A DNA stretch of 64,000 bases from a virus. The notes beneath the pieces were generated by a model. The model was given only the letters and a program-made list of their open reading frames with translations, searched no databases and had not been told where the DNA came from. The stretch lies in IMG/VR virus record IMGVR_UViG_3300034101_006340, positions 121,115 through 185,114 of that record. The stretch is one strand, 5' to 3'. Every line of letters begins with the position of its first letter. Position 1 is the first letter of the stretch. Both the position numbers and the translations under genes were made by a program. This document shows, piece after piece, positions 1 through 64,000 of the stretch.

Positions 1-161
1 TCTGGTTCACCCATTAATACGGCTTTGGTTTTATTGGGAATAATGGTTTGTAAAGCTCTTTGTGCTTTATCAAAAGCTGGTTGTAGATAATCTCTTATAG
101 CATCTAATATTTTAGAGCGTATTTGACTATCACTATCTATTAATTGTAAACCTATTCTCAT
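1..161 (-). CDS. 5' part of a virion-module ORF running off the left edge (MRIGLQLIDSDSQIRSKILDAIRDYLQPAFDK...)
   Basis: Translated by hand. Its ATG (159-161) overlaps the TGA of the 158..679 ORF (ATGA coupling), and the frame stays open to the window edge. Confidence 0.7.
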   Translation of the reverse strand, partial: MRIGLQLIDSDSQIRSKILDAIRDYLQPAFDKAQRALQTIIPNKTKAVLMGEP

Positions 162-679
162 ATAATTTTTTCCCACATAGTAATAATATATCTATTACTT
201 CCTAAACCACAAATTTCTGGTTCATTAACTCTAGTATATCTACGATCTCCATATGCTGAAGTGGTTGTGTCAAATATAATTTCTCTAGCATTTTGTAATT
301 TAGGCAATAAGTTTATATTACAGATAGATTGTGCCATATTATTAGGAATATTAACTGTTTTAGAATTCCAGTTAAACCAATATTTACTATCAAAAATTAA
401 AGCTAGATAAACTGTTTCGTCTGCGCTCATATCAATAAGACCGTTGCCTCCGCAGATTGGACAAATACTGTGATTTGGAAAAGGGGCCACACCTGTTCCA
501 TTATATAGATTTGCGGATCTGTTTTGCATAGGATCAAACTTGCAATTATTACAAAGCTGTTGTTTTAAAGAATCATAAACTATGGAGCATGGTACCGCAA
601 GACCGTTTTTACCAATAAGATTATCTATTGCATCATTAAAGATATTTTTAAAATTGTTATTGATTATATTTTCAAACAT
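158..679 (-). CDS. Putative neck/head-closure-type virion protein with Zn-ribbon
   Basis: 173 aa with CxxC and CPICGGNG motifs, inside the structural operon. Function inferred from context only. Confidence 0.45.
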   Translation of the reverse strand: MFENIINNNFKNIFNDAIDNLIGKNGLAVPCSIVYDSLKQQLCNNCKFDPMQNRSANLYNGTGVAPFPNHSICPICGGNGLIDMSADETVYLALIFDSKYWFNWNSKTVNIPNNMAQSICNINLLPKLQNAREIIFDTTTSAYGDRRYTRVNEPEICGLGSNRYIITMWEKII

Positions 680-714
680 AATTTTTCCTAGTAAAAGTTA
701 TATATTTATACACT

Positions 715-3093
715 TTAGCTTTGACGTTGTTGCTTTGTGCCAGTACCAAAGATGTATGGGAATTCTGGAATACTTAATGAGCTATTAGTGAAGGTTAGAA
801 AATAAGCATACGTTCCACTCGGAAACTCAGGGGTTGTGCAGAATCTGCCATTAAGTTCATCCAAAGTACCGTAACCAGAGACATAAACAAAATCTTCTAC
901 AAAAGCTCCCTGTAGCAAATCATATTCTATGTCATTAACGCCAATTTTATTAAAATATTTCCAATCTATTGGTCTGTGACTATCTGTGGTTAAACCAGAA
1001 TAACTGGATCTCATTAGAATAATAGGACTATTAGAATCAAATAATCCAGAGTGTCCATATGGTCCATAAATAGGATATCCATCTAAACAAAAACCAATAA
1101 TTTTAGAATGACCATTAGGATGCCTAAAATAATTACCACTAAAACTGCTTTGACTATAGTAAGAACTACTATTATATAACAATGGAGTATTCCAGCAATT
1201 CGTTAAAAATAATCCATTTCTATACGAATATAGTCCGTCGCCATCGGGATATCCAGCACAGTCATCTGCATAAAACTTATTTAAATGATATGTTACATTA
1301 TATGTTAAACCAGAAGGAGCAGAAACGAATCCTGGAAGTGCTCCTGTGCCAGCAGATAATGATTTGATAGGTGATCCATTAAAAGCTATACCATGAATAT
1401 CACTAGAATTTATTTTCATTGGATTACTAGTATTAGTACCGCCTCTAAAAGTAAACCATAATGACAGATTTTGACTATTAATAGTTTCTACAATAAAATC
1501 TCTAAATGCGCTATTTGTTAATGGTCTTCCCGCAAGAGCAGGATAAGGATCAGCGTTTGTTTTTATATTAATTAACTGTCCGCTAAACATTAAAGATGTT
1601 AAACTAGAAAAAGTTGAGCCACTATGAGAAACAGTCATTTTGGCAAAGTCTATCCATTGTTTGTCTATGGGCGATCTATTCCAAAAATTATTTGCTACAC
1701 AAAAATATAACCAGTCATTATCATATAACAAAGATCCTGGAGTTCCGGTTGTGGTAGGATTATATATGGTTCCAGAATTAATTGGATTGTATAATTTATC
1801 TGTAGAAAATGTTATTTTATTAAAGTTTTCGTCATAATTAATAACAACGCCTTCTTTACCAATAATATTTAATCTATCACTCTGAGATAAATTTAGTATA
1901 ACTCTATCATTGCCAAGCGCATCTGTTTCTGAGGAAGCTATTCTAAGAATAGTATCAGGAGGAGACGGGAATGTGATAGTGCTTTGATCAATTCTAACAT
2001 AATTCAATCCTGTCCAAAAAGATGTGCCGTTACCAACTTTTAAACGGTATGTGTCTGTTTCGTATGCAATTTCTCCAATAGCTAAAACAGGATTAAAGTT
2101 TCTCCATTCACCAGATGTGGCTCTTCTTAGTCTAATTCTTGTATTATTAGTGTCATTAAAACTAAGAGCAGTAACTGGAGCAATATTACTTGATAATGTT
2201 ACTATATTACTCGAAACAGAATAAACTCCTGTTCCTCCTGAATTAATAGCTGCTACTCTAAATTTTAATGGAGTATCTATTGGTAAATTATCGATAGTTG
2301 CAGATAAGCCTGTAGATTCTGCAACTCTAGACCAATTTGAAACTAAGTCGTACTCTCCGCTAGGATATCCTGACTGAATAATATACTTTGTGATTGTAGC
2401 ATCGCCGTTATCCGTTGGCGTCAACCAAGTAACAGCAACTTGTTTATATGCTGATTCTATTGCTGAGACTGCTGTTGGTTCGTTCGGTGGTACGGCCTTG
2501 TAGTCTAAGTGCAAATATAAAGATGGGACTTCAATGGCTCCACCACCACCAATTCCAGTAGGAACTCCGCTGATTATAATAGTAATATAATTATTTTTTT
2601 GCCAATTAGACTTATTAGTATGATAGGCAACAAGTGGGGTAATATTCAAATATGGGATAGTACTAGTGTTAATATTGAAATAAACACCACTATGTTTTGG
2701 TGTTGCCAAGATAACATCATAATTATTTGATGGAGTAAAACTAGTGGTAGTTGTAGCTCCTATGGGCACATTAGTAAATCTAGGCAGTTTATCTAATTCT
2801 GTTTGTCTAAAATCATAAGTAAAAGTTTGAGAACCAGCATCAATAATTTGTGGTAAGCCACTTAAAAAAGAAAAAGACAATTGGGCAGAATTGAGGGATC
2901 CGGCTTTTAGAGGAATGGGTATATCTAATGCTAATGAATATTGCATTGTAGGAGTAGCAAATCCAGTACCAGATTTGTATCCTATTACTCTATATCCATT
3001 ATCGGTATCTTTAAATGTTTGATTAATATCTGCTGTATGATAATAACCGATTAGAGACTCATGATATCCTGATAATGCAATATTTAATATCAT
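715..3093 (-). CDS. Virion-associated protein: FN3 + Mtd_N-like fibre domain + C-terminal YHYH-type domain
   Basis: FN3 (PPNEPTAV...VTWLTP...YIIQ...FRVAAINSGGTG); IRLRRATSGEW..NPVLAIGEIAYETDT..LKVGNG (Mtd_N-like); HSKIIGFCLDGYPIYGPYG...LDELNGRFCTTPEFPSGTYAYFLT (YHYH family). Confidence 0.75.
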   Translation of the reverse strand: MILNIALSGYHESLIGYYHTADINQTFKDTDNGYRVIGYKSGTGFATPTMQYSLALDIPIPLKAGSLNSAQLSFSFLSGLPQIIDAGSQTFTYDFRQTELDKLPRFTNVPIGATTTTSFTPSNNYDVILATPKHSGVYFNINTSTIPYLNITPLVAYHTNKSNWQKNNYITIIISGVPTGIGGGGAIEVPSLYLHLDYKAVPPNEPTAVSAIESAYKQVAVTWLTPTDNGDATITKYIIQSGYPSGEYDLVSNWSRVAESTGLSATIDNLPIDTPLKFRVAAINSGGTGVYSVSSNIVTLSSNIAPVTALSFNDTNNTRIRLRRATSGEWRNFNPVLAIGEIAYETDTYRLKVGNGTSFWTGLNYVRIDQSTITFPSPPDTILRIASSETDALGNDRVILNLSQSDRLNIIGKEGVVINYDENFNKITFSTDKLYNPINSGTIYNPTTTGTPGSLLYDNDWLYFCVANNFWNRSPIDKQWIDFAKMTVSHSGSTFSSLTSLMFSGQLINIKTNADPYPALAGRPLTNSAFRDFIVETINSQNLSLWFTFRGGTNTSNPMKINSSDIHGIAFNGSPIKSLSAGTGALPGFVSAPSGLTYNVTYHLNKFYADDCAGYPDGDGLYSYRNGLFLTNCWNTPLLYNSSSYYSQSSFSGNYFRHPNGHSKIIGFCLDGYPIYGPYGHSGLFDSNSPIILMRSSYSGLTTDSHRPIDWKYFNKIGVNDIEYDLLQGAFVEDFVYVSGYGTLDELNGRFCTTPEFPSGTYAYFLTFTNSSLSIPEFPYIFGTGTKQQRQS

Positions 3094-5663
3094 AGTTTTT
3101 TGACCCCTAGCCTAAGACCGCTAGTAATAATTTGACCAGATGTAAATGGCTGTAGTGTTTGTGGATGATCCATCTGATAATATTCAATTAATTTATAATT
3201 TGTTCGAGTAAGCTCGTGTATAGGTCCAAATTCTATAAATCTTTCTGTTGGGCCAACATATGGGGATATTTCGGGCGTAAAATTCGATGTATACCTAACT
3301 AAACCAGAAGAGACTCTAAGCTCATCAACATATCCACTACCCCCAAAATATGTAAATGGCATGATTTGTGAGGTACTACTATTAGAAGGAACATATCTAG
3401 AAGATAATTGTCCAAAGTGCATACTATAAATATCGCTGTAATAGTATTCATCTCCTGGAGTAATCTGTAACAGTCTAGGGCCACTTAAAGAACTACCGCT
3501 AACAGAACCAGGACAAGAACCATATGTTAGACCAAAAAAAGAAGCTGTTGATATATTACGAGCATAATATCCTGTGCCAGAAACACCATTTAAAAATACA
3601 GTAAAATAGCCAGTTGGTGGACTGCTATTAATAATTTGTCTGGTAACAGCTACATGGTGCCATTGACCAGTAGTAATGGCAGACGGTAAGATTAAATCCA
3701 TAGATGCTGGAGTCGAACAAGGAGTAAACGTGGAGAAAAGCTGATCTCCAACGGCAAACCAACTTTCTATACTAAGAAACCCAGTATTTATACTAATCCT
3801 ATAACCCATATTAGAAATACTAGGGTCCACAACTTCGTCTCCATTAAGAGCAAACGATGGTAAGTCACTACGATACTTGCGATCAAATAAAACTATTTTT
3901 TCATTGTTGTTATTAAATTTAATCCAGGCTTCGATAGTAAATTTAGTATCACGAATATCGTATAAACTATTTTGAGTCACCAATAAACTATCGGACCCAG
4001 CAAAAGATAACGATCCATCAAATTTACCGCTGGGAATTAAAGATATACTACCTAGAGACGATAACGAATGAGCATATTTACTATAATCAATAGTAGGTTC
4101 TGTCTCGTTCCCATGTATTAAGAAGACCGTATTATTCCCACTAGGATCCGGTAAGCCTGTTTTACTAACCACATTTCGAAAGCTAGTGTCTAAAAATTCT
4201 TTGCGAGCATAATTATATATTTTCATACCTCCAATACCATCATTATATGAATATCTCCAAGTAGAATTATTATCTTTGTTTTCAAAAGGAGTATAGTAGC
4301 TATTACTATAGACAATAGCTGTGATTTTGTTTGGATCAGCAGTATAAATATAGCTGTTATCTTTATCAAAAGAAGCTAATAACGCTTTATTAGAAACATT
4401 AGAAGACTTGGACCATTGAAGAGGTCCGTCTATGATGTTCTCTTGATCACTAAAAATAGTATTGTTAGTAGATCCTAAACCAGGAGCAAGAGGTAAAACT
4501 TTGCTATCTTTACCCAAAAAATATTTTGGATTATTACCCGTATTATCAACCAAAGTAACATCATCTATTAGTGTTAATGATCCTCTCATATAGTAGAATG
4601 AATTATTAAAATTAACAGTTCCATAGTATTCTTGATTGCCAGTACAAGAGGATAAGGCTGTAGAATTATACGTTCTATTAAAAATTCTTATATTATCATA
4701 ATAAAAACCGCTTATATCTATATGAATATCCCATAGTTCTCTATCGGATTCTTCTGTGTTAATAACCAGAGAATCAGCCCCTTCAACCTTGAGTCTGATT
4801 CCGCCGCCGGTATGATCAATTTCGAATTCAAAATGTGTCCATCTGGAAAGAACATTGCTGTTATATGGTCCCATTCTTGTATCAGCTATTGTTAAAATTT
4901 TATGAGGATGATCTGTTGGAATTAATCTGGGGCCATTCTCAACAAAACCGCCACCGCAATATATGGGTGTGATTCTGTATTGATTTAGAGTGTCTCCCAA
5001 ATTTAAGTCAAAAATTCCACTGATGCCAGTATTTTGTTGTACCTCTAATCCTATGGTAATTTTTTTACCAGTATAATTTTGTTCGGAATCACCAACCTGT
5101 CTCAGATTTAATAATGTATCACCAGTAACACTGACTAAATTTAATAAAAGACCGGTATTATTTCCACTACAAAAAGCCAGAAAGGGATGCTTAGAGCCAA
5201 AACGGCCCTCTATCAAAGTGTCGCTAGTATGATAGTCTGTATCCTTTGTTTCTATGCCCAAACACCTAATGCCAAAATATGATTTTGTGCCACTAATCGA
5301 TTGGAAACCACTTAATGCAATATAGCTTAGTGGTGTTAGATTAAATGCAGATTGATTAATAGGAATATTGGTTATTGCTAAAAATCCTGGCGACCTACCA
5401 TATCCAGGATAATCGTTACCAATACCGCCATACACAGTACTGTATGCTAGACTAGTATAATTATTTATTGGTAGAATACCATTATTTGGACTATAATTAA
5501 CAAAATCATAGACATAGCTGCCTGCTAGAGCAGAAGTGTGGTTGTACGTATATGCGCCAAAAGCATACTGAGGATAATTTTTAAGCTGTAATTTCCAGTA
5601 GTTAGCGTCGAGTCTTTTAAGCAAAGTTCCTCGGTCAAAACCATCAAAAAATAGTGTGGACAT
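3090..5663 (-). CDS. LamG/concanavalin-A-like lectin domain virion protein
   Basis: FTIEAWIKF...QWHHVAVTR...YVDELRVSSGLVRYTSNFTP, a typical Laminin_G_3 signature. Confidence 0.75.
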   Translation of the reverse strand: MSTLFFDGFDRGTLLKRLDANYWKLQLKNYPQYAFGAYTYNHTSALAGSYVYDFVNYSPNNGILPINNYTSLAYSTVYGGIGNDYPGYGRSPGFLAITNIPINQSAFNLTPLSYIALSGFQSISGTKSYFGIRCLGIETKDTDYHTSDTLIEGRFGSKHPFLAFCSGNNTGLLLNLVSVTGDTLLNLRQVGDSEQNYTGKKITIGLEVQQNTGISGIFDLNLGDTLNQYRITPIYCGGGFVENGPRLIPTDHPHKILTIADTRMGPYNSNVLSRWTHFEFEIDHTGGGIRLKVEGADSLVINTEESDRELWDIHIDISGFYYDNIRIFNRTYNSTALSSCTGNQEYYGTVNFNNSFYYMRGSLTLIDDVTLVDNTGNNPKYFLGKDSKVLPLAPGLGSTNNTIFSDQENIIDGPLQWSKSSNVSNKALLASFDKDNSYIYTADPNKITAIVYSNSYYTPFENKDNNSTWRYSYNDGIGGMKIYNYARKEFLDTSFRNVVSKTGLPDPSGNNTVFLIHGNETEPTIDYSKYAHSLSSLGSISLIPSGKFDGSLSFAGSDSLLVTQNSLYDIRDTKFTIEAWIKFNNNNEKIVLFDRKYRSDLPSFALNGDEVVDPSISNMGYRISINTGFLSIESWFAVGDQLFSTFTPCSTPASMDLILPSAITTGQWHHVAVTRQIINSSPPTGYFTVFLNGVSGTGYYARNISTASFFGLTYGSCPGSVSGSSLSGPRLLQITPGDEYYYSDIYSMHFGQLSSRYVPSNSSTSQIMPFTYFGGSGYVDELRVSSGLVRYTSNFTPEISPYVGPTERFIEFGPIHELTRTNYKLIEYYQMDHPQTLQPFTSGQIITSGLRLGVKKL

Positions 5664-5744
5664 ACCACCTCCTTAGTCGAAGCATATCATAATACATGAT
5701 TATACCCCTTGTTATAGTAAACTAACTGATTTTTTAGTTATTTA

Positions 5745-5760
5745 GGTGTATCGTTATAGA
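5745..5760 (+). promoter_or_regulatory. Candidate phage late-promoter motif GGTGTATCGTTATAGA
   Basis: Same GTGTA-N5/6-TATA motif as upstream of other structural genes, on the strand of the 5800 gene and ~40 nt before its ATG. Confidence 0.45.
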
Positions 5761-5799
5761 TAAGATCTTATTTTTTATCACTAATGAGGCTTATAATTA

Positions 5800-6978
5800 A
5801 TGGCCACTAAAAAATTTCTATTAACTTGGAGTGCTCCTGTAGCCGGAGGCACAGTAAGTGGATATAGGGCTGAATATTCATTAGCTGGACAAAACAACTG
5901 GACATTATATAATGATGTTTTTAATACAACTTCTGGTTTTGTTACCGGACTATCTGGTTGTACTTTTTATGATTTTAGAGTATCTGCGTTTAATGGACTA
6001 GGAACTGGAAATTCAAGCAATACAGGAACGAGCATACAAGGAAATCTGCCATTTGCTCCCACTAATCTTAGTGGAAGTCCAACAGACACAACAATCGCTT
6101 TATCTTGGACAATGCCAAATAATGGTGGATGTCCAATAAGTGGATCGTTCATAGAATATAAAACAACTGGTAATGCAGAGTACACTATTTCAACATTAAG
6201 TAGTACCGGAACCAGCTATACTATTACTGGATTAGTTCAAAATACAGGATACAATATAAGAGTAAGATCAGCAAGTGTGGTGGGTACTGGATCGTATTCA
6301 TCTGGTATTATTCTTAACACTCAGATAACAGAATCTGTTCCTGGAGAAGTTGGTTCTTTACAAGTTCAATATATCGAAATGCTAGATGCTCCAACTGGAT
6401 TAAGCATATCAGTCAATTCGACTACTGGCAATCTAACATGGATTGCTTTGGACACAACAAATCAAATTCCGCTGTCTGGTTACTATGTTAGATATAAAAA
6501 TATTTCGGGGACAAACTGGACAACATCCTCTTTGTTCACAACAAACTCTGGCACTATAGGGTCGTTAACAGGAACAGATTGCTATTCATATGAGTTTGGT
6601 ATTGCTAGTTTAAATATTAGTGGTACAGTAGGAAGTTATGGCAACAGCATTACTGGTAATTTTGGTACTCCTGGATCGCCAACAAATTTTGGCGTTAATC
6701 CTGCTATGAATGGCACATATCAATTGGCGTGGACAGATCCAAGCCCTAGTCCAACAGGATATAATATCTATATGACAGGAATCAAAATCAATAATACTCC
6801 ACTTAATCCTAATTCAGGCTCGTTTAATTATAATGGATATGTTAGTTACAATGAAGAGATGCAATTCTGGACATTCCATACTCCAGTGGAGAGTGGAACA
6901 ATGACACTAAGTGCTGTAAATGCTTGTGGAGAAGGATCTCAATCAAACGGCGTTATTGTACCAGCATCGCCTTATTAA
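5800..6978 (+). CDS. Multi-FN3 protein, inverted relative to its operon
   Basis: Three to four FN3 repeats (LTWSAP...YRAEY...YDFRVSAFNGLGTG; PFAPTNL...LSWTMP...YNIRVRSASVVGTG). Confidence 0.8.
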   Translation: MATKKFLLTWSAPVAGGTVSGYRAEYSLAGQNNWTLYNDVFNTTSGFVTGLSGCTFYDFRVSAFNGLGTGNSSNTGTSIQGNLPFAPTNLSGSPTDTTIALSWTMPNNGGCPISGSFIEYKTTGNAEYTISTLSSTGTSYTITGLVQNTGYNIRVRSASVVGTGSYSSGIILNTQITESVPGEVGSLQVQYIEMLDAPTGLSISVNSTTGNLTWIALDTTNQIPLSGYYVRYKNISGTNWTTSSLFTTNSGTIGSLTGTDCYSYEFGIASLNISGTVGSYGNSITGNFGTPGSPTNFGVNPAMNGTYQLAWTDPSPSPTGYNIYMTGIKINNTPLNPNSGSFNYNGYVSYNEEMQFWTFHTPVESGTMTLSAVNACGEGSQSNGVIVPASPY

Positions 6979-8369
6979 TCTTCAATATAAGATACTTGTA
7001 AAATGCCTGGTGAACCTGGTAATAAGCAGTTTCCACAATCGAGTATTGTGTCTCTAGCAGATGTTGGGATGTTGAAACTACCCCTATAAAACGGTGATTT
7101 AGATACTATAATTTCATCTAGTCCGCCACTAAATCCTTCTGTGGTTAATCCCCATCCATCAGATGATGAAAAATCATAGCCGTCAGTACGTGGATATGCC
7201 CCTATAATTAGATAGTCTGAATTTAATACTAGACTAGCGTTATGATATTGTTCGTCTTTTTCTATACCATTAATAAAACAACTAATATAATTGTTTGATC
7301 TTGACACTGCTATATGAGTAAAGGAAGATGTTGATACAGACAAACCGGTAGCGATTACTATATCAAATAAATTCCCTTTATTACCAGTAGCAAATGCTAT
7401 CTTATTAGCATGATGATATATTTTCCAGCTATGGTTGTTGCCGGATTCTGAAGAACAAGACAAAAGTGTCTGTGGAGATGTTGGTGATCCGCTGTTGGGC
7501 TTAAACCATAACGACAGCGTAAAATTACCATTTAACGACCAAGATGATGATTCTTTTTGAACCACATGCATGTGAGGAAACGTTGTGAATCCTATATGTG
7601 GATTGTTTGTTAATGTAGTGAGAGTGCCTGGGAATTGCCAATAATTAGAAAAAGCTCCGCTTCCTAGAACTCCGGTAGCAACATAATCAGTAGCATAAAT
7701 AGTGTCTATTCCATAACAACCAGTAATAAGAATAAAATTTCTATCAGTACTATCCAAATTAGTATACATAATTAAGTCGCAATCATTGTCCACTCCACCA
7801 GAAGGAATAATAGAATTGCTTAGAGTAAATTCTCCTGTACCTATATTATTAACAGCAGCTACTTGAAAATGATAGGTATTATTATTAGTTAGAGGTACTG
7901 TTCCTGAGATTGCAGATCCCACCCCATCAGAATATGTAATCCAAGAAATATCTCCTGTCTGTTTATATTGAATGATATAATCAGTAATTGTTGATTTACC
8001 ATTATCTGGTTCTGTCCAAGATAAAACCCCTAGTGAATCTTTGTCTCTAGCAAAAACACTACTGATAGTTTTGGGCTCGCTTGGTGGAAGTTCATAACAC
8101 AAAACATCACACGTCAGATAAGATAATGGAGAAGTCCTATTGGGTTCTAAATTATAACATAATATATCATTTACTAAATAAGAATGATATACTTTCTCTG
8201 ATAGCACAGAATTATAGGTTAAAATATCAGCATTAAGATAGCTAACTATAGTTTTAAGAGTTGGATCTGTATATGTTAAAATATCTGCTGATAAATAATC
8301 ATGAATGACATGGTAGATGTATTTTTCCGCATATTTTGTTGAGAAACCATAAAAAGGAGGTAGAATCAT
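6975..8369 (-). CDS. FN3 + LamG virion protein
   Basis: PPSEPKTI...LSWTEP...YHFQVAAVNNIGTG; FTLSLWFKP...FTHIAVSRS...GGLDEIIVSK. Confidence 0.75.
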   Translation of the reverse strand: MILPPFYGFSTKYAEKYIYHVIHDYLSADILTYTDPTLKTIVSYLNADILTYNSVLSEKVYHSYLVNDILCYNLEPNRTSPLSYLTCDVLCYELPPSEPKTISSVFARDKDSLGVLSWTEPDNGKSTITDYIIQYKQTGDISWITYSDGVGSAISGTVPLTNNNTYHFQVAAVNNIGTGEFTLSNSIIPSGGVDNDCDLIMYTNLDSTDRNFILITGCYGIDTIYATDYVATGVLGSGAFSNYWQFPGTLTTLTNNPHIGFTTFPHMHVVQKESSSWSLNGNFTLSLWFKPNSGSPTSPQTLLSCSSESGNNHSWKIYHHANKIAFATGNKGNLFDIVIATGLSVSTSSFTHIAVSRSNNYISCFINGIEKDEQYHNASLVLNSDYLIIGAYPRTDGYDFSSSDGWGLTTEGFSGGLDEIIVSKSPFYRGSFNIPTSARDTILDCGNCLLPGSPGILQVSYIED

Positions 8370-8371
8370 GA

Positions 8372-9541
8372 CTATGGTCCGCTATTAGATGCTGTTGTAT
8401 CTCCAGACAGTATAATAACATTATTAGCGACCTTCAGAAGTGTACCTATAGAATATTGGCCTACTAAATTTTTATGACTATATCTATTAGCTATTGTGCC
8501 AGAAAATCTTACTTGTCCGGAATTCAATTGAACAACTAAACAATTAAAGCCTGTAGTAATTTCGTTTGAAAAACTTACATTAATAAAAGATGAATTGTAG
8601 TCTAATACCACAATTCGACCATTATCTGATTGTGTAATCGTATAATTATTTGTGTTTTGTATATTTAATGCGGCGGAAAATCTACTAAGAGAACCATCTC
8701 CCAAATACTGATTTCCATTTAAAAAATTATCTCCAGAAATTCTTGCAAAATCACCGGTACTATATGTAGAAATGGTGCCTAAGCCTAAAAATGTTCTTTG
8801 TAATGCTGTGGTTTCCTGAGACAATAGATTTTTACTGGCGTTGCTGATATTAATCGTACTAAATAAACCAGAAGAAGTGCCATAAAGCAAGGTGCCTGAT
8901 ATAATATTAGCTCTAGAAATACTATCCAAAATAGGGCTATAGGCCTGGGTATACTGTCCTATATTTAATCCGGTAACACCGATAGTCAATCTATTAAAAT
9001 CGGGATCCTCGTAATTAAGCTGTATATAAGAACCAGCATCAAGTAATGCGTCTACTCGATCATCTATAGTTTCTGATAAATTGGTAATATCCGAAGGAAT
9101 ATGATTATGAGATATTGGTGCATAAACACCGCTTGTGGTTGGGGATGCTATTGTAATTAATTGATTAATAGCATCTATATTAATAGTTGTACCGCCGCTA
9201 CCAGTAATAGCTATAGTATGGTCATAGCCGCTTAAGCTAAATTGATTAGTAAAATCTGTAAGCCTTAAAATAGAAATTCCTGATCCCGGAGGACCAGGTA
9301 AGCCACTAGGACCAATAGGTCCAATTCCACCGCTCGGTCCAACGGGTCCAACTAAACCAATTCCCGGAGGGCCTTGTGGTCCAGTAAAACCCTGTAAACC
9401 TCTTTCTATAGTAATTATCGAAATAGTATTAATAAAATTATCATTAATATTAACAGTAGACAAATTAACTTCTGTATCATCAGTAGATTGTCTGATAATT
9501 AGTTGATTGTTAATAGGTTGTGCTATATTGAGTATTGCCAT
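8372..9541 (-). CDS. Collagen-like (Gly-X-Y) fibre protein
   Basis: GLQGFTGPQGPPGIGLVGPVGPSGGIGPIGPSGLPGPPG repeat, in the structural cluster. Confidence 0.7.
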   Translation of the reverse strand: MAILNIAQPINNQLIIRQSTDDTEVNLSTVNINDNFINTISIITIERGLQGFTGPQGPPGIGLVGPVGPSGGIGPIGPSGLPGPPGSGISILRLTDFTNQFSLSGYDHTIAITGSGGTTINIDAINQLITIASPTTSGVYAPISHNHIPSDITNLSETIDDRVDALLDAGSYIQLNYEDPDFNRLTIGVTGLNIGQYTQAYSPILDSISRANIISGTLLYGTSSGLFSTINISNASKNLLSQETTALQRTFLGLGTISTYSTGDFARISGDNFLNGNQYLGDGSLSRFSAALNIQNTNNYTITQSDNGRIVVLDYNSSFINVSFSNEITTGFNCLVVQLNSGQVRFSGTIANRYSHKNLVGQYSIGTLLKVANNVIILSGDTTASNSGP

Positions 9542-9543
9542 AA

Positions 9544-12500
9544 TTATGCTTGTCTATTAATAGTAATAGTATCACTACCAGAATCATCATATACTAAAAT
9601 ATCAAATGAACTGATAATACCAGGACCCCAATTTGCTCCATTACTAGAGGACAATGTAATTGTAGTTAATCCGGTTGTAGAATTATATGTGTCTTTATTT
9701 GTATTGGGCTGGAACCTATTAAATCCACAGTATGTCCAATTGCCTAATCCTGTTCTATCTATTTTAACCTTCATGCGTTGTGATAGAGCCGGATAAACGC
9801 CTCCATCTATATTTAATGTTACAGTCCAGGAATTTGATGATTGTCCCCAAGATACTGTGCTACTAACTATTGATAGTGGTTTACCAACATTCATAATACA
9901 ATCTTTATAGAAAGCTTTTGGTCTCCAGCCAAGAACAAAAATAGGAGCCAATGGATTTTCTCTTGTTATTACACGATAATTATATTGACCATACAAAATA
10001 TTAGGTCTACCAGATATCAAAAAGTCAAAATTGCCTTCTGTATTACTATCTATATTAGCTGGCATGATCTTAATATTATCTTCTATAGTGGAATGAATTT
10101 TAATAGAATCATTAGTAGAGAATCCTCTGTATATACCGGATGGGGTTGAACCGCCACCAGCTATAAGCACTAAACCTGTATTAGAAATAGAGTTAACCGA
10201 TAAAATAGTAGCTTTATCTTCCATAGTATAGAATACGCTACTAAATCTATCACTATATTGTGATGTAATTTTATCTAGAATAATATTTGTTGTGGCCTCG
10301 GTCATAGATAAATTATTATGTCTAATATAAATTAGGTTACCACTTAGATCTATGTTGGTGATTCTTGTTACTGGTTTAAGATCAATATCTAGATTAAGAC
10401 TTTGACTACCATAATTTTTGCTAAATACTATTGGACGAGTACCCATATTAGGAACAGACAGTCCGCCAAGATCAAAATTACCACTAGTTAGACCAGTAAT
10501 AAAAACATCTAGTATTTGTGTTGGCTGGAATGGCGGAGTGTATGTTACAGTAACTTCTACTAAGTTATTTACATCGAATACTTCATATATATCTGTTTGA
10601 CCTGGAGAGCTATTTATACTTGCTATCCAGTCATTGCGAACAACTAATGAGGTTGGAGCAGAATAGTATCCTGCTGTTTTTGTAAAATCTGGGATATTGC
10701 CGCTGTTGTTGAATTTACGAGACACGACACTATTAAGTATAATTCCAGAAATACTAGGCAAATACGAACTCGAAGACCATATGCTACCATTATTACCAGA
10801 AATTGATAATAAATATGGATAATTAGTATATCCGTCTGGACATAACCCTCCTATACAAATATCTGTTGGTATATACCCGCCAAGGGCTAGTCCACGAATT
10901 CCATACTGTCCATTCAGGCTATTGTAGTTTATAAGTTCTCCACTATAAATATTAAACGTATCTGGATAGGATATTGTTACAGCTGGGAACGAGTTTTCCG
11001 TTGGTATATCTCCTAATAATCCAGCTTTATGTACCCAAGAATATATGCTAGGCGTGGCTGTTGGATTAGTGTTTGGATCGAATGTTGGAAATGCACCACC
11101 GGCACAACTATAATCTATTCTAAATGTAGCTCCTTTATTATTTGCGCTTTGTGCCAATGTGCTTGATGTTAGTCTGATGGGAGCACTATTCTGGATAGCC
11201 ACAGAAACTGATCCGCTTTGAATAGTACTATTACTGACTAAATTGGTAACAGTATAATAGGCAGTGCCAGCCCTTTCGTTTTGCGGCTTGTTTCTTTCAA
11301 TAATAGAATCTCCATAAGCTAATCTAGAATTTAAAGAAAATGTTGTTCCGTCGTCTCCATATGAACGATTAGCTAGTGGTGGAGGGTCCGTGATTTCTAT
11401 ATAAATTGGGGGTAATGATACCCCACTAAATCTTACAAAACCTGTCTCTGGACATGTTGTATATTTAATTTCTGCTAGTCTAGATGTATCATCAACAACA
11501 TTATATCTCAGGCCCGTTCCAAAAGTATCAGATGATGCAAAATATCCCCCAGTAGGTATATAGCCACTAAAACTTGGAGAAACAAAACCATATATACCAT
11601 ATCTACCTTGAAGATCAGCAGCAACCCTGCCATTACCTAAAACACAACCCTCTGTACTAAGAGTAACATCACCAACATTAAATACTGTTGCTAAATCAGC
11701 TATTGCTTTAACAACAGGAGTTGAGATAACAATCTCTGCTATTCCTGTGTGTGGGGAAGAAATACTTTCGTTGCTCTTAATATAAAATGAATTTAATGGA
11801 ACATGATTAGGTAAGCCGGTCAGGGATGTAGCTTTTTTAACATAATAATTACCATCATTATTATTCAACTCTAGCATGTTGAAATAAATAAAAGAATTAT
11901 TTTGTATATTAGTATATTGAGCACTATGGCTGGCCACTGGATGTAATACAAGAAAGTCTGTTGAGGTACTGTCTGCGCCACTATACATAACAGGAAATTT
12001 TGCACAGTGCGGGCTGAATGGTATGGTTGAATAACATGTCATTTCTAAAACTGAAGCTTCTGGTTGTTTAACCGTTATACCACCCATAGTAATCTTGTCA
12101 TTACCAGTAGATGGTGTGAATATAGGATCGGCATTTTCAAAATATAAAGTCATATATATATTAGGCGCCATTGGTGTAACAGAGGTGCCGAATATAATTT
12201 CTTGTGTCTTTTTCTTGCCTCTCGCGTCGATAATTGTGAGATAGAATTTATCAGGATACTCAGAAGAACCACTTGGTGGATAATATGATACAGACCCTTG
12301 TATGGTCAGTACTCCGCTATTCACATTGTCGTAGTGTGGAGCATTGAATAAGTTGCCTTCTGGTCCAGAATATTGTATTGAATATGTTAAACCAGTTGGT
12401 AAAGATCCGCTAGTAATTATACCGCTTAAACCAGTTGGTATTGGGCATACAGATCTATTAGCTGGTCCAAATTTATAGACATTGAAATAAGAATCGCATC

Positions 12501-15500
12501 CTGGTTTAATAGCTGTTTTAATATTAAACTCTGGTGCCGACCCTTGAACAATATTCGGAACGGGATGGTCCTGTGTGGTCGGGATATAAGTAAATACAGA
12601 CTGAATACTATCAGATGGTTCTATGTAAATAGGATTATTTGCTAAATTAGTATCTATAGCAATGATAGAGAAGTCTAACTCTCCAGAGAGTAGACAGGAT
12701 GGGTCTCCACTAAAGCTAAAATTCCAAGATTTGTCTGCTGTATTAAATAATGGCTGTGTTGCTATGCATTTATGTAGCTGTGAATTTGGAGGCAAGTCTG
12801 TATTGTATAATGGATCTAGTCTTGGATCATAACCACTACACACAGTTGGTGTTCCAGAAAGAAAAATAGAGGGCGGGTTTTGTGGGGATTGAAGTCCAAA
12901 AATTGTTTTGAAATTAAGCTGCCATTTTTCTCCTTGTTGAACAATTAAACCTGATTCTGGTGTGAATGGAGTATTTTGATTTCCATTATTTATTCCAGTG
13001 ATTTTAATCGGTAAACCTTCTACAATATCTAAGTTGTTATTTTGTAATTCAAGTAGATTTACTTTAGCTACGGCTGTAATTTTATCATCGGCTATTCCTT
13101 TGCATTGTAGAGTTAAGGATGGGTATTGAGAATTAGTATCTACAATCAATCTGGCATCCCATTTATCAATTAGTTTATTACCAGTAGCATAGAATTCCCA
13201 TATATTTAAATTACTATCAAATTGCATAGAAGCTTGATTCGGAGATATAAATAAGCTATTGTTGCCAGCAAAAGTAATTTGATTCGACGCCTTGTTGCCA
13301 GAAGCCTTGTCAACTATATCTGCGTTTATAAAAAATTCATTATTTGGAGTAGTATATATATTTGATTGAATATAATTAATAGACTTAGTATGTTTATAAG
13401 TTATATTAAATGAACCAGTAATAGAACTAGCAATCTGATCGTCGGCTGTAAATTTAATATTATATGTTCCCGTATTAGCAGCATATCTGCCATAAATATC
13501 GGGCTTGCCTTCTAATAATACAATCCAATAGTTTCCATTTTCATTATATCTGTATCTAACTTTATAGGATAAATCTATATTAGAATTATCTCCGATAGAT
13601 GGAGTATTATATAATTTAACTCTGGGTGGCTTATCTGGTCTGTGTTTTATTACGCCTTCTTGTAGTGCAAATTCATAGGTCCAGGGTTGATCAAGACTAA
13701 ATATACCTGAACTACTAGAATTGTAGTAATAGCTAACCATCATAGGTCTATAAAAAGTTAAATTAAAGTTATAAGTGCTTGAGCTATAATTTACAGTCGA
13801 TGGTGATCCATCGACGTATAGATACTGATTAACATTATAAGAGAATTGACCACCCGCAATATATTTTGTCTCAGATAAATATGAGCTATCTCCAGTATTT
13901 TTAGGAATTACTGTAGCAATATATCTGTTTGTATCTCCGTCCCAACTAATGCTAGTTGTGGTATTAATACCAGGAGCAGAAAAGAATGTGCTGGGATTAG
14001 CGACTTGTTCATATACAGGAATATAAAAAGATATATTTTGTAGCTGGCTAATATCTACATAATAATCAGTTTTTACTTTATTAAGCGTTGGAACAAACGG
14101 GGGTCTATCATTTAAACTGCTCAAAATCTTTATCGTTCCGGTGCCGACAGCAATAGTTTCGCTAGTATAGAAATCAGCAAATCTAATAACAGGATTCCAA
14201 ATGCCAGTGCTGAATGGTATTGTGCTGCCTCCACCACCTGCTAATCGATATCCTTGAACACTAATAGTAGATGCGTCTCTAATATCAATATCGTAACTAA
14301 AGTCATTTGGTGTTCCAAAAAGAGTTATACCTTGATTACCAGGAAAGTCATTAAGCAGATCCAGTCCTGTGGTATCGAAATTTAAAAACCATTCGGTGTC
14401 TGACGTTGTGAAGTATCCAGTAGGATATGTTGTATTAACAGATTTTTTATCTTTAATAATCATATTAACTGTTTTATAGCTATCTCCAGTTTCATCTCTA
14501 GCTATAATTGTTAAAGGATATACTCCTGTTTTATTCATTGGTATAATTTCTACTCCGATATCCCAGCCAGAACCAGCTCTATAACCATATAGCAATGGAG
14601 AGGCATTTGTGAGTGTTCTGTAGGACGCCAATCCAGATATATAAATTTTTGGTATATTGACTGAAGCTGGAGTAACAAGCATTGGCGAACCACCGCTGGT
14701 GCTAATTCGAATTGTCTCTCCTAAAGAATCGGAATAGATTGTAAAATTTTCTCCAATATTATCGAATAACATGCCTGTATTGTTGTATATAGACAGATTA
14801 GTAATTCCTATTTTGTCTTTATTGTTATAAATAATATTGGTAGTATCATTATTAAATTGTAAAGCATAGCCAGAATAGATTGGTATATTTTTCACTAAAT
14901 GGAATAAATGAGTCCATTTTTTAGTACTTGAATCAAAGTAATTAATACTATTTTGCACCAATTGGGTATTTAGACCTACTGCTAAAGACTGAGTAATAAA
15001 AGTATTATCAATATTAGGATACAGATGGGTTTTAATATTATATTTGCTAGGAATAATATATACTAAACCAGATGAGCCAACTAAAGAACTATTATAGTTG
15101 GGACTAATAGATATTTTATTGCTATTAATAAAATCTGTAATTCTATAAGTTGTACTAATAGACGATGCAACTGAATCAAAATCAAAATAATAAGAATCAT
15201 TAGAATTTAAAGAAGCAAACGATGATCCCAAGTATGGAGTGATAGTGACACATAATTTATTAGAATTACAAATTTTTTCGTCCGCAAATACCGCATAAAC
15301 ACCGGTTAGTGGGCTATTTGAAATGACAGCATCCACATCTTGTGGCCATCTGGCAGTATACCCTCCATAAGACTGTAAGTAGATATTATTGTAGTTAATT
15401 AAATCAAATGTACCAGAGTAGTGAGGTATAAATGAAATCGTACCAATGTTTGGTAAAAATCCAGTTCCAGTGCCGAATGGTAACAGATGACGAACCGTAT

Positions 15501-18500
15501 TTTCTCTTAAGCTTGCATATTGGTAGTCATATATACTGCTGGGGATACTTAATGATCCATCCAAAGATATACCAGTAATAGAATATAATTGATTTACTGG
15601 ATTAATTTTTTGTATAAATCTTGCATAACCAGATGAAACAGGCATTCGATTTAGATCTTTAATACGCAGCTGTTCATTTTCCAAGCAGTAGCTTTTCACA
15701 GAACTAAGATTATCTATAACTATTAAATTACCATTATAATAAATTGTATTGTTTTTATTATATGGTTTATTAGTATTACAATACTTTGTACTAGTAGATA
15801 TAGATGGTAATATATAAAATGAATTAGATAATGGTTGATTATTACGAGGATAATATAGCTTATCAGTAAATATTGGTATTGCAGAATCGAGCAGTAGGCC
15901 TGGAGTATTAACTGTGTTTTCTACGTAAGTATTTAATTGTAGATAGTTAAAATTACTTGTGGTATTGCCATTTAATTCTATTGTAATTGTATCAAATCTT
16001 GTAACAGGAATAGTGATATCAAGGTTTCCAGATAAGCCGTTAGTTCCTGTTGTGAATATTGGAGTAACACCAGAGACAACTCCAAGATCCGCAAGCTTAT
16101 CAATAAGAGTTTGTTGGGAGTATGTGATTTTTGTAATACTGAATCCGGAATCTTCCGACGATGTTTGTATACCTCCAAAAATTTTAATAGTATTGGTATT
16201 GTGTCCTAAGTACAAAAATTGTAACATTTTATTAGAACCACTAGTACTAATAATATCTGTAATATACCATCTTTCTGGTGAGCCAACGCCTTTCATGTTA
16301 AGATATGGTATATTATTTATGTGATTAGTAAAACCAGTAGAATAAATATGATAAAAATCGACATATCCAATATCGGTTGGTTCCGCTCTTCTTACTGTTC
16401 TAATACCACTACTCCACTGTTGATTACCACTATTAAAAATAGAAGCATAGCCTATTCTAGTATCGTTAAGTGTTCCCGTAGTAGATATGATCTTATGATA
16501 TCTGGGAATAATACCAGTAAAAGAGTAGCCGGAATTATAGTCTAAATATTGATGTCCTGTAGTCTTAGACAAATTGTCATTATAGTTCAAAATAAATCCA
16601 CGATCTAGTCTATTGGTCAGATTAACATCCAAATAACAGGTACCAGAAGAGGATGCAGCAAATATATCTGTTATAAAACTTAGTCGCTCTTTATTTTCTG
16701 GTTGTAGAACAGCTGCTGATCTTTCGAGTAATACAAAATCTTTATCTGGAACATCGTCGATATTTCTAATTGATAAATTTTCTTTAAATACTTTGAAGCC
16801 AGTGTTATATGTAGCATTATGATCCCAAATCATAGAAGGCGATAGTGGCTGAAAATTACTAAGACGAATATTATCAAAAATAGACACAATTCCAGTTGGT
16901 AAATTCAAAGATAGAATTTTTGTATCTTTACGATATTCGAACGTAATATTGGTATATGTTGAAGAAAATTCTTTATCCAATTTTCTAACATCATAAATAA
17001 TTTCGTGATCATGGAACAATGAACCAAAAAACTTAAAACCATTAGTCATATATGTACCAGAAACAATACTATCTAAATATTCATCACTTTTTAATAGATA
17101 CCTAGCATTGTCTGATGAGACAACTTTTTGACCGCTAACACCAATAATATCAAACAAATAATTTTTGGGTAATCTTGCACTATTAGTATTGTATACAGAA
17201 TTAAATTTAATTGGTAATCTATTTACATAGTCGGGACTCTTGATAATTTGTTCATGGTTTCTGTCTAGATTTAAGCGTATAGAACCAGTATGAGTAACAA
17301 CCCTGTTAGACGGATAAAGGAATAAATTTCTAACCTTTATTGTGTTAGATGTTGAGGAAAGTACGTCTGTGTATGTATCGGTGCGTGGAAATAAAGCGTT
17401 TGCTTGATTAGACAATGCTTCGTATAGATATACATAGTCATTAATTCTTAAATCTTTATTGAAATCTTTATTTGAAGTAATAGTGATATCATTGGCCGCA
17501 AATGATGTATAAAATGTTGCTACTCCAGTAACATACTGAGAACCAACAAGATCATCGTGTACAACCATTCCATTAATAATAGAATTTGGTATATTGACAG
17601 GGCAATCTCCAGATGATAAACCCACACTATTGTACAGTGATTCCTCTGGAAAATAGTTATCATCTGCTGGAGCAATACCAGTGTACACAAGAAGACCAGA
17701 AGTAGAAGCCCGGTCATAAATATTGCTTAAACGTATAGCATATTCGTTTGTATATGCGTAATATGGCACCAGTTTACCCCAGCTGTAGTAGAAGTCTGGT
17801 TCCGTAAAACTTAATCCTGTAGGTCTATTTTCTAAATTGTCTTCATAGTATCCTAATGAACCATTATTGACTTCTGTTGCTGTATACGAGTATACTGTTG
17901 GATATTTTAATACTATTTGATTGATAGTACCAGGAAATAAAATATAGGCCGATCCACTGTGTGCTAGAATAGCATAGTCATGAACCAATCTATCGTTGTT
18001 TTCGCAAAGCAGTTCTTCTTCTAATAGTTCAGCAAATATTTTGCCATTATTTGGATATATTTTTGTTGTGTCTAATAATTCATATCTATTAGACAATTCT
18101 ATCCTAGAACCATTTAACTTTTCTGTTTCTGGTATTAATCCAAAATTATCTTCTGTAGATAAGATAGCATATTCGAATGGGCTACTATTATAAAAATATC
18201 CAGTATAATTTCTATCATCAGTAATAAGTTGAGTTGTATCATTAGATCCAATTCCGTTTACATATAAAATAGGATTATTGATATGTTCTAAAAATGTCCA
18301 ACTATCATAAGCATGTAATAAATCAGATCGTGCATAGTCTATATTAGAAACAAATAATCCTTCATTATCATCATCTGTCGGAGGATTAACAACTCTTAGT
18401 GGGTTGTAAACAATTCCTGTCGGGAGTAGTTCGATATTTTCTCTAAGATTGCGACGAATCCTAAAGGGATATGTGCTAAACCAAACTCTTTCATCAACAA

Positions 18501-21500
18501 TGATGCCATTTATTTTTTCTTTATTTTCTGTTACGATTGAATAATTATTTTCAGTGGTAAAAAAAACATCTATTAATGTGACTGGATGTGTTATATATTC
18601 AAAATTGCTTTCATTGTCCCCGATAAGCGTATCGACTTCAGAAGATAGTGTATTTTCTAATTTTTCATCGAACAGCTTAGAATAGGATATCTTCTTAGAC
18701 CATGCCACAGACTTTTGTGTATTATCTTTATATGCCAAGTAAGATAAATCATCTTCTATTTTTAGATCATCGATTGTTCCTTCTTGTTCAACCTTAAAAG
18801 AAAGTTGGGGAATTGAATATTCATGGTCTAATGCGTCATTATTTTCTGTTAAAACAAGACCCTTTGCTTCCTGTATAAGTCCTCTGCCCAAAATAATACT
18901 AAAATCACTAATTTCTTTTGCTCTAAGATTGGTTCCAAAACACTCGCTTAAGTTTTGCTCTCCTAAATATTGTCCAGTAAATACTGCAAAATCTCTATAT
19001 GGTATATAGATATTATCAAAAATAAATAAATTACCACTAATTGGAGTTCCGCTTAATACTGTTGGACGATATGTTTTAGTGACTTTGGTGTTGCCAGATA
19101 ATCCTATGCTAGGATCTGAAATAGGCAAAGATCGAGCAAAAACATTTGTGCCGATACCAAATAACTGGGGAGCACCGCTAAGTGTAACAATATTACTGAA
19201 AGTCTTAGTCGTTGGTTGAGCATGACGGAATAGGTCGCTGCCTTTCATAAAAATTCCAGACACGGAATTAGACGCAGAACCAAAGAAAATATAAGGATTA
19301 TAACCACCATTAACTAATAATTCTCCAACTAATGTGTCCTTACTATTTTCTAGTACGGTATTTTTAGCAAGTTGAATAGAGTTAATCTTTAGTATTTCAC
19401 TAATTCCAGAAGCTAAAACATTGGATGTTATAACTGGATTGCCAGAAACTTCTATAATAAGATTATTGAATGCATACAAACCAGAAGCGTCCGTGGCTTT
19501 AATATCTATTGAATACGATCCAATGTCGCATTGATCAGGGGTGCCGCTTAATACAAGATTAATAGCATCAAAAGATAACCATCTAGGTAGTGGGTGTCCA
19601 CCCTTAATATTTGCTGAATATTGCAATACTCCGCTGTCTGGTTCCACAAACATATTACCTGGTAAACTATATACAAAAACATTATCGATAGGAATTCCAG
19701 TAGGTTCTAATACAATATTAACTTTTGGTATCTCATTGAGATTTTGTACATAAACATATAGAACTTGTTCGTAAAAAGAAGAAAAGTTTATATTTTGAGG
19801 TGTGCATCTTACTCTAATCGGGATAATATTATTATTCTCATAGTCTAAAGCTTCATTAGTATATAAAAAGTATCTATTTTTATCTCTAGTAATTCTAAAT
19901 TTATTATTAAATTCAGAAAACGATCCATTAACTAACTCATAATTCATAGGAGCAGAGATAAAATCTAGTGGTTGATAATTTGTATCAAAAAGTCTTATAC
20001 TTTGATAATTATCAATATTATATCTAACATAAACGCCGGTATGAACATTAATATCTGATAGAACTGAGCTATAATTACATGCTAAGTCTGTTCTGGCATA
20101 TATGTCTACATTGCCACTATTATTAGTAAACAAAGGAGCAATTTCAATAGACTGACCATCTATGAGACGATCTATTCTTGTGGCGGTGGTGATAGAAAAC
20201 GACGAATCACCATAAGCGTCTGGTTCATATACAAATCCAGAATTCTGTAATCCTATAAGAGATGCAGCCAATGGATTATTAATGTCTCCAGCTCCTCCGT
20301 CATTAACAAATACAATATTTTCTCCTGTATTAAATATTGGAGATGTCCTGGTTTGAGCACCAAGAATATTTAGTGCCTCTCCATCAACCCAAAGCTTATT
20401 GCAGCTTTTAAATAAATGAGCAGAAAAATCATCTATGGTAATAGATACTGGTCCAGATATTATCGTTGGATTAATGTCTATCGTTTTTATTGGAGCATTG
20501 ATATTTATAGTGCTAGAGGTTATGCTAGTAATCACCCTACGGTAATTATAAATATTATTAGAGAAATCCTTATATTGAATTTTGATTGTCATATTTGGTT
20601 TAATAAAAGTATGCAAAGCATAGCCATACTGATTAACTAAATAAGCAGAATTATATTGTATAGATGTTCCTTGAATAGCTGCTGGAATATTAGTGTTAAA
20701 GAACTTATCATATCCACTCGGAGCATTAACTACCAACTTAGCGCCAGAAGGTAAACCATATTTTACAGCCATCCATTTTGGTGCAGTAACAGCGACGGAA
20801 TTAGAATTAGGTGCTCCTTGAACAATATATCTACCAGATGGCGGCAAATACATTGATGCAGAGGAAAACTGACACTCTAGCATCGCTCCGGCTACGGCCT
20901 GATGAGGTTTTTGTGTTTGAATAACAAAAGTATTATTTAAAGGATGTTGTGTAAAAGATTCATAATATCTTGGTCTATGAATGTCTAATACTAAAGATCC
21001 GTCATGACTTTTTTCGAATACGCCAGTAATAGCAACGTTTTCTGGAGTATAAAAATAATAGGGATATAGATATCTTAAATCAACGCTTAGATTTTGTGCT
21101 GGCGGAGATTTAGCCCATACATATTGTGTTTTTGTAGCTTCTTTACCAGATGACATATCCTGATAAGTCCACTTATGCACATGTCTGCGTAATTGAGAAT
21201 TATTATAAGCTTCTGTTTTATAACCAATATTCGGTACTGTGGTAGTATTAATAATATTTGAAATATTGTTGGGATCACGATAAGTAGCATTATTAATAAT
21301 ACCACTAGTAAAAGAAAAATGAGCCACCCCAGAACTTAAGCCTTTATTCATTAATAATTCGATATTATATGCAATAGTTTTTTCTTTTGGTAGTTGTATG
21401 ACTGGAGATAAAGAAATCCAGCTTCCGTGTGTTTCTATGCCTTTCAGGTATGCTGCTACAGTTGAATATTGACCATGTTCTAAAACAGTAGTACCTGTTG

Positions 21501-23685
21501 TTGTGCGGAATGCACCAAAAGCAATCTGGTTCTCTAGTTCTGCTAAACCATATGATCCAAGAGCGATAGAGTTTTTGCCTTTGGCTATAGAACCATAATT
21601 GAGCGCAACAGAATTGATACCACTTGCCGTATTGTAGGATCCAATTGCCGCAGATTCTGTTCCATAAACTTTATTGTGATCTCCTATAGCAATAGAATTT
21701 TCTGACTCAATAATATTAAAAGTACCAGCAGTTAGTGAGGATAAGCTACTGCTGCCAATAGTATTATCCTCTCCAATAACTAAATTGACATCATTAGTTA
21801 TTTCTATGTCTCCGTCAACTCTCTGTTTAATGTTCGATGAAGTAATTTTTCTAGCTGGTGAAACACTATCTGTAAATTTAGGAATATAATTATTTGTTCC
21901 TTCTATATGATCGAATGTTACATTGTTATAAGAAAAACTACCAGTAATATTACTAGCATTTCTGTAATAAGCGCCGTCTCTATCGTCTAAAAGATCTGCA
22001 TTAAGATTGTTGACTTTTATACTATTCCCAGCTAAATCAAAAGGAGGAGAAGACGGCGGGGCTCCATTAGATAAAAATCTGATTTGACCAACAACATCAA
22101 TTCCTTGTAGAAATTTCTTTAGTGCATTGATTGTTTGTTCTTGATTAGTATTGATATAAATCTGATCAGCGATTTCTCTAAATAATACTGTTAACTTATC
22201 TCCTTCTAAATTTTGAGTAATATAAATAGTGCTAGCAGACCCGCCATTGATATCGTCTTGAAAACTATTTCCATTGCCGTCAACATCGCCAACAGCACCA
22301 GAACCATAAATATTGGTTATAAGTCTTAATTGATTTTCTGTTGGGTAATATGCTAAAATACCAGTTTTGTTAGCAACTGTAGCACCATATTGAAACGTAA
22401 ATCCTCGTGGTTCAGACGGTAGTATATTAGGACTATTTAAACCAAATAATGGAAGATTGTCATATAGACTTGTTTCTCCACCAGATACAGCTAATCCACC
22501 AGCAACTGTTAAAAATCCATCCATCCTATCGCTTTCACTAGCTTTTAATGGTCTAAATCCTAGAGAATCTACGATATCGTTATAAGAAGCATAATAAACG
22601 CCATCTATAAGACCTTTAGCGTTTATACGAAATTTGGTTCCGTATTGATCACCAGAAGCGTGTAGGTTTGGTAGTCTGTCTAAAGAAAGAACACCGGTTA
22701 AGTTGGTAGAATCTCTATAGAAACTACCTTGTAAACCATCTAACAAATCTGCATCTAAGCCAGACCCAGATCCATCGTTGCCGGGATGCCATGGAGTATA
22801 TCCTAAAATTGATAAAATATCTAATGCCGTTAATGATAATCCACTAACTACTCTGCCTTTAGAATCAGTAATAACTTTCGTGTATGTTCCAGCAACGCCT
22901 GTTTCCGATAGTGATATAGAATTTTCTTCAACTAAAATATCAGCAGATGCACCTATTTGTAATAGAACAGATCCATTTGGAATAGATAATTGTCCACCAC
23001 CAACTAAACCAGAGCCAGCCTCAATGGTGATACTAGATCCACTAACTACGATAGTACCGGTATTAAGAGGTAATGATGTTAGTTTTGTCCCATTATAATA
23101 TATAAGTTGGTTTAAATTAAATATGTCATTATTAGTTCCACCTTTGCTAATTGGCACCATACCAGAAATAGCACCAAGACTCAGTTCAGCAGTTCTAGCT
23201 ATGGTATTATCTACTACGATTTTATTACTAGAAACCGTTAAGCCTTCTCCAATTTTAATATCCAAAATAGCAGTATTATTATTTACTTGTGTTTTCTGAA
23301 GACCAGTACCAGGAATGATACCTGTAATAGCATTGCTGTTAGCAGAAGCTAGATCTACAATATCTTGGATAGTATAAGACGAACTAGCTAATTTGTTTCC
23401 GTCATATGATATCAAATATCCACTATTAAAACTAGTATTATTAGTGCCTCCGCTAGATACAGGTAAAATACTAAATGTCAAACCATCTTTACCAGCGGGG
23501 CCTGCTGGGCCAACTAATCCTCTTTCTCCTTGCGGTCCTTTTTCGATAGTTACCAAGTCTATGGAACTAGTAGTCAGATCAGATACAATAATATTTGTTG
23601 TTGTTATCGTACCTTCTTCGGTTCGCAAACTTACTAATAAGTAGCGATTTGGTTGAAATTGTTCAGATACTGATACTATGCTCAT
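9544..23685 (-). CDS. Giant (~4,713 aa) fibre/adhesin-like virion protein
   Basis: Single open frame with collagen-like GPQGERGLVGPAGPAGKDG, fibre motifs (GTYTKVITDSKGRV, ADLLDG..G.FY x2), YadA-head-like repeats (SIAIG..N...G.ESAAIG..N.ASG.NSVAL) and a cadherin/CADG domain (LPRWLSFDAINLVLSGTP..CDIGSYSIDIKATD). Start placed at the second Met (23685), which overlaps the upstream TGA. Confidence 0.8.
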   Translation of the reverse strand: MSIVSVSEQFQPNRYLLVSLRTEEGTITTTNIIVSDLTTSSIDLVTIEKGPQGERGLVGPAGPAGKDGLTFSILPVSSGGTNNTSFNSGYLISYDGNKLASSSYTIQDIVDLASANSNAITGIIPGTGLQKTQVNNNTAILDIKIGEGLTVSSNKIVVDNTIARTAELSLGAISGMVPISKGGTNNDIFNLNQLIYYNGTKLTSLPLNTGTIVVSGSSITIEAGSGLVGGGQLSIPNGSVLLQIGASADILVEENSISLSETGVAGTYTKVITDSKGRVVSGLSLTALDILSILGYTPWHPGNDGSGSGLDADLLDGLQGSFYRDSTNLTGVLSLDRLPNLHASGDQYGTKFRINAKGLIDGVYYASYNDIVDSLGFRPLKASESDRMDGFLTVAGGLAVSGGETSLYDNLPLFGLNSPNILPSEPRGFTFQYGATVANKTGILAYYPTENQLRLITNIYGSGAVGDVDGNGNSFQDDINGGSASTIYITQNLEGDKLTVLFREIADQIYINTNQEQTINALKKFLQGIDVVGQIRFLSNGAPPSSPPFDLAGNSIKVNNLNADLLDDRDGAYYRNASNITGSFSYNNVTFDHIEGTNNYIPKFTDSVSPARKITSSNIKQRVDGDIEITNDVNLVIGEDNTIGSSSLSSLTAGTFNIIESENSIAIGDHNKVYGTESAAIGSYNTASGINSVALNYGSIAKGKNSIALGSYGLAELENQIAFGAFRTTTGTTVLEHGQYSTVAAYLKGIETHGSWISLSPVIQLPKEKTIAYNIELLMNKGLSSGVAHFSFTSGIINNATYRDPNNISNIINTTTVPNIGYKTEAYNNSQLRRHVHKWTYQDMSSGKEATKTQYVWAKSPPAQNLSVDLRYLYPYYFYTPENVAITGVFEKSHDGSLVLDIHRPRYYESFTQHPLNNTFVIQTQKPHQAVAGAMLECQFSSASMYLPPSGRYIVQGAPNSNSVAVTAPKWMAVKYGLPSGAKLVVNAPSGYDKFFNTNIPAAIQGTSIQYNSAYLVNQYGYALHTFIKPNMTIKIQYKDFSNNIYNYRRVITSITSSTININAPIKTIDINPTIISGPVSITIDDFSAHLFKSCNKLWVDGEALNILGAQTRTSPIFNTGENIVFVNDGGAGDINNPLAASLIGLQNSGFVYEPDAYGDSSFSITTATRIDRLIDGQSIEIAPLFTNNSGNVDIYARTDLACNYSSVLSDINVHTGVYVRYNIDNYQSIRLFDTNYQPLDFISAPMNYELVNGSFSEFNNKFRITRDKNRYFLYTNEALDYENNNIIPIRVRCTPQNINFSSFYEQVLYVYVQNLNEIPKVNIVLEPTGIPIDNVFVYSLPGNMFVEPDSGVLQYSANIKGGHPLPRWLSFDAINLVLSGTPDQCDIGSYSIDIKATDASGLYAFNNLIIEVSGNPVITSNVLASGISEILKINSIQLAKNTVLENSKDTLVGELLVNGGYNPYIFFGSASNSVSGIFMKGSDLFRHAQPTTKTFSNIVTLSGAPQLFGIGTNVFARSLPISDPSIGLSGNTKVTKTYRPTVLSGTPISGNLFIFDNIYIPYRDFAVFTGQYLGEQNLSECFGTNLRAKEISDFSIILGRGLIQEAKGLVLTENNDALDHEYSIPQLSFKVEQEGTIDDLKIEDDLSYLAYKDNTQKSVAWSKKISYSKLFDEKLENTLSSEVDTLIGDNESNFEYITHPVTLIDVFFTTENNYSIVTENKEKINGIIVDERVWFSTYPFRIRRNLRENIELLPTGIVYNPLRVVNPPTDDDNEGLFVSNIDYARSDLLHAYDSWTFLEHINNPILYVNGIGSNDTTQLITDDRNYTGYFYNSSPFEYAILSTEDNFGLIPETEKLNGSRIELSNRYELLDTTKIYPNNGKIFAELLEEELLCENNDRLVHDYAILAHSGSAYILFPGTINQIVLKYPTVYSYTATEVNNGSLGYYEDNLENRPTGLSFTEPDFYYSWGKLVPYYAYTNEYAIRLSNIYDRASTSGLLVYTGIAPADDNYFPEESLYNSVGLSSGDCPVNIPNSIINGMVVHDDLVGSQYVTGVATFYTSFAANDITITSNKDFNKDLRINDYVYLYEALSNQANALFPRTDTYTDVLSSTSNTIKVRNLFLYPSNRVVTHTGSIRLNLDRNHEQIIKSPDYVNRLPIKFNSVYNTNSARLPKNYLFDIIGVSGQKVVSSDNARYLLKSDEYLDSIVSGTYMTNGFKFFGSLFHDHEIIYDVRKLDKEFSSTYTNITFEYRKDTKILSLNLPTGIVSIFDNIRLSNFQPLSPSMIWDHNATYNTGFKVFKENLSIRNIDDVPDKDFVLLERSAAVLQPENKERLSFITDIFAASSSGTCYLDVNLTNRLDRGFILNYNDNLSKTTGHQYLDYNSGYSFTGIIPRYHKIISTTGTLNDTRIGYASIFNSGNQQWSSGIRTVRRAEPTDIGYVDFYHIYSTGFTNHINNIPYLNMKGVGSPERWYITDIISTSGSNKMLQFLYLGHNTNTIKIFGGIQTSSEDSGFSITKITYSQQTLIDKLADLGVVSGVTPIFTTGTNGLSGNLDITIPVTRFDTITIELNGNTTSNFNYLQLNTYVENTVNTPGLLLDSAIPIFTDKLYYPRNNQPLSNSFYILPSISTSTKYCNTNKPYNKNNTIYYNGNLIVIDNLSSVKSYCLENEQLRIKDLNRMPVSSGYARFIQKINPVNQLYSITGISLDGSLSIPSSIYDYQYASLRENTVRHLLPFGTGTGFLPNIGTISFIPHYSGTFDLINYNNIYLQSYGGYTARWPQDVDAVISNSPLTGVYAVFADEKICNSNKLCVTITPYLGSSFASLNSNDSYYFDFDSVASSISTTYRITDFINSNKISISPNYNSSLVGSSGLVYIIPSKYNIKTHLYPNIDNTFITQSLAVGLNTQLVQNSINYFDSSTKKWTHLFHLVKNIPIYSGYALQFNNDTTNIIYNNKDKIGITNLSIYNNTGMLFDNIGENFTIYSDSLGETIRISTSGGSPMLVTPASVNIPKIYISGLASYRTLTNASPLLYGYRAGSGWDIGVEIIPMNKTGVYPLTIIARDETGDSYKTVNMIIKDKKSVNTTYPTGYFTTSDTEWFLNFDTTGLDLLNDFPGNQGITLFGTPNDFSYDIDIRDASTISVQGYRLAGGGGSTIPFSTGIWNPVIRFADFYTSETIAVGTGTIKILSSLNDRPPFVPTLNKVKTDYYVDISQLQNISFYIPVYEQVANPSTFFSAPGINTTTSISWDGDTNRYIATVIPKNTGDSSYLSETKYIAGGQFSYNVNQYLYVDGSPSTVNYSSSTYNFNLTFYRPMMVSYYYNSSSSGIFSLDQPWTYEFALQEGVIKHRPDKPPRVKLYNTPSIGDNSNIDLSYKVRYRYNENGNYWIVLLEGKPDIYGRYAANTGTYNIKFTADDQIASSITGSFNITYKHTKSINYIQSNIYTTPNNEFFINADIVDKASGNKASNQITFAGNNSLFISPNQASMQFDSNLNIWEFYATGNKLIDKWDARLIVDTNSQYPSLTLQCKGIADDKITAVAKVNLLELQNNNLDIVEGLPIKITGINNGNQNTPFTPESGLIVQQGEKWQLNFKTIFGLQSPQNPPSIFLSGTPTVCSGYDPRLDPLYNTDLPPNSQLHKCIATQPLFNTADKSWNFSFSGDPSCLLSGELDFSIIAIDTNLANNPIYIEPSDSIQSVFTYIPTTQDHPVPNIVQGSAPEFNIKTAIKPGCDSYFNVYKFGPANRSVCPIPTGLSGIITSGSLPTGLTYSIQYSGPEGNLFNAPHYDNVNSGVLTIQGSVSYYPPSGSSEYPDKFYLTIIDARGKKKTQEIIFGTSVTPMAPNIYMTLYFENADPIFTPSTGNDKITMGGITVKQPEASVLEMTCYSTIPFSPHCAKFPVMYSGADSTSTDFLVLHPVASHSAQYTNIQNNSFIYFNMLELNNNDGNYYVKKATSLTGLPNHVPLNSFYIKSNESISSPHTGIAEIVISTPVVKAIADLATVFNVGDVTLSTEGCVLGNGRVAADLQGRYGIYGFVSPSFSGYIPTGGYFASSDTFGTGLRYNVVDDTSRLAEIKYTTCPETGFVRFSGVSLPPIYIEITDPPPLANRSYGDDGTTFSLNSRLAYGDSIIERNKPQNERAGTAYYTVTNLVSNSTIQSGSVSVAIQNSAPIRLTSSTLAQSANNKGATFRIDYSCAGGAFPTFDPNTNPTATPSIYSWVHKAGLLGDIPTENSFPAVTISYPDTFNIYSGELINYNSLNGQYGIRGLALGGYIPTDICIGGLCPDGYTNYPYLLSISGNNGSIWSSSSYLPSISGIILNSVVSRKFNNSGNIPDFTKTAGYYSAPTSLVVRNDWIASINSSPGQTDIYEVFDVNNLVEVTVTYTPPFQPTQILDVFITGLTSGNFDLGGLSVPNMGTRPIVFSKNYGSQSLNLDIDLKPVTRITNIDLSGNLIYIRHNNLSMTEATTNIILDKITSQYSDRFSSVFYTMEDKATILSVNSISNTGLVLIAGGGSTPSGIYRGFSTNDSIKIHSTIEDNIKIMPANIDSNTEGNFDFLISGRPNILYGQYNYRVITRENPLAPIFVLGWRPKAFYKDCIMNVGKPLSIVSSTVSWGQSSNSWTVTLNIDGGVYPALSQRMKVKIDRTGLGNWTYCGFNRFQPNTNKDTYNSTTGLTTITLSSSNGANWGPGIISSFDILVYDDSGSDTITINRQA

Positions 23686-24122
23686 GTTACACAGTTTCCA
23701 CAATCATCTTGTAAATCCGTATCGCATTGAAATGCGTCTGTGTCAGGTACATTACGTGGTACTAGACCTATTCCACCTTGTAAAATTCTAAATACTTTTC
23801 TGCCGCCACCAGAATATAAGTCATTGGGTTCTTGTAATTCTAGATCATATCTTGCAGAGCCGAACGTATAGTTTAAGGTTTCGGAAGCAGGGATTTTTAG
23901 AACAATTTTACCTAATAATGGATCTATAGTAAATTCATATTGAGAATTTCTTGTATTAGTGACAAATGTTCGAACGGTTGGAGAAGTCTGGTCCTCTATC
24001 CATCTTAATCTAGCACACCAATTCGTTAAATTAATTGGAAGTTGATTATCGTCTTTATATTCGAAAGCAATAACAAAAGCGGTTCCCTTTTCTATAGAAA
24101 AATTGTACTCTGCTGCTGGCAT
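23682..24122 (-). CDS. Small virion adaptor-like protein (paralogue of 41083..41484)
   Basis: MPAAEYNFSIEKG...PINLTNWCARL...GKIVL...ARYDLELQ is nearly identical in motif to the 41083 ORF. Confidence 0.6.
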   Translation of the reverse strand: MPAAEYNFSIEKGTAFVIAFEYKDDNQLPINLTNWCARLRWIEDQTSPTVRTFVTNTRNSQYEFTIDPLLGKIVLKIPASETLNYTFGSARYDLELQEPNDLYSGGGRKVFRILQGGIGLVPRNVPDTDAFQCDTDLQDDCGNCVT

Positions 24123-24147
24123 AATATAATCCTCATTTTATAAATCT

Positions 24148-24666
24148 CTATGAATAAAAATATCGTGATCTATCACTATATGTTTGCAAATATCTTGCAT
24201 CAAATTTATTGCCAACAAATGGGCTAAGTACAGCGCGAATAGCTGTTGCTTCTTTAACATCCCAATGGGAAGTTAATTCGTCGTATGCTGCGCATGGTCC
24301 TTGTTCTATAATAAGTTTTAAACCAGCAAGGCTTCCTCCAACACTTAAACTGGCTGGTCCTAGAGCTGCTCTAATGCCTTCAAGTGCAGCCTTTGTGCGC
24401 AAACTACTTTGATCAAATAAACAAGCGGACTTCAGCGATACTAGGCTAATAAAAATATCGTCATTATTTGATGTTGGATCAGGAGTGATGGATGGTGTTG
24501 TGACATCTATGGTATACTTGGTGTCTAAATTAATATCAAATTGAACATATTTTGCCGCTACGGCTATTGCTTGAAGCATTCTTTCATCAGAATAAGTCTG
24601 ATTTGCTTCATCAACATCGTTGATAAGGGTTCGTACTATGATAGGAAGCTCTATTTGCCATGACAT
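24148..24666 (-). CDS. Putative head-tail connector/adaptor
   Basis: 172-aa helical protein (VRTLINDVD...YSDERM) in the structural cluster. Resemblance to gp6/gp15-like adaptors is inference. Confidence 0.45.
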   Translation of the reverse strand: MSWQIELPIIVRTLINDVDEANQTYSDERMLQAIAVAAKYVQFDINLDTKYTIDVTTPSITPDPTSNNDDIFISLVSLKSACLFDQSSLRTKAALEGIRAALGPASLSVGGSLAGLKLIIEQGPCAAYDELTSHWDVKEATAIRAVLSPFVGNKFDARYLQTYSDRSRYFYS

Positions 24667-24697
24667 ATTTTGACCCCTAATAAATAGTGATATTATT

Positions 24698-24714
24698 TAC
24701 TATAATATACACCC
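24698..24714 (-). promoter_or_regulatory. Candidate late-promoter motif GGGTGTATATTATAGTA
   Basis: Intergenic, ~30 nt upstream of the ATG at 24666. Confidence 0.5.
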
Positions 24715-24732
24715 AATAGGGGAATAGATTTA

Positions 24733-25296
24733 TTATTTGAGGGCTAAAACCCTTTTAGATTGTCTTATTGCCCTTTTAATAACCAAAATAGCTACTGATT
24801 CTATAAATGGAATTTTCCTTTTAGAGCTTTCTTCTTTGAGCCAGCCAACAATGGTAGAGATGTTTTGCTCGCACCAATCTATGCCTCTATCATTCATTTC
24901 TAGGGCGTGTCTTTTGCAAGAGCATGTTGGGCTGCTTTTTATCCCTAAAGAAGCTATCATTTTCGATAAAATAGTTCCTGGTCCATTTGGGTTTTCCTCA
25001 AGAGTTTTTGGGAATAGAGACCGGAGTGTAGATCCTATATCCGATCCAAGTTTTTCTCTTAATTTATTTTCTATCTGTTGCTGAGTATAGTCTCCGATAA
25101 TATCATACTCATCTTTATCAATTAATAATAATCTTCCAGGAATATGTTGAATTTGAGCGTATACTGTTTTAGATGATGGATTATCAATATAGAATATGTT
25201 CAAACTTTTGAGCCTAATAAGATCAGGCTGAACAATTTTATTGTTTGAATCTGTAAATGGTGGGGGCTGTATTACTATATCTTGATCTAGTTGCAT
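24733..25296 (-). CDS. Hypothetical protein with Cys cluster (CSCKRHA...WCEQN)
   Basis: Start moved to MQLDQD (25296), which has a GGAG RBS. The longer track ORF runs through the divergent promoter region. Confidence 0.6.
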   Translation of the reverse strand: MQLDQDIVIQPPPFTDSNNKIVQPDLIRLKSLNIFYIDNPSSKTVYAQIQHIPGRLLLIDKDEYDIIGDYTQQQIENKLREKLGSDIGSTLRSLFPKTLEENPNGPGTILSKMIASLGIKSSPTCSCKRHALEMNDRGIDWCEQNISTIVGWLKEESSKRKIPFIESVAILVIKRAIRQSKRVLALK

Positions 25297-25359
25297 TGCT
25301 GTCTCCTGTGTATAGACTATAATATATAGTAATACAAAATAAAAGACGAGCAACTTTAT

Positions 25360-26961
25360 ATGATCAGATCCTGGGACTGTTTTGATACATTAATTAGTAG
25401 ATATTATCACTATCCTTTATCAATCTTTCGTTTAATTCAAGAACAAACAAAAGATGATAATTTTATCACAAAAAGAATAAATGCAGAAAAAATATCTGAG
25501 AAAAAAACTCTAGAAGATATATATAAAAACTTACCAGAACACGATATGGATTTGGAATTAGAATTAGAAAAACAATATAGTTATCCAATTTTAGAAAATT
25601 TTAATAAGATACAAGATGGTGATATAGTTGTTTCCGACATGTATCTTTCTAGCGAACAAATTCTAAATATTTTACGTTATCATGGTTTAAGTAAAGATAT
25701 CACGGTCTATTCAACATACGGTAAAAAGGCTAACGGGTCCATATGGCACGACTTAAAACAAAAACATAATATAGCATATCATACTGGAGATAATTTACAT
25801 TCAGATATAAAACAAGCCAGAGTTAATAATCTCAATAGTATGTATTATGGCGGATCATTTTTAACAAATCAAGAAAAGCTAATTGAAAGATATAGTCCTT
25901 ATTTAGCATATTGGATAAAGTATATCAGATTAAATAACCCGTACTTTGTACCATACCAAAAGATTTTATTTGATAACGGATCAATTTCTTATTATTATGG
26001 TTTATTTTGGATTAAAGAACACAAAGGCGAAGTTTCTATCTTAGAACAAATTAATCAAAATAATAAGCACATTGTTTTAAGAAATAAATTTAATAATGAG
26101 ACTATAATTCTATATAAAGATATTGATCAAATAACTATACTCGATGAGTCTACTAATAGTAGTAAGGATTTAGTGTCAGCCTGGCAAGAACAGCCTGTTA
26201 ACACAAATAGATTTGATGAAAATATATTATGGACAGAACAATGTTCGTATAATATTCCATTATTAATTAATAGTAGTTATTTGTTGCCTAAAAAAATAGT
26301 ATTCTCTTATAGAGATTGTTATTATTGGAAAAAAATATATGATAGCATATTTGACACTAATGTAGATATTTTGGAGTCTTGTAGAAATTCTTACTATTAT
26401 CCATATAGTCAAGAATATATAAACTATGTTCTACAAATCACCAAAGAAAAAACGATTGTAGATCTACATGGTACAGGATACAGTTCGGGACATTTTTTCT
26501 CGAATCAAAAAAGAGAGCAAAACATACTATTTATATCAGAACACAGCGATAATGTAAATAAAAATATATCAATCAAAAATTTAACTATGTGTTTTGACAG
26601 AATTTTTAATGAAGATCCTGCCTCAACAAGATTTAATCATACTAGAACGGCATCCAAAAATGGTTTGAGGTGTTGTAGTGGAACGGTGTTAGAAAAATTC
26701 AATATCCCACCAAAATTGGGACAAATGGTTGGTTGGGACGATAAATGTATTAGGAAAAAATCAGAACATAATCAAGACATATGTAATATTTTTGACAATG
26801 CAGTAGCGTGTGCTGTTAACAAATCCAAGGCGTATAATTTATATATAAATGGTATAGAGGATTTAACAGAAGTTTTGCTTAAGAGGATGAATGGGGATAA
26901 TTACACAAATACTGTTATTCATTCGTTATGGGATCCAATTAAAAATATAAAACTAAAATGA
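25360..26961 (+). CDS. HAD-superfamily hydrolase (capsular-polysaccharide-locus type)
   Basis: Motif I WDCFDTL, motif II VVSDMYL, motif IV HTGDNLHSD. Confidence 0.75.
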   Translation: MIRSWDCFDTLISRYYHYPLSIFRLIQEQTKDDNFITKRINAEKISEKKTLEDIYKNLPEHDMDLELELEKQYSYPILENFNKIQDGDIVVSDMYLSSEQILNILRYHGLSKDITVYSTYGKKANGSIWHDLKQKHNIAYHTGDNLHSDIKQARVNNLNSMYYGGSFLTNQEKLIERYSPYLAYWIKYIRLNNPYFVPYQKILFDNGSISYYYGLFWIKEHKGEVSILEQINQNNKHIVLRNKFNNETIILYKDIDQITILDESTNSSKDLVSAWQEQPVNTNRFDENILWTEQCSYNIPLLINSSYLLPKKIVFSYRDCYYWKKIYDSIFDTNVDILESCRNSYYYPYSQEYINYVLQITKEKTIVDLHGTGYSSGHFFSNQKREQNILFISEHSDNVNKNISIKNLTMCFDRIFNEDPASTRFNHTRTASKNGLRCCSGTVLEKFNIPPKLGQMVGWDDKCIRKKSEHNQDICNIFDNAVACAVNKSKAYNLYINGIEDLTEVLLKRMNGDNYTNTVIHSLWDPIKNIKLK

Positions 26962-27539
26962 TATTATTATACGATAAAGAAACGGCTATTATTACATTAC
27001 CAAAAACTGGTAGCACCTCTTTATTTGAAACATTGTGTCGCATTCCGTATAGTGGTGTTTTTTGCATCGGGCCTAGTGGGGATGACCCCAACTACTATGA
27101 TCATCATTCCGTAATATTACCACAAGCACCTTTTGAATGGAGAGTTTTGATAGTAGTTAGGAATCCTCTTCAAAGGTTTGTGAGCTTATGGGGACACCTG
27201 GCCAAAGAAATGGTGTTAAATATGGAAAGTCCGCCAACCGTCGGAGAATTTGTGGATATTATTAGTAATAATGATCATGATTTTTATTTTTATCAATGGA
27301 ATCAGACTAAAATTTTAGAAAAAGCTAATTATAAATATTCTATAATAAAAAGTGAACATATGGAAGAAGAGTTGTTAGAAAAAGAAATTTTACATAATAA
27401 AGGAGACCTTCTTAATCTAAATGTTTTTAATATTACTCAAAAGAGTAAACCATATGATCAGATACTCGATAAAAAAATGATAGAAAAATTAAGATGGTGG
27501 TGGGAGCCTGATGCTATTAAATTTGAGTATGAGATCTAA
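26958..27539 (+). CDS. Sulfotransferase family (Sulfotransfer_2-like)
   Basis: 5'-PSB motif IITLPKTGSTSL and 3'-PB motif VRNPLQRFVSLW. Confidence 0.75.
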   Translation: MILLYDKETAIITLPKTGSTSLFETLCRIPYSGVFCIGPSGDDPNYYDHHSVILPQAPFEWRVLIVVRNPLQRFVSLWGHLAKEMVLNMESPPTVGEFVDIISNNDHDFYFYQWNQTKILEKANYKYSIIKSEHMEEELLEKEILHNKGDLLNLNVFNITQKSKPYDQILDKKMIEKLRWWWEPDAIKFEYEI

Positions 27540-28757
27540 CTAGCTAAAAACTAGCTGATCCCCATTTCCAGGAACAAATTCAAAAGTTTTATCGTCATAG
27601 ACATATATCCATCCAAATACAGCAGTAGGACAGTTAAAAGCACCGGCCGCAATAGGATCTGTAATAGAACTAGGGACACCACCAAAGACTACGCTAACAG
27701 ATATGCTTTTTCCAGAAAGAGACGCTTCATACCAGTGTGCACCAATTCCTATAGTAAGATATTTCCGTCCATCAGCAGCTGTTAATCCATAGCCATCACA
27801 TAAGGCTTTACCCGCTTGGACAATAGCTTGGTTATTATTAATTTTGGTGATGTAATTGGTATTGGAGGGTGGACAAAAACCATTCCCTAGATAATTACCA
27901 ACAGCGGCTATAGACCAACCCAGATTTAAGCCAAAACTAGGCTCTGTGGCTGTGTTGCCTAAATTATCAATATTGATGGTTAAAATTGAATCACATAGTG
28001 GCGTAGTGTCTTGTTCTGACTCGATTACTATACAGCTTTGTACTGTTGGTTTCTCGATTGTTGTGATAACGGCTGTATTTATTAATGATCCAGCTATTGG
28101 TTTAGTTTTACACCAATTACATTGTTGTATATCATCAACACATGGCGCATTGCTGCATTTACTAACTAAGGTGTCTTTAAGATTTTTATACAAAATAATT
28201 TTTTCTAAATATGTTTTAAAGACTATTATTAAATCAGCGTATGATAATGTATATATATTACCATTCTTATCGTTAAATAAAGGCATGGGGGCATCATTGT
28301 CATCATCGTACAACGCCTGAGCGTACGATAGAATACTCTTATATGACATTTGATCAGCTATAGATGACCCTAATATTGCATTTTGATTATTAATATTAAC
28401 TAGTATACCATCTTCTATGGTGGCATTGTATGATGCATTAATTAAATTGATTTGCGCATCTTTAAAAGTTTGCAGCGGCGGGTCACTAATGGTTCCACTA
28501 GCAATATATCGATAAATTAAATAACACTCCCATTCGGTAGTATCTTCATTGTCATCATTAATATTACAAGTAGGGACGGGATTGTTAGACAATTCATTAA
28601 TAATCTTAGTTTGTCCTGTAGTTTTATCTGTGCGAAGTACAGAAGCATTTTCTGATTTGTTGGTAATAATACTCGTCCCGCTCTGTATTACATCAATAAA
28701 TGCATAAGAGTATTTATTAGAACAAAAATCATTAATATTAGTATAATTACATATCAT
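27540..28757 (-). CDS. Paralogue 3 of a tandem trio (DUF4376-like core, variable C-terminus)
   Basis: Starts MICNYTNINDFCSNKY, shares WECY and D.NGN.Y.L.Y motifs with the two upstream genes. Start set at 28757, next to the upstream stop. Confidence 0.65.
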   Translation of the reverse strand: MICNYTNINDFCSNKYSYAFIDVIQSGTSIITNKSENASVLRTDKTTGQTKIINELSNNPVPTCNINDDNEDTTEWECYLIYRYIASGTISDPPLQTFKDAQINLINASYNATIEDGILVNINNQNAILGSSIADQMSYKSILSYAQALYDDDNDAPMPLFNDKNGNIYTLSYADLIIVFKTYLEKIILYKNLKDTLVSKCSNAPCVDDIQQCNWCKTKPIAGSLINTAVITTIEKPTVQSCIVIESEQDTTPLCDSILTINIDNLGNTATEPSFGLNLGWSIAAVGNYLGNGFCPPSNTNYITKINNNQAIVQAGKALCDGYGLTAADGRKYLTIGIGAHWYEASLSGKSISVSVVFGGVPSSITDPIAAGAFNCPTAVFGWIYVYDDKTFEFVPGNGDQLVFS

Positions 28758-28758
28758 A

Positions 28759-29832
28759 TTATATATACTCACATTGTCCATCAATACAAGTACCATTTTG
28801 TGTGGATGGTCCTGACCAATTAGAAAATGGAGGATATCCTAAATAAGACTCGCAATCTGTAATATTTCCAGGTACTACATATGCTTTAAAGCAGCCATAT
28901 GAACCTTCGGACCCACCACAAGAATATCCAGGCGGACAATTACAGTCATCACAAGATACTACACTACAAGTGCCACTATCAACACATATTGTACGTTGAC
29001 ACTGAGCTACGCAAACTCCATCATCACAGCATTCGCCACTATCACACAAACTAACACATTGTCCATCAACACAAGTTTCACAACTATTAGAGTCACAAGG
29101 CGGATCACAGACCCCTGTGGTAACATCTGAAATTTCTTGATATGTAGAATAATCTATTACAATATTAGACTGAATAATATTTTGGCTAGTTTTATTATTA
29201 CAATAATATTTATTTGAAATATCATCTGATGTTTTGATGGTCTGTAACTGATTTAATAGATCGTCTTTAACTACTTTTTGTTTAGATACCGTTTCAAAAT
29301 ATTTTGTTAATACTAATTTTAGAGTACTATAATTTAAATAATAAGCAGTATTATTAATATCTAAAATATATGGCATAGCACTGTTAGTATTTTCGTTATA
29401 TAGGATATTTGCTAAACAAATAATATTACCTAAATGTATTTGATTTTCGATTGTTCCGTCTAATATAATAGTGTTGTAGCTGTCAATGCTGATAGAAACG
29501 CCATCTTGTAAAGAATTGTCATAGTTTTTGAGCACAGAATCCGTTTGCAGAGTGTTCGTTACTAAAAGATCAGGACTATTGACAACATTACCATTATTAA
29601 CATATATTACATAACAGTCCCAATAACTAATAACTTCTACTAAATCGTTATTATCACATGGTTCAATAAATAAATTGGTATCAGAAGATATTGTAATTTT
29701 TTGTCCAGTATCTTTATCTGTACGAATAACACTGGTAACTAAATCCCCAGAAGCTGATGTGGGGGTGGTAGTGTACTGGTATGAGAATTTATTAAGACAA
29801 TAGTCGTAAATATTTTGGTAGTTACATATCAT
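28759..29832 (-). CDS. Paralogue 2 of trio, Cys-rich C-terminus
   Basis: MICNYQNIYDYCLNKF...; CDPPCDSNSCETCVDGQCVSLCDSGECCDDGVC. ATG overlaps the upstream TGA. Confidence 0.65.
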   Translation of the reverse strand: MICNYQNIYDYCLNKFSYQYTTTPTSASGDLVTSVIRTDKDTGQKITISSDTNLFIEPCDNNDLVEVISYWDCYVIYVNNGNVVNSPDLLVTNTLQTDSVLKNYDNSLQDGVSISIDSYNTIILDGTIENQIHLGNIICLANILYNENTNSAMPYILDINNTAYYLNYSTLKLVLTKYFETVSKQKVVKDDLLNQLQTIKTSDDISNKYYCNNKTSQNIIQSNIVIDYSTYQEISDVTTGVCDPPCDSNSCETCVDGQCVSLCDSGECCDDGVCVAQCQRTICVDSGTCSVVSCDDCNCPPGYSCGGSEGSYGCFKAYVVPGNITDCESYLGYPPFSNWSGPSTQNGTCIDGQCEYI

Positions 29833-30962
29833 GGAGAACAACCTCCAGGACCTCTCCATGCTTCACATTCTAAACAACAGTCATATTCACTGGTATATAG
29901 ATTACCATTAGGATACTCTCCAAAATCATTAGGAATATTTCCAGTACAAGTATAATATACTATATTAGTGCTTGGGGATGTATATGGTAAGTTAATTTGA
30001 TCACATATATCGTCTTCGCCGCACACCCAGCATCCACAATCTCCGCAAATCCCATCATTACAACATTCTCCTTCATCGCACAGATCTACGCAACTACCAT
30101 CAATACATTCTTGACAAGAATTTGGATCACATGGCGGATCACACAAATTATTAAGTTCTTCACAGCTTAAAGTACTAAATTTAATAATAATATCATTACT
30201 GCCTGATATATTGGTCAATTTATTATATGTGGTAGTGGGTAGACTAGTAAAAAATATTTGTTTTTGTATATCGTCTATGCTAGATGCATTATTAATTTGA
30301 ATTATTATATTATCTAATATTAGTTTATAGTTTTTTAATTTATTGAAATAATTAGAAAGTATATTAGTTAAATTGTAGTAATTTAAAAAATGAGCATTGT
30401 TATAATAATCAACTAAAGATGGTAGTGGATCCTTACTATCATTAATATTCATAAGAGTAGCTAAAGATAATATGTTACTAAAATTAATAATATCATCATT
30501 TAAAGCTGGTAGAAGAATAGTATAGTTAGTGGTTTCGGAAACAACAGTATTAGAATACGCACCATTTTCAGCTATTGTAATATCTGTAGCAAAATTATCT
30601 ATTGTAATTAAAATTCCATTAGTTAAAGTTGTATTATAAGTGGTTGTGACATTTTTTATTTGCTCTTCTTTATATTTTGATAATGATGGATTATTTATTA
30701 TTCCATTATTATTTTTATACCATAAATAGCATTCCCAGGCTGTAAGGGATGCGTTTTCATCATTAGTATCGCAACTATAAATTTGCAGAGAAGAGCTTGG
30801 CTCTAATAATACTTTTTCTTGAGTATTTTTATCAATTCTATATACTGATCCATCGTAACCAGTATTGGGTATAACATAACCATCTTTGAGAATAAAACTA
30901 GCATATTCATAGACGTATTTGCTAGAACATAAATCATAAATATTGGAATATCCACATATCAT
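29829..30962 (-). CDS. Paralogue 1 of trio, Cys-rich C-terminus
   Basis: MICGYSNIYDLCSSKY...; CDPPCDPNSCQECIDGSCVDLCDEGECCNDGIC. Confidence 0.65.
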   Translation of the reverse strand: MICGYSNIYDLCSSKYVYEYASFILKDGYVIPNTGYDGSVYRIDKNTQEKVLLEPSSSLQIYSCDTNDENASLTAWECYLWYKNNNGIINNPSLSKYKEEQIKNVTTTYNTTLTNGILITIDNFATDITIAENGAYSNTVVSETTNYTILLPALNDDIINFSNILSLATLMNINDSKDPLPSLVDYYNNAHFLNYYNLTNILSNYFNKLKNYKLILDNIIIQINNASSIDDIQKQIFFTSLPTTTYNKLTNISGSNDIIIKFSTLSCEELNNLCDPPCDPNSCQECIDGSCVDLCDEGECCNDGICGDCGCWVCGEDDICDQINLPYTSPSTNIVYYTCTGNIPNDFGEYPNGNLYTSEYDCCLECEAWRGPGGCSP

Positions 30963-30972
30963 AAATGATATC

Positions 30973-33900
30973 CTATGTAAACTTAAATTCTGATATATCT
31001 ATACAGACAATATTACCTGATTTTAATCTAATATATCTATAATTCCAATTACCATTTATAACTCTTGAAGATGTTGCTGAAGTGAAACTCGAACTGTTGA
31101 ATGCTTCTATGAGTGTCCAGTTGACATTATCAGTACTGCCTTCCACACTGGCATGATTAATATAGGTTGGACCATAAAAATAATGAGCAGTAACTGTTAT
31201 AGATTTAACATTTCGTATCGAACCAAAATCGGCAATTATAAAAGCAGCACCAGTACTACCAGCACAACTGCTAAAAGTACTACCAGCTGCATTCACATTA
31301 TCTTTAAGATCATTTATATTAGGATAAAATAGATTACCAATTGTAGTACTCTTTGCTCCACAACAAGGAGCACTACTAGTAAATGTCCAAGAAGATATTG
31401 GTCCATATGACGGCGATGTTGTGGTGACAAATAGGACAACAGGATTACTACTAAAATAACTTGTATTTTTTGTAGATAAAGACAAACCATATGTTCCTGG
31501 TCCGGGTACTGTTAGTGTAGCACTTGTTGCGGTATAATATGTACTAGTTTTATTTGATGGAGTTGTTATATTCCAATATTGTAAATAATAACTAATATTA
31601 CCTGGAATATCATAGCCACTAGCTGCTGGTCCAGATGGAGCAACCCATGTCAAATTAATACCGGTTGCAGAGCTTGCTGTTGCGGTAAAATTGGTCGGAG
31701 AAGATGGTGATGAAAGTCCCTTGGATATACATTCATGATTAAGCCATGATGAAACACCGCTAGGATTATAGGCTCTAACGCGAGCACAGAATGATACACT
31801 ATTATGATTAACGCATTGAGCATTAAGATTAACATTGCCTGGGATGCTGTAAGTAGTTAATTGAGTACTAAAATTGCTATCAGCAGCATATTGTACTTCA
31901 TATCCTGTTATTGCTAATCCTCCATTATTAGAGGGTGTTTGCCATTTAAAAACAGGAATGTGAGAACCAACAACAGTATTGCCATAAGTAAATCCGGTAC
32001 AAGTAATATTAGAACCAATAATATAATAAGAAGTATTCCATGATCCCCAAGAACTAGAAGTAATTCCATTCTTAGAGATACCACTATAATATGTCAAACC
32101 ATTCATTAAATATACATATACAATACCAGTTTGAGATGATGTTAATGCTCCGGCCTGAATGGCAGCAGTGCGTATGTCGCTATCATGTGTATAAGGATTT
32201 CTTCCCCATATTGGACCCCCACTATAAGGAGTAGTTACTCTAACTCCATAAATAGTATCTAATTGACTATAGTTTGTCATATTTATCGCATTATTAATAG
32301 TCATATTGAATGAGCCATTCTGCGGAACTGCTGTAAATGACAATGTACTATTTAATGGTGGAGATGGAGCAGAGTAAGGCGGCACCGGAGTAGCTTGGCC
32401 AATATTAGAGAATGATCCTGTGCCTATGGTATTAAGAGCCCTAACTCTAAAATAATAATTAGTATTATTAGTCAGCGACGATATTGATGTTTGTAAACCA
32501 GTTACGGTTGTATTATTTACATTAGTAGCAAAAGTAGAGCTAGTGCTATATTGTAAATTATATCCAGTAATTGCAGATCCTTTGGATACTGGCTTATACC
32601 AGCTAGCAAGCACAGTAGTATTTCCTGGATTTAAATTATATAGCAATGGACTATCCGGAACTTGCTTACTGAGAAATGTTGATGAACTGTTGGCACTAGA
32701 TCCAACACTGTTATTAGCTTTTCCTCTAAAATAAAAAGTACTATAATTACCAGTTATTGGAACATCAAAACTAATAGAACTTATATTGTTTTGTGTTGTT
32801 AGTGTTAATAGATTACTAGTAAAGCCAGACCCAGAAGAAACATATATAGTATAATTAATAATTGGAGAACCACCATTGTCTGCTGGTGGATTCCATCCTA
32901 GGTTTATAGTATCATCATCTATCCAATTAGCAATAAATCCAGATGGAGCATTAGGAATTGTCAGGGGCTTATTGGGTACAGCTAGCACACCTGAAGAATA
33001 TGGTCCGTAACCTAATTGGTTATAACCTCTCATTCTAAAATAATACGTGGTATTATTTGTCAAACCAGTAACAGTGATAGGCGTATAGTTAGCAGTATGC
33101 GAAGAGGAAGTTACGCTAGAAAAAGCACTATTGGTACTACGTTCTAAACCAAAGAAAGAAATAACATTTCCTCCATTGCCGGTTGATGGTAAATAAGATA
33201 TGGTTATAGAACCATCTCCAACCGATGTCGATAAGTTGATAGGTGCGCTTGGTACTGTTTTAGCCAATGTGAAAGAAGAATGAGTTCCTGTGCCAGCAAG
33301 ATTAATAGGAATAATTCTAAAATAATAATTACCGGTCGATGTTAATTCACTGCTAAATTTAGCTATCTTAAACTCTATTTTGTTATTTTTATAGTATAGG
33401 GATAAACCTTGAGAATTTGTTGTGGGTGATGTTGTAGTTGGAACACCAACATAAAAAGTCGAATTGTAATTTGGTGAAGTATCCACATCAGGAAAATTAG
33501 CATACATTGATCTATCGATACGATAACCAGTAATTGTGGATCCTCCGTTATTAGATGGAGCATTCCAGCTTACATATGTTTCATCAAATCCCCAAACGCC
33601 GCTCAATGAGCTAACACCAGACGGAACATTATACAATGGCGCGACCTCAAATATATTTGATTCTACTGATTGTCCATAAGAATTACTACTATAAAGCTTG
33701 ATATAATATGAGCTAGAATCAGACAACCCGGTAATACTACCAGAAGAATCTGTAAATGGCTGTGTATTTACTATTTCGTTTGGTGAAGTGCCGTATAGTG
33801 CTGTATATGATATTGTAGAATCACTGTTGGTTGGTGGGTTCCAATCCATATCAATTTTTCCACTGCCTCTTATTATTGAAGCAAAATCTATTTTTCCTGG

Positions 33901-34812
33901 TTCTTTACCATATGGAATTTCATCGTCAATAAAAAATTCTATACTAAGTTCTGAATATAAATTTTTAGCATTAGCTATAACATTTAGATATGCATCGTTA
34001 CTAATAGTAGCAGTAAAATTTTCGATTAGACTATTGTTATTTTTAGCAACTGTTATTTTTGCATTATTTGATCTGGGTAAAACAGGTAATGGGGTACTAA
34101 CTCCAAATTTTTTAGCGCTATTACCAGCACCAGTGCCAGCCTTGAGGGTTGTTTCTACTTTTTGATAAAATCTTTTGCATTTATTGAGTTCTTCATTGTA
34201 GATTAAAGGCTTAAAGTTAGTAACTACTGAACCAATCTCTAGTTTAGCTCGACCTATATCAATAATTGAGGAATTACTTAAAGCGCCAGACGGAGATATT
34301 TCAACCATAAGTGTTGAAGCATTATCTGGAACAATAAAAGAGTTACTATACAAAGTCCAAGCGTCTGTTGCTAATGAACCACTAAAAGCAGCATCGCTAA
34401 TTTCTATTTTACCGTTCGCCAACGAATTAAAATCTGTGCTATAGTAAACTCTACCATATACTAAACCAGTCCAGTTACTATCGGCTGGTTTTTTGGCATA
34501 AAAACTAAAGGTTGTTGTTTTCCCTCTTAGCCCTGCTGATATATCGCTATCTATAGCTTGAGATAAAACTGGATAAGAACCGGAAGACAGTGTTTGTAGT
34601 CTAATAATATTAGTAGCATTATCTAGTCCAACATTGCCAGCGATTCTAGAAGCTTTATTTGAACCGTTAGAAATCATATACCAACGATCTGCTGTAAAAC
34701 CACCAGCATAAAATGGTGTTCCTCTTTGCCATATATCAAAATTACCATTAATTAAAAGATTATCATTACTACTTCTAGTAATATTTTTAGCATAATTTAA
34801 TATCTTGACCAT
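30973..34812 (-). CDS. Multidomain virion protein: CBM-like + ~6 FN3 + LCCL + discoidin (F5/8C)-like
   Basis: NLLINGNFDIWQRG...ADRW (CBM4/9-like); repeated FN3; IWGRNPYTHDSDIRTAAIQAG...YSGISKNGITSSSWGSW (LCCL); IADFGSIRNVKSI...VEGSTDNVNWT...YRYIRL (discoidin). Confidence 0.75.
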   Translation of the reverse strand: MVKILNYAKNITRSSNDNLLINGNFDIWQRGTPFYAGGFTADRWYMISNGSNKASRIAGNVGLDNATNIIRLQTLSSGSYPVLSQAIDSDISAGLRGKTTTFSFYAKKPADSNWTGLVYGRVYYSTDFNSLANGKIEISDAAFSGSLATDAWTLYSNSFIVPDNASTLMVEISPSGALSNSSIIDIGRAKLEIGSVVTNFKPLIYNEELNKCKRFYQKVETTLKAGTGAGNSAKKFGVSTPLPVLPRSNNAKITVAKNNNSLIENFTATISNDAYLNVIANAKNLYSELSIEFFIDDEIPYGKEPGKIDFASIIRGSGKIDMDWNPPTNSDSTISYTALYGTSPNEIVNTQPFTDSSGSITGLSDSSSYYIKLYSSNSYGQSVESNIFEVAPLYNVPSGVSSLSGVWGFDETYVSWNAPSNNGGSTITGYRIDRSMYANFPDVDTSPNYNSTFYVGVPTTTSPTTNSQGLSLYYKNNKIEFKIAKFSSELTSTGNYYFRIIPINLAGTGTHSSFTLAKTVPSAPINLSTSVGDGSITISYLPSTGNGGNVISFFGLERSTNSAFSSVTSSSHTANYTPITVTGLTNNTTYYFRMRGYNQLGYGPYSSGVLAVPNKPLTIPNAPSGFIANWIDDDTINLGWNPPADNGGSPIINYTIYVSSGSGFTSNLLTLTTQNNISSISFDVPITGNYSTFYFRGKANNSVGSSANSSSTFLSKQVPDSPLLYNLNPGNTTVLASWYKPVSKGSAITGYNLQYSTSSTFATNVNNTTVTGLQTSISSLTNNTNYYFRVRALNTIGTGSFSNIGQATPVPPYSAPSPPLNSTLSFTAVPQNGSFNMTINNAINMTNYSQLDTIYGVRVTTPYSGGPIWGRNPYTHDSDIRTAAIQAGALTSSQTGIVYVYLMNGLTYYSGISKNGITSSSWGSWNTSYYIIGSNITCTGFTYGNTVVGSHIPVFKWQTPSNNGGLAITGYEVQYAADSNFSTQLTTYSIPGNVNLNAQCVNHNSVSFCARVRAYNPSGVSSWLNHECISKGLSSPSSPTNFTATASSATGINLTWVAPSGPAASGYDIPGNISYYLQYWNITTPSNKTSTYYTATSATLTVPGPGTYGLSLSTKNTSYFSSNPVVLFVTTTSPSYGPISSWTFTSSAPCCGAKSTTIGNLFYPNINDLKDNVNAAGSTFSSCAGSTGAAFIIADFGSIRNVKSITVTAHYFYGPTYINHASVEGSTDNVNWTLIEAFNSSSFTSATSSRVINGNWNYRYIRLKSGNIVCIDISEFKFT

Positions 34813-34814
34813 AA

Positions 34815-34982
34815 TTACCCTATATCAGGTTTATCTTTTTCGGATAAAGTTTTATTTATAGCATTTAGCTTTTCGTACAATTGACCAATAGCAACAAGAT
34901 CACTAGCCTTAAAAACACCTCGTTGAGTAGCCAAATCAATAACTACCATTAGATTTTGAATATCACCAGCATTTAATTCCAT
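34815..34982 (-). CDS. 55-aa phage protein (MELNAGDIQNLMVVIDLATQRGVFKASDLVAIGQLYEKL...)
   Basis: Translated by hand, below the track cutoff. Has a GGAG RBS and fills the gap between two genes. Confidence 0.7.
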   Translation of the reverse strand: MELNAGDIQNLMVVIDLATQRGVFKASDLVAIGQLYEKLNAINKTLSEKDKPDIG

Positions 34983-34996
34983 GATTTTCTCCTAAA

Positions 34997-35320
34997 TTAA
35001 ACTCCAGAAGGTGGAGGAGCAACAAGCCCCTGTTCTATTCCGGCCTTCCTTATATATAATAGTAATGATTGTACTATATTTGCAAGGTCGTTATCTTCAG
35101 CACTCTTACTTAAAATATTATCAATAATGATATTAGTTCCAAGATCATTTGGCATAAATTCTGCTACTCCATCAAATACTCCAAACTTTCTTAGCAAAAT
35201 ATTAGCATTAGCATCTCCATTAACATTAGGTGCGCTAATATTTACATTGGATACCCAGTATTTATCATATGTTTTTGCTGGTATCGTGCTTGGTTCAATT
35301 GGTTCTATAGTTGGTAACAT
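34997..35320 (-). CDS. Small protein downstream of fibre gene, possible fibre chaperone
   Basis: MLPTIEP start with GGAG RBS. Function inferred from position only. Confidence 0.5.
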   Translation of the reverse strand: MLPTIEPIEPSTIPAKTYDKYWVSNVNISAPNVNGDANANILLRKFGVFDGVAEFMPNDLGTNIIIDNILSKSAEDNDLANIVQSLLLYIRKAGIEQGLVAPPPSGV

Positions 35321-35337
35321 TTTATTCTCCTTTATTT

Positions 35338-38300
35338 TTAGCCGCACATGAGCGTACAAGCAACAAGATATGAATCATCTGAATATTCTGTTATTTTATT
35401 TACTGAAGAAACTTTGCCTATGGTACTAGATCGTACAATATCATCATTTTGGGCTATTGCTGTACCATCTCCAGCACTTTCTAAAAGATCACCGGATTGC
35501 ACAATACCTTTTACTCTAACGTAATATGCTCCCAAACCAGCAACATACATATCTCCAGTACTAGCATAATTTTCATCCCAACCTAAAAATACTCCGTAAA
35601 CTCTTTTGCTTTTTGGAATATCGCTTATTTTAACACGTACTAATCTATCACTTTTACCATCAATCCATTCGCATGTTTCATCTAAAGTTTCTAAAACTGT
35701 ACCACGTAAAATTTCTGGTTTACTATTATCTATTAATTGCGACCAGTGAGATCCACAGAAAGCATTATAACTAACAGTATTTCCAGCTATACTAATAGAT
35801 CCCTCAAGAACAGCATCTTGATATAATGCAACTATGGTTCCGTCAGCAGCTTTTAGATTTAATCGTAAACATTCAAAGGATGAGCGGCTGACGCTGATGT
35901 AGTCGGTGGCGATTGCCACGCCGTTGGTGTTTGCACCTGCTGGGTCTGTGGTTGTAAATTGTCCAACTAATACATTTCCGTTAGCATCTACCCTAAATCG
36001 TTCTGCTCCACCAGCCGTGCTAATGCAAAATATATCGGCCCCAGCACTACCAAGAAATGGTCCATTACCAGTTGAACCATTATTTAATTGAACACCGTAT
36101 TTTTCAGTAGCAGCAAAAAACTGAGTACGTCCATTGCCTCCAACTCGTACTCTTTCTACTCCAACAGTATCAAAAGTTATATTATTTCCAACACTTCCCA
36201 TATCTGGCGCATATGTTACAGCAGTATCTTGAAAAGCTAATCTGCTTCTGGTTCCTCCGGTATTGTTTAGATATGTTGTGATATTATTGGTTGCACTAGC
36301 ACTACCAACAACGTGTAAACGATAAGATACCGTAGCTGTTCCTATTCCAACATTTCCACCTTGTCTATTTAAGATTAATGCTTGATGACCAGTTTCAGCA
36401 TTATTAGTAGATTGAATCTCAGCATATTGACCAACACCGAACTCATAATAACAACTCATTTTTAATCTTTGATCAAGATTATCAATAAGAATACTAGTTC
36501 GTCCACCGTTATTATCTTGCATTACTGATAATACTTCGGGTGGGCTTGTTGATGCTGCTCCTATTCCAACATTTCCAGCACTAGTTATTCTCATTCTTTC
36601 AGTATTATTAGTCCCAAAAACTAATGCCTTATTAGGCTCAACTCTTATTAAACCATCTTCTGTACCCATTAATCCTATTAATAAGCCACTAGCGGTAGTA
36701 GTATCCGTATTCGATATTCGTAAATAAACATCGTCAGCGGATGATCCGTGGATCTGGAGACGTTGTGTGGGAGAAGATGTTCCTATTCCAAGATTACTTC
36801 CGTCAAAAGTTAAATTACTTTCAGCATTAATTCCAACACTACTTCCAGTACTAGTAAGTATTCTATTATCACCACTATTAGCTATTGTGGGTAATAATCC
36901 AGTAACTCCACTACCAAAATTAGTAATGTCAGATATGGTATGAGTATGATTTAGTTGAGCATATTGTGCGGGACCTCCTAAACCAGCCCACTCTACAACA
37001 TCTCCAGAAGCTCCTGGAGAACTTAATAAGAAAGATGTTCCATTTGTAGCAGTATAGTCTTCACCATCCAGTAATTTAAATCCATTGTAATATACTTGTA
37101 GATTACCAACTAAATAATTTGGAGTAACAGTAAAAGTATCTTTAGCTGTTGTTAATATCTCATATCCAGTAATGGCAACCGCATATAAATTTATTGTTAA
37201 GTTTCCATCATTATCATTATAAGAAACACTAAGTCCTGTTCCGGCAACTATTCCTGTGCCTATTATATCCATAACATCTTCTGCTGATACTGCTCCGCCA
37301 GATGATGTGCTATTTATTGTATAATTTCCATTATTAGAAAATATGCTAATTCCTGTTCCAGCAATTATATCTTTAACTGGTAATAGTCCGCTTACACCAC
37401 TATTAAAATCGGTAATTTGACTACTAGAATGAGTGTGACCACTCAAGCTAACTCCGGTACCATTCACCAAAAGATTTTGACTAAAGTTACCAGTACCAAC
37501 AACATCTAGTTTATATGATGGTGAGCTAGTACCTATGCCAACCCTATCTGTGCTGGCGTCAGTAAATAAAAGATTAGTATCTGTGTCGCCCTCTACTCTA
37601 AGATCTAAATTAGCCCCCTGTTCATTAACTGTAAACTCGCTGTTGTTCATCCTAATATAGTAACCAAGATATGAGGTGCTATATCCAGTTAAAGGAATGG
37701 AGCCTTGTCTTATAAGTCCAAGGTTTATAGTAGATCCTTTAAACTGACTAATCCCACTATCGTATATGAGGGTATATTCATCTACTAATAAGGGATAACT
37801 AAAATCGCTGATTACATTATTGAGATCTTGTATATTTTGTGAGGAGATGTTGGTTAAATATCCCTGTAAGGCGTGATTGCCCCATCCATGAGCAGCATTC
37901 CAATTGGTTGAATCACCGCTAGTGGCTGTAATAACACCACTAACATCCAGCTTAGAAGAAGGTGAAGATGTGCCTATACCAATATTTGTTCCATTGTCAT
38001 AAATTATACTATTATTTAAACTATTAGTTCCAGTCCATTTTGTAATAGAATTGGCTGAACCAGTTCCTGTTGGAACCGCTGTGCCACTAACTTGTAATGT
38101 AGTAAAATTTCCACTAGAGCTAGGAACCCACAATCCACTAACACTATTATACTGTAAAAATTGTCCATTAGTCGCACCGGTTACAGCAACATTATGAAGC
38201 TCTTCCAACTCATAACCATTTTGAACTCTAACCTCAATAACTCCTTCGTTTTGATGAGTTCGTACAATAGTTCCCATAGCCACAATATGATAAGGAGCAT

Positions 38301-38919
38301 ATGGTTTAGTTGTTGTTAACGCTCCTGATACTGTAGGACTCAAATATAAAACTGATCCATTAACATCTCCTATTGGCGCAGTTGGATTAAACTGATCAGT
38401 ATTTAATCCTGTTAATGCGCCGAGCACAATAACTCTACCACTGCTCATATTATCTATAGCTTCGTAGGTTATTCCATAAGTACCAGCGCTACTAATATCA
38501 GCAGTAGCAAGAGCTTTTTGTATAGTAGGAAGATCACCCTGACCACCATTTATATAAACAGCAGTCATTTTGGGAATACTAGCCCCTGTTTTATTAAATA
38601 CTGTTGTAACAACCGAAGATGATGTTTCAACAGATGTCATAGTATTGCTAATGGTATAAATACCACTAATGCTAGAAACCGATATATCTGATCCTGCAAC
38701 TATGTTTTTGACTGGAAGAAGCCCGCTTACAGCATTATTAAAATAGGTTCCGCTAAGATTAACAGGATTTAATCCTGACCATTGAGTAAATCCATCTCCA
38801 ATTTTTAAAATATTATTTGTAAGATCATAGCCGGGTTCACCACTAGCTAAAACAGGATTAGTCGATGCCCACTCAGACGATAATCCTTTGCGAAGTTGTA
38901 TAGTGTTATTAACTGGCAT
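35338..38919 (-). CDS. Tail/capsid fibre: Mtd_N-like N-terminus, GNVGIGT repeats, C-terminal intramolecular chaperone/peptidase-like domain
   Basis: MPVNNTIQLRKG..SEWASTNPVLASGEPG..LKIGDG; multiple (G)NVGIGT/RMRITSAGNVGIG; YNAFCGSHWSQL...GDLLESAGDG..AQNDD. Confidence 0.75.
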   Translation of the reverse strand: MPVNNTIQLRKGLSSEWASTNPVLASGEPGYDLTNNILKIGDGFTQWSGLNPVNLSGTYFNNAVSGLLPVKNIVAGSDISVSSISGIYTISNTMTSVETSSSVVTTVFNKTGASIPKMTAVYINGGQGDLPTIQKALATADISSAGTYGITYEAIDNMSSGRVIVLGALTGLNTDQFNPTAPIGDVNGSVLYLSPTVSGALTTTKPYAPYHIVAMGTIVRTHQNEGVIEVRVQNGYELEELHNVAVTGATNGQFLQYNSVSGLWVPSSSGNFTTLQVSGTAVPTGTGSANSITKWTGTNSLNNSIIYDNGTNIGIGTSSPSSKLDVSGVITATSGDSTNWNAAHGWGNHALQGYLTNISSQNIQDLNNVISDFSYPLLVDEYTLIYDSGISQFKGSTINLGLIRQGSIPLTGYSTSYLGYYIRMNNSEFTVNEQGANLDLRVEGDTDTNLLFTDASTDRVGIGTSSPSYKLDVVGTGNFSQNLLVNGTGVSLSGHTHSSSQITDFNSGVSGLLPVKDIIAGTGISIFSNNGNYTINSTSSGGAVSAEDVMDIIGTGIVAGTGLSVSYNDNDGNLTINLYAVAITGYEILTTAKDTFTVTPNYLVGNLQVYYNGFKLLDGEDYTATNGTSFLLSSPGASGDVVEWAGLGGPAQYAQLNHTHTISDITNFGSGVTGLLPTIANSGDNRILTSTGSSVGINAESNLTFDGSNLGIGTSSPTQRLQIHGSSADDVYLRISNTDTTTASGLLIGLMGTEDGLIRVEPNKALVFGTNNTERMRITSAGNVGIGAASTSPPEVLSVMQDNNGGRTSILIDNLDQRLKMSCYYEFGVGQYAEIQSTNNAETGHQALILNRQGGNVGIGTATVSYRLHVVGSASATNNITTYLNNTGGTRSRLAFQDTAVTYAPDMGSVGNNITFDTVGVERVRVGGNGRTQFFAATEKYGVQLNNGSTGNGPFLGSAGADIFCISTAGGAERFRVDANGNVLVGQFTTTDPAGANTNGVAIATDYISVSRSSFECLRLNLKAADGTIVALYQDAVLEGSISIAGNTVSYNAFCGSHWSQLIDNSKPEILRGTVLETLDETCEWIDGKSDRLVRVKISDIPKSKRVYGVFLGWDENYASTGDMYVAGLGAYYVRVKGIVQSGDLLESAGDGTAIAQNDDIVRSSTIGKVSSVNKITEYSDDSYLVACTLMCG

Positions 38920-38990
38920 AATAGTCCTATAATCTTACTAGAAATGTACTATAATCTACAATATAATAACCAATATAACAATTATGTCAA

Positions 38991-40814
38991 TCAGGGTGAA
39001 CCACCGTCGATTACAGCGTAGTAGATATAAGTTGGACTACCAGCACTAACGCCACTGATTCTAGTTAAGCCGTCTATTACCGTACTAGTTTGTCCTAGAT
39101 TTACTACTGTACTGCCTAATGTTATGCCGCTACTAGCTAATTTAGTGACCGAAATTGCAGCAGTTGCATTAATATCTGCATTTACAATAGTTCCATCTAC
39201 AATTTTAGCACTAGTAACAGTATTATCTGCTAATGTGACACTAATATTAAGAGTACCATTTTGTAGATCCGTTAATGTAACAGATCCTGTACCAGTAACA
39301 TCACCAGAAAGAACACCGGTAATAATCGGATCTGGTTTATTTAATACTTTTGACCAGTCAATATTGGCATCTATTTCGCCAACAGCACCACTGAATACTT
39401 CACTAGTATTTGTAGCATCGGGAATAAATGTGAATTTGCCAGTATTATCGTCAAAACCAAAGAAACCTACTTTAGCTGCGCTGCCATTATGATATAAGAA
39501 TTCAATACCCCTGTCTTTATTATCATCAAAAGTTGGACTATCGCCGCTGCCAATAGTGATAATTGGATCTCTAAGTTTGGTTACTGTGCTTTCAATAGTA
39601 GTGGTTGTACCCGCTACACTAAGATTACCATTAATTGTAACATTACCAGTTGTTGATAAATTATTTGTTACATAAACAGTGCCTAGTGTAACATCTCCAG
39701 TTGCGGACAAATTTCTTAAACTACTAAGATCTTTATTAGAATCAACTACTAAAGCTCTACTAGCCGCTACGGTACCAGCTGTAACACCAGATAAATATGC
39801 TAATTCAGCTAGCGTGGCTCTTGTTGAAGCATCTGTAATATTTGCCCATAGGTGGGTGTGAGAAGATAATGCATATCCGCTAGTATCAATTGTCAGTGTT
39901 CCGGCGCCATCATTATAAGATAGTTGCACACCAGTACCAGCAACCACCATACCACCAACGACATCTTGTACAGCTTCATTAAAGTCTGTGATGTCCGTTG
40001 ACGGATGTTGATGAGCGGCAGCTGTAAATCCGGTCGGTTTACTGGTAATGTTGCCCCAGTGAACCTGACCGCCAGCGCCGCTGGTGTTTAATTCTGTTTC
40101 GGTATAGTATCTATCATCATGTGTGTGACCGCTAAAACTAACACCAGTAACATTAATATTAATTAATTGAGTGCCATTGTCGTCGTATTCTATATAAATT
40201 CCCGTACCGCCATTTAGTCCAGTAGCAACAACATCTCTAATTTCTTCTGGGCTAATACTAGCGGCTGTTACTCTAGCATCAACGGCAGAATTAAAATCCG
40301 TCATCTGAGTCGATAAAATGCCAGTCACAGAAAATGTTATAGTATTATTATTATCATCAACAGAAATACCAACACCACTATTACCAATTAAAATACCTCC
40401 AATAAGATCTCTAACATGTTCATTGTCTAAATTAATTTGATAATCATCACCAGCTTGTACAACACCTATTCCAGTTCCAGCTGATACTGTGGTTGGAGAA
40501 GATCCGGCGATTACAATATCGTTACCACTTAATGTTAAACTAATATTTGAACCAGCTCTAATAGCATTAAAAATAGAAATACCAGTAACAATATTATTAC
40601 TATCTCTAGAATATGATAATCCAATTCCGGTACCACTAGACAACGGAATGCCAGGATAGTAAGGCAAGCTTGTCCATGTGGTGAGACCATCACCAACTTT
40701 AAATAGCTGGCTATTAGTATTAAGACCAACCTCACCATTGCTGAGAGTCGGATTAACGGTATTCCAACCTGAGTTACTGCCTCTTCTTAGTTGTAGTGTT
40801 GTATTAACTGGCAT
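38991..40814 (-). CDS. Fibre protein with Mtd_N-like N-terminus
   Basis: MPVNTTLQLRRG...NPTLSNGEVG...FKVGDG..W.SLPY; DNKDRGIEF..H...KVGFFGFDD; ends IDGGSP. Confidence 0.7.
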   Translation of the reverse strand: MPVNTTLQLRRGSNSGWNTVNPTLSNGEVGLNTNSQLFKVGDGLTTWTSLPYYPGIPLSSGTGIGLSYSRDSNNIVTGISIFNAIRAGSNISLTLSGNDIVIAGSSPTTVSAGTGIGVVQAGDDYQINLDNEHVRDLIGGILIGNSGVGISVDDNNNTITFSVTGILSTQMTDFNSAVDARVTAASISPEEIRDVVATGLNGGTGIYIEYDDNGTQLININVTGVSFSGHTHDDRYYTETELNTSGAGGQVHWGNITSKPTGFTAAAHQHPSTDITDFNEAVQDVVGGMVVAGTGVQLSYNDGAGTLTIDTSGYALSSHTHLWANITDASTRATLAELAYLSGVTAGTVAASRALVVDSNKDLSSLRNLSATGDVTLGTVYVTNNLSTTGNVTINGNLSVAGTTTTIESTVTKLRDPIITIGSGDSPTFDDNKDRGIEFLYHNGSAAKVGFFGFDDNTGKFTFIPDATNTSEVFSGAVGEIDANIDWSKVLNKPDPIITGVLSGDVTGTGSVTLTDLQNGTLNISVTLADNTVTSAKIVDGTIVNADINATAAISVTKLASSGITLGSTVVNLGQTSTVIDGLTRISGVSAGSPTYIYYAVIDGGSP

Positions 40815-40840
40815 TTTAATTCTCCGAAATTAGGATGGTT

Positions 40841-41083
40841 TTATGGTGTTCCGCAGTCTATCTCATAGTTATCGATAAAATTACTTAAATAAACATCTAA
40901 ATCAGTAATTTGAGATGTTGTTATGGTTCCAGTAAATGATACTGGTGGTAGGTCTGATACTAAAATTTTTTCAGTATTAACAACTTCCAAATAAATATTA
41001 GGAATATCTGCTATAGAGCCGCTTTCGATCTCTATAGATGTCAATGGTTCACTTTCAATTTCTACAACATAGATATAGCTCAT
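40841..41083 (-). CDS. Small acidic structural protein ending IDCGTP
   Basis: ORF between 41083..41484 and the fibre gene, TAATG-coupled. Confidence 0.55.
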   Translation of the reverse strand: MSYIYVVEIESEPLTSIEIESGSIADIPNIYLEVVNTEKILVSDLPPVSFTGTITTSQITDLDVYLSNFIDNYEIDCGTP

Positions 41084-41484
41084 TATGTACAATCCAATAA
41101 AGTGTCAGTTTTACTTTTACGCTTCAAAATAGTTACAGTACCATATATAATTCTAATAACGTATTTTCCACCTTCACTATAAAAGTTATCGTCTGACTGC
41201 AATTCTAAGTCATATTTAGCATTAGTAAATGAAAATCCATTGGTGGTGTTAGCTGGAAATAATAAAGTTAATTTTCCATTAGCACCATCAATAGTAAATT
41301 TATATACACTATAATCAATGTTCTCTGTTGTAAAAACCTGTGTTACATTAGCATTAGTCTTCCATATTAGCCGAGCACACCATCCTGTGATATTGATAGG
41401 ACTACCGCTATCGTCTTTATATACTAATGCCAATTTAAAAGAGCTACCTTGTTCTATACTAAAGTTATATTCTGCTGCTGGCAT
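41083..41484 (-). CDS. Small virion adaptor-like protein (paralogue of 23682..24122)
   Basis: MPAAEYNFSIEQG...PINITGWCARL...GKLTL...AKYDLELQ. Confidence 0.6.
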   Translation of the reverse strand: MPAAEYNFSIEQGSSFKLALVYKDDSGSPINITGWCARLIWKTNANVTQVFTTENIDYSVYKFTIDGANGKLTLLFPANTTNGFSFTNAKYDLELQSDDNFYSEGGKYVIRIIYGTVTILKRKSKTDTLLDCT

Positions 41485-41513
41485 TAAATGACTCCTGAAA
41501 AAGAGTGCTTATC

Positions 41514-41530
41514 ATTATATTAATACACCC
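41514..41530 (-). promoter_or_regulatory. Candidate late-promoter motif GGGTGTATTAATATAAT
   Basis: Lies just past the capsid-gene terminator, 30 nt upstream of ATG 41484. Confidence 0.5.
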
Positions 41531-41541
41531 ATCACAATAAT

Positions 41542-41570
41542 AAAAAAAGCCGCCCGAATGAGCGGCTTTT
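41542..41570 (-). terminator. Rho-independent terminator after major capsid gene
   Basis: Minus strand reads AAAAGCCGC-TCATTCGG-GCGGCTTTTTTT, ~30 nt after the MCP stop. Confidence 0.85.
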
Positions 41571-41597
41571 CTTATTCATTGCAAAATCAACGAACTA

Positions 41598-42608
41598 TTA
41601 TAGAGAGCCAAGAAGAACTCTACGATTATCAAGAACAGCAAAGCCTTGCTCTGCCCAACCGTAGAAACCAGCTCTTTTCTGACGATGTAGGGTATCGTCT
41701 TCGAAGATCTGAACCTCTTCACGAATTGGCATTATGAAACTATCTCTCTTACGGAGATCAAGGCCAACAACTAGCTCGTTGTCACCACCTGGGAGACTGG
41801 CGCTTAGTGTGTTGTTGTAGAAGAGTTGATATTCTTGACCTTCACCAAGTTCGTCTAGGTCGTGAAGATTAACACCAAAGACTCTGTTAACAGAACCATC
41901 AGCAGCGGTATAGATTTCACGACGAGTGACTTCATCAACCTGATCAACGCCCCAATTACGGATATCTTCCATAGCTTCGGGAGAAACGTATAGATCTGTT
42001 AAAAGACCACGATTATTTGAAGCAGAGTTACCGCCACCGTTACGACGCATAACGGTCTTCATCAAACTAACGAGACGCTTTGTGAACTGACCAGCAGCAG
42101 CATCACTATCATAAACTACGATGTTGCGATCAACACCAGCAGCCAGAAGTGTATGCCAGCCATCATCATTCATCTTCTTAACAAATGAAGCCTCTAGAAC
42201 TTCCATAGCACGACCAACAACATCCCAGCGAGCATCTCTAGCATACTTTAGGAGATAGTCGATACTGGCGCCAATATCGAAGGTTGGGACCATAACATAG
42301 TCACCCTCAACATGGCGTTCTGGAATATAGCCGTGATTTGGAACAGTATAGGCAACAAAGTCCTTTTCTGTTCCTGGAGCTAGAAAATCAAGGGGAAATT
42401 CTGGAGTAGCACTTTGAGCCAAACGAATTGGTTCGAAGATGCCGTTCAGAATATCGCCATTTAATACACCCTGACGAAGTGGCTGCTCTAGAGCTTTTGC
42501 AAACTCTGCATTAGCAGCTAACGATGTTTCTCTGTGTGCAGAGCCAGAACGAACAAGAAGATCTGTTAATTCTGGTGTTGGTTGAAAAACTTTACTATTT
42601 GCTGACAT
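41598..42608 (-). CDS. Major capsid protein (HK97-fold inferred)
   Basis: 336 aa at the canonical position after protease/scaffold and decoration genes, with a strong terminator. C-terminal GFYGWAEQGFAVLDNRRV is typical of MCP ends. Confidence 0.85.
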   Translation of the reverse strand: MSANSKVFQPTPELTDLLVRSGSAHRETSLAANAEFAKALEQPLRQGVLNGDILNGIFEPIRLAQSATPEFPLDFLAPGTEKDFVAYTVPNHGYIPERHVEGDYVMVPTFDIGASIDYLLKYARDARWDVVGRAMEVLEASFVKKMNDDGWHTLLAAGVDRNIVVYDSDAAAGQFTKRLVSLMKTVMRRNGGGNSASNNRGLLTDLYVSPEAMEDIRNWGVDQVDEVTRREIYTAADGSVNRVFGVNLHDLDELGEGQEYQLFYNNTLSASLPGGDNELVVGLDLRKRDSFIMPIREEVQIFEDDTLHRQKRAGFYGWAEQGFAVLDNRRVLLGSL

Positions 42609-42632
42609 GTTTATGTTCTCCCTTTTGTTTGA

Positions 42633-43103
42633 TTAGGCAATGTTTACTGCTACTTTGACATAACCATCTGCGTCTTTTGAACTCAAAAAACGACCAACTT
42701 TATAAACTGCATCTTCTGTTGTGCCGTCCGCAGGAGCAGAAGCGGAGAAATAACCGCTTGCACCAACATAAGCAGCAGCACCAGCAGATGGTGTACCGGT
42801 TACAAGATTAGTTGTAACTTGACCAACTTGTAGCAAAGTAACTTTGCCACCGACTTGAACTTCGTCTTTGTGCCAATTGATGTGTTGTCTTGTAAGATCA
42901 AGATTAACAACATCATTTAGAAGAACACCAACAGGCTTGCATCCGCTAGTTGTTGCGGCGTAACTAACAACAGCGTTGCTGTCGTCCATTGCCACGCCAG
43001 AACCACCGGTAGATACTGAAGCAACGCCACCTCTGGTAGCTGTTGTGTTCATGAAAAATGAAACGTCTGTTTGTAATTCGATACGATCAGGTTTTAGAGC
43101 CAT
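42633..43103 (-). CDS. Capsid decoration/cement protein
   Basis: 156 aa, Gly/Ala/Val-rich (PVGVLLNDVVN...GGKVTLLQVGQVTTN...GAAAYV), directly upstream of MCP. Confidence 0.65.
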   Translation of the reverse strand: MALKPDRIELQTDVSFFMNTTATRGGVASVSTGGSGVAMDDSNAVVSYAATTSGCKPVGVLLNDVVNLDLTRQHINWHKDEVQVGGKVTLLQVGQVTTNLVTGTPSAGAAAYVGASGYFSASAPADGTTEDAVYKVGRFLSSKDADGYVKVAVNIA

Positions 43104-43119
43104 GTTTACTTCTCCCTTA

Positions 43120-43869
43120 TTATGAGTTTTTACCGAGTCTAGCGCTTACGAATTCTAAAAGTTCTGCACGAACTGTTTCTGTTTTTGTTTCTGTCTCATC
43201 ACTGCCAACACTAAGATCAACAGTTTCTTCGACTTCAACTTCTTCTAGGGCAGAAACACTTTCGTCTTCTGATGCCATGGGCTTCTTCTTTGGTGGCATA
43301 ACGGCAGCTTCTTCTTTCTTGGTCTTGTCTTTCTTGATTTTTTCTAACCAAGGAGGCATTTTACCAGCAAATAGTGAAGTCATGCTATCAAAAGCTTCGT
43401 CTTCGATGGATTCGAATTTATCCACAACACTCGCTGCGACCTCAGTGTCTACGCCTTGTTCAATTAGAGAGGCCATTCTTTTCATTTTCTTTTCTTTCTT
43501 AGCCATCTCTTCTTCTTTCATTTTCATAGCGGCTAAAGCTTCGTTAGCGACATCTAGTTCGCTCTTAGTTTTCTTAGCCTCTTCGTCCATAACTGCCTTT
43601 TCACTATCGTACTTTTTGGCTAATGTCTCAAGTTCTACATCAAAAGCAGCTTTCATCTTCTTCATTTCTTCTTCCATATCTTCTTTTGCTGCTTTCATTT
43701 TCTTCATCTCTTCGTCTTTTTCTTTCATAGCAGCTTCAAGAGTTTGGTTAGTATCTTTGAGTTGAGAAGCTAATGAATATGCTTCTTTGACAGTATCAGC
43801 GCAGTTAGCTGAAACGTTATCAATTTTTGCGCCTAGTTCTGCCACTTGTTTTTCTAGATTTTCAGTCAT
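43120..43869 (-). CDS. Nested in-frame scaffolding protein (MTENLEKQVAELG..., 249 aa)
   Basis: Internal ATG with GTGGAG RBS at ~9 nt spacing, and a late-promoter-like motif (GGTGTAATACTAAATA, 43899-43914) just upstream. Confidence 0.55.
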   Translation of the reverse strand: MTENLEKQVAELGAKIDNVSANCADTVKEAYSLASQLKDTNQTLEAAMKEKDEEMKKMKAAKEDMEEEMKKMKAAFDVELETLAKKYDSEKAVMDEEAKKTKSELDVANEALAAMKMKEEEMAKKEKKMKRMASLIEQGVDTEVAASVVDKFESIEDEAFDSMTSLFAGKMPPWLEKIKKDKTKKEEAAVMPPKKKPMASEDESVSALEEVEVEETVDLSVGSDETETKTETVRAELLEFVSARLGKNS

Positions 43870-44688
43870 AGTTATATTCTCCACATTTGAGGTAGACTTA
43901 TTTAGTATTACACCTGAATTAGATAAATCTTCATTTTTTTTCGTCAATATATCAGTCATTTGCTTTTTAGTAAAAATAATACTATCAGGATTAGCTGGTT
44001 TATCGACAAAACCTTTACCACTAAAAGTGATATTTCTTAGTACTCGACCTATCTTATAGTCTTGGTGTTCGCCTTTTCCACCATAGGCTCTAAGATGTTT
44101 TGTTAAATATGCAGTATCATTATTTCTTGCTAAAATTTTATATTCTGAAGTGGCTTTATTAATTAATCCATAATCAAAATTTCTAAAATAACATTCCATA
44201 CTAACATATTTTGTTCCATTTTCAATTTCAGCAATTAATTTTTCAGCTCTTTCTTTAAGATCTGTACTGCTAAAAGCCCTATAAATAACTGAACCAGTTA
44301 AAATATGAAATTTATCTGGTAATAAACCAGGATCAATATTATCATCAATTGGAGTACCGTCTTCATCAATAGGCCAATTAGATGTGATATGTCCTATAAT
44401 AAGATTTTCATCATGTTCCAGATTAGTGGGTTTATCTTCAGGTGTTTTACGAGCAGCCCAAACTTCAGCTTTATCAAAAATATCATCGTTTTTATTCCAA
44501 GAAGAGCTTACTAAAATTGATTGAACATAATATAGATCAGCATCGCTGAATGATCCGGAACTTTTTGCTGCTATACTTTTTAGCTTAGATAATTCTACTG
44601 GTTCCAGAATAGAAGCATATGCTATAGAAGCAGAACTAGATATCTGTTCTGCTAATCCATCATCTGTCTCTTGAGGATAAATAATCAT
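43120..44688 (-). CDS. Prohead protease-scaffold fusion
   Basis: N-half has PTNLEH..IIGH, VSMEC and FSGKGFVDKPANPDS (assemblin-like protease). C-half is a K/E/M/A-rich coiled coil. Located between portal and MCP. Confidence 0.75.
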   Translation of the reverse strand: MIIYPQETDDGLAEQISSSASIAYASILEPVELSKLKSIAAKSSGSFSDADLYYVQSILVSSSWNKNDDIFDKAEVWAARKTPEDKPTNLEHDENLIIGHITSNWPIDEDGTPIDDNIDPGLLPDKFHILTGSVIYRAFSSTDLKERAEKLIAEIENGTKYVSMECYFRNFDYGLINKATSEYKILARNNDTAYLTKHLRAYGGKGEHQDYKIGRVLRNITFSGKGFVDKPANPDSIIFTKKQMTDILTKKNEDLSNSGVILNKSTSNVENITMTENLEKQVAELGAKIDNVSANCADTVKEAYSLASQLKDTNQTLEAAMKEKDEEMKKMKAAKEDMEEEMKKMKAAFDVELETLAKKYDSEKAVMDEEAKKTKSELDVANEALAAMKMKEEEMAKKEKKMKRMASLIEQGVDTEVAASVVDKFESIEDEAFDSMTSLFAGKMPPWLEKIKKDKTKKEEAAVMPPKKKPMASEDESVSALEEVEVEETVDLSVGSDETETKTETVRAELLEFVSARLGKNS

Positions 44689-44709
44689 ATGATGAAACCT
44701 TCAAAATTA

Positions 44710-46878
44710 TTATTGTTGATTAATAAAAGCATAGTATGTGGCTTTAGCCTGTTTTTGTTCATCTGATGACAATTCTCTGCCCAACTCAGATACTACGCCT
44801 TTTATCCATACACTATAACCTTCTAAAGATTGATGATTTATATTAGATATTTTTTCTGAAATATATTCAGAATTAATTGTGCAGAAGGGCTTTAGTCCAA
44901 AAAGTATTTCTGCTTTAAGGTTTTCTAGCTCTTTAACCTCTGTGCTTGATAGTGATCGCAAATTTTTTTTCTGATAAAATTCTAGCATAATGGGATTGAT
45001 AATACTAGCTATATTTTCTTGTGCTTGTGACGCCCAAAGAATTAGACTGGCTCCGGTTTGCGGTCGAAATTCTTTTTGTTTGCGCTTTTCGGAATCTCTG
45101 GATAATTTTGGCCTGCCTTGCTGCGGCTCCCCTGGCAAAGATTCTGGCGAATCTTTGGCCAACTGTGTTGGTTTAAAAGCTTGCCTTAGTTCTAATGAGC
45201 TTTTTTCTCCATTTTTTCTAGCATCTAATTGTAGACCAACTTCGCTAGGAGATGCTACGCCACTTTGTAACGCAATTTTCTTGAGTCCGTTTTCTGGTTG
45301 TGGATCGTGCCAAGGCCCGGATTTTTTAACCATTCTTTCACTCTTTCTATCTCTAGCTTCTCTATTAAGTCTACTCTTTTCCATGTCCGGATCAATGCCA
45401 AATCTATGTTGTAATAATTCATCGCTAATAAGACTTCTATCAGCTAGTTGTATTAATAGAGCCTTTTCGGCATCTTCGTTACTGAGATCCATTTTATCAA
45501 ATTCTACACGAGCAGGGTATCTAAATCCCATGGCTTTTTGTACTAAAGCTATCTCTCTGTCCCAAAATTCTGTTAATGCATCTCTTCCGTATTGAAGTCT
45601 CTGTGTGAGAGTTTTTAAGCTGATAAAGTTATTTGTTGTTCCAGCTGCTCCATACGTTCCAGTTAGTGTTGGAGGAATACCTAAGCCAGCATAAACACTA
45701 TTAAGGTGTGGCGTATATTTAGCTTCTCCTAAAAATTGATGAACATTAGTTTTACTCTCAATTAGTTCTATATCTGGACCCCAAACAAGATCCATAGTGC
45801 CGCCACCAACATTATTACCAAGAATCTGAGCCAGCTTTGCTGCCGCAGCTTTTGTTGGAGAAATTTTATGTTCAAGGCTACCGAGTTTAAAAATGCGAAT
45901 ATTACTAATTGCGCCGTCTAAAGCCGCCATATCTGCTAATTTTAATTTTTCTATAACTGTAATATCGTCCATAATACTATAGATCATAGGATAAGCCCAG
46001 CTTTGCCAATCATCTTTCTTGTAATGAAAAACTAAAACCTTATCCGGGTCTAGAGGAAAAGGCTTCTTGGTTTTAGCTGCTTCAACAATTTGAATTGGTA
46101 AATTAGTTACTATGGCTTGTTCTTGTGGTGTTTTGGGAGAATTAATAACTCTTCTTAAGGCTGCTGGTAATACTAGTTCGTAGGTTTTGCTTGGAGAAAA
46201 AGAGGATAAAGCTCCAGCAGATACCTCAACATAAAATGGATCAATGAAAGTATATTTCCATGGAATTTCTCTTTTTTCTAATTTGATAGTTTCTGTTTCG
46301 TTTATTTGTAAATCAGCATTACCAACGGCTTTATATAGTTCATCAGATACTTTAAGACTAAGTTTTCCAGTTTGTCTATTAATAACAACATTGCCTGTTT
46401 TGTATAGATTATTAAGAAATCGTTCGCTGCGTTCTTTGCCTTTGATTTTTTTAAACCATGTTCTGTAAAATCTTTCAATTCTTTTGTTTTTATGAACTAG
46501 ACGAATACCTTGGGATCCAAAATCGCCCATAAGATCGACAACATTTTTTACTAAACCTATTCGTTGGTAAATATCTTCTGCTTTTTTAATAATACCTTTT
46601 ATTCTTTTAGGAACTGCTTCGTCTGGTCTAAAGAAGTCATAATCACTACGCGTTAGGCCAGGACGACCATCAGTATTAGAATCTAAGCCAGAATAGTCTA
46701 ATCCATAGCGTCTCATAGCAGAAGAATGTTCTACTAAAGTATATTCCGACATAGCTTCTGAGGATGTTTTAAGAGCTTCTTTTTTACTGCCTAGATCGTC
46801 TCCCCATGTAACATAGGCTTCTTCACCAATTATGGAAGCATCATTAATAGCGCTACTTTTTGGATATTTTTTGCTCAT
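44710..46878 (-). CDS. Portal protein
   Basis: 722 aa immediately after TerL. Contains the AGLGIPP motif and VLVFHYKKDDW..WAYP... Confidence 0.8.
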   Translation of the reverse strand: MSKKYPKSSAINDASIIGEEAYVTWGDDLGSKKEALKTSSEAMSEYTLVEHSSAMRRYGLDYSGLDSNTDGRPGLTRSDYDFFRPDEAVPKRIKGIIKKAEDIYQRIGLVKNVVDLMGDFGSQGIRLVHKNKRIERFYRTWFKKIKGKERSERFLNNLYKTGNVVINRQTGKLSLKVSDELYKAVGNADLQINETETIKLEKREIPWKYTFIDPFYVEVSAGALSSFSPSKTYELVLPAALRRVINSPKTPQEQAIVTNLPIQIVEAAKTKKPFPLDPDKVLVFHYKKDDWQSWAYPMIYSIMDDITVIEKLKLADMAALDGAISNIRIFKLGSLEHKISPTKAAAAKLAQILGNNVGGGTMDLVWGPDIELIESKTNVHQFLGEAKYTPHLNSVYAGLGIPPTLTGTYGAAGTTNNFISLKTLTQRLQYGRDALTEFWDREIALVQKAMGFRYPARVEFDKMDLSNEDAEKALLIQLADRSLISDELLQHRFGIDPDMEKSRLNREARDRKSERMVKKSGPWHDPQPENGLKKIALQSGVASPSEVGLQLDARKNGEKSSLELRQAFKPTQLAKDSPESLPGEPQQGRPKLSRDSEKRKQKEFRPQTGASLILWASQAQENIASIINPIMLEFYQKKNLRSLSSTEVKELENLKAEILFGLKPFCTINSEYISEKISNINHQSLEGYSVWIKGVVSELGRELSSDEQKQAKATYYAFINQQ

Positions 46879-46935
46879 ATATTTTTAATACCATTGTATT
46901 GGGATTGTAATGCGATTGTATCTTTAATACACTAA

Positions 46936-48972
46936 TTATCTATAAATTCCGCCGTAAATATCGTCGTTGGCCCCGGCTACAAACCAATCTGGTCCTTTAT
47001 ACATCTGTCCTTCATGTTTTACTATTTGATCTCTGTTACCTCCAATAACCTCATAGTTATTTTGAGGAACTAAAGCTATTCTTTGTTGTCTAGCTATCAT
47101 ATTAGCTATTACTAAAGCACTATATCGGTCTTTTCTTAGTCTTCCTTTTTTACCGTTTTGTAGTTTAACTTCTGGAGTATCCCATCGATCTCTTCCTCCG
47201 GACCCTGTACTGGTTTGTGTCATTACTATAGTAGTAAGCTCATTTTTTAGTTCTTCTATTTCTAAAATGCATTCACTGAGGCTGTCATATAGTGGAGATA
47301 AATCTGTGTTCATAATATCTTTACCTTCTTTATCTAAAGCTAATCCAAGTGTTAATTGATCAAAGCGAGGAAATAGCAAAGCCTTATCCTCTAAGTCTTT
47401 TCTTAGTCCATGATTAGCCTGGCCAGTCCAATCTGCTCTAACAAATTGAATTAGTTCAAGAATATGTTGTCCTGGTTGATCATCAGTGTCTTTAGATTTA
47501 TCATAATCAATAACAGGCCATATTAAAGATTCTCCTTCTTGAAGACGATTAGGGTCGTGTAAAGCTTCTTCAATAGATACTCCACCACCTTGAGCATCAA
47601 GCCCGATGCGTAAAGGAGGAAAGCTTTTCATTAAATCTCGTATCTTTCTAGCACAATAGCTATAAAAATCATGGTCTTTAATCAGCCCTGTTTTTTGTCT
47701 TTCTTTAAAATTATTACGATTAGTAGTCCAACAATAAACTACTCTACAATGGTCTTTATGAACTTCTAATATAACAATACTAAAGTTGTCTCTTTCAGAA
47801 GCAGGGTCTATACCATATACATAGTGATGATTAGCGTTTCCAGTTACAGTTGCATCAAATAGAATAGGTTTACTATCTAGTAATATGGGTTTGGTATCAC
47901 TAACAACACAACTCTCTATAAGGCTTCGTTTAAAAAATCCGTCACTATCAGCAGTAAAGCAAGCAGCGTATTCCATATTATATATGCCAGTATGAATAGT
48001 TGCTTTGGCTCGTGCCACTTGTTTATCATCCATAAAACCTTTGGGTATTAATTCATACGGTATGCGAATAATACTATAGTCTTGCCAATTAAAATTATCT
48101 GGAACTTCTCCATTAAATATTTCTCCTAGCTTTCTATTGTCTCCGCCGCTTTCTATAATTGCTTTATATCGTCTCCAATAGGATGCAAAGTGTTTAAAGG
48201 CATAATCAGCAGTTCCACTAATAATAGCTTGGTTGCCCATTTTATAACTTAAAATTTCTAAATCATTATTCCAAACACCAGCATCTTTCATAGCTTGTTT
48301 ACGGGCTTCTTCTTTAACGTTCTGAATAGGACTAGCAGATACAGCAGCGAATCCAGCTACTACTGTTTCATAAATGTCCGGAGATATTGATGCGAACTCG
48401 TCTGCGATGATAATGTGTGCTCTTAATCCTCTAATTTTGCTACCATCGCCCATTGGTACAGCAATTGTCCAGCTGTCTCCTAACCTTATTGTACATCTAT
48501 CAACATCTCGACGCGGACCATCATCAGATCCTGTAAATATACTGCGTAAGATTGGACTAGTACGCCACATATTTTCCATATATTCAAAGATAATTTTACT
48601 TTGACGAAATGCAGCACCAACAATAACTATTTTAGTTCCCGGATGAAAAATACATCGTAAAACAGAATACAAAGCTAATAAAAAGCTTTTACCCCAACCA
48701 CGACTAGCAATATACATAGGGAATGGACGATTCCAAAATTCCTGTAAAATTACTACTTGCATAGGATGAAGTTCAATATTAAAAAGTAATTTGCAAGTGG
48801 CACCAAAATATTTTGGATCACGTAATAATCGTATAAGATGTAAGTCTGGATTCTCTATCTCTTTTTCGGTTCGTCGAATCATAGGATTATTCGGTATGTT
48901 TAAAACCGACAAATCACCAAGACCCAACCAAGCATTATCAAATATTTTTTTCTGGTTGTCCGTAAAGCTCAT
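46936..48972 (-). CDS. terL: Terminase large subunit
   Basis: Q motif LHPMQ, Walker A ASRGWGKS, Walker B IIIADEF, RNase H-like YGIDPA and DRYSAL. Confidence 0.92.
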   Translation of the reverse strand: MSFTDNQKKIFDNAWLGLGDLSVLNIPNNPMIRRTEKEIENPDLHLIRLLRDPKYFGATCKLLFNIELHPMQVVILQEFWNRPFPMYIASRGWGKSFLLALYSVLRCIFHPGTKIVIVGAAFRQSKIIFEYMENMWRTSPILRSIFTGSDDGPRRDVDRCTIRLGDSWTIAVPMGDGSKIRGLRAHIIIADEFASISPDIYETVVAGFAAVSASPIQNVKEEARKQAMKDAGVWNNDLEILSYKMGNQAIISGTADYAFKHFASYWRRYKAIIESGGDNRKLGEIFNGEVPDNFNWQDYSIIRIPYELIPKGFMDDKQVARAKATIHTGIYNMEYAACFTADSDGFFKRSLIESCVVSDTKPILLDSKPILFDATVTGNANHHYVYGIDPASERDNFSIVILEVHKDHCRVVYCWTTNRNNFKERQKTGLIKDHDFYSYCARKIRDLMKSFPPLRIGLDAQGGGVSIEEALHDPNRLQEGESLIWPVIDYDKSKDTDDQPGQHILELIQFVRADWTGQANHGLRKDLEDKALLFPRFDQLTLGLALDKEGKDIMNTDLSPLYDSLSECILEIEELKNELTTIVMTQTSTGSGGRDRWDTPEVKLQNGKKGRLRKDRYSALVIANMIARQQRIALVPQNNYEVIGGNRDQIVKHEGQMYKGPDWFVAGANDDIYGGIYR

Positions 48973-49417
48973 AGATTTTTCTCATAATTGTTATGGCCAT
49001 TTTTTCTGCATTAGACGCATCGCCACAGAATACTACTTTAATATTATGTAATATTTGTAGTTCAATAATATGTTTAAGAATAAATTTTGGACCTATTTTT
49101 AATTTATCCCACATTCTTTTGGGAACATTCGAACCCACAGGATATATTAAAATGTCTTCAAGATCAAATTCTAATAGTAAAAAAGCATAAGGAATGCGTC
49201 TCATGCGATCAATAACATCCTTGAATCTTTTTTCCGTAATATTATTAGCGAATTCGCTAACGCTTCCTTTTCTTTCTATACAAAATAGGGTCTCTAGTCC
49301 TTGTAGCGAATAGTCTCCAGTATCTAATTTAGATACGCTTTTAGTCATGTGTTCAAAAACCCATGGATGTTGTTCTCTTGTATCAACAATAATATGAAAG
49401 TTACTGAAGTCTATCAT
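48938..49417 (-). CDS. ERCC4/XPF-type nuclease
   Basis: IIVDTREQ...LDTGDY...IERK signature. Confidence 0.85.
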   Translation of the reverse strand: MIDFSNFHIIVDTREQHPWVFEHMTKSVSKLDTGDYSLQGLETLFCIERKGSVSEFANNITEKRFKDVIDRMRRIPYAFLLLEFDLEDILIYPVGSNVPKRMWDKLKIGPKFILKHIIELQILHNIKVVFCGDASNAEKMAITIMRKIYELYGQPEKNI

Positions 49418-49697
49418 TGGCTAATATTCTTAAAAAGGTTTCTGCATAAATTTCTTCCATGCCTTTAATTAAATCATGATGATATTTGCAAAGAGTAATA
49501 CCGTTATTAATATCAAATCTTAATCCAGGATAGTTTGCCCAAGTTTTGATATGATGAGCATTAATTTTTCGTTTTAGAGTACAATTTGGCCATCTGCACT
49601 TATACTGGTCTCTTTCGTAAACGCTTTTGCGCCACTGTTTATATTGAGAATCTCCAAAATTTCTAAACATGATCGTATACTCTAAGATCACTTTCAA
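49401..49697 (-). CDS. HNH endonuclease
   Basis: RD.YKCRWPNC....AHHIK.W...P.LRFDINNGITLC..HH. Confidence 0.85.
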   Translation of the reverse strand: MKVILEYTIMFRNFGDSQYKQWRKSVYERDQYKCRWPNCTLKRKINAHHIKTWANYPGLRFDINNGITLCKYHHDLIKGMEEIYAETFLRILANDRLQ

Positions 49698-50652
49698 CCA
49701 TTTCGTTAACTAGGTCTTCGAATGAATAGTCGCTATGCCACCCAAGACTCTTTTGGGCCTTGGTTGGAATACCTCGTAAATATTCTACTTCTGCTGGTCG
49801 ATATAAATTTTCGTCAATAGATAGGTGATCTTTGTAATTTAATCCGGCTTTACCAAAAGCAATTTTAACAAAATCATAAACACTATATGTACTGCCCGTT
49901 GCAACAACATAATCGTCCGCAATATCATTTTGTAACATTAGCCACATAGCTTTAACATAATCTTTAGCGTGGCCCCAGTCTCTTTTGGCACTTAAATTTC
50001 CTAGCTGTAAAACTTTATTAGTGCGATTATTAACAAGGTCGCCGATATATTTGGTTATTTTTCGCGTCACAAAGTTTTCGCCTCGTCGTGGACTTTCATG
50101 ATTAAATAATATGCCGCAACATCCGAATAGCCCATAAGCCTCACGATAAATTCCTACTAATCGATGACTAGCTAATTTGGCTACTCCGTATGGACTTTGA
50201 GGAATAAACATGGTATCTTCGTCCTGGTATGGTTCATCATATTTAATAGTATCATAGTTTTTACCATACATTTCGCTGGTGCTAGCTTGATAAAAGCGTG
50301 TTGCAGGAGAGTGCGCTCTAATGGCCTCTAGTATGTTGACTACTCCTAGAGTGTCAATTTCTATGGTTGTGGACGGATTTTTAAAGGATGATCCTACGTG
50401 GCTTTGTGCTGCTAAGTTATAAAATTCATCGGGCTGATATTTATTTATTAAATTAGATATGCCTGCTGGATCCGTCAGATCGCATTCTTCTAAAACTAAA
50501 TAGGGGGATTTTATTAGGTGATGGATTCTATCAAAATTATTAATACTACTTCGTCGATGCATTCCAATGACTTTATAGTTCTTGTCTAGTAGTAGTTCTG
50601 CTAAATAGCTACCATCTTGTCCAGTAATGCCTGTTATGATTGCGGTTTTCAT
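49663..50652 (-). CDS. gmd: GDP-mannose 4,6-dehydratase
   Basis: ITGITGQDGSYLAELLL, YNLAAQSHV, FYQASTSEMYG, PQSPYGVAK, ILFNHESPRRGENFVTRKIT, RDWGHAKDYV, RPAEV. Confidence 0.95.
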   Translation of the reverse strand: MKTAIITGITGQDGSYLAELLLDKNYKVIGMHRRSSINNFDRIHHLIKSPYLVLEECDLTDPAGISNLINKYQPDEFYNLAAQSHVGSSFKNPSTTIEIDTLGVVNILEAIRAHSPATRFYQASTSEMYGKNYDTIKYDEPYQDEDTMFIPQSPYGVAKLASHRLVGIYREAYGLFGCCGILFNHESPRRGENFVTRKITKYIGDLVNNRTNKVLQLGNLSAKRDWGHAKDYVKAMWLMLQNDIADDYVVATGSTYSVYDFVKIAFGKAGLNYKDHLSIDENLYRPAEVEYLRGIPTKAQKSLGWHSDYSFEDLVNEMVESDLRVYDHV

Positions 50653-51482
50653 GAATTTTCCTCTCGTGCTAAAACAATCTCTGGGGTAAGAAGCGGACTA
50701 TCCAGAGTATTATCAGCATAAGAGTGATATTCGGATAGTTTATTTTTATAGTTATCGGCTGCTATTTCCATAATAGCCATTTCTTTGCCTTCTTTTTCTC
50801 TTGTTTCTTCGTCTTCAAGCATTCGTATTAATCCGACCCAGGAGCTTTTACCATCCTCTATTCTTTTGATTCGTTGTTCACGAGTAGCTTTAAGGTCTTT
50901 GCTAATCTTTTGCTGTTCATTAAGCAGTTTGGTATACTCATTAGTATAATTAGCGATACTGTTGCGGGCAAATGATAGTTGTGTTTCGAGATTGGCCAGT
51001 TTTGGAATATCTCGTTGATCTTCACTTTTGGCATATTCTTTATCCACTTCATTTTGAAGTTTTTCGGTATCACTAATGTGGCGTTTGCGTTCTTTCATGC
51101 TGCGGTTAATAAGAATATCAATAGTGATAAATTGTTTGATTTGAAGTTCTTCTGCGGGCAAAACATCTTCTCGAAACTGTTTAATTAATCCTACCCAAGT
51201 ATTTTCAAAGTAAGATAATTCTCCACTATCTTTATCAAACTGTTTTTCAATCTCAGACCAAAAGGTTTTTAGATATAACTTTTGTTTAAGTATTTGATCA
51301 TCTGATGATGTTGATGATAGTTGAGTTTGTTGAACATACTTTTCAATAGGGGCGGTACTACGATTAAGATTAGCTGCAATTTGTTCAATAGTTAAAGCGC
51401 TAATATTATCTCTTATATACTTTTCTTCGTCTAATCCTAGTTGTCCTCTTTTTTTGGGACCTTTATGATTTTGATTTTCCAT
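50649..51482 (-). CDS. HTH + coiled-coil protein, possible terminase small subunit
   Basis: N-terminal Myb/HTH-like EEKYIRDN...EQIAANLNRS, then a long coiled coil, upstream of TerL. TerS assignment is inference. Confidence 0.4.
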   Translation of the reverse strand: MENQNHKGPKKRGQLGLDEEKYIRDNISALTIEQIAANLNRSTAPIEKYVQQTQLSSTSSDDQILKQKLYLKTFWSEIEKQFDKDSGELSYFENTWVGLIKQFREDVLPAEELQIKQFITIDILINRSMKERKRHISDTEKLQNEVDKEYAKSEDQRDIPKLANLETQLSFARNSIANYTNEYTKLLNEQQKISKDLKATREQRIKRIEDGKSSWVGLIRMLEDEETREKEGKEMAIMEIAADNYKNKLSEYHSYADNTLDSPLLTPEIVLAREENS

Positions 51483-52101
51483 GAGTATCTAGTATCTCTT
51501 TAATAATAGGTAAAATCTTTTGTAGATCAGACTTATAAATTTTATCTCCGTGTTTTAGTTTAAGATAGGTTTCTCTATGTGGTGCAGGAATGTGCTTGTC
51601 TAGTAGGTCGAAAATTTGTTTATTATTAACATAATCGGCTACTGATTCTAATGAGTGTAAATTAAGAGAATTATCTCCAACATCTTCAATAGCAACGGGC
51701 TTCATGATATTCTTCTTATTCATATTGCGAGTATACCAAGCATCATATTCTTCGCAATCATTTTTATTTTTAAATTCTGTGCATTGATTTTGTGAATTGG
51801 CACAGTGTTTGTCATAAAAGCGACAACTTAGACAGGGTTTATCGGGCCTTTGGTAGTTGTCTCGTTTGTAATTAAATAACCGATTACGAACATGGGTCCA
51901 TAAAAAGTTTTCTAGTGGGCGAGAGTTATCGTACTTTTTTAAACCTTCAAGAGCAAATATAGCTGCCTGTTGTTTCATGTCTTCAATACTATGATATCCA
52001 AAATTAAATTTGTAGGCTAATCTTTTGCTAATGTTTTCTAAAACTGTAAGAAACTCTTCTTCATTCACGTTGTTCGGTAGTGGGTTTTTCTTTTTGCTCA
52101 T
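51463..52101 (-). CDS. Sigma70-family-like phage sigma factor with Cys4 insert
   Basis: Region-2-like EDMKQQAAIFALEGLKKYD..RPLENFLWTHVRNRLFNYKR, followed by CLSC...C...C...C and a C-terminal HTH-like segment. Confidence 0.65.
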   Translation of the reverse strand: MSKKKNPLPNNVNEEEFLTVLENISKRLAYKFNFGYHSIEDMKQQAAIFALEGLKKYDNSRPLENFLWTHVRNRLFNYKRDNYQRPDKPCLSCRFYDKHCANSQNQCTEFKNKNDCEEYDAWYTRNMNKKNIMKPVAIEDVGDNSLNLHSLESVADYVNNKQIFDLLDKHIPAPHRETYLKLKHGDKIYKSDLQKILPIIKEILDTHGKSKS

Positions 52102-52210
52102 ATAATAATTCTGCTATGCTTTTTCCTTCGGGCATATTAAGATCGTTAGTAATATCTACGGTTCCTGATGCTTTAATGTCTAAAGTTGAATTTGCTAATG
52201 AAAAATTCAT
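52061..52210 (-). CDS. 49-aa ORF (MNFSLANSTLDIKASG...)
   Basis: Translated by hand. Has a GAGG RBS, is the first ORF after the leftward promoter and overlaps the sigma-like gene start. Confidence 0.4.
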   Translation of the reverse strand: MNFSLANSTLDIKASGTVDITNDLNMPEGKSIAELLYEQKEKPTTEQRE

Positions 52211-52247
52211 AATTGAACCTCTTGCGTTAAAATGATCAAGTATTAGT

Positions 52248-52276
52248 ATAATACTGTTGTTACACTATTTGTCAAC
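52248..52276 (-). promoter_or_regulatory. Leftward sigma70-type promoter TTGACA-17-TATTAT
   Basis: Near-consensus hexamers at the strand-switch point, pointing into the sigma/packaging operon. Confidence 0.65.
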
Positions 52277-52294
52277 TTAAATAAGGAAAAAATT

Positions 52295-52513
52295 ATGGCT
52301 AACTACAAAAAGTGGTCAAACGAAGAGATGGAATTTATAAAGAATAATCACGGGGTTGTGCGAGATGAGGAACTTGCTGTTAAGCTTAGTCAAATGACCG
52401 GGCAAAATGTTACAACGGCCATGATCAGACGACAAAGGCGAAAGCTAAGTCTCAAAAAGAGTCGAGGCAGACCAAAGAAGCAAGGCATCTTAGCATCAAA
52501 TAATCAAAACTGA
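52295..52513 (+). CDS. Small Myb/HTH-like DNA-binding protein with AT-hook-like tail
   Basis: KWSNEEMEFIKNN...DEELAVKL...; KKSRGRPKK. Confidence 0.6.
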   Translation: MANYKKWSNEEMEFIKNNHGVVRDEELAVKLSQMTGQNVTTAMIRRQRRKLSLKKSRGRPKKQGILASNNQN

Positions 52514-52670
52514 TAGATTATAAAGACTATTCAGGGGCCATCTGTGAGGTTTAGGTGATACATTTATGGTATGTGTCGCTTACTGTTTATGCCCTCCGGG
52601 CGGCTTTTTGAGATTTATTCTCAATAACGGCACAAAACGAAAAAACCCCCCATAGGTGGGGGATAGCCGC

Positions 52671-52686
52671 AGCAAATAGTATGCCA
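52671..52686 (-). promoter_or_regulatory. sigma54-type -24/-12 site TGGCATACTATTTGCT
   Basis: GG-N10-GC, matches TGGCACG-N4-TTGCW. Confidence 0.6.
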
Positions 52687-52773
52687 CAAAAAATCTTTTT
52701 TTCTCTAATTTTTTTTCTTGCAATTGCCGATACTATTTGTAGAATGATGGAAACGAAAGAGAAGGGTAGAAAA

Positions 52774-52995
52774 ATGTTGACGATTGCAAAGATTCAAAAT
52801 TGTGTTCAAAAGATTTTTGGCGACGAGTCGCATAACGTGCGAATCGTACACGCCGGAAACATGTTCAAAATCGAGATTCGGAATAGGATCCATGACGGGG
52901 TGTGGATTCGTTCCGAAAATATGATGGAAGAAAAAATCAACGATATTTTCTACGATTATTGTATCGAAAATGCCGATTGGATGGGGATTTCATAA
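52774..52995 (+). CDS. Early hypothetical protein (73 aa, MLTIAKIQ...)
   Basis: Start re-set behind promoter 52718 and its purine-rich leader. Confidence 0.65.
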   Translation: MLTIAKIQNCVQKIFGDESHNVRIVHAGNMFKIEIRNRIHDGVWIRSENMMEEKINDIFYDYCIENADWMGIS

Positions 52996-53031
52996 TAGGT
53001 AAGATGGGCGGATTAGCTAATCTGCTCGGGC

Positions 53032-53047
53032 AGCAAATATTGTGCCA
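53032..53047 (-). promoter_or_regulatory. sigma54-type site TGGCACAATATTTGCT
   Basis: Near-perfect RpoN consensus. Confidence 0.65.
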
Positions 53048-53149
53048 CAAAAAACAAAAAGATTTTCTATTTTTTTTTCTTGCGTTGGCCGATAAGTAAT
53101 GTAGAATGATTGAAACGGAACGATAAGACTAGAAAAAAGGAAAAGTAAA

Positions 53150-53491
53150 ATGGCTATCTTTACTCGCCCCCGTGCTAATGGTGGAGTTGACGTTGTGGGA
53201 ACCCGGATTGTCTGCAACTATCAGGGGTCGAAGGATCCCGCCCCTCTTCGAATTGAGGGTATCGTCAAGAGTCAACGAAAAATCGAGGGTAAGGGTAATT
53301 TGCTCGTGGTCGAGACTGCGGACGGGTTCCGGTCGATCTACTTCGAGAAGGCTACCGATGTCACGTTCACCATGGTCGAGGGTGACCCCCGCCGTCGGGT
53401 GGTTCGCAACACCGACGATGGATATGATGCGTGGAAGGATAATAACCTTGTGAAGTATGGATACGTCCCCCGATATAGGGGGCGTTGGTAG
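53150..53491 (+). CDS. Early hypothetical protein, SH3-like beta fold suspected
   Basis: Has its own promoter. LLVVETADGFRSIYFEK is shared with 54560..54739. Confidence 0.7.
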   Translation: MAIFTRPRANGGVDVVGTRIVCNYQGSKDPAPLRIEGIVKSQRKIEGKGNLLVVETADGFRSIYFEKATDVTFTMVEGDPRRRVVRNTDDGYDAWKDNNLVKYGYVPRYRGRW

Positions 53492-53570
53492 TCGAAAAGA
53501 TTTGCTGTTTTCTTTTCTTGCAATTGCCGATACCTAATGTAGAATGAGTGAAAAGAAAGAGAGAAGGAAA

Positions 53571-53783
53571 ATGAGAAAGCCCCCTAAGATTGAAACGATA
53601 AAGGGTAAAATTAATGCCTATGCTTATAAGTGTGGGTTTACCTATCATCCCCAAGAGGATGGTACGTTCGCATTATTCGATATCCATATGGGGTATTACG
53701 TTTGCCGTGGTTCTCATGATAGGATTGTTCAGTTTGTTGTAGATGAGTTGTGGGCTAAGTATTATAGGCTTTGCCATTCTTGA
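53571..53783 (+). CDS. Early hypothetical protein (70 aa)
   Basis: Promoter 53518 plus AGAAGGA RBS. Confidence 0.65.
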   Translation: MRKPPKIETIKGKINAYAYKCGFTYHPQEDGTFALFDIHMGYYVCRGSHDRIVQFVVDELWAKYYRLCHS

Positions 53784-53796
53784 AAAAGGAAATACA

Positions 53797-53997
53797 ATGA
53801 ACATTTCAGAAATGATCGTACGGCTTGAAGAATCGGGATGCACTGTGCAACGTGTTCCGGGAGACAACCGTACACTACACGTTGACGGTTATCACCACCC
53901 CCAAAGTAAGGGGTTGCCCGATTGGTTGTGGGACTGCCCCGGATGGGGGATATCGTCGTGCGGATGGGGTAGAGCGTTTTTGTTCAAGGCATGGTAA
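53797..53997 (+). CDS. Early hypothetical protein (66 aa)
   Basis: AAAGGA RBS, follows the previous stop. Confidence 0.55.
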   Translation: MNISEMIVRLEESGCTVQRVPGDNRTLHVDGYHHPQSKGLPDWLWDCPGWGISSCGWGRAFLFKAW

Positions 53998-54060
53998 CCC
54001 CCCAATAGGGGTGTGTTACCTAATCCGGCCGGTCAGCGCACCCCACCTATGGGGTATCGA

Positions 54061-54142
54061 CGTAAACCCTTACGGCTTAAGGACTTACGACGAAAACGCG
54101 CCCGCAATTTTGACGTAAGTGCTTATATATCAACGACTTACG
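54061..54142. repeat. 82-bp double-dyad element, copy 1
   Basis: cgtaaaccctt-acggctt-aaggacttacg / 24 bp / cgtaagtgctt-atatatc-aacgacttacg. Confidence 0.95.
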
Positions 54143-54148
54143 ACGCAT

Positions 54149-54164
54149 AGCAAATATCATGCCA
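54149..54164 (-). promoter_or_regulatory. sigma54-type site TGGCATGATATTTGCT
   Basis: GG-N10-GC, 6 bp from the end of dyad element 1. Confidence 0.65.
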
Positions 54165-54253
54165 AAAAATAATTTTCTTTTTCTAATTTTTTTTTCTTGC
54201 AAGTACGATAATGATATGTAGAATAAGTGAAAAGAAAGAAAGAGAGATTGAAA

Positions 54254-54484
54254 ATGGCAAACCTGATTGTTCTGAATACTAAGGCTGAGTTGGTTGACCT
54301 TATCAACAATACGGAAATGACGACGTTTGTAAATCGTGTGGCCTTTGCCATGGATTTGCTTGACCATGTTCGTGCTAATGGTAATGAGATTGCCATTGAC
54401 GATGAGTTAGGATTTATGGATGATGGTGGATACATTCAGATTGACGATATGGGCTATGTTGTGGCCGATTTTGCAATCTGCTGA
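54254..54484 (+). CDS. Early acidic hypothetical protein (76 aa)
   Basis: First ORF behind element 1 and promoter 54197. Confidence 0.65.
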   Translation: MANLIVLNTKAELVDLINNTEMTTFVNRVAFAMDLLDHVRANGNEIAIDDELGFMDDGGYIQIDDMGYVVADFAIC

Positions 54485-54559
54485 TTTTCTTTTCTTGACA
54501 ACTAAAGTTTCGAATGTAGAATGTCGATATAAAGAGTAAGAAAGAAAGAGAGAAAGAAA

Positions 54560-54739
54560 ATGAACGTTGGTGATTTTATTTTCGCCGAATATGATAACGG
54601 CGAAATTGTGAACGGTGAAGTGGTCACGGTTAGAACGTTTGGGGATCGTATGCTCTTGACGGTCAAGGCCGAACAAGGGTATCGGTCGATCTATCTTGAC
54701 AAGTGTATCACGTTTGATATGCTGGAAGCCTCTAACTGA
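54560..54739 (+). CDS. 59-aa paralogue of 53150 ORF (MNVGDFIFAEY...GYRSIYLDK)
   Basis: Translated by hand, behind promoter 54495. Confidence 0.7.
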   Translation: MNVGDFIFAEYDNGEIVNGEVVTVRTFGDRMLLTVKAEQGYRSIYLDKCITFDMLEASN

Positions 54740-54748
54740 AAGTGTAAT

Positions 54749-54937
54749 ATGTTGACTGTCAAGCCCGAACATTATCGTAAGACTTTCGAAGATATGAAAA
54801 CTGAACACTTGCAATTGTGGCTTCATCTCGCACAGAATGAACTCCCCTCTAAAATGGGGGCTGCTCGGGAACTTATCAAAGCGGGTATTAGTGCTGCGGC
54901 CAGTGAATTGTTGTTCCGGTGGAGGCATAGCCTGTGA
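54749..54937 (+). CDS. Early hypothetical protein (62 aa)
   Basis: Track ORF, co-oriented with neighbours. Confidence 0.5.
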   Translation: MLTVKPEHYRKTFEDMKTEHLQLWLHLAQNELPSKMGAARELIKAGISAAASELLFRWRHSL

Positions 54938-55061
54938 TATACTGGGAAACTTCAAGATGCTCTGATAGATATAGAGTATGGAAAAATGGCGATATCGTGG
55001 GTGATAATCTTACAATCGATGAATGTTGGAAACTAATAATCTCTATACAGGATAACAAATA

Positions 55062-55250
55062 ATGAATAGCCTTGATAAGATTCTAACAGCTATGCGAACT
55101 GGCAAGTATGGTAGTGTTATTGATACTAAAGGTAATGCTCATGTTGGTATTATCAATAGTATCATGCGAGAAGATGGTAGCGGAAAGAATTGGATTGTAA
55201 CAGTGAACAATCGTACAGTAAGTGAACAAGTGTTCATTCATGCGTCATAA
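55062..55250 (+). CDS. Early hypothetical protein (62 aa)
   Basis: AGGA RBS, track ORF. Confidence 0.6.
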   Translation: MNSLDKILTAMRTGKYGSVIDTKGNAHVGIINSIMREDGSGKNWIVTVNNRTVSEQVFIHAS

Positions 55251-55261
55251 AGGAATAATAC

Positions 55262-55432
55262 ATGAGAAGTATCGACACCCTTACACTGCAACACGAATTA
55301 CGACGCTCGCAGTTTGTTCTTGATAGATGTACAACCGAGCAGCAGAGACAAATGTATAGGCTATATATAAAAGACTTATCTGCTGAACTACTCTATAGAT
55401 ATCGTGAAATGAAGTTAGCCCCACCGGCATAG
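55262..55432 (+). CDS. 56-aa hypothetical (MRSIDTLTLQHEL...)
   Basis: Translated by hand, AAAGGA RBS. Confidence 0.5.
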   Translation: MRSIDTLTLQHELRRSQFVLDRCTTEQQRQMYRLYIKDLSAELLYRYREMKLAPPA

Positions 55433-55448
55433 TGTACGTCTGTACCAG

Positions 55449-55485
55449 CTAACCCTACGGGTTGGCAAGATGGGCTATAGCCAGC
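55449..55485. repeat. ~38-bp TAC-triloop hairpin repeat (other copies 57681-57718 and 60094-60131)
   Basis: ctaaccc-tac-gggtt..ggc......ggctatagccagc. The third copy has aatcc-tac-ggatt. Confidence 0.8.
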
Positions 55486-55566
55486 GTAAACCCTTGATAT
55501 ATAAGGACTTACGACAAAAAAGCGGGCGAGATTTTGACGTAAGTGCTTATGCTGCAATGACTTACG
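55485..55566. repeat. 82-bp double-dyad element, copy 2
   Basis: cgtaaaccctt-gatatat-aaggacttacg / 24 / cgtaagtgctt-atgctgc-aatgacttacg. Confidence 0.95.
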
Positions 55567-55572
55567 ACATAG

Positions 55573-55588
55573 AGCAAATGCTGTGCCG
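55573..55588 (-). promoter_or_regulatory. sigma54-type site CGGCACAGCATTTGCT
   Basis: GG-N10-GC, 6 bp from element 2. Confidence 0.6.
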
Positions 55589-55676
55589 CAAAAAACTTTT
55601 TTTGACTGATTTTTTTTAGTTGACAAACCGATACTAGAATGTAGAATGATTGAAAAGAAAGAAAGAGAGAAAGCAA

Positions 55677-55802
55677 ATGGAATGGCTGGTTTTCAATGGT
55701 AATATGCAAGTGATTGGTACGGTTGTTGCTGACGGTTATACTGAGGCTTTTATGGTCGCCCGTTGCCGATTTGGTTATGTCGAATACATTGAGCAAATGT
55801 AG
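55677..55802 (+). CDS. 41-aa hypothetical (MEWLVFNGNMQVIGTV...), related to 59949 ORF
   Basis: First ORF behind element 2 and promoter 55620. Confidence 0.6.
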   Translation: MEWLVFNGNMQVIGTVVADGYTEAFMVARCRFGYVEYIEQM

Positions 55803-55858
55803 GGATTGACAGTCTACCAAACCTTTGATAAGATAGTCTCAACAAGAAAGAAGAAAAA

Positions 55859-56233
55859 ATGAAAACGAAGTATGCTATCATTGAAAACGCCAAGCGTCAG
55901 GCCCGGATGATCTTCAAGGGTATCGCTATTCCGATGCTCGTCGAGATTCCGGACGATAAGGTAATCGAAGGTGAGGATGCTCACTATGTCTACAGTGTTG
56001 ACGGCCAAAAGCGATACCTTGTCACCGAAAAGGTTCTCAAGTTCAATCGCAAGGCTCTGCGTCGTGCTGGTACTGTCAAGGTCACCAAGGCCGACCCCCG
56101 ACTTGTGGGGGGTGAGGATCTTATGCGATTCCCGGTTGGTAAGCCCGGCAGTCGTGAGCGTGTTGAGGCTCTTGCTGCACAGTATGCTAGTCTGTCAGAA
56201 GATGAGATGAGCCCCTTTGCTGATGAGGAGTAA
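55859..56233 (+). CDS. Early hypothetical protein (124 aa)
   Basis: Track ORF with purine-rich leader. Confidence 0.7.
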   Translation: MKTKYAIIENAKRQARMIFKGIAIPMLVEIPDDKVIEGEDAHYVYSVDGQKRYLVTEKVLKFNRKALRRAGTVKVTKADPRLVGGEDLMRFPVGKPGSRERVEALAAQYASLSEDEMSPFADEE

Positions 56234-56394
56234 ACACATGCTCAAGAATCTTGAAGATAAAACGCTCTCAGTAATGTGGACAGTAACAGAAGGTACTAAT
56301 GATTTGTACAGTATTTATCTTGATGGACAACTGTACATGAGTCACCTGTCGTTCGATGAGTTCTACCCCATATATAGGGGGTTGCTTAAATAGA

Positions 56395-56476
56395 CGTAAA
56401 CCCTTACGGCGTAAGAACTTACGTCAAAAGGGCGCCGCCCGCCGCGTCGTAAGTGCTTATGCCACAATGACTTATG
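56395..56476. repeat. 82-bp double-dyad element, copy 3
   Basis: cgtaaaccctt-acggcgt-aagaacttacg / 24 / cgtaagtgctt-atgccac-aatgacttatg. Confidence 0.95.
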
Positions 56477-56482
56477 ACCACT

Positions 56483-56498
56483 AGCAAAAATTATACCA
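56483..56498 (-). promoter_or_regulatory. sigma54-type site TGGTATAATTTTTGCT
   Basis: GG-N10-GC, 6 bp from element 3. Confidence 0.5.
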
Positions 56499-56590
56499 AA
56501 AAGAAAAAACTTTTTTCGCTAATTTTTTTTCTTGACGTTTCCGATATCTAATATATAATCGAAGCATCAACCCACAAAGGAGAATCCACA

Positions 56591-56785
56591 ATGCTTCACG
56601 ATTTTGATGAAATCAATGTTATCCTCTCCGCCATGCACGACGAAGGTTTGGTCGAACCGATTGATGAGCCGTCATGTCATCCTCTTGAGTGGGCGGAGGT
56701 TACTGGGCTAATCGAGGAAGTGATGGAAGAAATCTATCCCGAACCCATGGTTGACGAACACGGTATTCTTTGGTATACTTACTGA
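56591..56785 (+). CDS. Acidic hypothetical protein (64 aa)
   Basis: AAGGAG RBS, behind element 3 and promoter 56532. Confidence 0.7.
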   Translation: MLHDFDEINVILSAMHDEGLVEPIDEPSCHPLEWAEVTGLIEEVMEEIYPEPMVDEHGILWYTY

Positions 56786-56798
56786 AAAGGAGAAAAAG

Positions 56799-57113
56799 AT
56801 GAGTCACCCCGATTCCTGCTACGATCCCGATAACTCTTACGAGGATGATGACATGGCATACAACTATGACGATTACAATGGCTTTCATGACGAGGACAGT
56901 GCGGGCTATCATCCAGATGCCGAGCATGAGGTTGCTTCACAATTTAATGAGAATGACGAAGATGAAGAATGGTTTGACGATTATGATGATAGTATGGATG
57001 GAGATCACGAGTCCGGCCTTGCGAGTGCGGGTTGGGGGACCGATGAGGATTACGGCCACTATGGAGATGACATCGATTCCTTCCACGATTATTATGGTGG
57101 AGAGGACTACTGA
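56799..57113 (+). CDS. Extremely acidic D/E/Y/H-rich protein (104 aa)
   Basis: AAGGAG RBS. No Lys or Arg in the translated product. Confidence 0.7.
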   Translation: MSHPDSCYDPDNSYEDDDMAYNYDDYNGFHDEDSAGYHPDAEHEVASQFNENDEDEEWFDDYDDSMDGDHESGLASAGWGTDEDYGHYGDDIDSFHDYYGGEDY

Positions 57114-57305
57114 TAAAAAATAATAATACGGGGTATTATCAGTTTCGAAAGGATAAATAATGTCAAAAGATGAACCGTATGTATATGTATTAGATAATCA
57201 TCGTGGTGATAGAGTATGGGTGCGGGAAAATTATGTAAAGTTATATCCTCATCTATATACGCCCATACAGTTTAATGGAAAAACCATGACCAGTGACTGC
57301 CCGAA

Positions 57306-57387
57306 CGCAAACCCTTGTGTCGTAAAGACTTAGGGCGAGCGGGGCCGGCCGACTTTAACGTAAGTCCTTATCCGACAACACTTTAGA
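57306..57387. repeat. 82-bp double-dyad element, copy 4
   Basis: cgcaaaccctt-gtgtcgt-aaagacttagg / 24 (central GGCCGGCC) / cgtaagtcctt-atccgac-aacactttag, last arm degenerate. Confidence 0.9.
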
Positions 57388-57477
57388 GCAAATTAAAAAA
57401 TTGTCTTTTTTTTCTTTGACAACTAAAGTTGCTTTGATAGAATGTCGATATACAAGTAGAAGAAGGAGAAAATACAG

Positions 57478-57684
57478 ATGAGAAAGCTAAGCAAAACGGA
57501 AATTGCTGATTTGGAGTTTGACGCTGATCTTATGGGTTATAGGGTGGTCTATCTGCCAAAACCACTTGACGAGAATCATTTCGTGTTGTATCGTAAAGAG
57601 CCAGTGTTGACTCATATCGGACACTATCGTAATCTTATCAAGGTTCGACAGGCTATGCAGGATAACTACGTTAGTCCTAGCTAA
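57478..57684 (+). CDS. Early hypothetical protein (68 aa)
   Basis: AAGGAG RBS, behind element 4. Confidence 0.65.
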   Translation: MRKLSKTEIADLEFDADLMGYRVVYLPKPLDENHFVLYRKEPVLTHIGHYRNLIKVRQAMQDNYVSPS

Positions 57685-57781
57685 CCCTACGGGTTTGGCT
57701 GGTGTGGCTTTAGTCAGCCTAAAGTTTTGACTCTTGACAAGACGATATATTATAGTAAACTGATGCAGGAAAGGGAGACTT

Positions 57782-57952
57782 ATGGTAACTCTGCTGTTTA
57801 CGATTGCTGGTGTAAGTGGTTTATTTTTATTTAGTGAGATTCTTGCTAAGATTTGCAGGGATCTCAACGAATATAATACTATGAAGCAAAGAGGATTTAT
57901 GCGTATGAAGGATGATAAGGGCGAAGATTTCTGGGTAGGTTACGGGGATTGA
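57782..57952 (+). CDS. 56-aa membrane-anchored micro-protein
   Basis: MVTLLFTIAGVSGLFLFSEILAKI..., GGGAG RBS, promoter 57734. Confidence 0.55.
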   Translation: MVTLLFTIAGVSGLFLFSEILAKICRDLNEYNTMKQRGFMRMKDDKGEDFWVGYGD

Positions 57953-58156
57953 CTCTAATTATAGGAGAACACGGATGTTTGAAATTGATTTTGTTAGTGT
58001 TGTACTTGGTTATATTCTCGGGGTTATACTTTGTTATAATACTGCACCTCTCTTTTTTATGGAGAAGAATGATGAGGATAAGTGATCTGATTTTGTGGAG
58101 TGTGGCTTTTATTTGTGGCTGTACGGCTACATATCTAATGAATTAAAACTGTTCGA

Positions 58157-58238
58157 TGTAACCCATTGCCACTAAACAACTTAGGGCAAAATGGGCCGGC
58201 CGAATTTTTCCTAAGTCTTTATCTATCAACAACTTACG
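58157..58238. repeat. 82-bp double-dyad element, copy 5
   Basis: tgtaacccatt-gccacta-aacaacttagg / 24 (central GGCCGGCC) / cctaagtcttt-atctatc-aacaacttacg. Confidence 0.9.
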
Positions 58239-58315
58239 TCTAAAGATTTTTTCTAATTTTTTTTCTTGACATTACCGATCTATAGAGTAGAATCAAGAAA
58301 ACGAAGGAGATAAAG

Positions 58316-58555
58316 ATGCTCGACGGATATAAGAAAACCTATACGTTTGGCAATGGTTACGGAGCCAGCGTTGTTTGCAATCGGCACACCTATGGTGGCG
58401 ACAGGGGGTTTTTTGAGGTTGCTGTGCTAGACATGGCCGGAGAGATTGTGTACGATACTTCTGTGACTAGCGATGTGATCGGATGGCTTGATTTTGATGG
58501 TGTTGCTAAGACGCTGCAAGCAATCCAGAATCTTCCAAAAAAGACTAATGTTTGA
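58316..58555 (+). CDS. Early hypothetical protein (79 aa; FGNGYGASVV...FFEVAVL)
   Basis: AAGGAG RBS, behind element 5. Confidence 0.7.
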   Translation: MLDGYKKTYTFGNGYGASVVCNRHTYGGDRGFFEVAVLDMAGEIVYDTSVTSDVIGWLDFDGVAKTLQAIQNLPKKTNV

Positions 58556-58592
58556 CTTGACAAGCGTCGATCTATAGTATAGGATTTGAAGC

Positions 58593-58730
58593 ATGACTGA
58601 AAACGAAATCGAGATGTGGGCTACGCTAGCCATCTGGTTTATTGGTGGATGGTTTGTAGGTTCTACCGTTGGTTGGTATGCCTTTCTTTACGCTTTTAAA
58701 CTGTTTGACGATTATCTGCACAGGAACTAA
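58593..58730 (+). CDS. 45-aa membrane micro-protein
   Basis: MTENEIEMWATLAIWFIGGWFVGSTVGWYAFLYAF..., promoter 58557. Confidence 0.5.
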   Translation: MTENEIEMWATLAIWFIGGWFVGSTVGWYAFLYAFKLFDDYLHRN

Positions 58731-58817
58731 AATGGACGCTCTGATTGGTTTAAGTTTTGTTGTTGCTTACGCTGGTTTTTTCTACTGCACTGTCTCTCTT
58801 TACGAAAAGGGTTGAAT

Positions 58818-59126
58818 ATGACTCACGCCGAAGCTGTTACTATGGTTCGTGGTAAGACTAACCGGACTAGTCGTAAAATTGGTAATAATACTCGTGGATA
58901 TATCGAGTATGATGGTAGTGTTAGTATCGAATTACATAGCACTAAGGTTGTGGTGTTGTATCCGAATGGTCTTGTGAAGTTGCAGACTGGTGGATGGCAA
59001 ACGGTTACTACAAAGGATCGTATCAACCAGTATAGCCCCGTAAGAGTTTACCAAAGAAATTACGAGTGGTTTGTCAAGTTGAATGGCAAAGAATATCCAT
59101 TCATCGAAAATATGGTGGTATCATGA
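58818..59126 (+). CDS. Early hypothetical protein (102 aa; LQTGGWQTVTTKDRIN)
   Basis: Track ORF with start trimmed. Confidence 0.7.
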   Translation: MTHAEAVTMVRGKTNRTSRKIGNNTRGYIEYDGSVSIELHSTKVVVLYPNGLVKLQTGGWQTVTTKDRINQYSPVRVYQRNYEWFVKLNGKEYPFIENMVVS

Positions 59127-59320
59127 AAAATATCAACCAGATTATTAGATCATTGCAAAAGGCAGGATTTAAAGTAGAGTTTGGTAATGGTAGTTTGGTA
59201 AAGCTATATCCTGTGGATTCGACTCAGCCATTCTATTCGTTGCATATTGGTGAACGCGCTATTCATCCGTTGAAGAGATTTGCAAAGAAAAATTGGAATA
59301 TCGAGTTGAATAAACTGTGA
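59123..59320 (+). CDS. HicA-like fold protein (65 aa)
   Basis: IIRSLQKAGF.V..GNGSLVKLYP...YSLHIG pattern, ATGA-coupled to the previous gene. Confidence 0.45.
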   Translation: MKNINQIIRSLQKAGFKVEFGNGSLVKLYPVDSTQPFYSLHIGERAIHPLKRFAKKNWNIELNKL

Positions 59321-59384
59321 CTTGACAAGTAGTTTTTTTGTGGTATGCTTGGTGTGTCTTCTAACTAATCGAAAGGAAAAGAAA

Positions 59385-59786
59385 ATGAACGAGTTTGTTA
59401 TTGCTGGTATGGTTTGTTGTGTTGTTGCTGTTGTTGGTTTCATCCTGTTTCATGTGTATCGTGGTACTGCCGATACCCTGAGTAATGCTCGTATTGGTGG
59501 TGTGTATAACTTTCAGTACGAACAGCCAGTAACTGGTGATCCTGAGCGTTTTATGGCTAGGGTTATTAGTGTGCATCGTTTGAGTGCAGATAGTATTCAG
59601 AGACTGAATCGTACTAGCCGTTATCGTAAGCATGACAATCAGTTTGTGCGTACCACACACCTTGTTACTGCACAAACTCCGGATGGTAAGATTCGTAACT
59701 TCTATGCCGAACGTACTAGCAATGTTCGTCGCCCCCTCCTTGGTGGGGCGTTGTTCAAGAGCGGTTTGGCTGCGATGATTTTCTAA
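59385..59786 (+). CDS. Membrane-anchored protein with WYL/SH3-like domain
   Basis: N-terminal hydrophobic helix; YNFQY...LVTAQTPDGKIRNFYAER. Confidence 0.5.
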   Translation: MNEFVIAGMVCCVVAVVGFILFHVYRGTADTLSNARIGGVYNFQYEQPVTGDPERFMARVISVHRLSADSIQRLNRTSRYRKHDNQFVRTTHLVTAQTPDGKIRNFYAERTSNVRRPLLGGALFKSGLAAMIF

Positions 59787-59801
59787 AAACCGGTCGCTCT
59801 T

Positions 59802-59883
59802 CCTAAGTTCTTATACCACAAGGACTTAGGGAGAGTGCGGCCGCAGCATTTTGCTGTAAGTTGTTATTCCACAAGGACTTAGG
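59802..59883. repeat. 82-bp double-dyad element, copy 6
   Basis: cctaagttctt-ataccac-aaggacttagg / 24 (tgcggccgca) / tgtaagttgtt-attccac-aaggacttagg. Confidence 0.95.
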
Positions 59884-59948
59884 ACGACTAAAGTTTTGCT
59901 GTTGACAAGCCGATATTCTATAGTAGAATGATCGAAACGGAGAAAGAG

Positions 59949-60161
59949 ATGAAACCGTATTTGTGGGCTGTGTGGCAACATAATCGTTTGGTCGGTTATG
60001 TTCAATCTTTTAGTGAATGGGACGCTATCAGATATGCTCATTCTAAATATGGTCATGGATTGTATGTAGAAAGATGCCTACATTGTGTACCATCTAATCC
60101 TACGGATTCGGCTAGAGTGGCTGTAGTCAGTCAGAATACGGAGAACAGATATGCTTCATGA
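59949..60161 (+). CDS. Early hypothetical (70 aa), related to 55677 ORF
   Basis: Behind element 6 and promoter 59902. Confidence 0.6.
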   Translation: MKPYLWAVWQHNRLVGYVQSFSEWDAIRYAHSKYGHGLYVERCLHCVPSNPTDSARVAVVSQNTENRYAS

Positions 60162-60348
60162 ATGTACCAAGCAGTTGATTAGGAATCAGGTTGCAGATTT
60201 TGCAGAAAAGTTGATTACCCATGCTATTGAAGGAGATAATGAAGGGTGTTTGCAAGAGATGACATCCTTTTATGAATTCTTTTGCGGGGCCTTGACAGTG
60301 GCTCTCAGGGATGGTAGAAAGAGTGATGAACGAGTAAGCGTCAACTGA
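60151..60348 (+). CDS. Early hypothetical protein (65 aa)
   Basis: GGAG RBS. Confidence 0.55.
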   Translation: MLHECTKQLIRNQVADFAEKLITHAIEGDNEGCLQEMTSFYEFFCGALTVALRDGRKSDERVSVN

Positions 60349-60358
60349 AAGGGAAAAG

Positions 60359-60859
60359 ATGCCTAATTGGTGCCAGAATAATCTGACGATTGAGCATAAT
60401 GATCGGTCTAAGGTTATGGAGTTTGTTCTTGCCTATAAGGAAGGCAAGGTTTGTGACCATTATCTGCCCGTGCCAAGAGATGAGAAGGGTGAGGTTATCA
60501 CAGATGAATCTAGCCCACACTACTGGTATACTTGGTGCATAAATAACTGGGGTACTAAGTGGGATATTGGTAGTGATAATAATGAGGCCCATGGATTGAA
60601 ACCTACCGTTGTGGGTAATCAGGCCACTATGGCTTTTGATAGTGCGTGGAGTCCTCCGGTTGGACTCTACGAAAAGTTGCAAGAACTTGGATTTAGTGTA
60701 GAGGCTACGTATTTTGAGCCGGGTATGGCTTACTGTGGTATCTGGCATGATGGAGACGATCATTATGTTGAGTATACTCATAAGGATATGATTCCTAAGC
60801 GTATTTGGGATGATTATAATCTTAGTGAATTTTTTACTGAAGAGGAGATTGAAACATGA
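60359..60859 (+). CDS. Api92/YubB-like (DUF1281 C-terminal ferredoxin-like) protein
   Basis: MPNWCQN.L...WCINNWGTKWD...FDSAWSPP...YFEPG. Confidence 0.75.
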   Translation: MPNWCQNNLTIEHNDRSKVMEFVLAYKEGKVCDHYLPVPRDEKGEVITDESSPHYWYTWCINNWGTKWDIGSDNNEAHGLKPTVVGNQATMAFDSAWSPPVGLYEKLQELGFSVEATYFEPGMAYCGIWHDGDDHYVEYTHKDMIPKRIWDDYNLSEFFTEEEIET

Positions 60860-61062
60860 GAATGTGGATTAGCGACAAGGAAATGCAGAAGTATCATGAT
60901 GCCGTATCTATGCGATGTGGCGATTATCAGATATGGGATGGAATATCTCTTGACAATATGACTAATGAAGAGTATAAGAAGGGTATTTTAGAGTGCTATC
61001 GTAAGGCTCTCAATGATATTCCTATGCCTAATGAAACCCCAGTAAAAGGATTGGTTGGATGA
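60856..61062 (+). CDS. Early hypothetical protein (68 aa)
   Basis: GAGGAG RBS, ATGA overlap. Confidence 0.6.
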   Translation: MRMWISDKEMQKYHDAVSMRCGDYQIWDGISLDNMTNEEYKKGILECYRKALNDIPMPNETPVKGLVG

Positions 61063-61232
61063 AACCTTGTCCATGTGGCTCTAACAAAAACAGTTGGTGG
61101 GAAAGTGATGCTAGGGGTATTCCACTGGCTAGGGTGTGTGTGGAGTGTAAGGAAAAGAAGTTGAGTAAGTTTAGACCGGAAGTGCTTGCCAACTCAAACT
61201 ACTACGCAGACGAGCCTATCGAAGCCGAATAG
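61059..61232 (+). CDS. 57-aa Zn-finger protein (MKPCPCGS...DARGIPLARVCVEC)
   Basis: Translated by hand. CxC...CxxC motif, ATGA overlap, ends 9 bp before element 7. Confidence 0.65.
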   Translation: MKPCPCGSNKNSWWESDARGIPLARVCVECKEKKLSKFRPEVLANSNYYADEPIEAE

Positions 61233-61241
61233 GTGAATCGC

Positions 61242-61323
61242 TCTAAGTTCTTTGCCCAAGAGGACTTAGGGCGAGTTCGGCCGGCCGGGTTCGTCGTAAG
61301 TTCTTGCGGCTAAACACTTTATG
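61242..61323. repeat. 82-bp double-dyad element, copy 7
   Basis: tctaagttctt-tgcccaa-gaggacttagg / 24 (central GGCCGGCC) / cgtaagttctt-gcggcta-aacactttatg. Confidence 0.9.
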
Positions 61324-61347
61324 ACTTGCTTCATTTTCTGCAACAAC

Positions 61348-61363
61348 TGGCACACGCTTTGCT
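61348..61363 (+). promoter_or_regulatory. sigma54-type site TGGCACACGCTTTGCT
   Basis: GG-N10-GC, here on the plus strand between element 7 and a sigma70 promoter. Confidence 0.6.
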
Positions 61364-61426
61364 CTCTAAAGATTCCCTCTTGACTTGCCGATAAACTATG
61401 CTAGGATAGCAGCACACAGGAGAGAA

Positions 61427-62140
61427 ATGATGAAAACAGCAAATGGTAATGATAAGTTGGGTAAGGAAAACTGCATTGTGGTGAGTCGCCCCGTTGGTGA
61501 TACTTGCCCGCCCGATTGTGATTTTCTCGGAAACGGCTGCTATGCCGAGGACTTGGAAAATATCTATCCCGGTGTGCGTCCTGCTGGTATGCAGAATCTT
61601 ATCACAGAAAAGAATCGTATCCGCTCTATGCTTGTGGATGCGGTCAAGAAAAACAAAGATGTCCGCTGGCATGAGCGTGGCGACTTTTTCAAGGATGGTA
61701 GTCTCGACACCGAGTATGTAGATAACGTACTGTGGGCGTGTGAGAGTATTCTTGCTAGTGGTGGTAGTCTGCCGACTATGTGGGCTTATACCCATATTTA
61801 TGATAGTCGTTTATCTACCGAACTTGGCAAGTATATAAATATGTATGCTAGTATTCATGACGGCGAAGATATGCGACAGGCTAAGGCTGCTGGTTTCAAA
61901 CTGTTTGCATGGTGTGATAGTGATACTAAAATTGCACCGAAGCGTCCGCGTGGTAAGGCTAAAGCCGCAGCGTGGCGAGCAGCGTTGCCGAAACTGGTTG
62001 TACTGGAAGGTGAGAAGTTTATCACTTGCCCGGAAATCCGTCGTGGTCGTGGTGTTGTGACTTGTACACAAACGAAGAATAGTGTACACTGTGACTTGTG
62101 TCCGCGTGGATTGGCTAACGTGCTGTTTCCATCACACTGA
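61427..62140 (+). CDS. Gp88-like (radical-SAM-related) Cys-rich protein
   Basis: TCPPDC......CYA, VRWHERGDF, WAYTH, C-terminal CPE...C....CDLC. Start moved behind promoter 61380 and the AGGAG RBS. Confidence 0.7.
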   Translation: MMKTANGNDKLGKENCIVVSRPVGDTCPPDCDFLGNGCYAEDLENIYPGVRPAGMQNLITEKNRIRSMLVDAVKKNKDVRWHERGDFFKDGSLDTEYVDNVLWACESILASGGSLPTMWAYTHIYDSRLSTELGKYINMYASIHDGEDMRQAKAAGFKLFAWCDSDTKIAPKRPRGKAKAAAWRAALPKLVVLEGEKFITCPEIRRGRGVVTCTQTKNSVHCDLCPRGLANVLFPSH

Positions 62141-62147
62141 GGTTTTT

Positions 62148-62720
62148 ATGTCTGTATATATTGGACAATATGATGATGCTGGAAGCAAAAATGCTTTTTA
62201 CATTATCCCACAACGTAGGTTTGGCAAAAAGCGTATTGGATTCAAAGAGTTTGAAAATAAAAATGAAGCAGACTTTGCGTATAAGATTCAGAGTATTTTA
62301 GCAGATAAAGATTTAGCCCCCAAGGTTTATGGTCAAGTAGGACGAATCCAGAAGTCTGGTTATGATGGTGAATTGACCGGTTATGGATACCTTACAGAAA
62401 TTGCCCGACCTATGGCATACTGTAATGATGAATATTGTGATGGTGAGTGTTATGATAGTGATTGTAGAAATAGTAGTATCATAGCAGATATTGTGGGTAT
62501 GTTAGATTTTTATGGATTGGCTTATAGTGACCATCATCGTGCGAACTTTGGATATGTTCGACGTAATCGACAGTGGATTCCCGTCGTAATAGATGTTGGT
62601 ATTGAAAGTTTTGATGGTTGGGATGAGAGTATTTATGGAGAGTTTCAGTCTGACGACGAAGAAAACTATGGATCGTGCAACTGTGTATGTTGTCGCCAAT
62701 ATGCTAATCCCGAAAGGTAA
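62148..62720 (+). CDS. Protein-kinase-like enzyme
   Basis: IGFKEF (beta3 Lys), LAPKVYG, catalytic-loop YSDHHRANFG and IDVG (DFG-like). Confidence 0.65.
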   Translation: MSVYIGQYDDAGSKNAFYIIPQRRFGKKRIGFKEFENKNEADFAYKIQSILADKDLAPKVYGQVGRIQKSGYDGELTGYGYLTEIARPMAYCNDEYCDGECYDSDCRNSSIIADIVGMLDFYGLAYSDHHRANFGYVRRNRQWIPVVIDVGIESFDGWDESIYGEFQSDDEENYGSCNCVCCRQYANPER

Positions 62721-62723
62721 ATC

Positions 62724-62954
62724 ATGGCTAAATACTATATCAAGTGTGGAACATTGGAACTAATCTACTCATGCAACAAGGCTCCACGATATGCTGCTAT
62801 GGATGCTATATGGGAATTAAATGATAATGATGTGCTAGATGAGCATATCTATTTGGATGAGCGAAGCTATAAAGACTATACTAATGCTGATGGTTTAACT
62901 ACCGTTTTACACACTTCGCATATCTTGAAGGATGCGGGCTGGAGTTTGGAGTAG
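62724..62954 (+). CDS. Early hypothetical protein (76 aa)
   Basis: Track ORF. Its stop lies 1 bp before element 8. Confidence 0.6.
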   Translation: MAKYYIKCGTLELIYSCNKAPRYAAMDAIWELNDNDVLDEHIYLDERSYKDYTNADGLTTVLHTSHILKDAGWSLE

Positions 62955-62955
62955 A

Positions 62956-63037
62956 CCTAAAGCCTTGATCGTAAAGGACTTACGACGAGGCTGGCCGCAG
63001 GATGTTGACGTAAGTGCTTGTGTGATATAGGGTTGCA
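62956..63037. repeat. 82-bp double-dyad element, copy 8
   Basis: cctaaagcctt-gatcgta-aaggacttacg / 24 / cgtaagtgctt-gtgtgat-atagggttgca. Confidence 0.9.
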
Positions 63038-63109
63038 TCAACAGAATTTTTTCCAGAATTCCTATAGAAGCCTCTTGACAAGTGACGATAATACTTGTAG
63101 AATGACAGC

Positions 63110-63530
63110 ACAACACAAACATTCGTGGGCCAATGTAGGGCTAGGTTGGGATAAGCCATTACGATAAACCTACCGTATGCAATGCATCGGAAAGGTTGCC
63201 AACGGGCTTATACGTTGGATAGTAGTGCCAATCTATGGGGGATCGCGTCCTCACCACGACCATACAATCCGGAATTATCCTTCATCGGGTAATAGAGTGA
63301 ATTAACACCGCAACATTACGCTTGCGTTCTATCTTTCATCGGGTAGAATCACTGAAATAACAGCCGGATACCGAACAACCAGTAACCGCTCCCAAGAGCC
63401 AGACCAAAGTGACTGTTGCTAGCAGACTATCACTTTGCAGGGAGGATTTCCGTGGGCGGTTTCCATCCGGTCCTGACAAGGGCAATCGTATGGGTTATAG
63501 GATCGGGGCGTAAATGATCCGCTGGGTTTA
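63110..63530 (+). ncRNA. Candidate large structured ncRNA (~420 nt), family unassigned
   Basis: Directly behind promoter 63075-63103, GC-richer than its surroundings, no ORF of 60 aa or more. Many nested helices and two hairpins with an identical UUCAUC loop. Confidence 0.6.
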
Positions 63531-63546
63531 ATACAAAGGAAAAAGA

Positions 63547-63708
63547 ATGACTAAAGAAGAAGCGATTATTAAAGTTCTCAGGGTTCTAAAGAATCCTATG
63601 ATGATTATGAGTCCTGCCAAGAAAGAGGCATTGACTTTAGCAGAAGAGCATGGTATAACGGTATCAGACTTGATTAGTGAATACGAAAAGATAGCAATGA
63701 GGGTATAA
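63547..63708 (+). CDS. 53-aa hypothetical (MTKEEAIIKVLRVLK...)
   Basis: AAAGGA RBS after the structured region. Confidence 0.55.
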   Translation: MTKEEAIIKVLRVLKNPMMIMSPAKKEALTLAEEHGITVSDLISEYEKIAMRV

Positions 63709-64000
63709 TGAAGTTTATCCGACAAAATACTGTGCCTATTAGTTATATTATTGCAACTACTTGTATTGGGTATTTGGTGGGATATACTAATGTGGGTTTG
63801 GTGGTTGGACTTCTAACTGTTTGTCTGGCTAATCTTATTTCTGTGGGGTTTATGAAATGAAAGCCTACGCTATCGTTTGTGAGTATGGGGCTGCTAGCAT
63901 CCATGAATCTATTGAGATGATTTGTAAGACTGAAAAGATTGCACGATCATATTATAATGATGCAGAGTTTTACGGTAGGCCGATTGATATTCGTGAAATA

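Follow-up and report, generated by a model that had tools for sequence, protein, structure and literature searches.

The promoter-early stem-loop (PeSL) cassettes are units of T4-type phages (Arbiol et al. 2010, PMC2839356; Comeau et al. 2014, PMC4122927); their upstream part, a GC stem-loop, has been shown to act as a transcription terminator (PMC2839356). In phage phi29, the binding regions of protein p4 comprise sites 1-4 at the promoters A2c, A2b and A3 (PMC3100819). Here we describe a repeated 82-bp element in the early region of an uncultured 128-kb phage recorded in IMG/VR, located in a 64,000-nucleotide stretch of its DNA that was analysed as a whole (the window). The locus has the sigma70-like early promoter and A/T-rich tract among small ORFs that mark PeSL cassettes, together with the paired long dyads in register with a promoter that mark p4-type operators.

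Geometry and placement of the element

The window contains eight copies of the element (Table 1), all of which share the exact geometry 11-7-11-24-11-7-11, as predicted from the sequence together with the invariant 24-bp spacing. The inner core ACTTASG-N24-CSTAAGT (at most one mismatch) occurs eight times in the window against a mean of 0.02 in 100 dinucleotide shuffles of it, none of which reached eight. Five further 82-bp copies lie past the window end in the same genome (G000 32036-32117, 33251-33332, 35684-35765, 36605-36686 and 38010-38091), giving an early region with 13 elements in ~17 kb and identical spacing in 13/13; a scan of the rest of the 128-kb genome revealed no 82-bp element outside this array. 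Each element has four half-sites of the CTTA(C/G)G type, which form two 29-bp dyads with centres 53 bp apart and a GC-rich centre between them. The symmetry that the original prediction ascribed to the spacer is borne out by the consensus nCrAr...GGCCGGCC...yTyGn, and the 7-bp cores, described there as freely varying, carry 0.04-0.2 bits at their inside positions (13-17 and 66-70) and all differ among the 13 copies of this genome. By our own arithmetic, the conserved blocks are calculated to lie all on one helical face, in agreement with the proposal that both dyads occupy the same face of the DNA.

The elements sit at gene ends and in front of early promoters. The start of the element lies between 28 bp inside the upstream gene and 64 bp after its stop codon, and a TTGACA-16/17-TAGAAT promoter follows 19-57 bp downstream of the element end; both placements had been anticipated, the second at 18-56 bp. 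The element abuts the UP-like A/T tract of this near-consensus sigma70 promoter, and the internal early promoters of this phage stand without any element. At element 3, the TAA in arm 1 provides a second in-frame stop for the ORF that ends just upstream, and arm 1 and the core of element 4 are read through by the ORF that terminates within that element.

Table 1. Coordinates in the window of the elements, the early promoters that follow them and the adjoining sigma54-like -24/-12 motifs
Feature	Coordinates	Strand	Remarks
Element 1	54061..54142	+	82 bp; arms 11-7-11, spacer 24, arms 11-7-11
Element 2	55485..55566	+	82 bp
Element 3	56395..56476	+	82 bp; begins 1 bp past the stop of ORF 56217-56393
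Element 4	57306..57387	+	82 bp; ORF 57160-57333 ends (TAG) in arm 2
Element 5	58157..58238	+	82 bp
Element 6	59802..59883	+	82 bp; arm 3 (TGTAAG) departs from the core pattern at one position
Element 7	61242..61323	+	82 bp; at the head of cassette 7
Element 8	62956..63037	+	82 bp; arm 4 degenerate
Early promoter after element 1	54197..54224	+	sigma70-type TTGCAA-16-TAGAAT; CGATA in spacer; T-rich UP-like tract upstream
Early promoter after element 2	55620..55647	+	TTGACA-16-TAGAAT; CCGATA in spacer
Early promoter after element 3	56532..56559	+	
Early promoter after element 4	57416..57443	+	29 bp from element end
Early promoter after element 5	58266..58293	+	28 bp from element end, the commonest spacing in the family
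Early promoter after element 6	59902..59929	+	19 bp from element end
Early promoter after element 7	61380..61407	+	
Early promoter after element 8	63075..63103	+	heads an ORF-free stretch of ~420 nt
Sigma54-like motif TGGCAT-N5-TTGCT	54149..54164	-	7 bp right of element 1, directed into it
Sigma54-like motif CGGCAC-N5-TTGCT	55573..55588	-	right of element 2
Sigma54-like motif TGGTAT-N5-TTGCT	56483..56498	-	right of element 3
Sigma54-like motif TGGCAC-N5-TTGCT	61348..61363	+	between element 7 and the sigma70 promoter

Family spread, helical phasing and a second site type

A search of IMG/VR phage contigs with the inner arms only yielded 481 distinct copies, all in relatives of this phage; the geometry is the same throughout, and all four arms are conserved, including the outer arms that were unused in the search. 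Each genome carries 13-17 copies, each paired with its own promoter. The scan of the whole phage genome that the original prediction proposed gave the further copies, to the total of 13. The large bacterial chromosomes searched gave no true four-armed copy, phage-like contigs being the only carriers.

The spacing between element and -35 hexamer, taken over 197 de-duplicated copies, falls into clusters near 18, 28-29, 39, 50 and 62 bp (ranges 17-19, 25-31, 37-41, 49-51 and 59-63 bp), a periodicity matched by none of 2000 jittered nulls; the spacings in this phage fit these peaks loosely. About one quarter of the family copies have no promoter within 160 bp under a strict promoter pattern. The element is polar relative to the promoter, with G at position 28 in 72% and at position 55 in 79% of copies; the dyad farther from the promoter tends to CCTAA..TTAGG, the nearer one to CGTAAG..CTTACG.

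Related phages possess, at the position of this element (type A), a different paired dyad, CTGCCAnnnTGGCAG-N14-repeat (type B), which is new here. Type B is also phased to the promoter, at 12-16, 22-25, 33-36 and 51-54 bp. The two types exclude each other: 128 loci have type A only, 78 have type B only and none is mixed, and complete genomes carry a single type each (G002, type A; G006, type B); the contigs G012 and G013 were confirmed as type B. The identity of TerL to that of this phage is 69-81% in four type-A relatives vs 66-79% in four type-B relatives. Trees of early genes intermix type-A and type-B phages, and on the tree of one shared early protein the site type changes at least eight times.

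Since relatives bear a different dyad at the same place and the types are never mixed, the protein that reads the element is probably lineage-specific and phage-encoded, with each genome committed to one reader. Gene-content comparison and a candidate check revealed no binding protein for the element. No gene is common to 4/4 type-A genomes and missing from 3/3 type-B genomes, save one 60-aa family that is fast-evolving and also has type-B homologues. The 72-aa protein that heads the array, which by eye we take to have a Myb/SANT-like domain and an AT-hook, has no Pfam match, and it was rejected as the type-specific reader because its recognition region is the same in type-A and type-B phages. 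As no type-specific gene emerged and this candidate is alike in both types, the reader may instead be encoded by the host. We tentatively suggest, as a possibility below even odds, a control of the kind "one reader, one site type", in which one protein family would gate all main early promoters through paired-dyad modules and the specificity (A, A2, B or hybrid) would be swapped as a whole among phages that otherwise intermix. Such a system would resemble the immunity groups of temperate phages, but in large, apparently lytic phages, and could mediate early shut-off, cross-exclusion or cross-talk between co-infecting relatives.

What the element may do

We propose that the element is probably a docking module on duplex DNA for a sequence-specific protein, most likely a dimer of dimers. 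The lack of covariation, the placement of the conserved blocks on one face, the polarity and the phasing to the -35 hexamer support this assignment, and of the two readings left open by the original prediction, these features favour the one to which it inclined, protein binding to double-stranded DNA, rather than cassette shuffling by recombination.

It is quite unlikely that the element works as RNA, that is, as a long hairpin or three hairpins serving as terminator, RNase III site or 3' stabiliser. Its 3' UTR position would suit such a role, the stem-loops that occupy this genomic position in PeSL cassettes have been proven to terminate transcription (PMC2839356), and in six of the eight window copies the predicted fold is better than in shuffled sequence (z -2.5 to -4.5), mainly through a hairpin of arm 2, spacer and arm 3; however, in silico folding is expected of any palindromic protein site, and the other two copies do not surpass their shuffles (z -0.24 and -1.3). 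Across 117 distinct copies, with 500 shuffles per fold, covariation scores were no higher than in shuffles for either fold. Paired cells amounted to 67.7% vs 68.6% in shuffles for the long hairpin (495/500 shuffles at least as high) and to 67.2% vs 67.7% for the three-hairpin fold (432/500), which upholds the earlier impression that the arms do not covary consistently. The symmetric positions are even anti-correlated: pairing between mirror positions 28 and 55 is seen in 26% of copies vs 48% expected, and positions 6 and 24 most often combine as a mismatched A and C. Strong mutual information is confined to neighbouring bases, a pattern that alternative half-site variants would give. The 8-bp GC core of the spacer is unable to form a loop, no U-tract follows the hairpin and Rfam gave no match in the window. 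With no covariation in either fold, a hairpin of RNA or single-stranded DNA is unsupported. As for intrinsic terminators, the terminator scan listed none at the elements except a weak match in the spacer of element 6.

We regard it as extremely improbable that the element represents a new attC/pdif-like family of site-specific recombination sites, at which a host Xer-type or unrecognised recombinase would move gene cassettes. Tyrosine-recombinase core sites do have a similar arm-core-arm 11-7-11 geometry, and the cassettes do move: the gene order of the promoter-proximal cassettes is scrambled between this genome and the relative G002, where cassette 7 (a GP88-family gene and two others) stands at another place with its upstream element. 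The borders of this relocation coincide with elements at protein-level resolution, and in more distant relatives the element of a moved cassette travels with the downstream promoter and genes. Against this reading, the domains of tyrosine recombinases (PF00589; control positive in 14/14 reference genomes) and serine recombinases (PF00239; 12/14) are absent from the 128-kb genome, so the lack of a recombinase first noticed in the window extends to the whole phage. Strand exchange between copies would moreover be blocked, because the central 7 bp are nearly random and partner sites have no identical overlap; with no recombinase and differing cores, the integron/pdif-like shuffling suggested originally is unsupported. 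Folded-strand covariation of the attC kind and four-armed copies in bacterial chromosomes are also wanting. Of the cassette reordering expected among relatives, the move of cassette 7 was found, but the two most recent indels, relative to a 99.25%-identical contig, each involve one gene within a cassette and fall on gene borders away from the elements. Cassette movement fits ordinary PeSL-like homologous recombination, for which no dedicated system is needed.

The motif TGGCAY-N5-TTGCW is found beside elements 31 times vs 0.45 expected, and in one contig (G007) it takes the place of one dyad. This enrichment, the two dyads a few helical turns apart that typify enhancers of bacterial enhancer-binding proteins, and the position of element 7 ~25-105 bp upstream of a co-directional TGGCAC-N5-TTGCT would suit an enhancer (UAS) driving adjacent sigma54-type promoters. 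Nevertheless, that role is very unlikely: the motif adjoins only ~8% of elements, in 25/31 cases it lies on the opposite strand 7-13 bp away and points into the element, which would place the dyads downstream of the start site and too near for looping, and the phage genome lacks the PF00158 domain. Assignment to the class of such enhancers with sigma54 promoters was rejected, as a co-directional promoter ~80-150 bp downstream is mostly lacking and PF00158 is absent.

A role purely as a protein-dependent boundary, in which the bound element would act as a roadblock terminator or insulator against upstream and leftward polymerases with no direct action on the promoter, is unlikely, though less so. 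Every copy is found directly at the end of a gene, and canonical intrinsic terminators are lacking on the top strand of the early region (54-64 kb). One site without an element (52590-52664) has two intrinsic terminators back to back, in the equivalent position ahead of the same motif-plus-promoter unit; the polarity of the element also recalls the stoperators of mycobacteriophage L5. A pure roadblock, however, needs no helical phasing, yet both types A and B are phased.

On the preferred reading of a docking module that also acts on the promoter, the module sits at the upstream edge of every main unit of early transcription, right after the stop of the previous gene, at what would be a whole number of helical turns from the -35 hexamer. 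The bound protein would touch or constrain RNA polymerase at the adjacent promoter. As the promoters are already near consensus, a timed shut-off or gating of early transcription would be likelier than activation, comparable to the action of phi29 p4 at promoter A2c. The complex may also insulate its cassette from read-through out of the preceding one, and as a side effect the repeated units of element and promoter could serve as homology patches for cassette exchange by ordinary recombination.

Comparison with known systems

The element shares with attC, pdif and Xer sites the arm-core-arm geometry and the position at the borders of gene cassettes, but differs in having no phage-encoded recombinase, no identical overlap or common central region, no attC-type fold pairing and recent indels that lie off the sites. 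PeSL cassettes are closer: both repeat a composite of gene-end element, A/T-rich tract and strong sigma70-like early promoter, and both flank small genes without annotated function in a plastic early region, whose order and content vary between relatives. Unlike the PeSL stem-loop, the upstream part here consists of four arms in a rigid 82-bp array that is phased to the promoter and occurs in mutually exclusive sequence types, and neither covariation nor a U-tract marks it as a terminator stem-loop. As for repeat-bounded indels, one cassette relocation is bounded by elements, and the two recent single-gene indels lie elsewhere.

The L5 gp71 stoperators and P1 C1 operators are single, short (13-17 bp), asymmetric sites of temperate-phage repressors. 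Like the element, they are many copies of one protein site in short intergenic spaces, oriented to transcription, with a single reader that determines both the regulon across the genome and the specificity (immunity) group. In contrast, the present sites are paired 29-bp dyads restricted to the early region of a phage in which no integrase was seen.

The half-site sequence differs from that of the phi29 p4 regions, no p6-like partner is known here, and 13-17 copies per genome compare with one intergenic switch region in phi29; the p4 family (PF05464) gave no match in the phage, but none in the control genomes either. In both phages, the dyads are long (27 bp in phi29, 29 bp here) and two per region, their outer bases, roughly two helical turns apart, are conserved and the middle is poorly so, and the regions lie upstream of early promoters. 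In phi29 the protein that reads these sites is phage-encoded and acts on RNA polymerase, and the same may hold here.

Architecture and distribution of the paired-dyad element

The eight copies of the 82-bp element in the window were confirmed in both coordinates and geometry, each with the exact 11-7-11-24-11-7-11 spacing. The inner core ACTTASG-N24-CSTAAGT (at most one mismatch) has eight matches in the window, compared to an expectation of 0.02 by dinucleotide shuffling. The window corresponds to the minus strand of positions 38790-102789 in a 128,328-bp IMG/VR virus record, and the array extends beyond its end by five copies to a total of 13 within ~17 kb; the other 111 kb of the record hold none. 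The proposed location at gene ends just before a promoter was borne out: the elements start from 28 bp inside to 64 bp after the stop codon of the upstream ORF, and a TTGACA-16/17-TAGAAT promoter lies 19-57 bp beyond each element end. Arm 2 of one copy holds the stop of an ORF, and arm 1 of elements 3 and 8 supplies a further in-frame stop through its TAA. Across the family, the spacer is indeed symmetric with a GC core (consensus nCrAr...GGCCGGCC...yTyGn) and the 7-bp cores vary nearly freely, as the original prediction had it. Conserved blocks are found at element positions ~4, 10, 20, 26, 32, 41.5, 51, 57.5, 63.5, 72.5 and 79, which by our arithmetic would all lie on one face of the helix, alternately in the major and the minor groove. 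The outer arms contain CAA-N4-TTA as in IHF sites; this assignment was rejected, as inspection of the family base frequencies showed the ATCAA part to be unconserved, and the spacing of 22-31 bp would not let four such sites be bound at once.

A search with GACTTASG-N24-CSTAAGTNCTT revealed at least 117 matching stretches of IMG/VR contigs, and a looser scan of these loci gave 481 distinct copies of the same geometry. Conservation extends to the outer arms (C-TAA----TT and AA----TTA-G), even though the query did not include them. The phages that carry the element are related to the studied phage, with TerL 69-81% identical and contigs of 125-233 kb; a sixth record (G001) has many early and replication genes in common with it. 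Megablast found no cultured relatives, and the best TerL matches of cultured phages are only 24-28% identical, so there is no literature on a close relative. Literature search returned the PeSL and phi29 analogues, with no description of the family itself, which as far as could be found is widespread and apparently undescribed. Bacterial and archaeal genomes, where a scan had been suggested, do hold four-armed copies, though confined to phage-like contigs. Among 30 stretches matching the pattern, the true four-armed, multi-copy matches lie on phage-like MAG contigs binned under assorted phyla; these contigs are short, apart from a single 141-kb one which probably represents an entire phage genome. 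Where a match is on a large chromosome or stands as a single copy, it has neither the outer arms nor the GC core, and the number of such matches is close to that predicted by chance. The element is therefore a phage feature and not a borrowed host site.

Polarity, helical phasing and exclusive element types

A promoter on exactly one side allowed 328 of 472 copies to be oriented. The promoter-distal dyad leans to CCTAA...TTAGG, with G at position 28 in 72% of oriented copies, and the proximal dyad to CGTAAG...CTTACG, with G at position 55 in 79% and C at position 81 in 65%. After removal of near-duplicates, the distances from the type-A element end to the -35 hexamer cluster at 17-19, 25-31 (peak 28-29), 37-41, 49-51 and 59-63 bp, with a period of ~10.5-11.3 bp; none of 2000 nulls (jitter of ±5 bp) attained the observed periodicity. 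An UP-like tract, an A-run followed by a T-run, fills this interval. Together with the conserved blocks on one face, polarity and phasing give the look of a protein array docked upstream of RNA polymerase, a pattern that is not what a terminator or recombination site needs. The early promoter itself carries a conserved CCGATA in its spacer (TTGACA-n3-CCGATA-n7-TAGAAT), in type-A and type-B phages alike. This conservation suggests an extra reader of the promoter; one putative candidate is the conserved 72-aa protein whose gene heads the array.

The complete 224-kb relative G006 shares these promoters and carries a 74% identical homologue of the 72-aa gene that heads the array, and it is entirely free of type-A elements. 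It possesses in the same position ~19 copies of a type-B element, which consists of the dyad CTGCCAnnnTGGCAG, a 14-bp GC-rich spacer and the dyad again. Type B was found in 77 IMG/VR stretches and is phased too, lying 12-16, 22-25, 33-36 and 51-54 bp from the -35 hexamer. The 206 element-carrying loci comprise 128 with type A alone and 78 with type B alone, and none has both. TerL identity to the studied phage is 69-81% in four type-A relatives and 66-79% in four type-B relatives. In a FastTree phylogeny built on 72 sequences of the early protein with the widest distribution, the element type changes at least 8 times compared to 19-26 with shuffled labels (ten values printed), a rough count because the tree rests on a short protein. 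On the sequences compared, types A and B do not define clades. The strict uniformity of type within a genome, despite gene flow between types, argues for one cognate reader per phage, probably phage-encoded. Two further variants occur: one with shifted arms (AAGACTTTGCG), and a hybrid, seen in contig G007, in which a sigma54-type motif takes the place of one dyad.

Duplex binding weighed against RNA folds, recombination and sigma54

Action as an RNA hairpin could be read from the fold z-scores of -2.5 to -4.5 in six of the eight window copies, the other two lacking such scores; an element that is nearly palindromic folds in silico for that reason. When 117 distinct copies oriented by their promoters were aligned, 67.7% of cells paired in the long hairpin compared to 68.6% in shuffles (495 of 500 shuffles at or above the observed value), and 67.2% in the three-hairpin fold compared to 67.7% (432 of 500). 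With no covariation above shuffles, both folds were rejected, as RNA or as single-stranded DNA, and the earlier impression that the arms do not covary consistently was upheld. The paired fraction approximates the product of column frequencies at all variable positions and in all possible arm pairings; the largest excess is 0.09 (positions 2 and 28), and the mirror positions 28/55, 9/74, 22/61 and 30/53 pair below expectation. Mutual information is strong solely among neighbouring bases, which appears to reflect alternative half-site variants such as AAACC and AAGTC. No U-tract follows the element hairpins, and Rfam gave no match within the window at gathering thresholds. Because selection for pairing, a U-tract and an Rfam match are all lacking, the unit of selection is the duplex, and an RNA role is improbable. 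The lean of the original prediction towards protein binding to double-stranded DNA thus gains support, also from the polarity and the phasing to -35.

A site-specific recombination site, as in an integron- or pdif-like shuffling system, would account for cassettes that travel with their elements. Compared to G002, a type-A relative with 81% identical TerL, the distal cassettes are collinear except cassette 7, which sits together with its own element between the homologues of cassettes 10 and 11; in every case the element moves with its downstream promoter and genes, and the promoter-proximal cassettes are scrambled gene by gene. Reordering among relatives is thus real, yet the 99.25% identical contig L162 shows two content differences only, both inside cassettes at gene borders. 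Pfam detected neither PF00589 nor PF00239 (recombinases), extending the predicted lack of a recombinase from the window to the whole phage genome, and the 7-bp cores are mismatched between copies. With fold covariation missing as well, the shuffling system did not hold up, and a recombination site is next to negligible as an explanation. Since there is no recombinase and the cores do not match, the changes fit ordinary homologous exchange at repeated promoter/element patches, and not a dedicated site-specific system.

Sigma54-type motifs (TGGCAY-N5-TTGCW, -24/-12) occur 31 times beside elements family-wide where 0.45 would be expected; most are bottom-strand motifs that face into the element at a distance of 7-13 bp. 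A sigma54 enhancer is nevertheless very improbable, as the phage has no PF00158 (bEBP) domain. A pure roadblock or insulator is also unlikely, though less remote. Altogether, the reading that we favour, and hold to be probable, is a protein-docking module on duplex DNA that is coupled with the main early promoters.

Features in and beside the early region (window positions unless stated)
Feature	Position	Strand	Remark
4719-aa ORF	9544-23703	-	
212-aa protein	51463-52101	-	first gene of leftward block adjoining early region
72-aa protein	52295-52513	+	first gene of rightward early region
Back-to-back intrinsic terminators	52590-52602; 52645-52664	+; -	before first sigma54-like motif and early promoter
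Sigma54-type motif	52671-52686	-	faces intrinsic terminator instead of element
Sigma54-type motif	53032-53047	-	
Sigma54-type motif	54149-54164	-	
Sigma54-type motif	55573-55588	-	
Sigma54-type motif	56483-56498	-	
Sigma54-type motif	61348-61363	+	
Second repeat family	55435-55484; 57667-57720; 60080-60135		also ~65007 and ~72370 (extended coordinates)
CCGATA-type early promoters (examples)	55620-55647; 59902-59929		
124-aa protein	55859-56233		
ORF with stop in arm 2	57160-57333		
70-aa protein	59949-60161		
Indel versus L162	60848-61055		208 bp, single gene; inside cassette, gene border
Cassette 7	61242-61323 (element 7); 61427-62954 (genes)		
GP88/DUF7227-family protein	61427-62140		
Insertion versus L162	62150-62153		171 bp; inside cassette, gene border
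ORF-free stretch	63110-63530		~420 nt; 3' of element 8 and promoter
61-aa protein	73304-73489 (extended coordinates)		
DUF932 protein	430-1383 of stretch L001	-	

Candidate readers and early-region control

No reader protein was found among the candidates examined in type-A and type-B genomes. By eye, the 72-aa protein combines helices in a Myb/SANT-like pattern with an RGRPKK AT-hook after them; it has no Pfam match, and its homologues in type-A and type-B relatives are 47-76% identical. Phages of the two types share its recognition region, so the protein does not set the specificity and was dropped as the type-specific reader. In a presence/absence profile of four type-A and three type-B genomes, no gene was present in all of the former and absent from all of the latter except one ~60-aa family. 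Its member here, the 61-aa protein, was discarded, being fast-evolving, with type-B homologues and no type signature. The 70-aa and 124-aa proteins, top in a ranking of within- to between-type identity, belong to sequence families in which the types are intermixed once more sequences are included, and the top matches of a locus-level gene association (206 loci) were spurious ORFs reading across the elements themselves. Pfam hits of A-specific candidates were transferases and methyltransferases only; PF05464 was not found, with an uninformative search control. Since this search of phage genes failed, a host-encoded reader is possible.

Several other features were observed in the region. Back-to-back terminators occupy the position held by 82-bp elements farther along the array. 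A second gene-end repeat family consists of CTAAYCCTACGGRTT, a small AACCC/GGGTT hairpin, and then ...GGCT.TAGTCAG, and sometimes lies within coding sequence. The early cassettes include a GP88/DUF7227-family protein, a DUF932 protein (76-83% identical in relatives) and, past the window end, five tRNA genes (L001 stretch scanned). The ORF-free stretch was negative in Rfam at gathering thresholds. The 212-aa protein matches Sigma70 region 2 weakly (E 3.6e-05, just under the Pfam cut-off) and might serve the later genes as a phage sigma factor.

Next to nothing is known about how large uncultured aquatic phages control their early genes, and the element bears on this. With copies in the hundreds, two or more mutually exclusive types and a constant helical relation to strong promoters, it offers a concrete way towards finding a new family of regulators of phage transcription. 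It could further account for plastic early regions that keep working during cassette exchange, and reporter systems would allow a direct test of a rigid 82-bp module beside a near-consensus promoter. Similar to the PeSL cassettes of T4-type phages, for which homologous exchange at repeated promoter patches has been described, the cassettes of the studied phage show a pattern that fits such exchange. By analogy with phi29 p4, which acts at strong promoters, we propose that the docking module probably serves timed shut-off or gating of the early promoters, and that it might insulate them as well.

Follow-up and report, generated by a model that had tools for sequence, protein, structure and literature searches.

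Does a stretch of phage DNA that holds no sizeable gene and lies directly behind a near-consensus promoter specify an RNA and, if it does, is that RNA one fold or several, and what might it do? The question is raised by positions 63105-63530 of the window, by which we mean the whole 64,000-nt stretch of DNA analysed here (positions 121,115 to 185,114 of the viral record IMGVR_UViG_3300034101_006340). A sequence-only reading of this DNA had noticed that the region follows a repeat and a consensus promoter and is free of long open reading frames (ORFs), and had proposed that it encodes a novel, multi-domain structured RNA of about 420 nt.

The locus and its neighbourhood

The setting proved to be as described. 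The largest ORFs in the region are 34–49 aa long and overlap one another. Upstream lies repeat element 8 (62959..63035, plus strand; context only, outside the RNA), the last copy of the eight-copy direct-repeat family D1, which puts a cassette boundary upstream of the promoter. The promoter itself is of the sigma-70 type (63075..63103, plus strand; −35 box 63075-63080, 17-nt spacer, −10 box 63098-63103), matches 11 of the 12 consensus positions and belongs to a type common to six other cassette promoters in 54–60 kb; equivalent promoters are found immediately 5' of module A, described below, in the homologous loci. From its position, the RNA probably starts near 63110. The plus-strand early region, at about 52–64 kb, is partitioned into cassettes by the eight-copy repeat and by near-consensus promoters. 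The repeat copies, of about 77–82 bp and with paired inverted repeats, stand before each main early promoter (window 54061-63037).

Downstream, a stretch read from the sequence (63530..63549, plus strand) comprises an AAUACAA linker motif and, for the first gene downstream, both the ribosome-binding site and the ATG; this gene codes for 53 aa (63547-63708, plus strand) and has homologues at 86–91% identity. The window also carries a tailed-phage structural block with large terminase, portal and tail fibres; one ORF of 4719 aa was observed in the structural region (9544-23703, minus strand). Beyond the window end, the phage's own genome contains eight tRNA genes and a Pistol ribozyme, 1.3–5 kb downstream of the RNA and on the same strand. 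This cluster (L074:3117-6955 = G000:C1:34116-37954, minus strand there) is interleaved with small ORFs, several of which also intervene between it and the RNA, and the Pistol self-cleaving ribozyme lies at L074:5070-5132, on the same strand as the RNA. In the relatives, tRNAs and Pistol ribozymes are likewise found near the RNA, and further RNA modules, some of them tRNA-shaped, adjoin the A-B unit described below; apart from A, B and C, none of the relatives' modules was found in the genome of this phage.

Modules A, B and C and the strand under selection

Homologues were reached through the flanking proteins, which led to two related contigs that were then aligned; these two first relatives showed near-identical blocks broken by clean insertions and deletions. 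Two conserved 20-mers retrieved 18 and 39 viral contigs, and the one shared by the 39 contigs also retrieved 92 metagenome stretches, while covariance models placed module A at 107 sites and module B at 92 in viral and metagenome contigs. As judged from these matches, the A-B pair is present in well over a hundred related phage contigs, of uncultured freshwater or lake phages. The window satisfies both family models in A-then-B order, with 152.7 bits for A (model R1, E 6e-38) and 154.3 bits for B (model R2, E about 1e-39), the two being 112 nt apart with module C in between.

Module A (147 nt, 63114..63260, plus strand) was given a fold of six helices and a pseudoknot by RNAalifold and manual inspection. 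The helices, all on the plus strand, are P1 (63123-28/63254-59), P2 (63129-31/63139-41), P3 (63142-49/63228-35), P4 (63167-70/63194-97), which has an apical extension, P5 (63199-204/63213-18) and P6 (63238-41/63248-51); P1 and P5 contain the complementary segments cgtgg/ccacg and ccaacg/cgttgg that had been picked out by eye, and both show compensatory changes in the homologues. Among the first 26 distinct sequences 98.0% of the cells were paired and 11 pairs had compensatory changes; with the 89 distinct homologues collected with model R1 the paired cells were 98.8%, and 18 of the 38 pairs, spread over all seven helices, were compensatory. None of 500 column shuffles of the alignment reached the observed value, and in slid-partner controls only about 40% of the cells were paired. 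The pseudoknot joins 63151-63157 to the P5 loop (63205-63211, plus strand) and covaries: it is 99.5% paired, with three compensatory pairs, as in the change from G-C to C-G in eight distinct sequences, and it lies outside the covariance model, so that the alignment does not favour its pairing. An unbiased mutual-information scan of A returned the proposed pairs as its top matches and recovered the pseudoknot, and the minimum-free-energy (MFE) structure of the window copy gives the nested helices. A candidate lone tertiary pair, 63157/63227, was also seen in perfect covariation (C-G in 77 sequences, U-A in 7, A-U in 1); it is in competition with the pseudoknot's last pair.

Module B (156 nt, 63373..63528, plus strand) is a four-way junction, closed by stem Pb1 (63379-83/63521-25). 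The long stem Pb2 (63384-89 and 63392-94 with 63453-61) leads to a three-way sub-junction with the hairpin Pb3 (63405-63437) and a mini-hairpin of 4 bp (63440-43/63448-51), and is followed by the variable hairpin Pb4 (63463-63493), absent in minimal forms, and by Pb5, a 5-bp stem (63500-04/63516-20) with a conserved loop of 11 nt, all on the plus strand. In the 79 distinct homologues collected with model R2, 98.6% of the cells were paired and 9 of the 26 pairs had compensatory changes, including four of the five in Pb5; Pb1 was invariant. Two more of the helices found by eye, aaagtga/tcacttt and ggatc/gatcc, correspond to Pb3 and Pb5, and both are backed by compensatory changes. The interior of Pb2 occurs in at least four alternative versions among the relatives, and Pb3 and Pb4 are swapped as whole hairpins, while the core of B is strictly conserved. 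A pseudoknot in which the loop of Pb5 would pair with the 5' strand of Pb2 was considered and rejected, as it showed no consistent covariation.

Module C (112 nt, 63261..63372, plus strand) is an optional insert between A and B. It consists of a closing helix (63267-73/63363-69), hairpin 1 (63274-63293, loop 63281-86), an inner helix (63296-300/63349-53), hairpin 2 (63309-63326) and hairpin 3 (63328-63347, loop 63335-40), all on the plus strand. Nine copies were found, each between A and B; in the pattern scan for this module, half of the matches were unrelated coding sequence. Across the nine copies 99.6% of the cells were paired, and six pairs had compensatory changes, confined to the three hairpins. 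The closing and inner helices, previously proposed as atccgg/ccggat and agtga/tcact, fit the fold and are always pairable, but their changes are absent or one-sided, so that the homologues neither prove nor contradict them. Hairpins 1 and 3 form a near-identical local duplication with the same UUCAUC loop; these twin hairpins, already noticed in the sequence-only reading, are real, and their loops are kept in eight of the nine copies, both differing in the most divergent one, L076. The suggestion that the duplicated loop could be a binding or kissing module was not supported; the loop is only a lineage-specific feature of an optional module.

The folding energies were compared with those of dinucleotide shuffles. 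On the plus strand, the z values were −1.98 for the whole region, −2.95 for A and −3.70 for C; B, with −0.48, was no better than its shuffles, although its MFE structure reproduces the cloverleaf. On the minus strand z was about 0 for the whole region and for each module. Non-pairs amount to about 1% of the cells, and G-U pairs are tolerated while A-C pairs are not: at two positions of P6 in module A, for example, G-U is found in 60 and 78 sequences out of about 85. The G-U tolerance, the shuffle-like minus strand and the plus-strand promoter together indicate that selection acts on the plus-strand RNA and not on the DNA.

A very different explanation is that there is no functional RNA here, the region being a DNA-level element (protein-binding palindromes, an origin, a recombination scar) or a decayed gene. 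It lies among the DNA repeats that partition the early region, and the palindromes and linker motifs discussed below could act on DNA. On the other hand, the compensatory changes at about 30 helix positions across A, B and C, and the tolerance of G-U but not of A-C, are those of a plus-strand RNA only, and the indels among homologues have lengths that are not multiples of three, with modules exchanged whole. We therefore regard this explanation as extremely improbable. Judged by its covariation, 63105-63530 is a plus-strand structured non-coding RNA gene behind an early-type promoter.

Order, inserts and linkers among the homologues

Where enough sequence was available, A precedes B in 81 of 85 loci; the two are adjacent, with a short linker, in 40 loci, and 60–360 nt apart in 41. 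Overall, the spacer measures between 4 and about 360 nt and its content is unrelated, the inserts being of at least six unrelated types, each closed by a hairpin, with module C found in few relatives. This strict order fits one two-domain RNA and two co-transcribed RNAs equally. Either module can also be found in other company: L046 has A without B, placed directly before the 53-aa gene, 12 nt from a Shine-Dalgarno sequence, and L011 has B behind a different 5' domain. Tandem duplications of A were observed in three contigs (L023:7343-7635, L034:2610-2902 and L080:4770-5062), in which the second copy has diverged (98–101 bits against 146–148 bits).

Whether these parts build one compact structure depends largely on the contacts between them. 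A single large ornate RNA, with its domains packed into one tertiary fold in the manner of GOLLD and ROOL, was implied by the sequence-only reading, which had proposed a long-range helix, ccatac/gtatgg. GOLLD and ROOL are single large folds of about 580–800 nt or more that form homo-oligomeric cages. This possibility gains from the fact that A and B occur almost always together and in the same order, and from the features of GOLLD, which also has a conserved 3' and a variable 5' part, lies near phage tRNA islands and, like ROOL, forms oligomers held partly by kissing loops (PMC12286853). Against it, the long-range helix is refuted: it borrows a strand of Pb4, which is cleanly deleted in L004, a homologue 87% identical in which everything else is kept, and is missing in minimal relatives (L051 and L021). 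The same applies to the proposed helix caggg/tcctg, in which, moreover, caggg clashes with Pb2 and the mini-hairpin. With the failure of both helices that use the Pb4 strand, six of the eight helices found by eye agree with the covariation-supported fold, and nothing indicates that the 420 nt are closed as a whole by a helix. Furthermore, a mutual-information scan of 72 distinct A+B combinations detected no Watson-Crick covariation between A and B, on which ground tertiary pairing between the two was dropped; the A-B spacer varies in length and content as described, and no GOLLD or ROOL model matches. Hence we find the single packed fold improbable, and of the earlier proposal the plus-strand, multi-domain structured RNA stands whereas the single ornate fold of about 420 nt does not, given the separable modules of the homologues. 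As far as the comparison of homologues can tell, the RNA is three separately folding modules, A, C and B, rather than one 420-nt fold. We also observed that the hexamer CGUGGG is common to the 5' strand of P1 in A (63124-63129) and the 3' strand of Pb2 in B (63451-63456); pairing of either copy with the 3' strand of P1 is conceivable, and no covariation support was found for this alternative pairing.

If the modules fold separately, they could also act separately. The transcript would then be a precursor string from which A, C and B are cut apart at A-rich linkers, each acting alone, e.g., as a decoy that engages tRNA-targeting nucleases or RNA-binding proteins of the host. Transcripts of phage tRNA clusters and the T4 RNAs C and D are indeed cut from a precursor. 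Here a conserved linker motif, AAUACAA, flanks the modules: it stands after A in 81 of 99 cases, after B in 32 of 86 and before A in about 70%, and shows no enrichment over the window as a whole. Phages also exchange modules among themselves, tRNA-shaped inserts that have a T arm and end in CCA occur in some relatives, the region is shared with tRNAs and self-cleaving Pistol ribozymes, and no covariation between modules was found. By contrast, the nearly invariant A-then-B order would be needless for independent RNAs, neither the tRNA model nor ARAGORN recognises anything in the region, and the linker of some loci overlaps the −10 box, which places it partly outside the transcript, so that it may be a recombination joint at the DNA level and not a site of RNA cleavage. 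On balance, we consider the precursor fairly unlikely.

The tRNA-shaped elements of the relatives were observed in two positions. In L028:6467-6611, L050 and L017 the A-B insert, of about 150 nt, has an acceptor-like stem of 8 bp, a T arm whose T loop looks canonical and a CCA end that is itself encoded; a further 100 nt or so are also structured and contain another palindrome of 6 nt. In L036:8547-8720 and in L023 a long tRNA-like RNA with a large insertion lies directly 3' of B, and is recognised only weakly by the Rfam tRNA model (45.7 bits).

What follows B bears on a further explanation, namely that the RNA acts in cis as a 5' leader controlling transcription elongation, stability or translation of the downstream mRNA, as do the put RNAs of phage HK022, leader RNAs that control transcription elongation. 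In the window, only three U lie between module B and the ribosome-binding site, the first one after the promoter, and there is no strong terminator; in physical terms, this copy of the RNA is thus an mRNA's 5' leader. In about a third of the loci a gene starts at most 30 nt after B, and the isolated A of L046, so close to a Shine-Dalgarno sequence, also favours a leader. The sequence after B, however, changes by locus: it may be one of several different genes, a U-run and a new promoter, or further RNA modules or tRNAs, the last two arrangements accounting for at least ten loci. This variability argues against a gene-specific leader. In addition, no alternative pairing that involves the ribosome-binding site can be seen, and a conserved fold of 260–430 nt with a pseudoknot and swappable inserts would be unusual for a leader. 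A cis-acting leader is, in our opinion, unlikely.

The palindromic loop of B and a possible role

A perfect palindrome of 8 nt, UGCUAGCA (63417..63424, plus strand), lies in the apical loop of Pb3 and is a candidate self-pairing (kissing) site. In the Pb3 region, a palindrome of at least 6 nt was found in 37 of 43 distinct forms, and one of at least 8 nt in 23; in the Pb4 region, used as a control and longer, the same lengths were reached in 11 and in none of 62 distinct forms, with the reservation that the sequences counted are phylogenetically related and these statistics overstate their independence. The same 8-mer sits on three different stems, other lineages carry other palindromes, and palindromes persist in at least three stem contexts that are unrelated. 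Variants arise by symmetric double changes, which preserve the palindrome, and flanking positions lengthen a 6-mer core symmetrically to 8 or 10 nt. The axis of the palindrome is off the axis of the stem, and therefore it is not simply an over-long stem. The pattern is the one expected if the loop paired with the same loop of a second molecule, which makes the apex of Pb3 a better candidate for a kissing module than the UUCAUC loop of C; the palindromes can also be protein or restriction sites at the DNA level.

Taking these elements together, our best guess, which we trust about as much as we doubt it, is an early trans-acting RNA that pairs with itself through the Pb3 loop, the self-pairing step being deduced from the palindromes. 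The A-B RNA would be made early in infection and would act in trans as a stable folded particle rather than as a gene-specific leader; B would pair with a second copy of B through the palindromic apical loop of Pb3, and the resulting dimer or oligomer might bind or sequester a host or phage factor linked to the neighbouring tRNA and ribozyme region. A search of the phage genome for antisense targets of the conserved single-stranded segments returned none beyond the RNA's own locus. The suggestion, from the sequence-only reading, that the RNA may be a decoy or scaffold expressed early is a reasonable idea.

A more elaborate proposal, which we put forward as speculative and rather doubtful, is that A-B is a self-assembling RNA scaffold in which B oligomerises and the A-B hinge docks interchangeable cargo modules, such as C or the tRNA-shaped inserts. 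If this were true, the RNA chassis would be common, and each phage lineage would equip it, early in infection, with a decoy or binding module of its own.

Structured RNAs so conserved almost always have a specific biochemical job, and, to our knowledge, very few of those encoded by phages are understood. The A-B family, abundant in lake viromes, has a pseudoknot, junctions that do not vary and helices that covary, as seen in about 90 distinct sequences, together with an unusual architecture, in which two constant domains, A and B, bracket swappable inserts. Its palindromic Pb3 loop offers a direct, testable hypothesis of RNA self-assembly.

Relation to known RNAs

The novelty proposed for this RNA was confirmed as far as Rfam is concerned. 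At gathering thresholds, Rfam 15 gave no match in the whole window, a result that covers GOLLD, ROOL, HEARO, OLE and raiA as well as RNase P, tmRNA, group I/II introns and riboswitches. At E<=10, the interval 62900-63700 gave only two chance matches, both inside the downstream gene, and a 290-nt minimal homologue gave none. ARAGORN found no tRNA or tmRNA genes in the window, and RF00005 was absent from the region at E<=10. No match was obtained in a cultured-phage collection, either by blastn of the region or by megablast of the surrounding 9 kb, nor did an exact scan of 185,579 prokaryotic species-representative genomes with the most conserved 20-mer of the A domain return any, so that there is no clue to the host. 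The A-B family is therefore new with respect to Rfam; the catalogue of Fremin et al. 2023 (PMC10690425) may include an unnamed candidate equivalent to it. The covariation expected of a genuine RNA was found in all three modules, each with compensatory changes.

A number of identities were tried and discarded. For an RNase P-like P4, an HDV-like or hatchet-like ribozyme, SRP and tmRNA, either the topology or the conserved nucleotides disagree, and the Rfam models give no match. A tRNA-like 3' end after A was suggested by a CCA before the linker in many copies, but not in all of them; B has the topology of a cloverleaf, but also an 11-nt loop and no CCA end, and was not accepted as a tRNA or tRNA-like RNA. 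A riboswitch or other class of cis-regulatory leader was rejected because the downstream genes vary among loci and, in many copies, what comes next is a new promoter or another RNA.

Among known systems, the T4-type PeSL (promoter-stem-loop) arrangement is similar in that the early region is split by repeats and strong promoters and modules are exchanged like cassettes; PeSLs, however, are short boundary elements, in contrast to a 420-nt RNA with conserved multi-helix folds. The T4 RNAs rnaC and rnaD (species 1 and 2; NC_000866 70908-71171) are also small folded RNAs co-located and co-oriented with phage tRNA genes, although they abut a tRNA whereas small protein genes intervene here; searching NC_000866 69500-73500 with R1 (filters off) and R2 gave no match better than E about 0.8, and homology to rnaC/rnaD is thus not supported. 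The pRNA of phi29 is an early-transcribed, two-domain phage RNA that multimerises by loop-loop pairing. It uses two different complementary loops, unlike the one palindrome found here, and its family (RF00044) gave no Rfam match; with an ordinary large terminase and portal in this phage, nothing points to a packaging RNA.

Closest in kind to the A-B RNA, by analogy, are GOLLD (RF01998) and ROOL (RF03087). The A-B RNA matches neither covariance model, even at E<=10, and differs from them in having a core of only about 260 nt (about 420 nt for the window copy) and separable modules. All of them are, nonetheless, structured RNAs borne by phages, with tRNA islands close to those and a tRNA cluster 1.3–5 kb downstream of this one, and the kissing loops of the former have a possible counterpart in the conserved palindromic loop of B, which may pair with itself. 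The A-B family could in this sense be regarded as a small, tractable relative in kind of the large RNAs found by phage tRNA islands, and, its core being so small, it is well suited to probing, cryo-EM and pull-downs.
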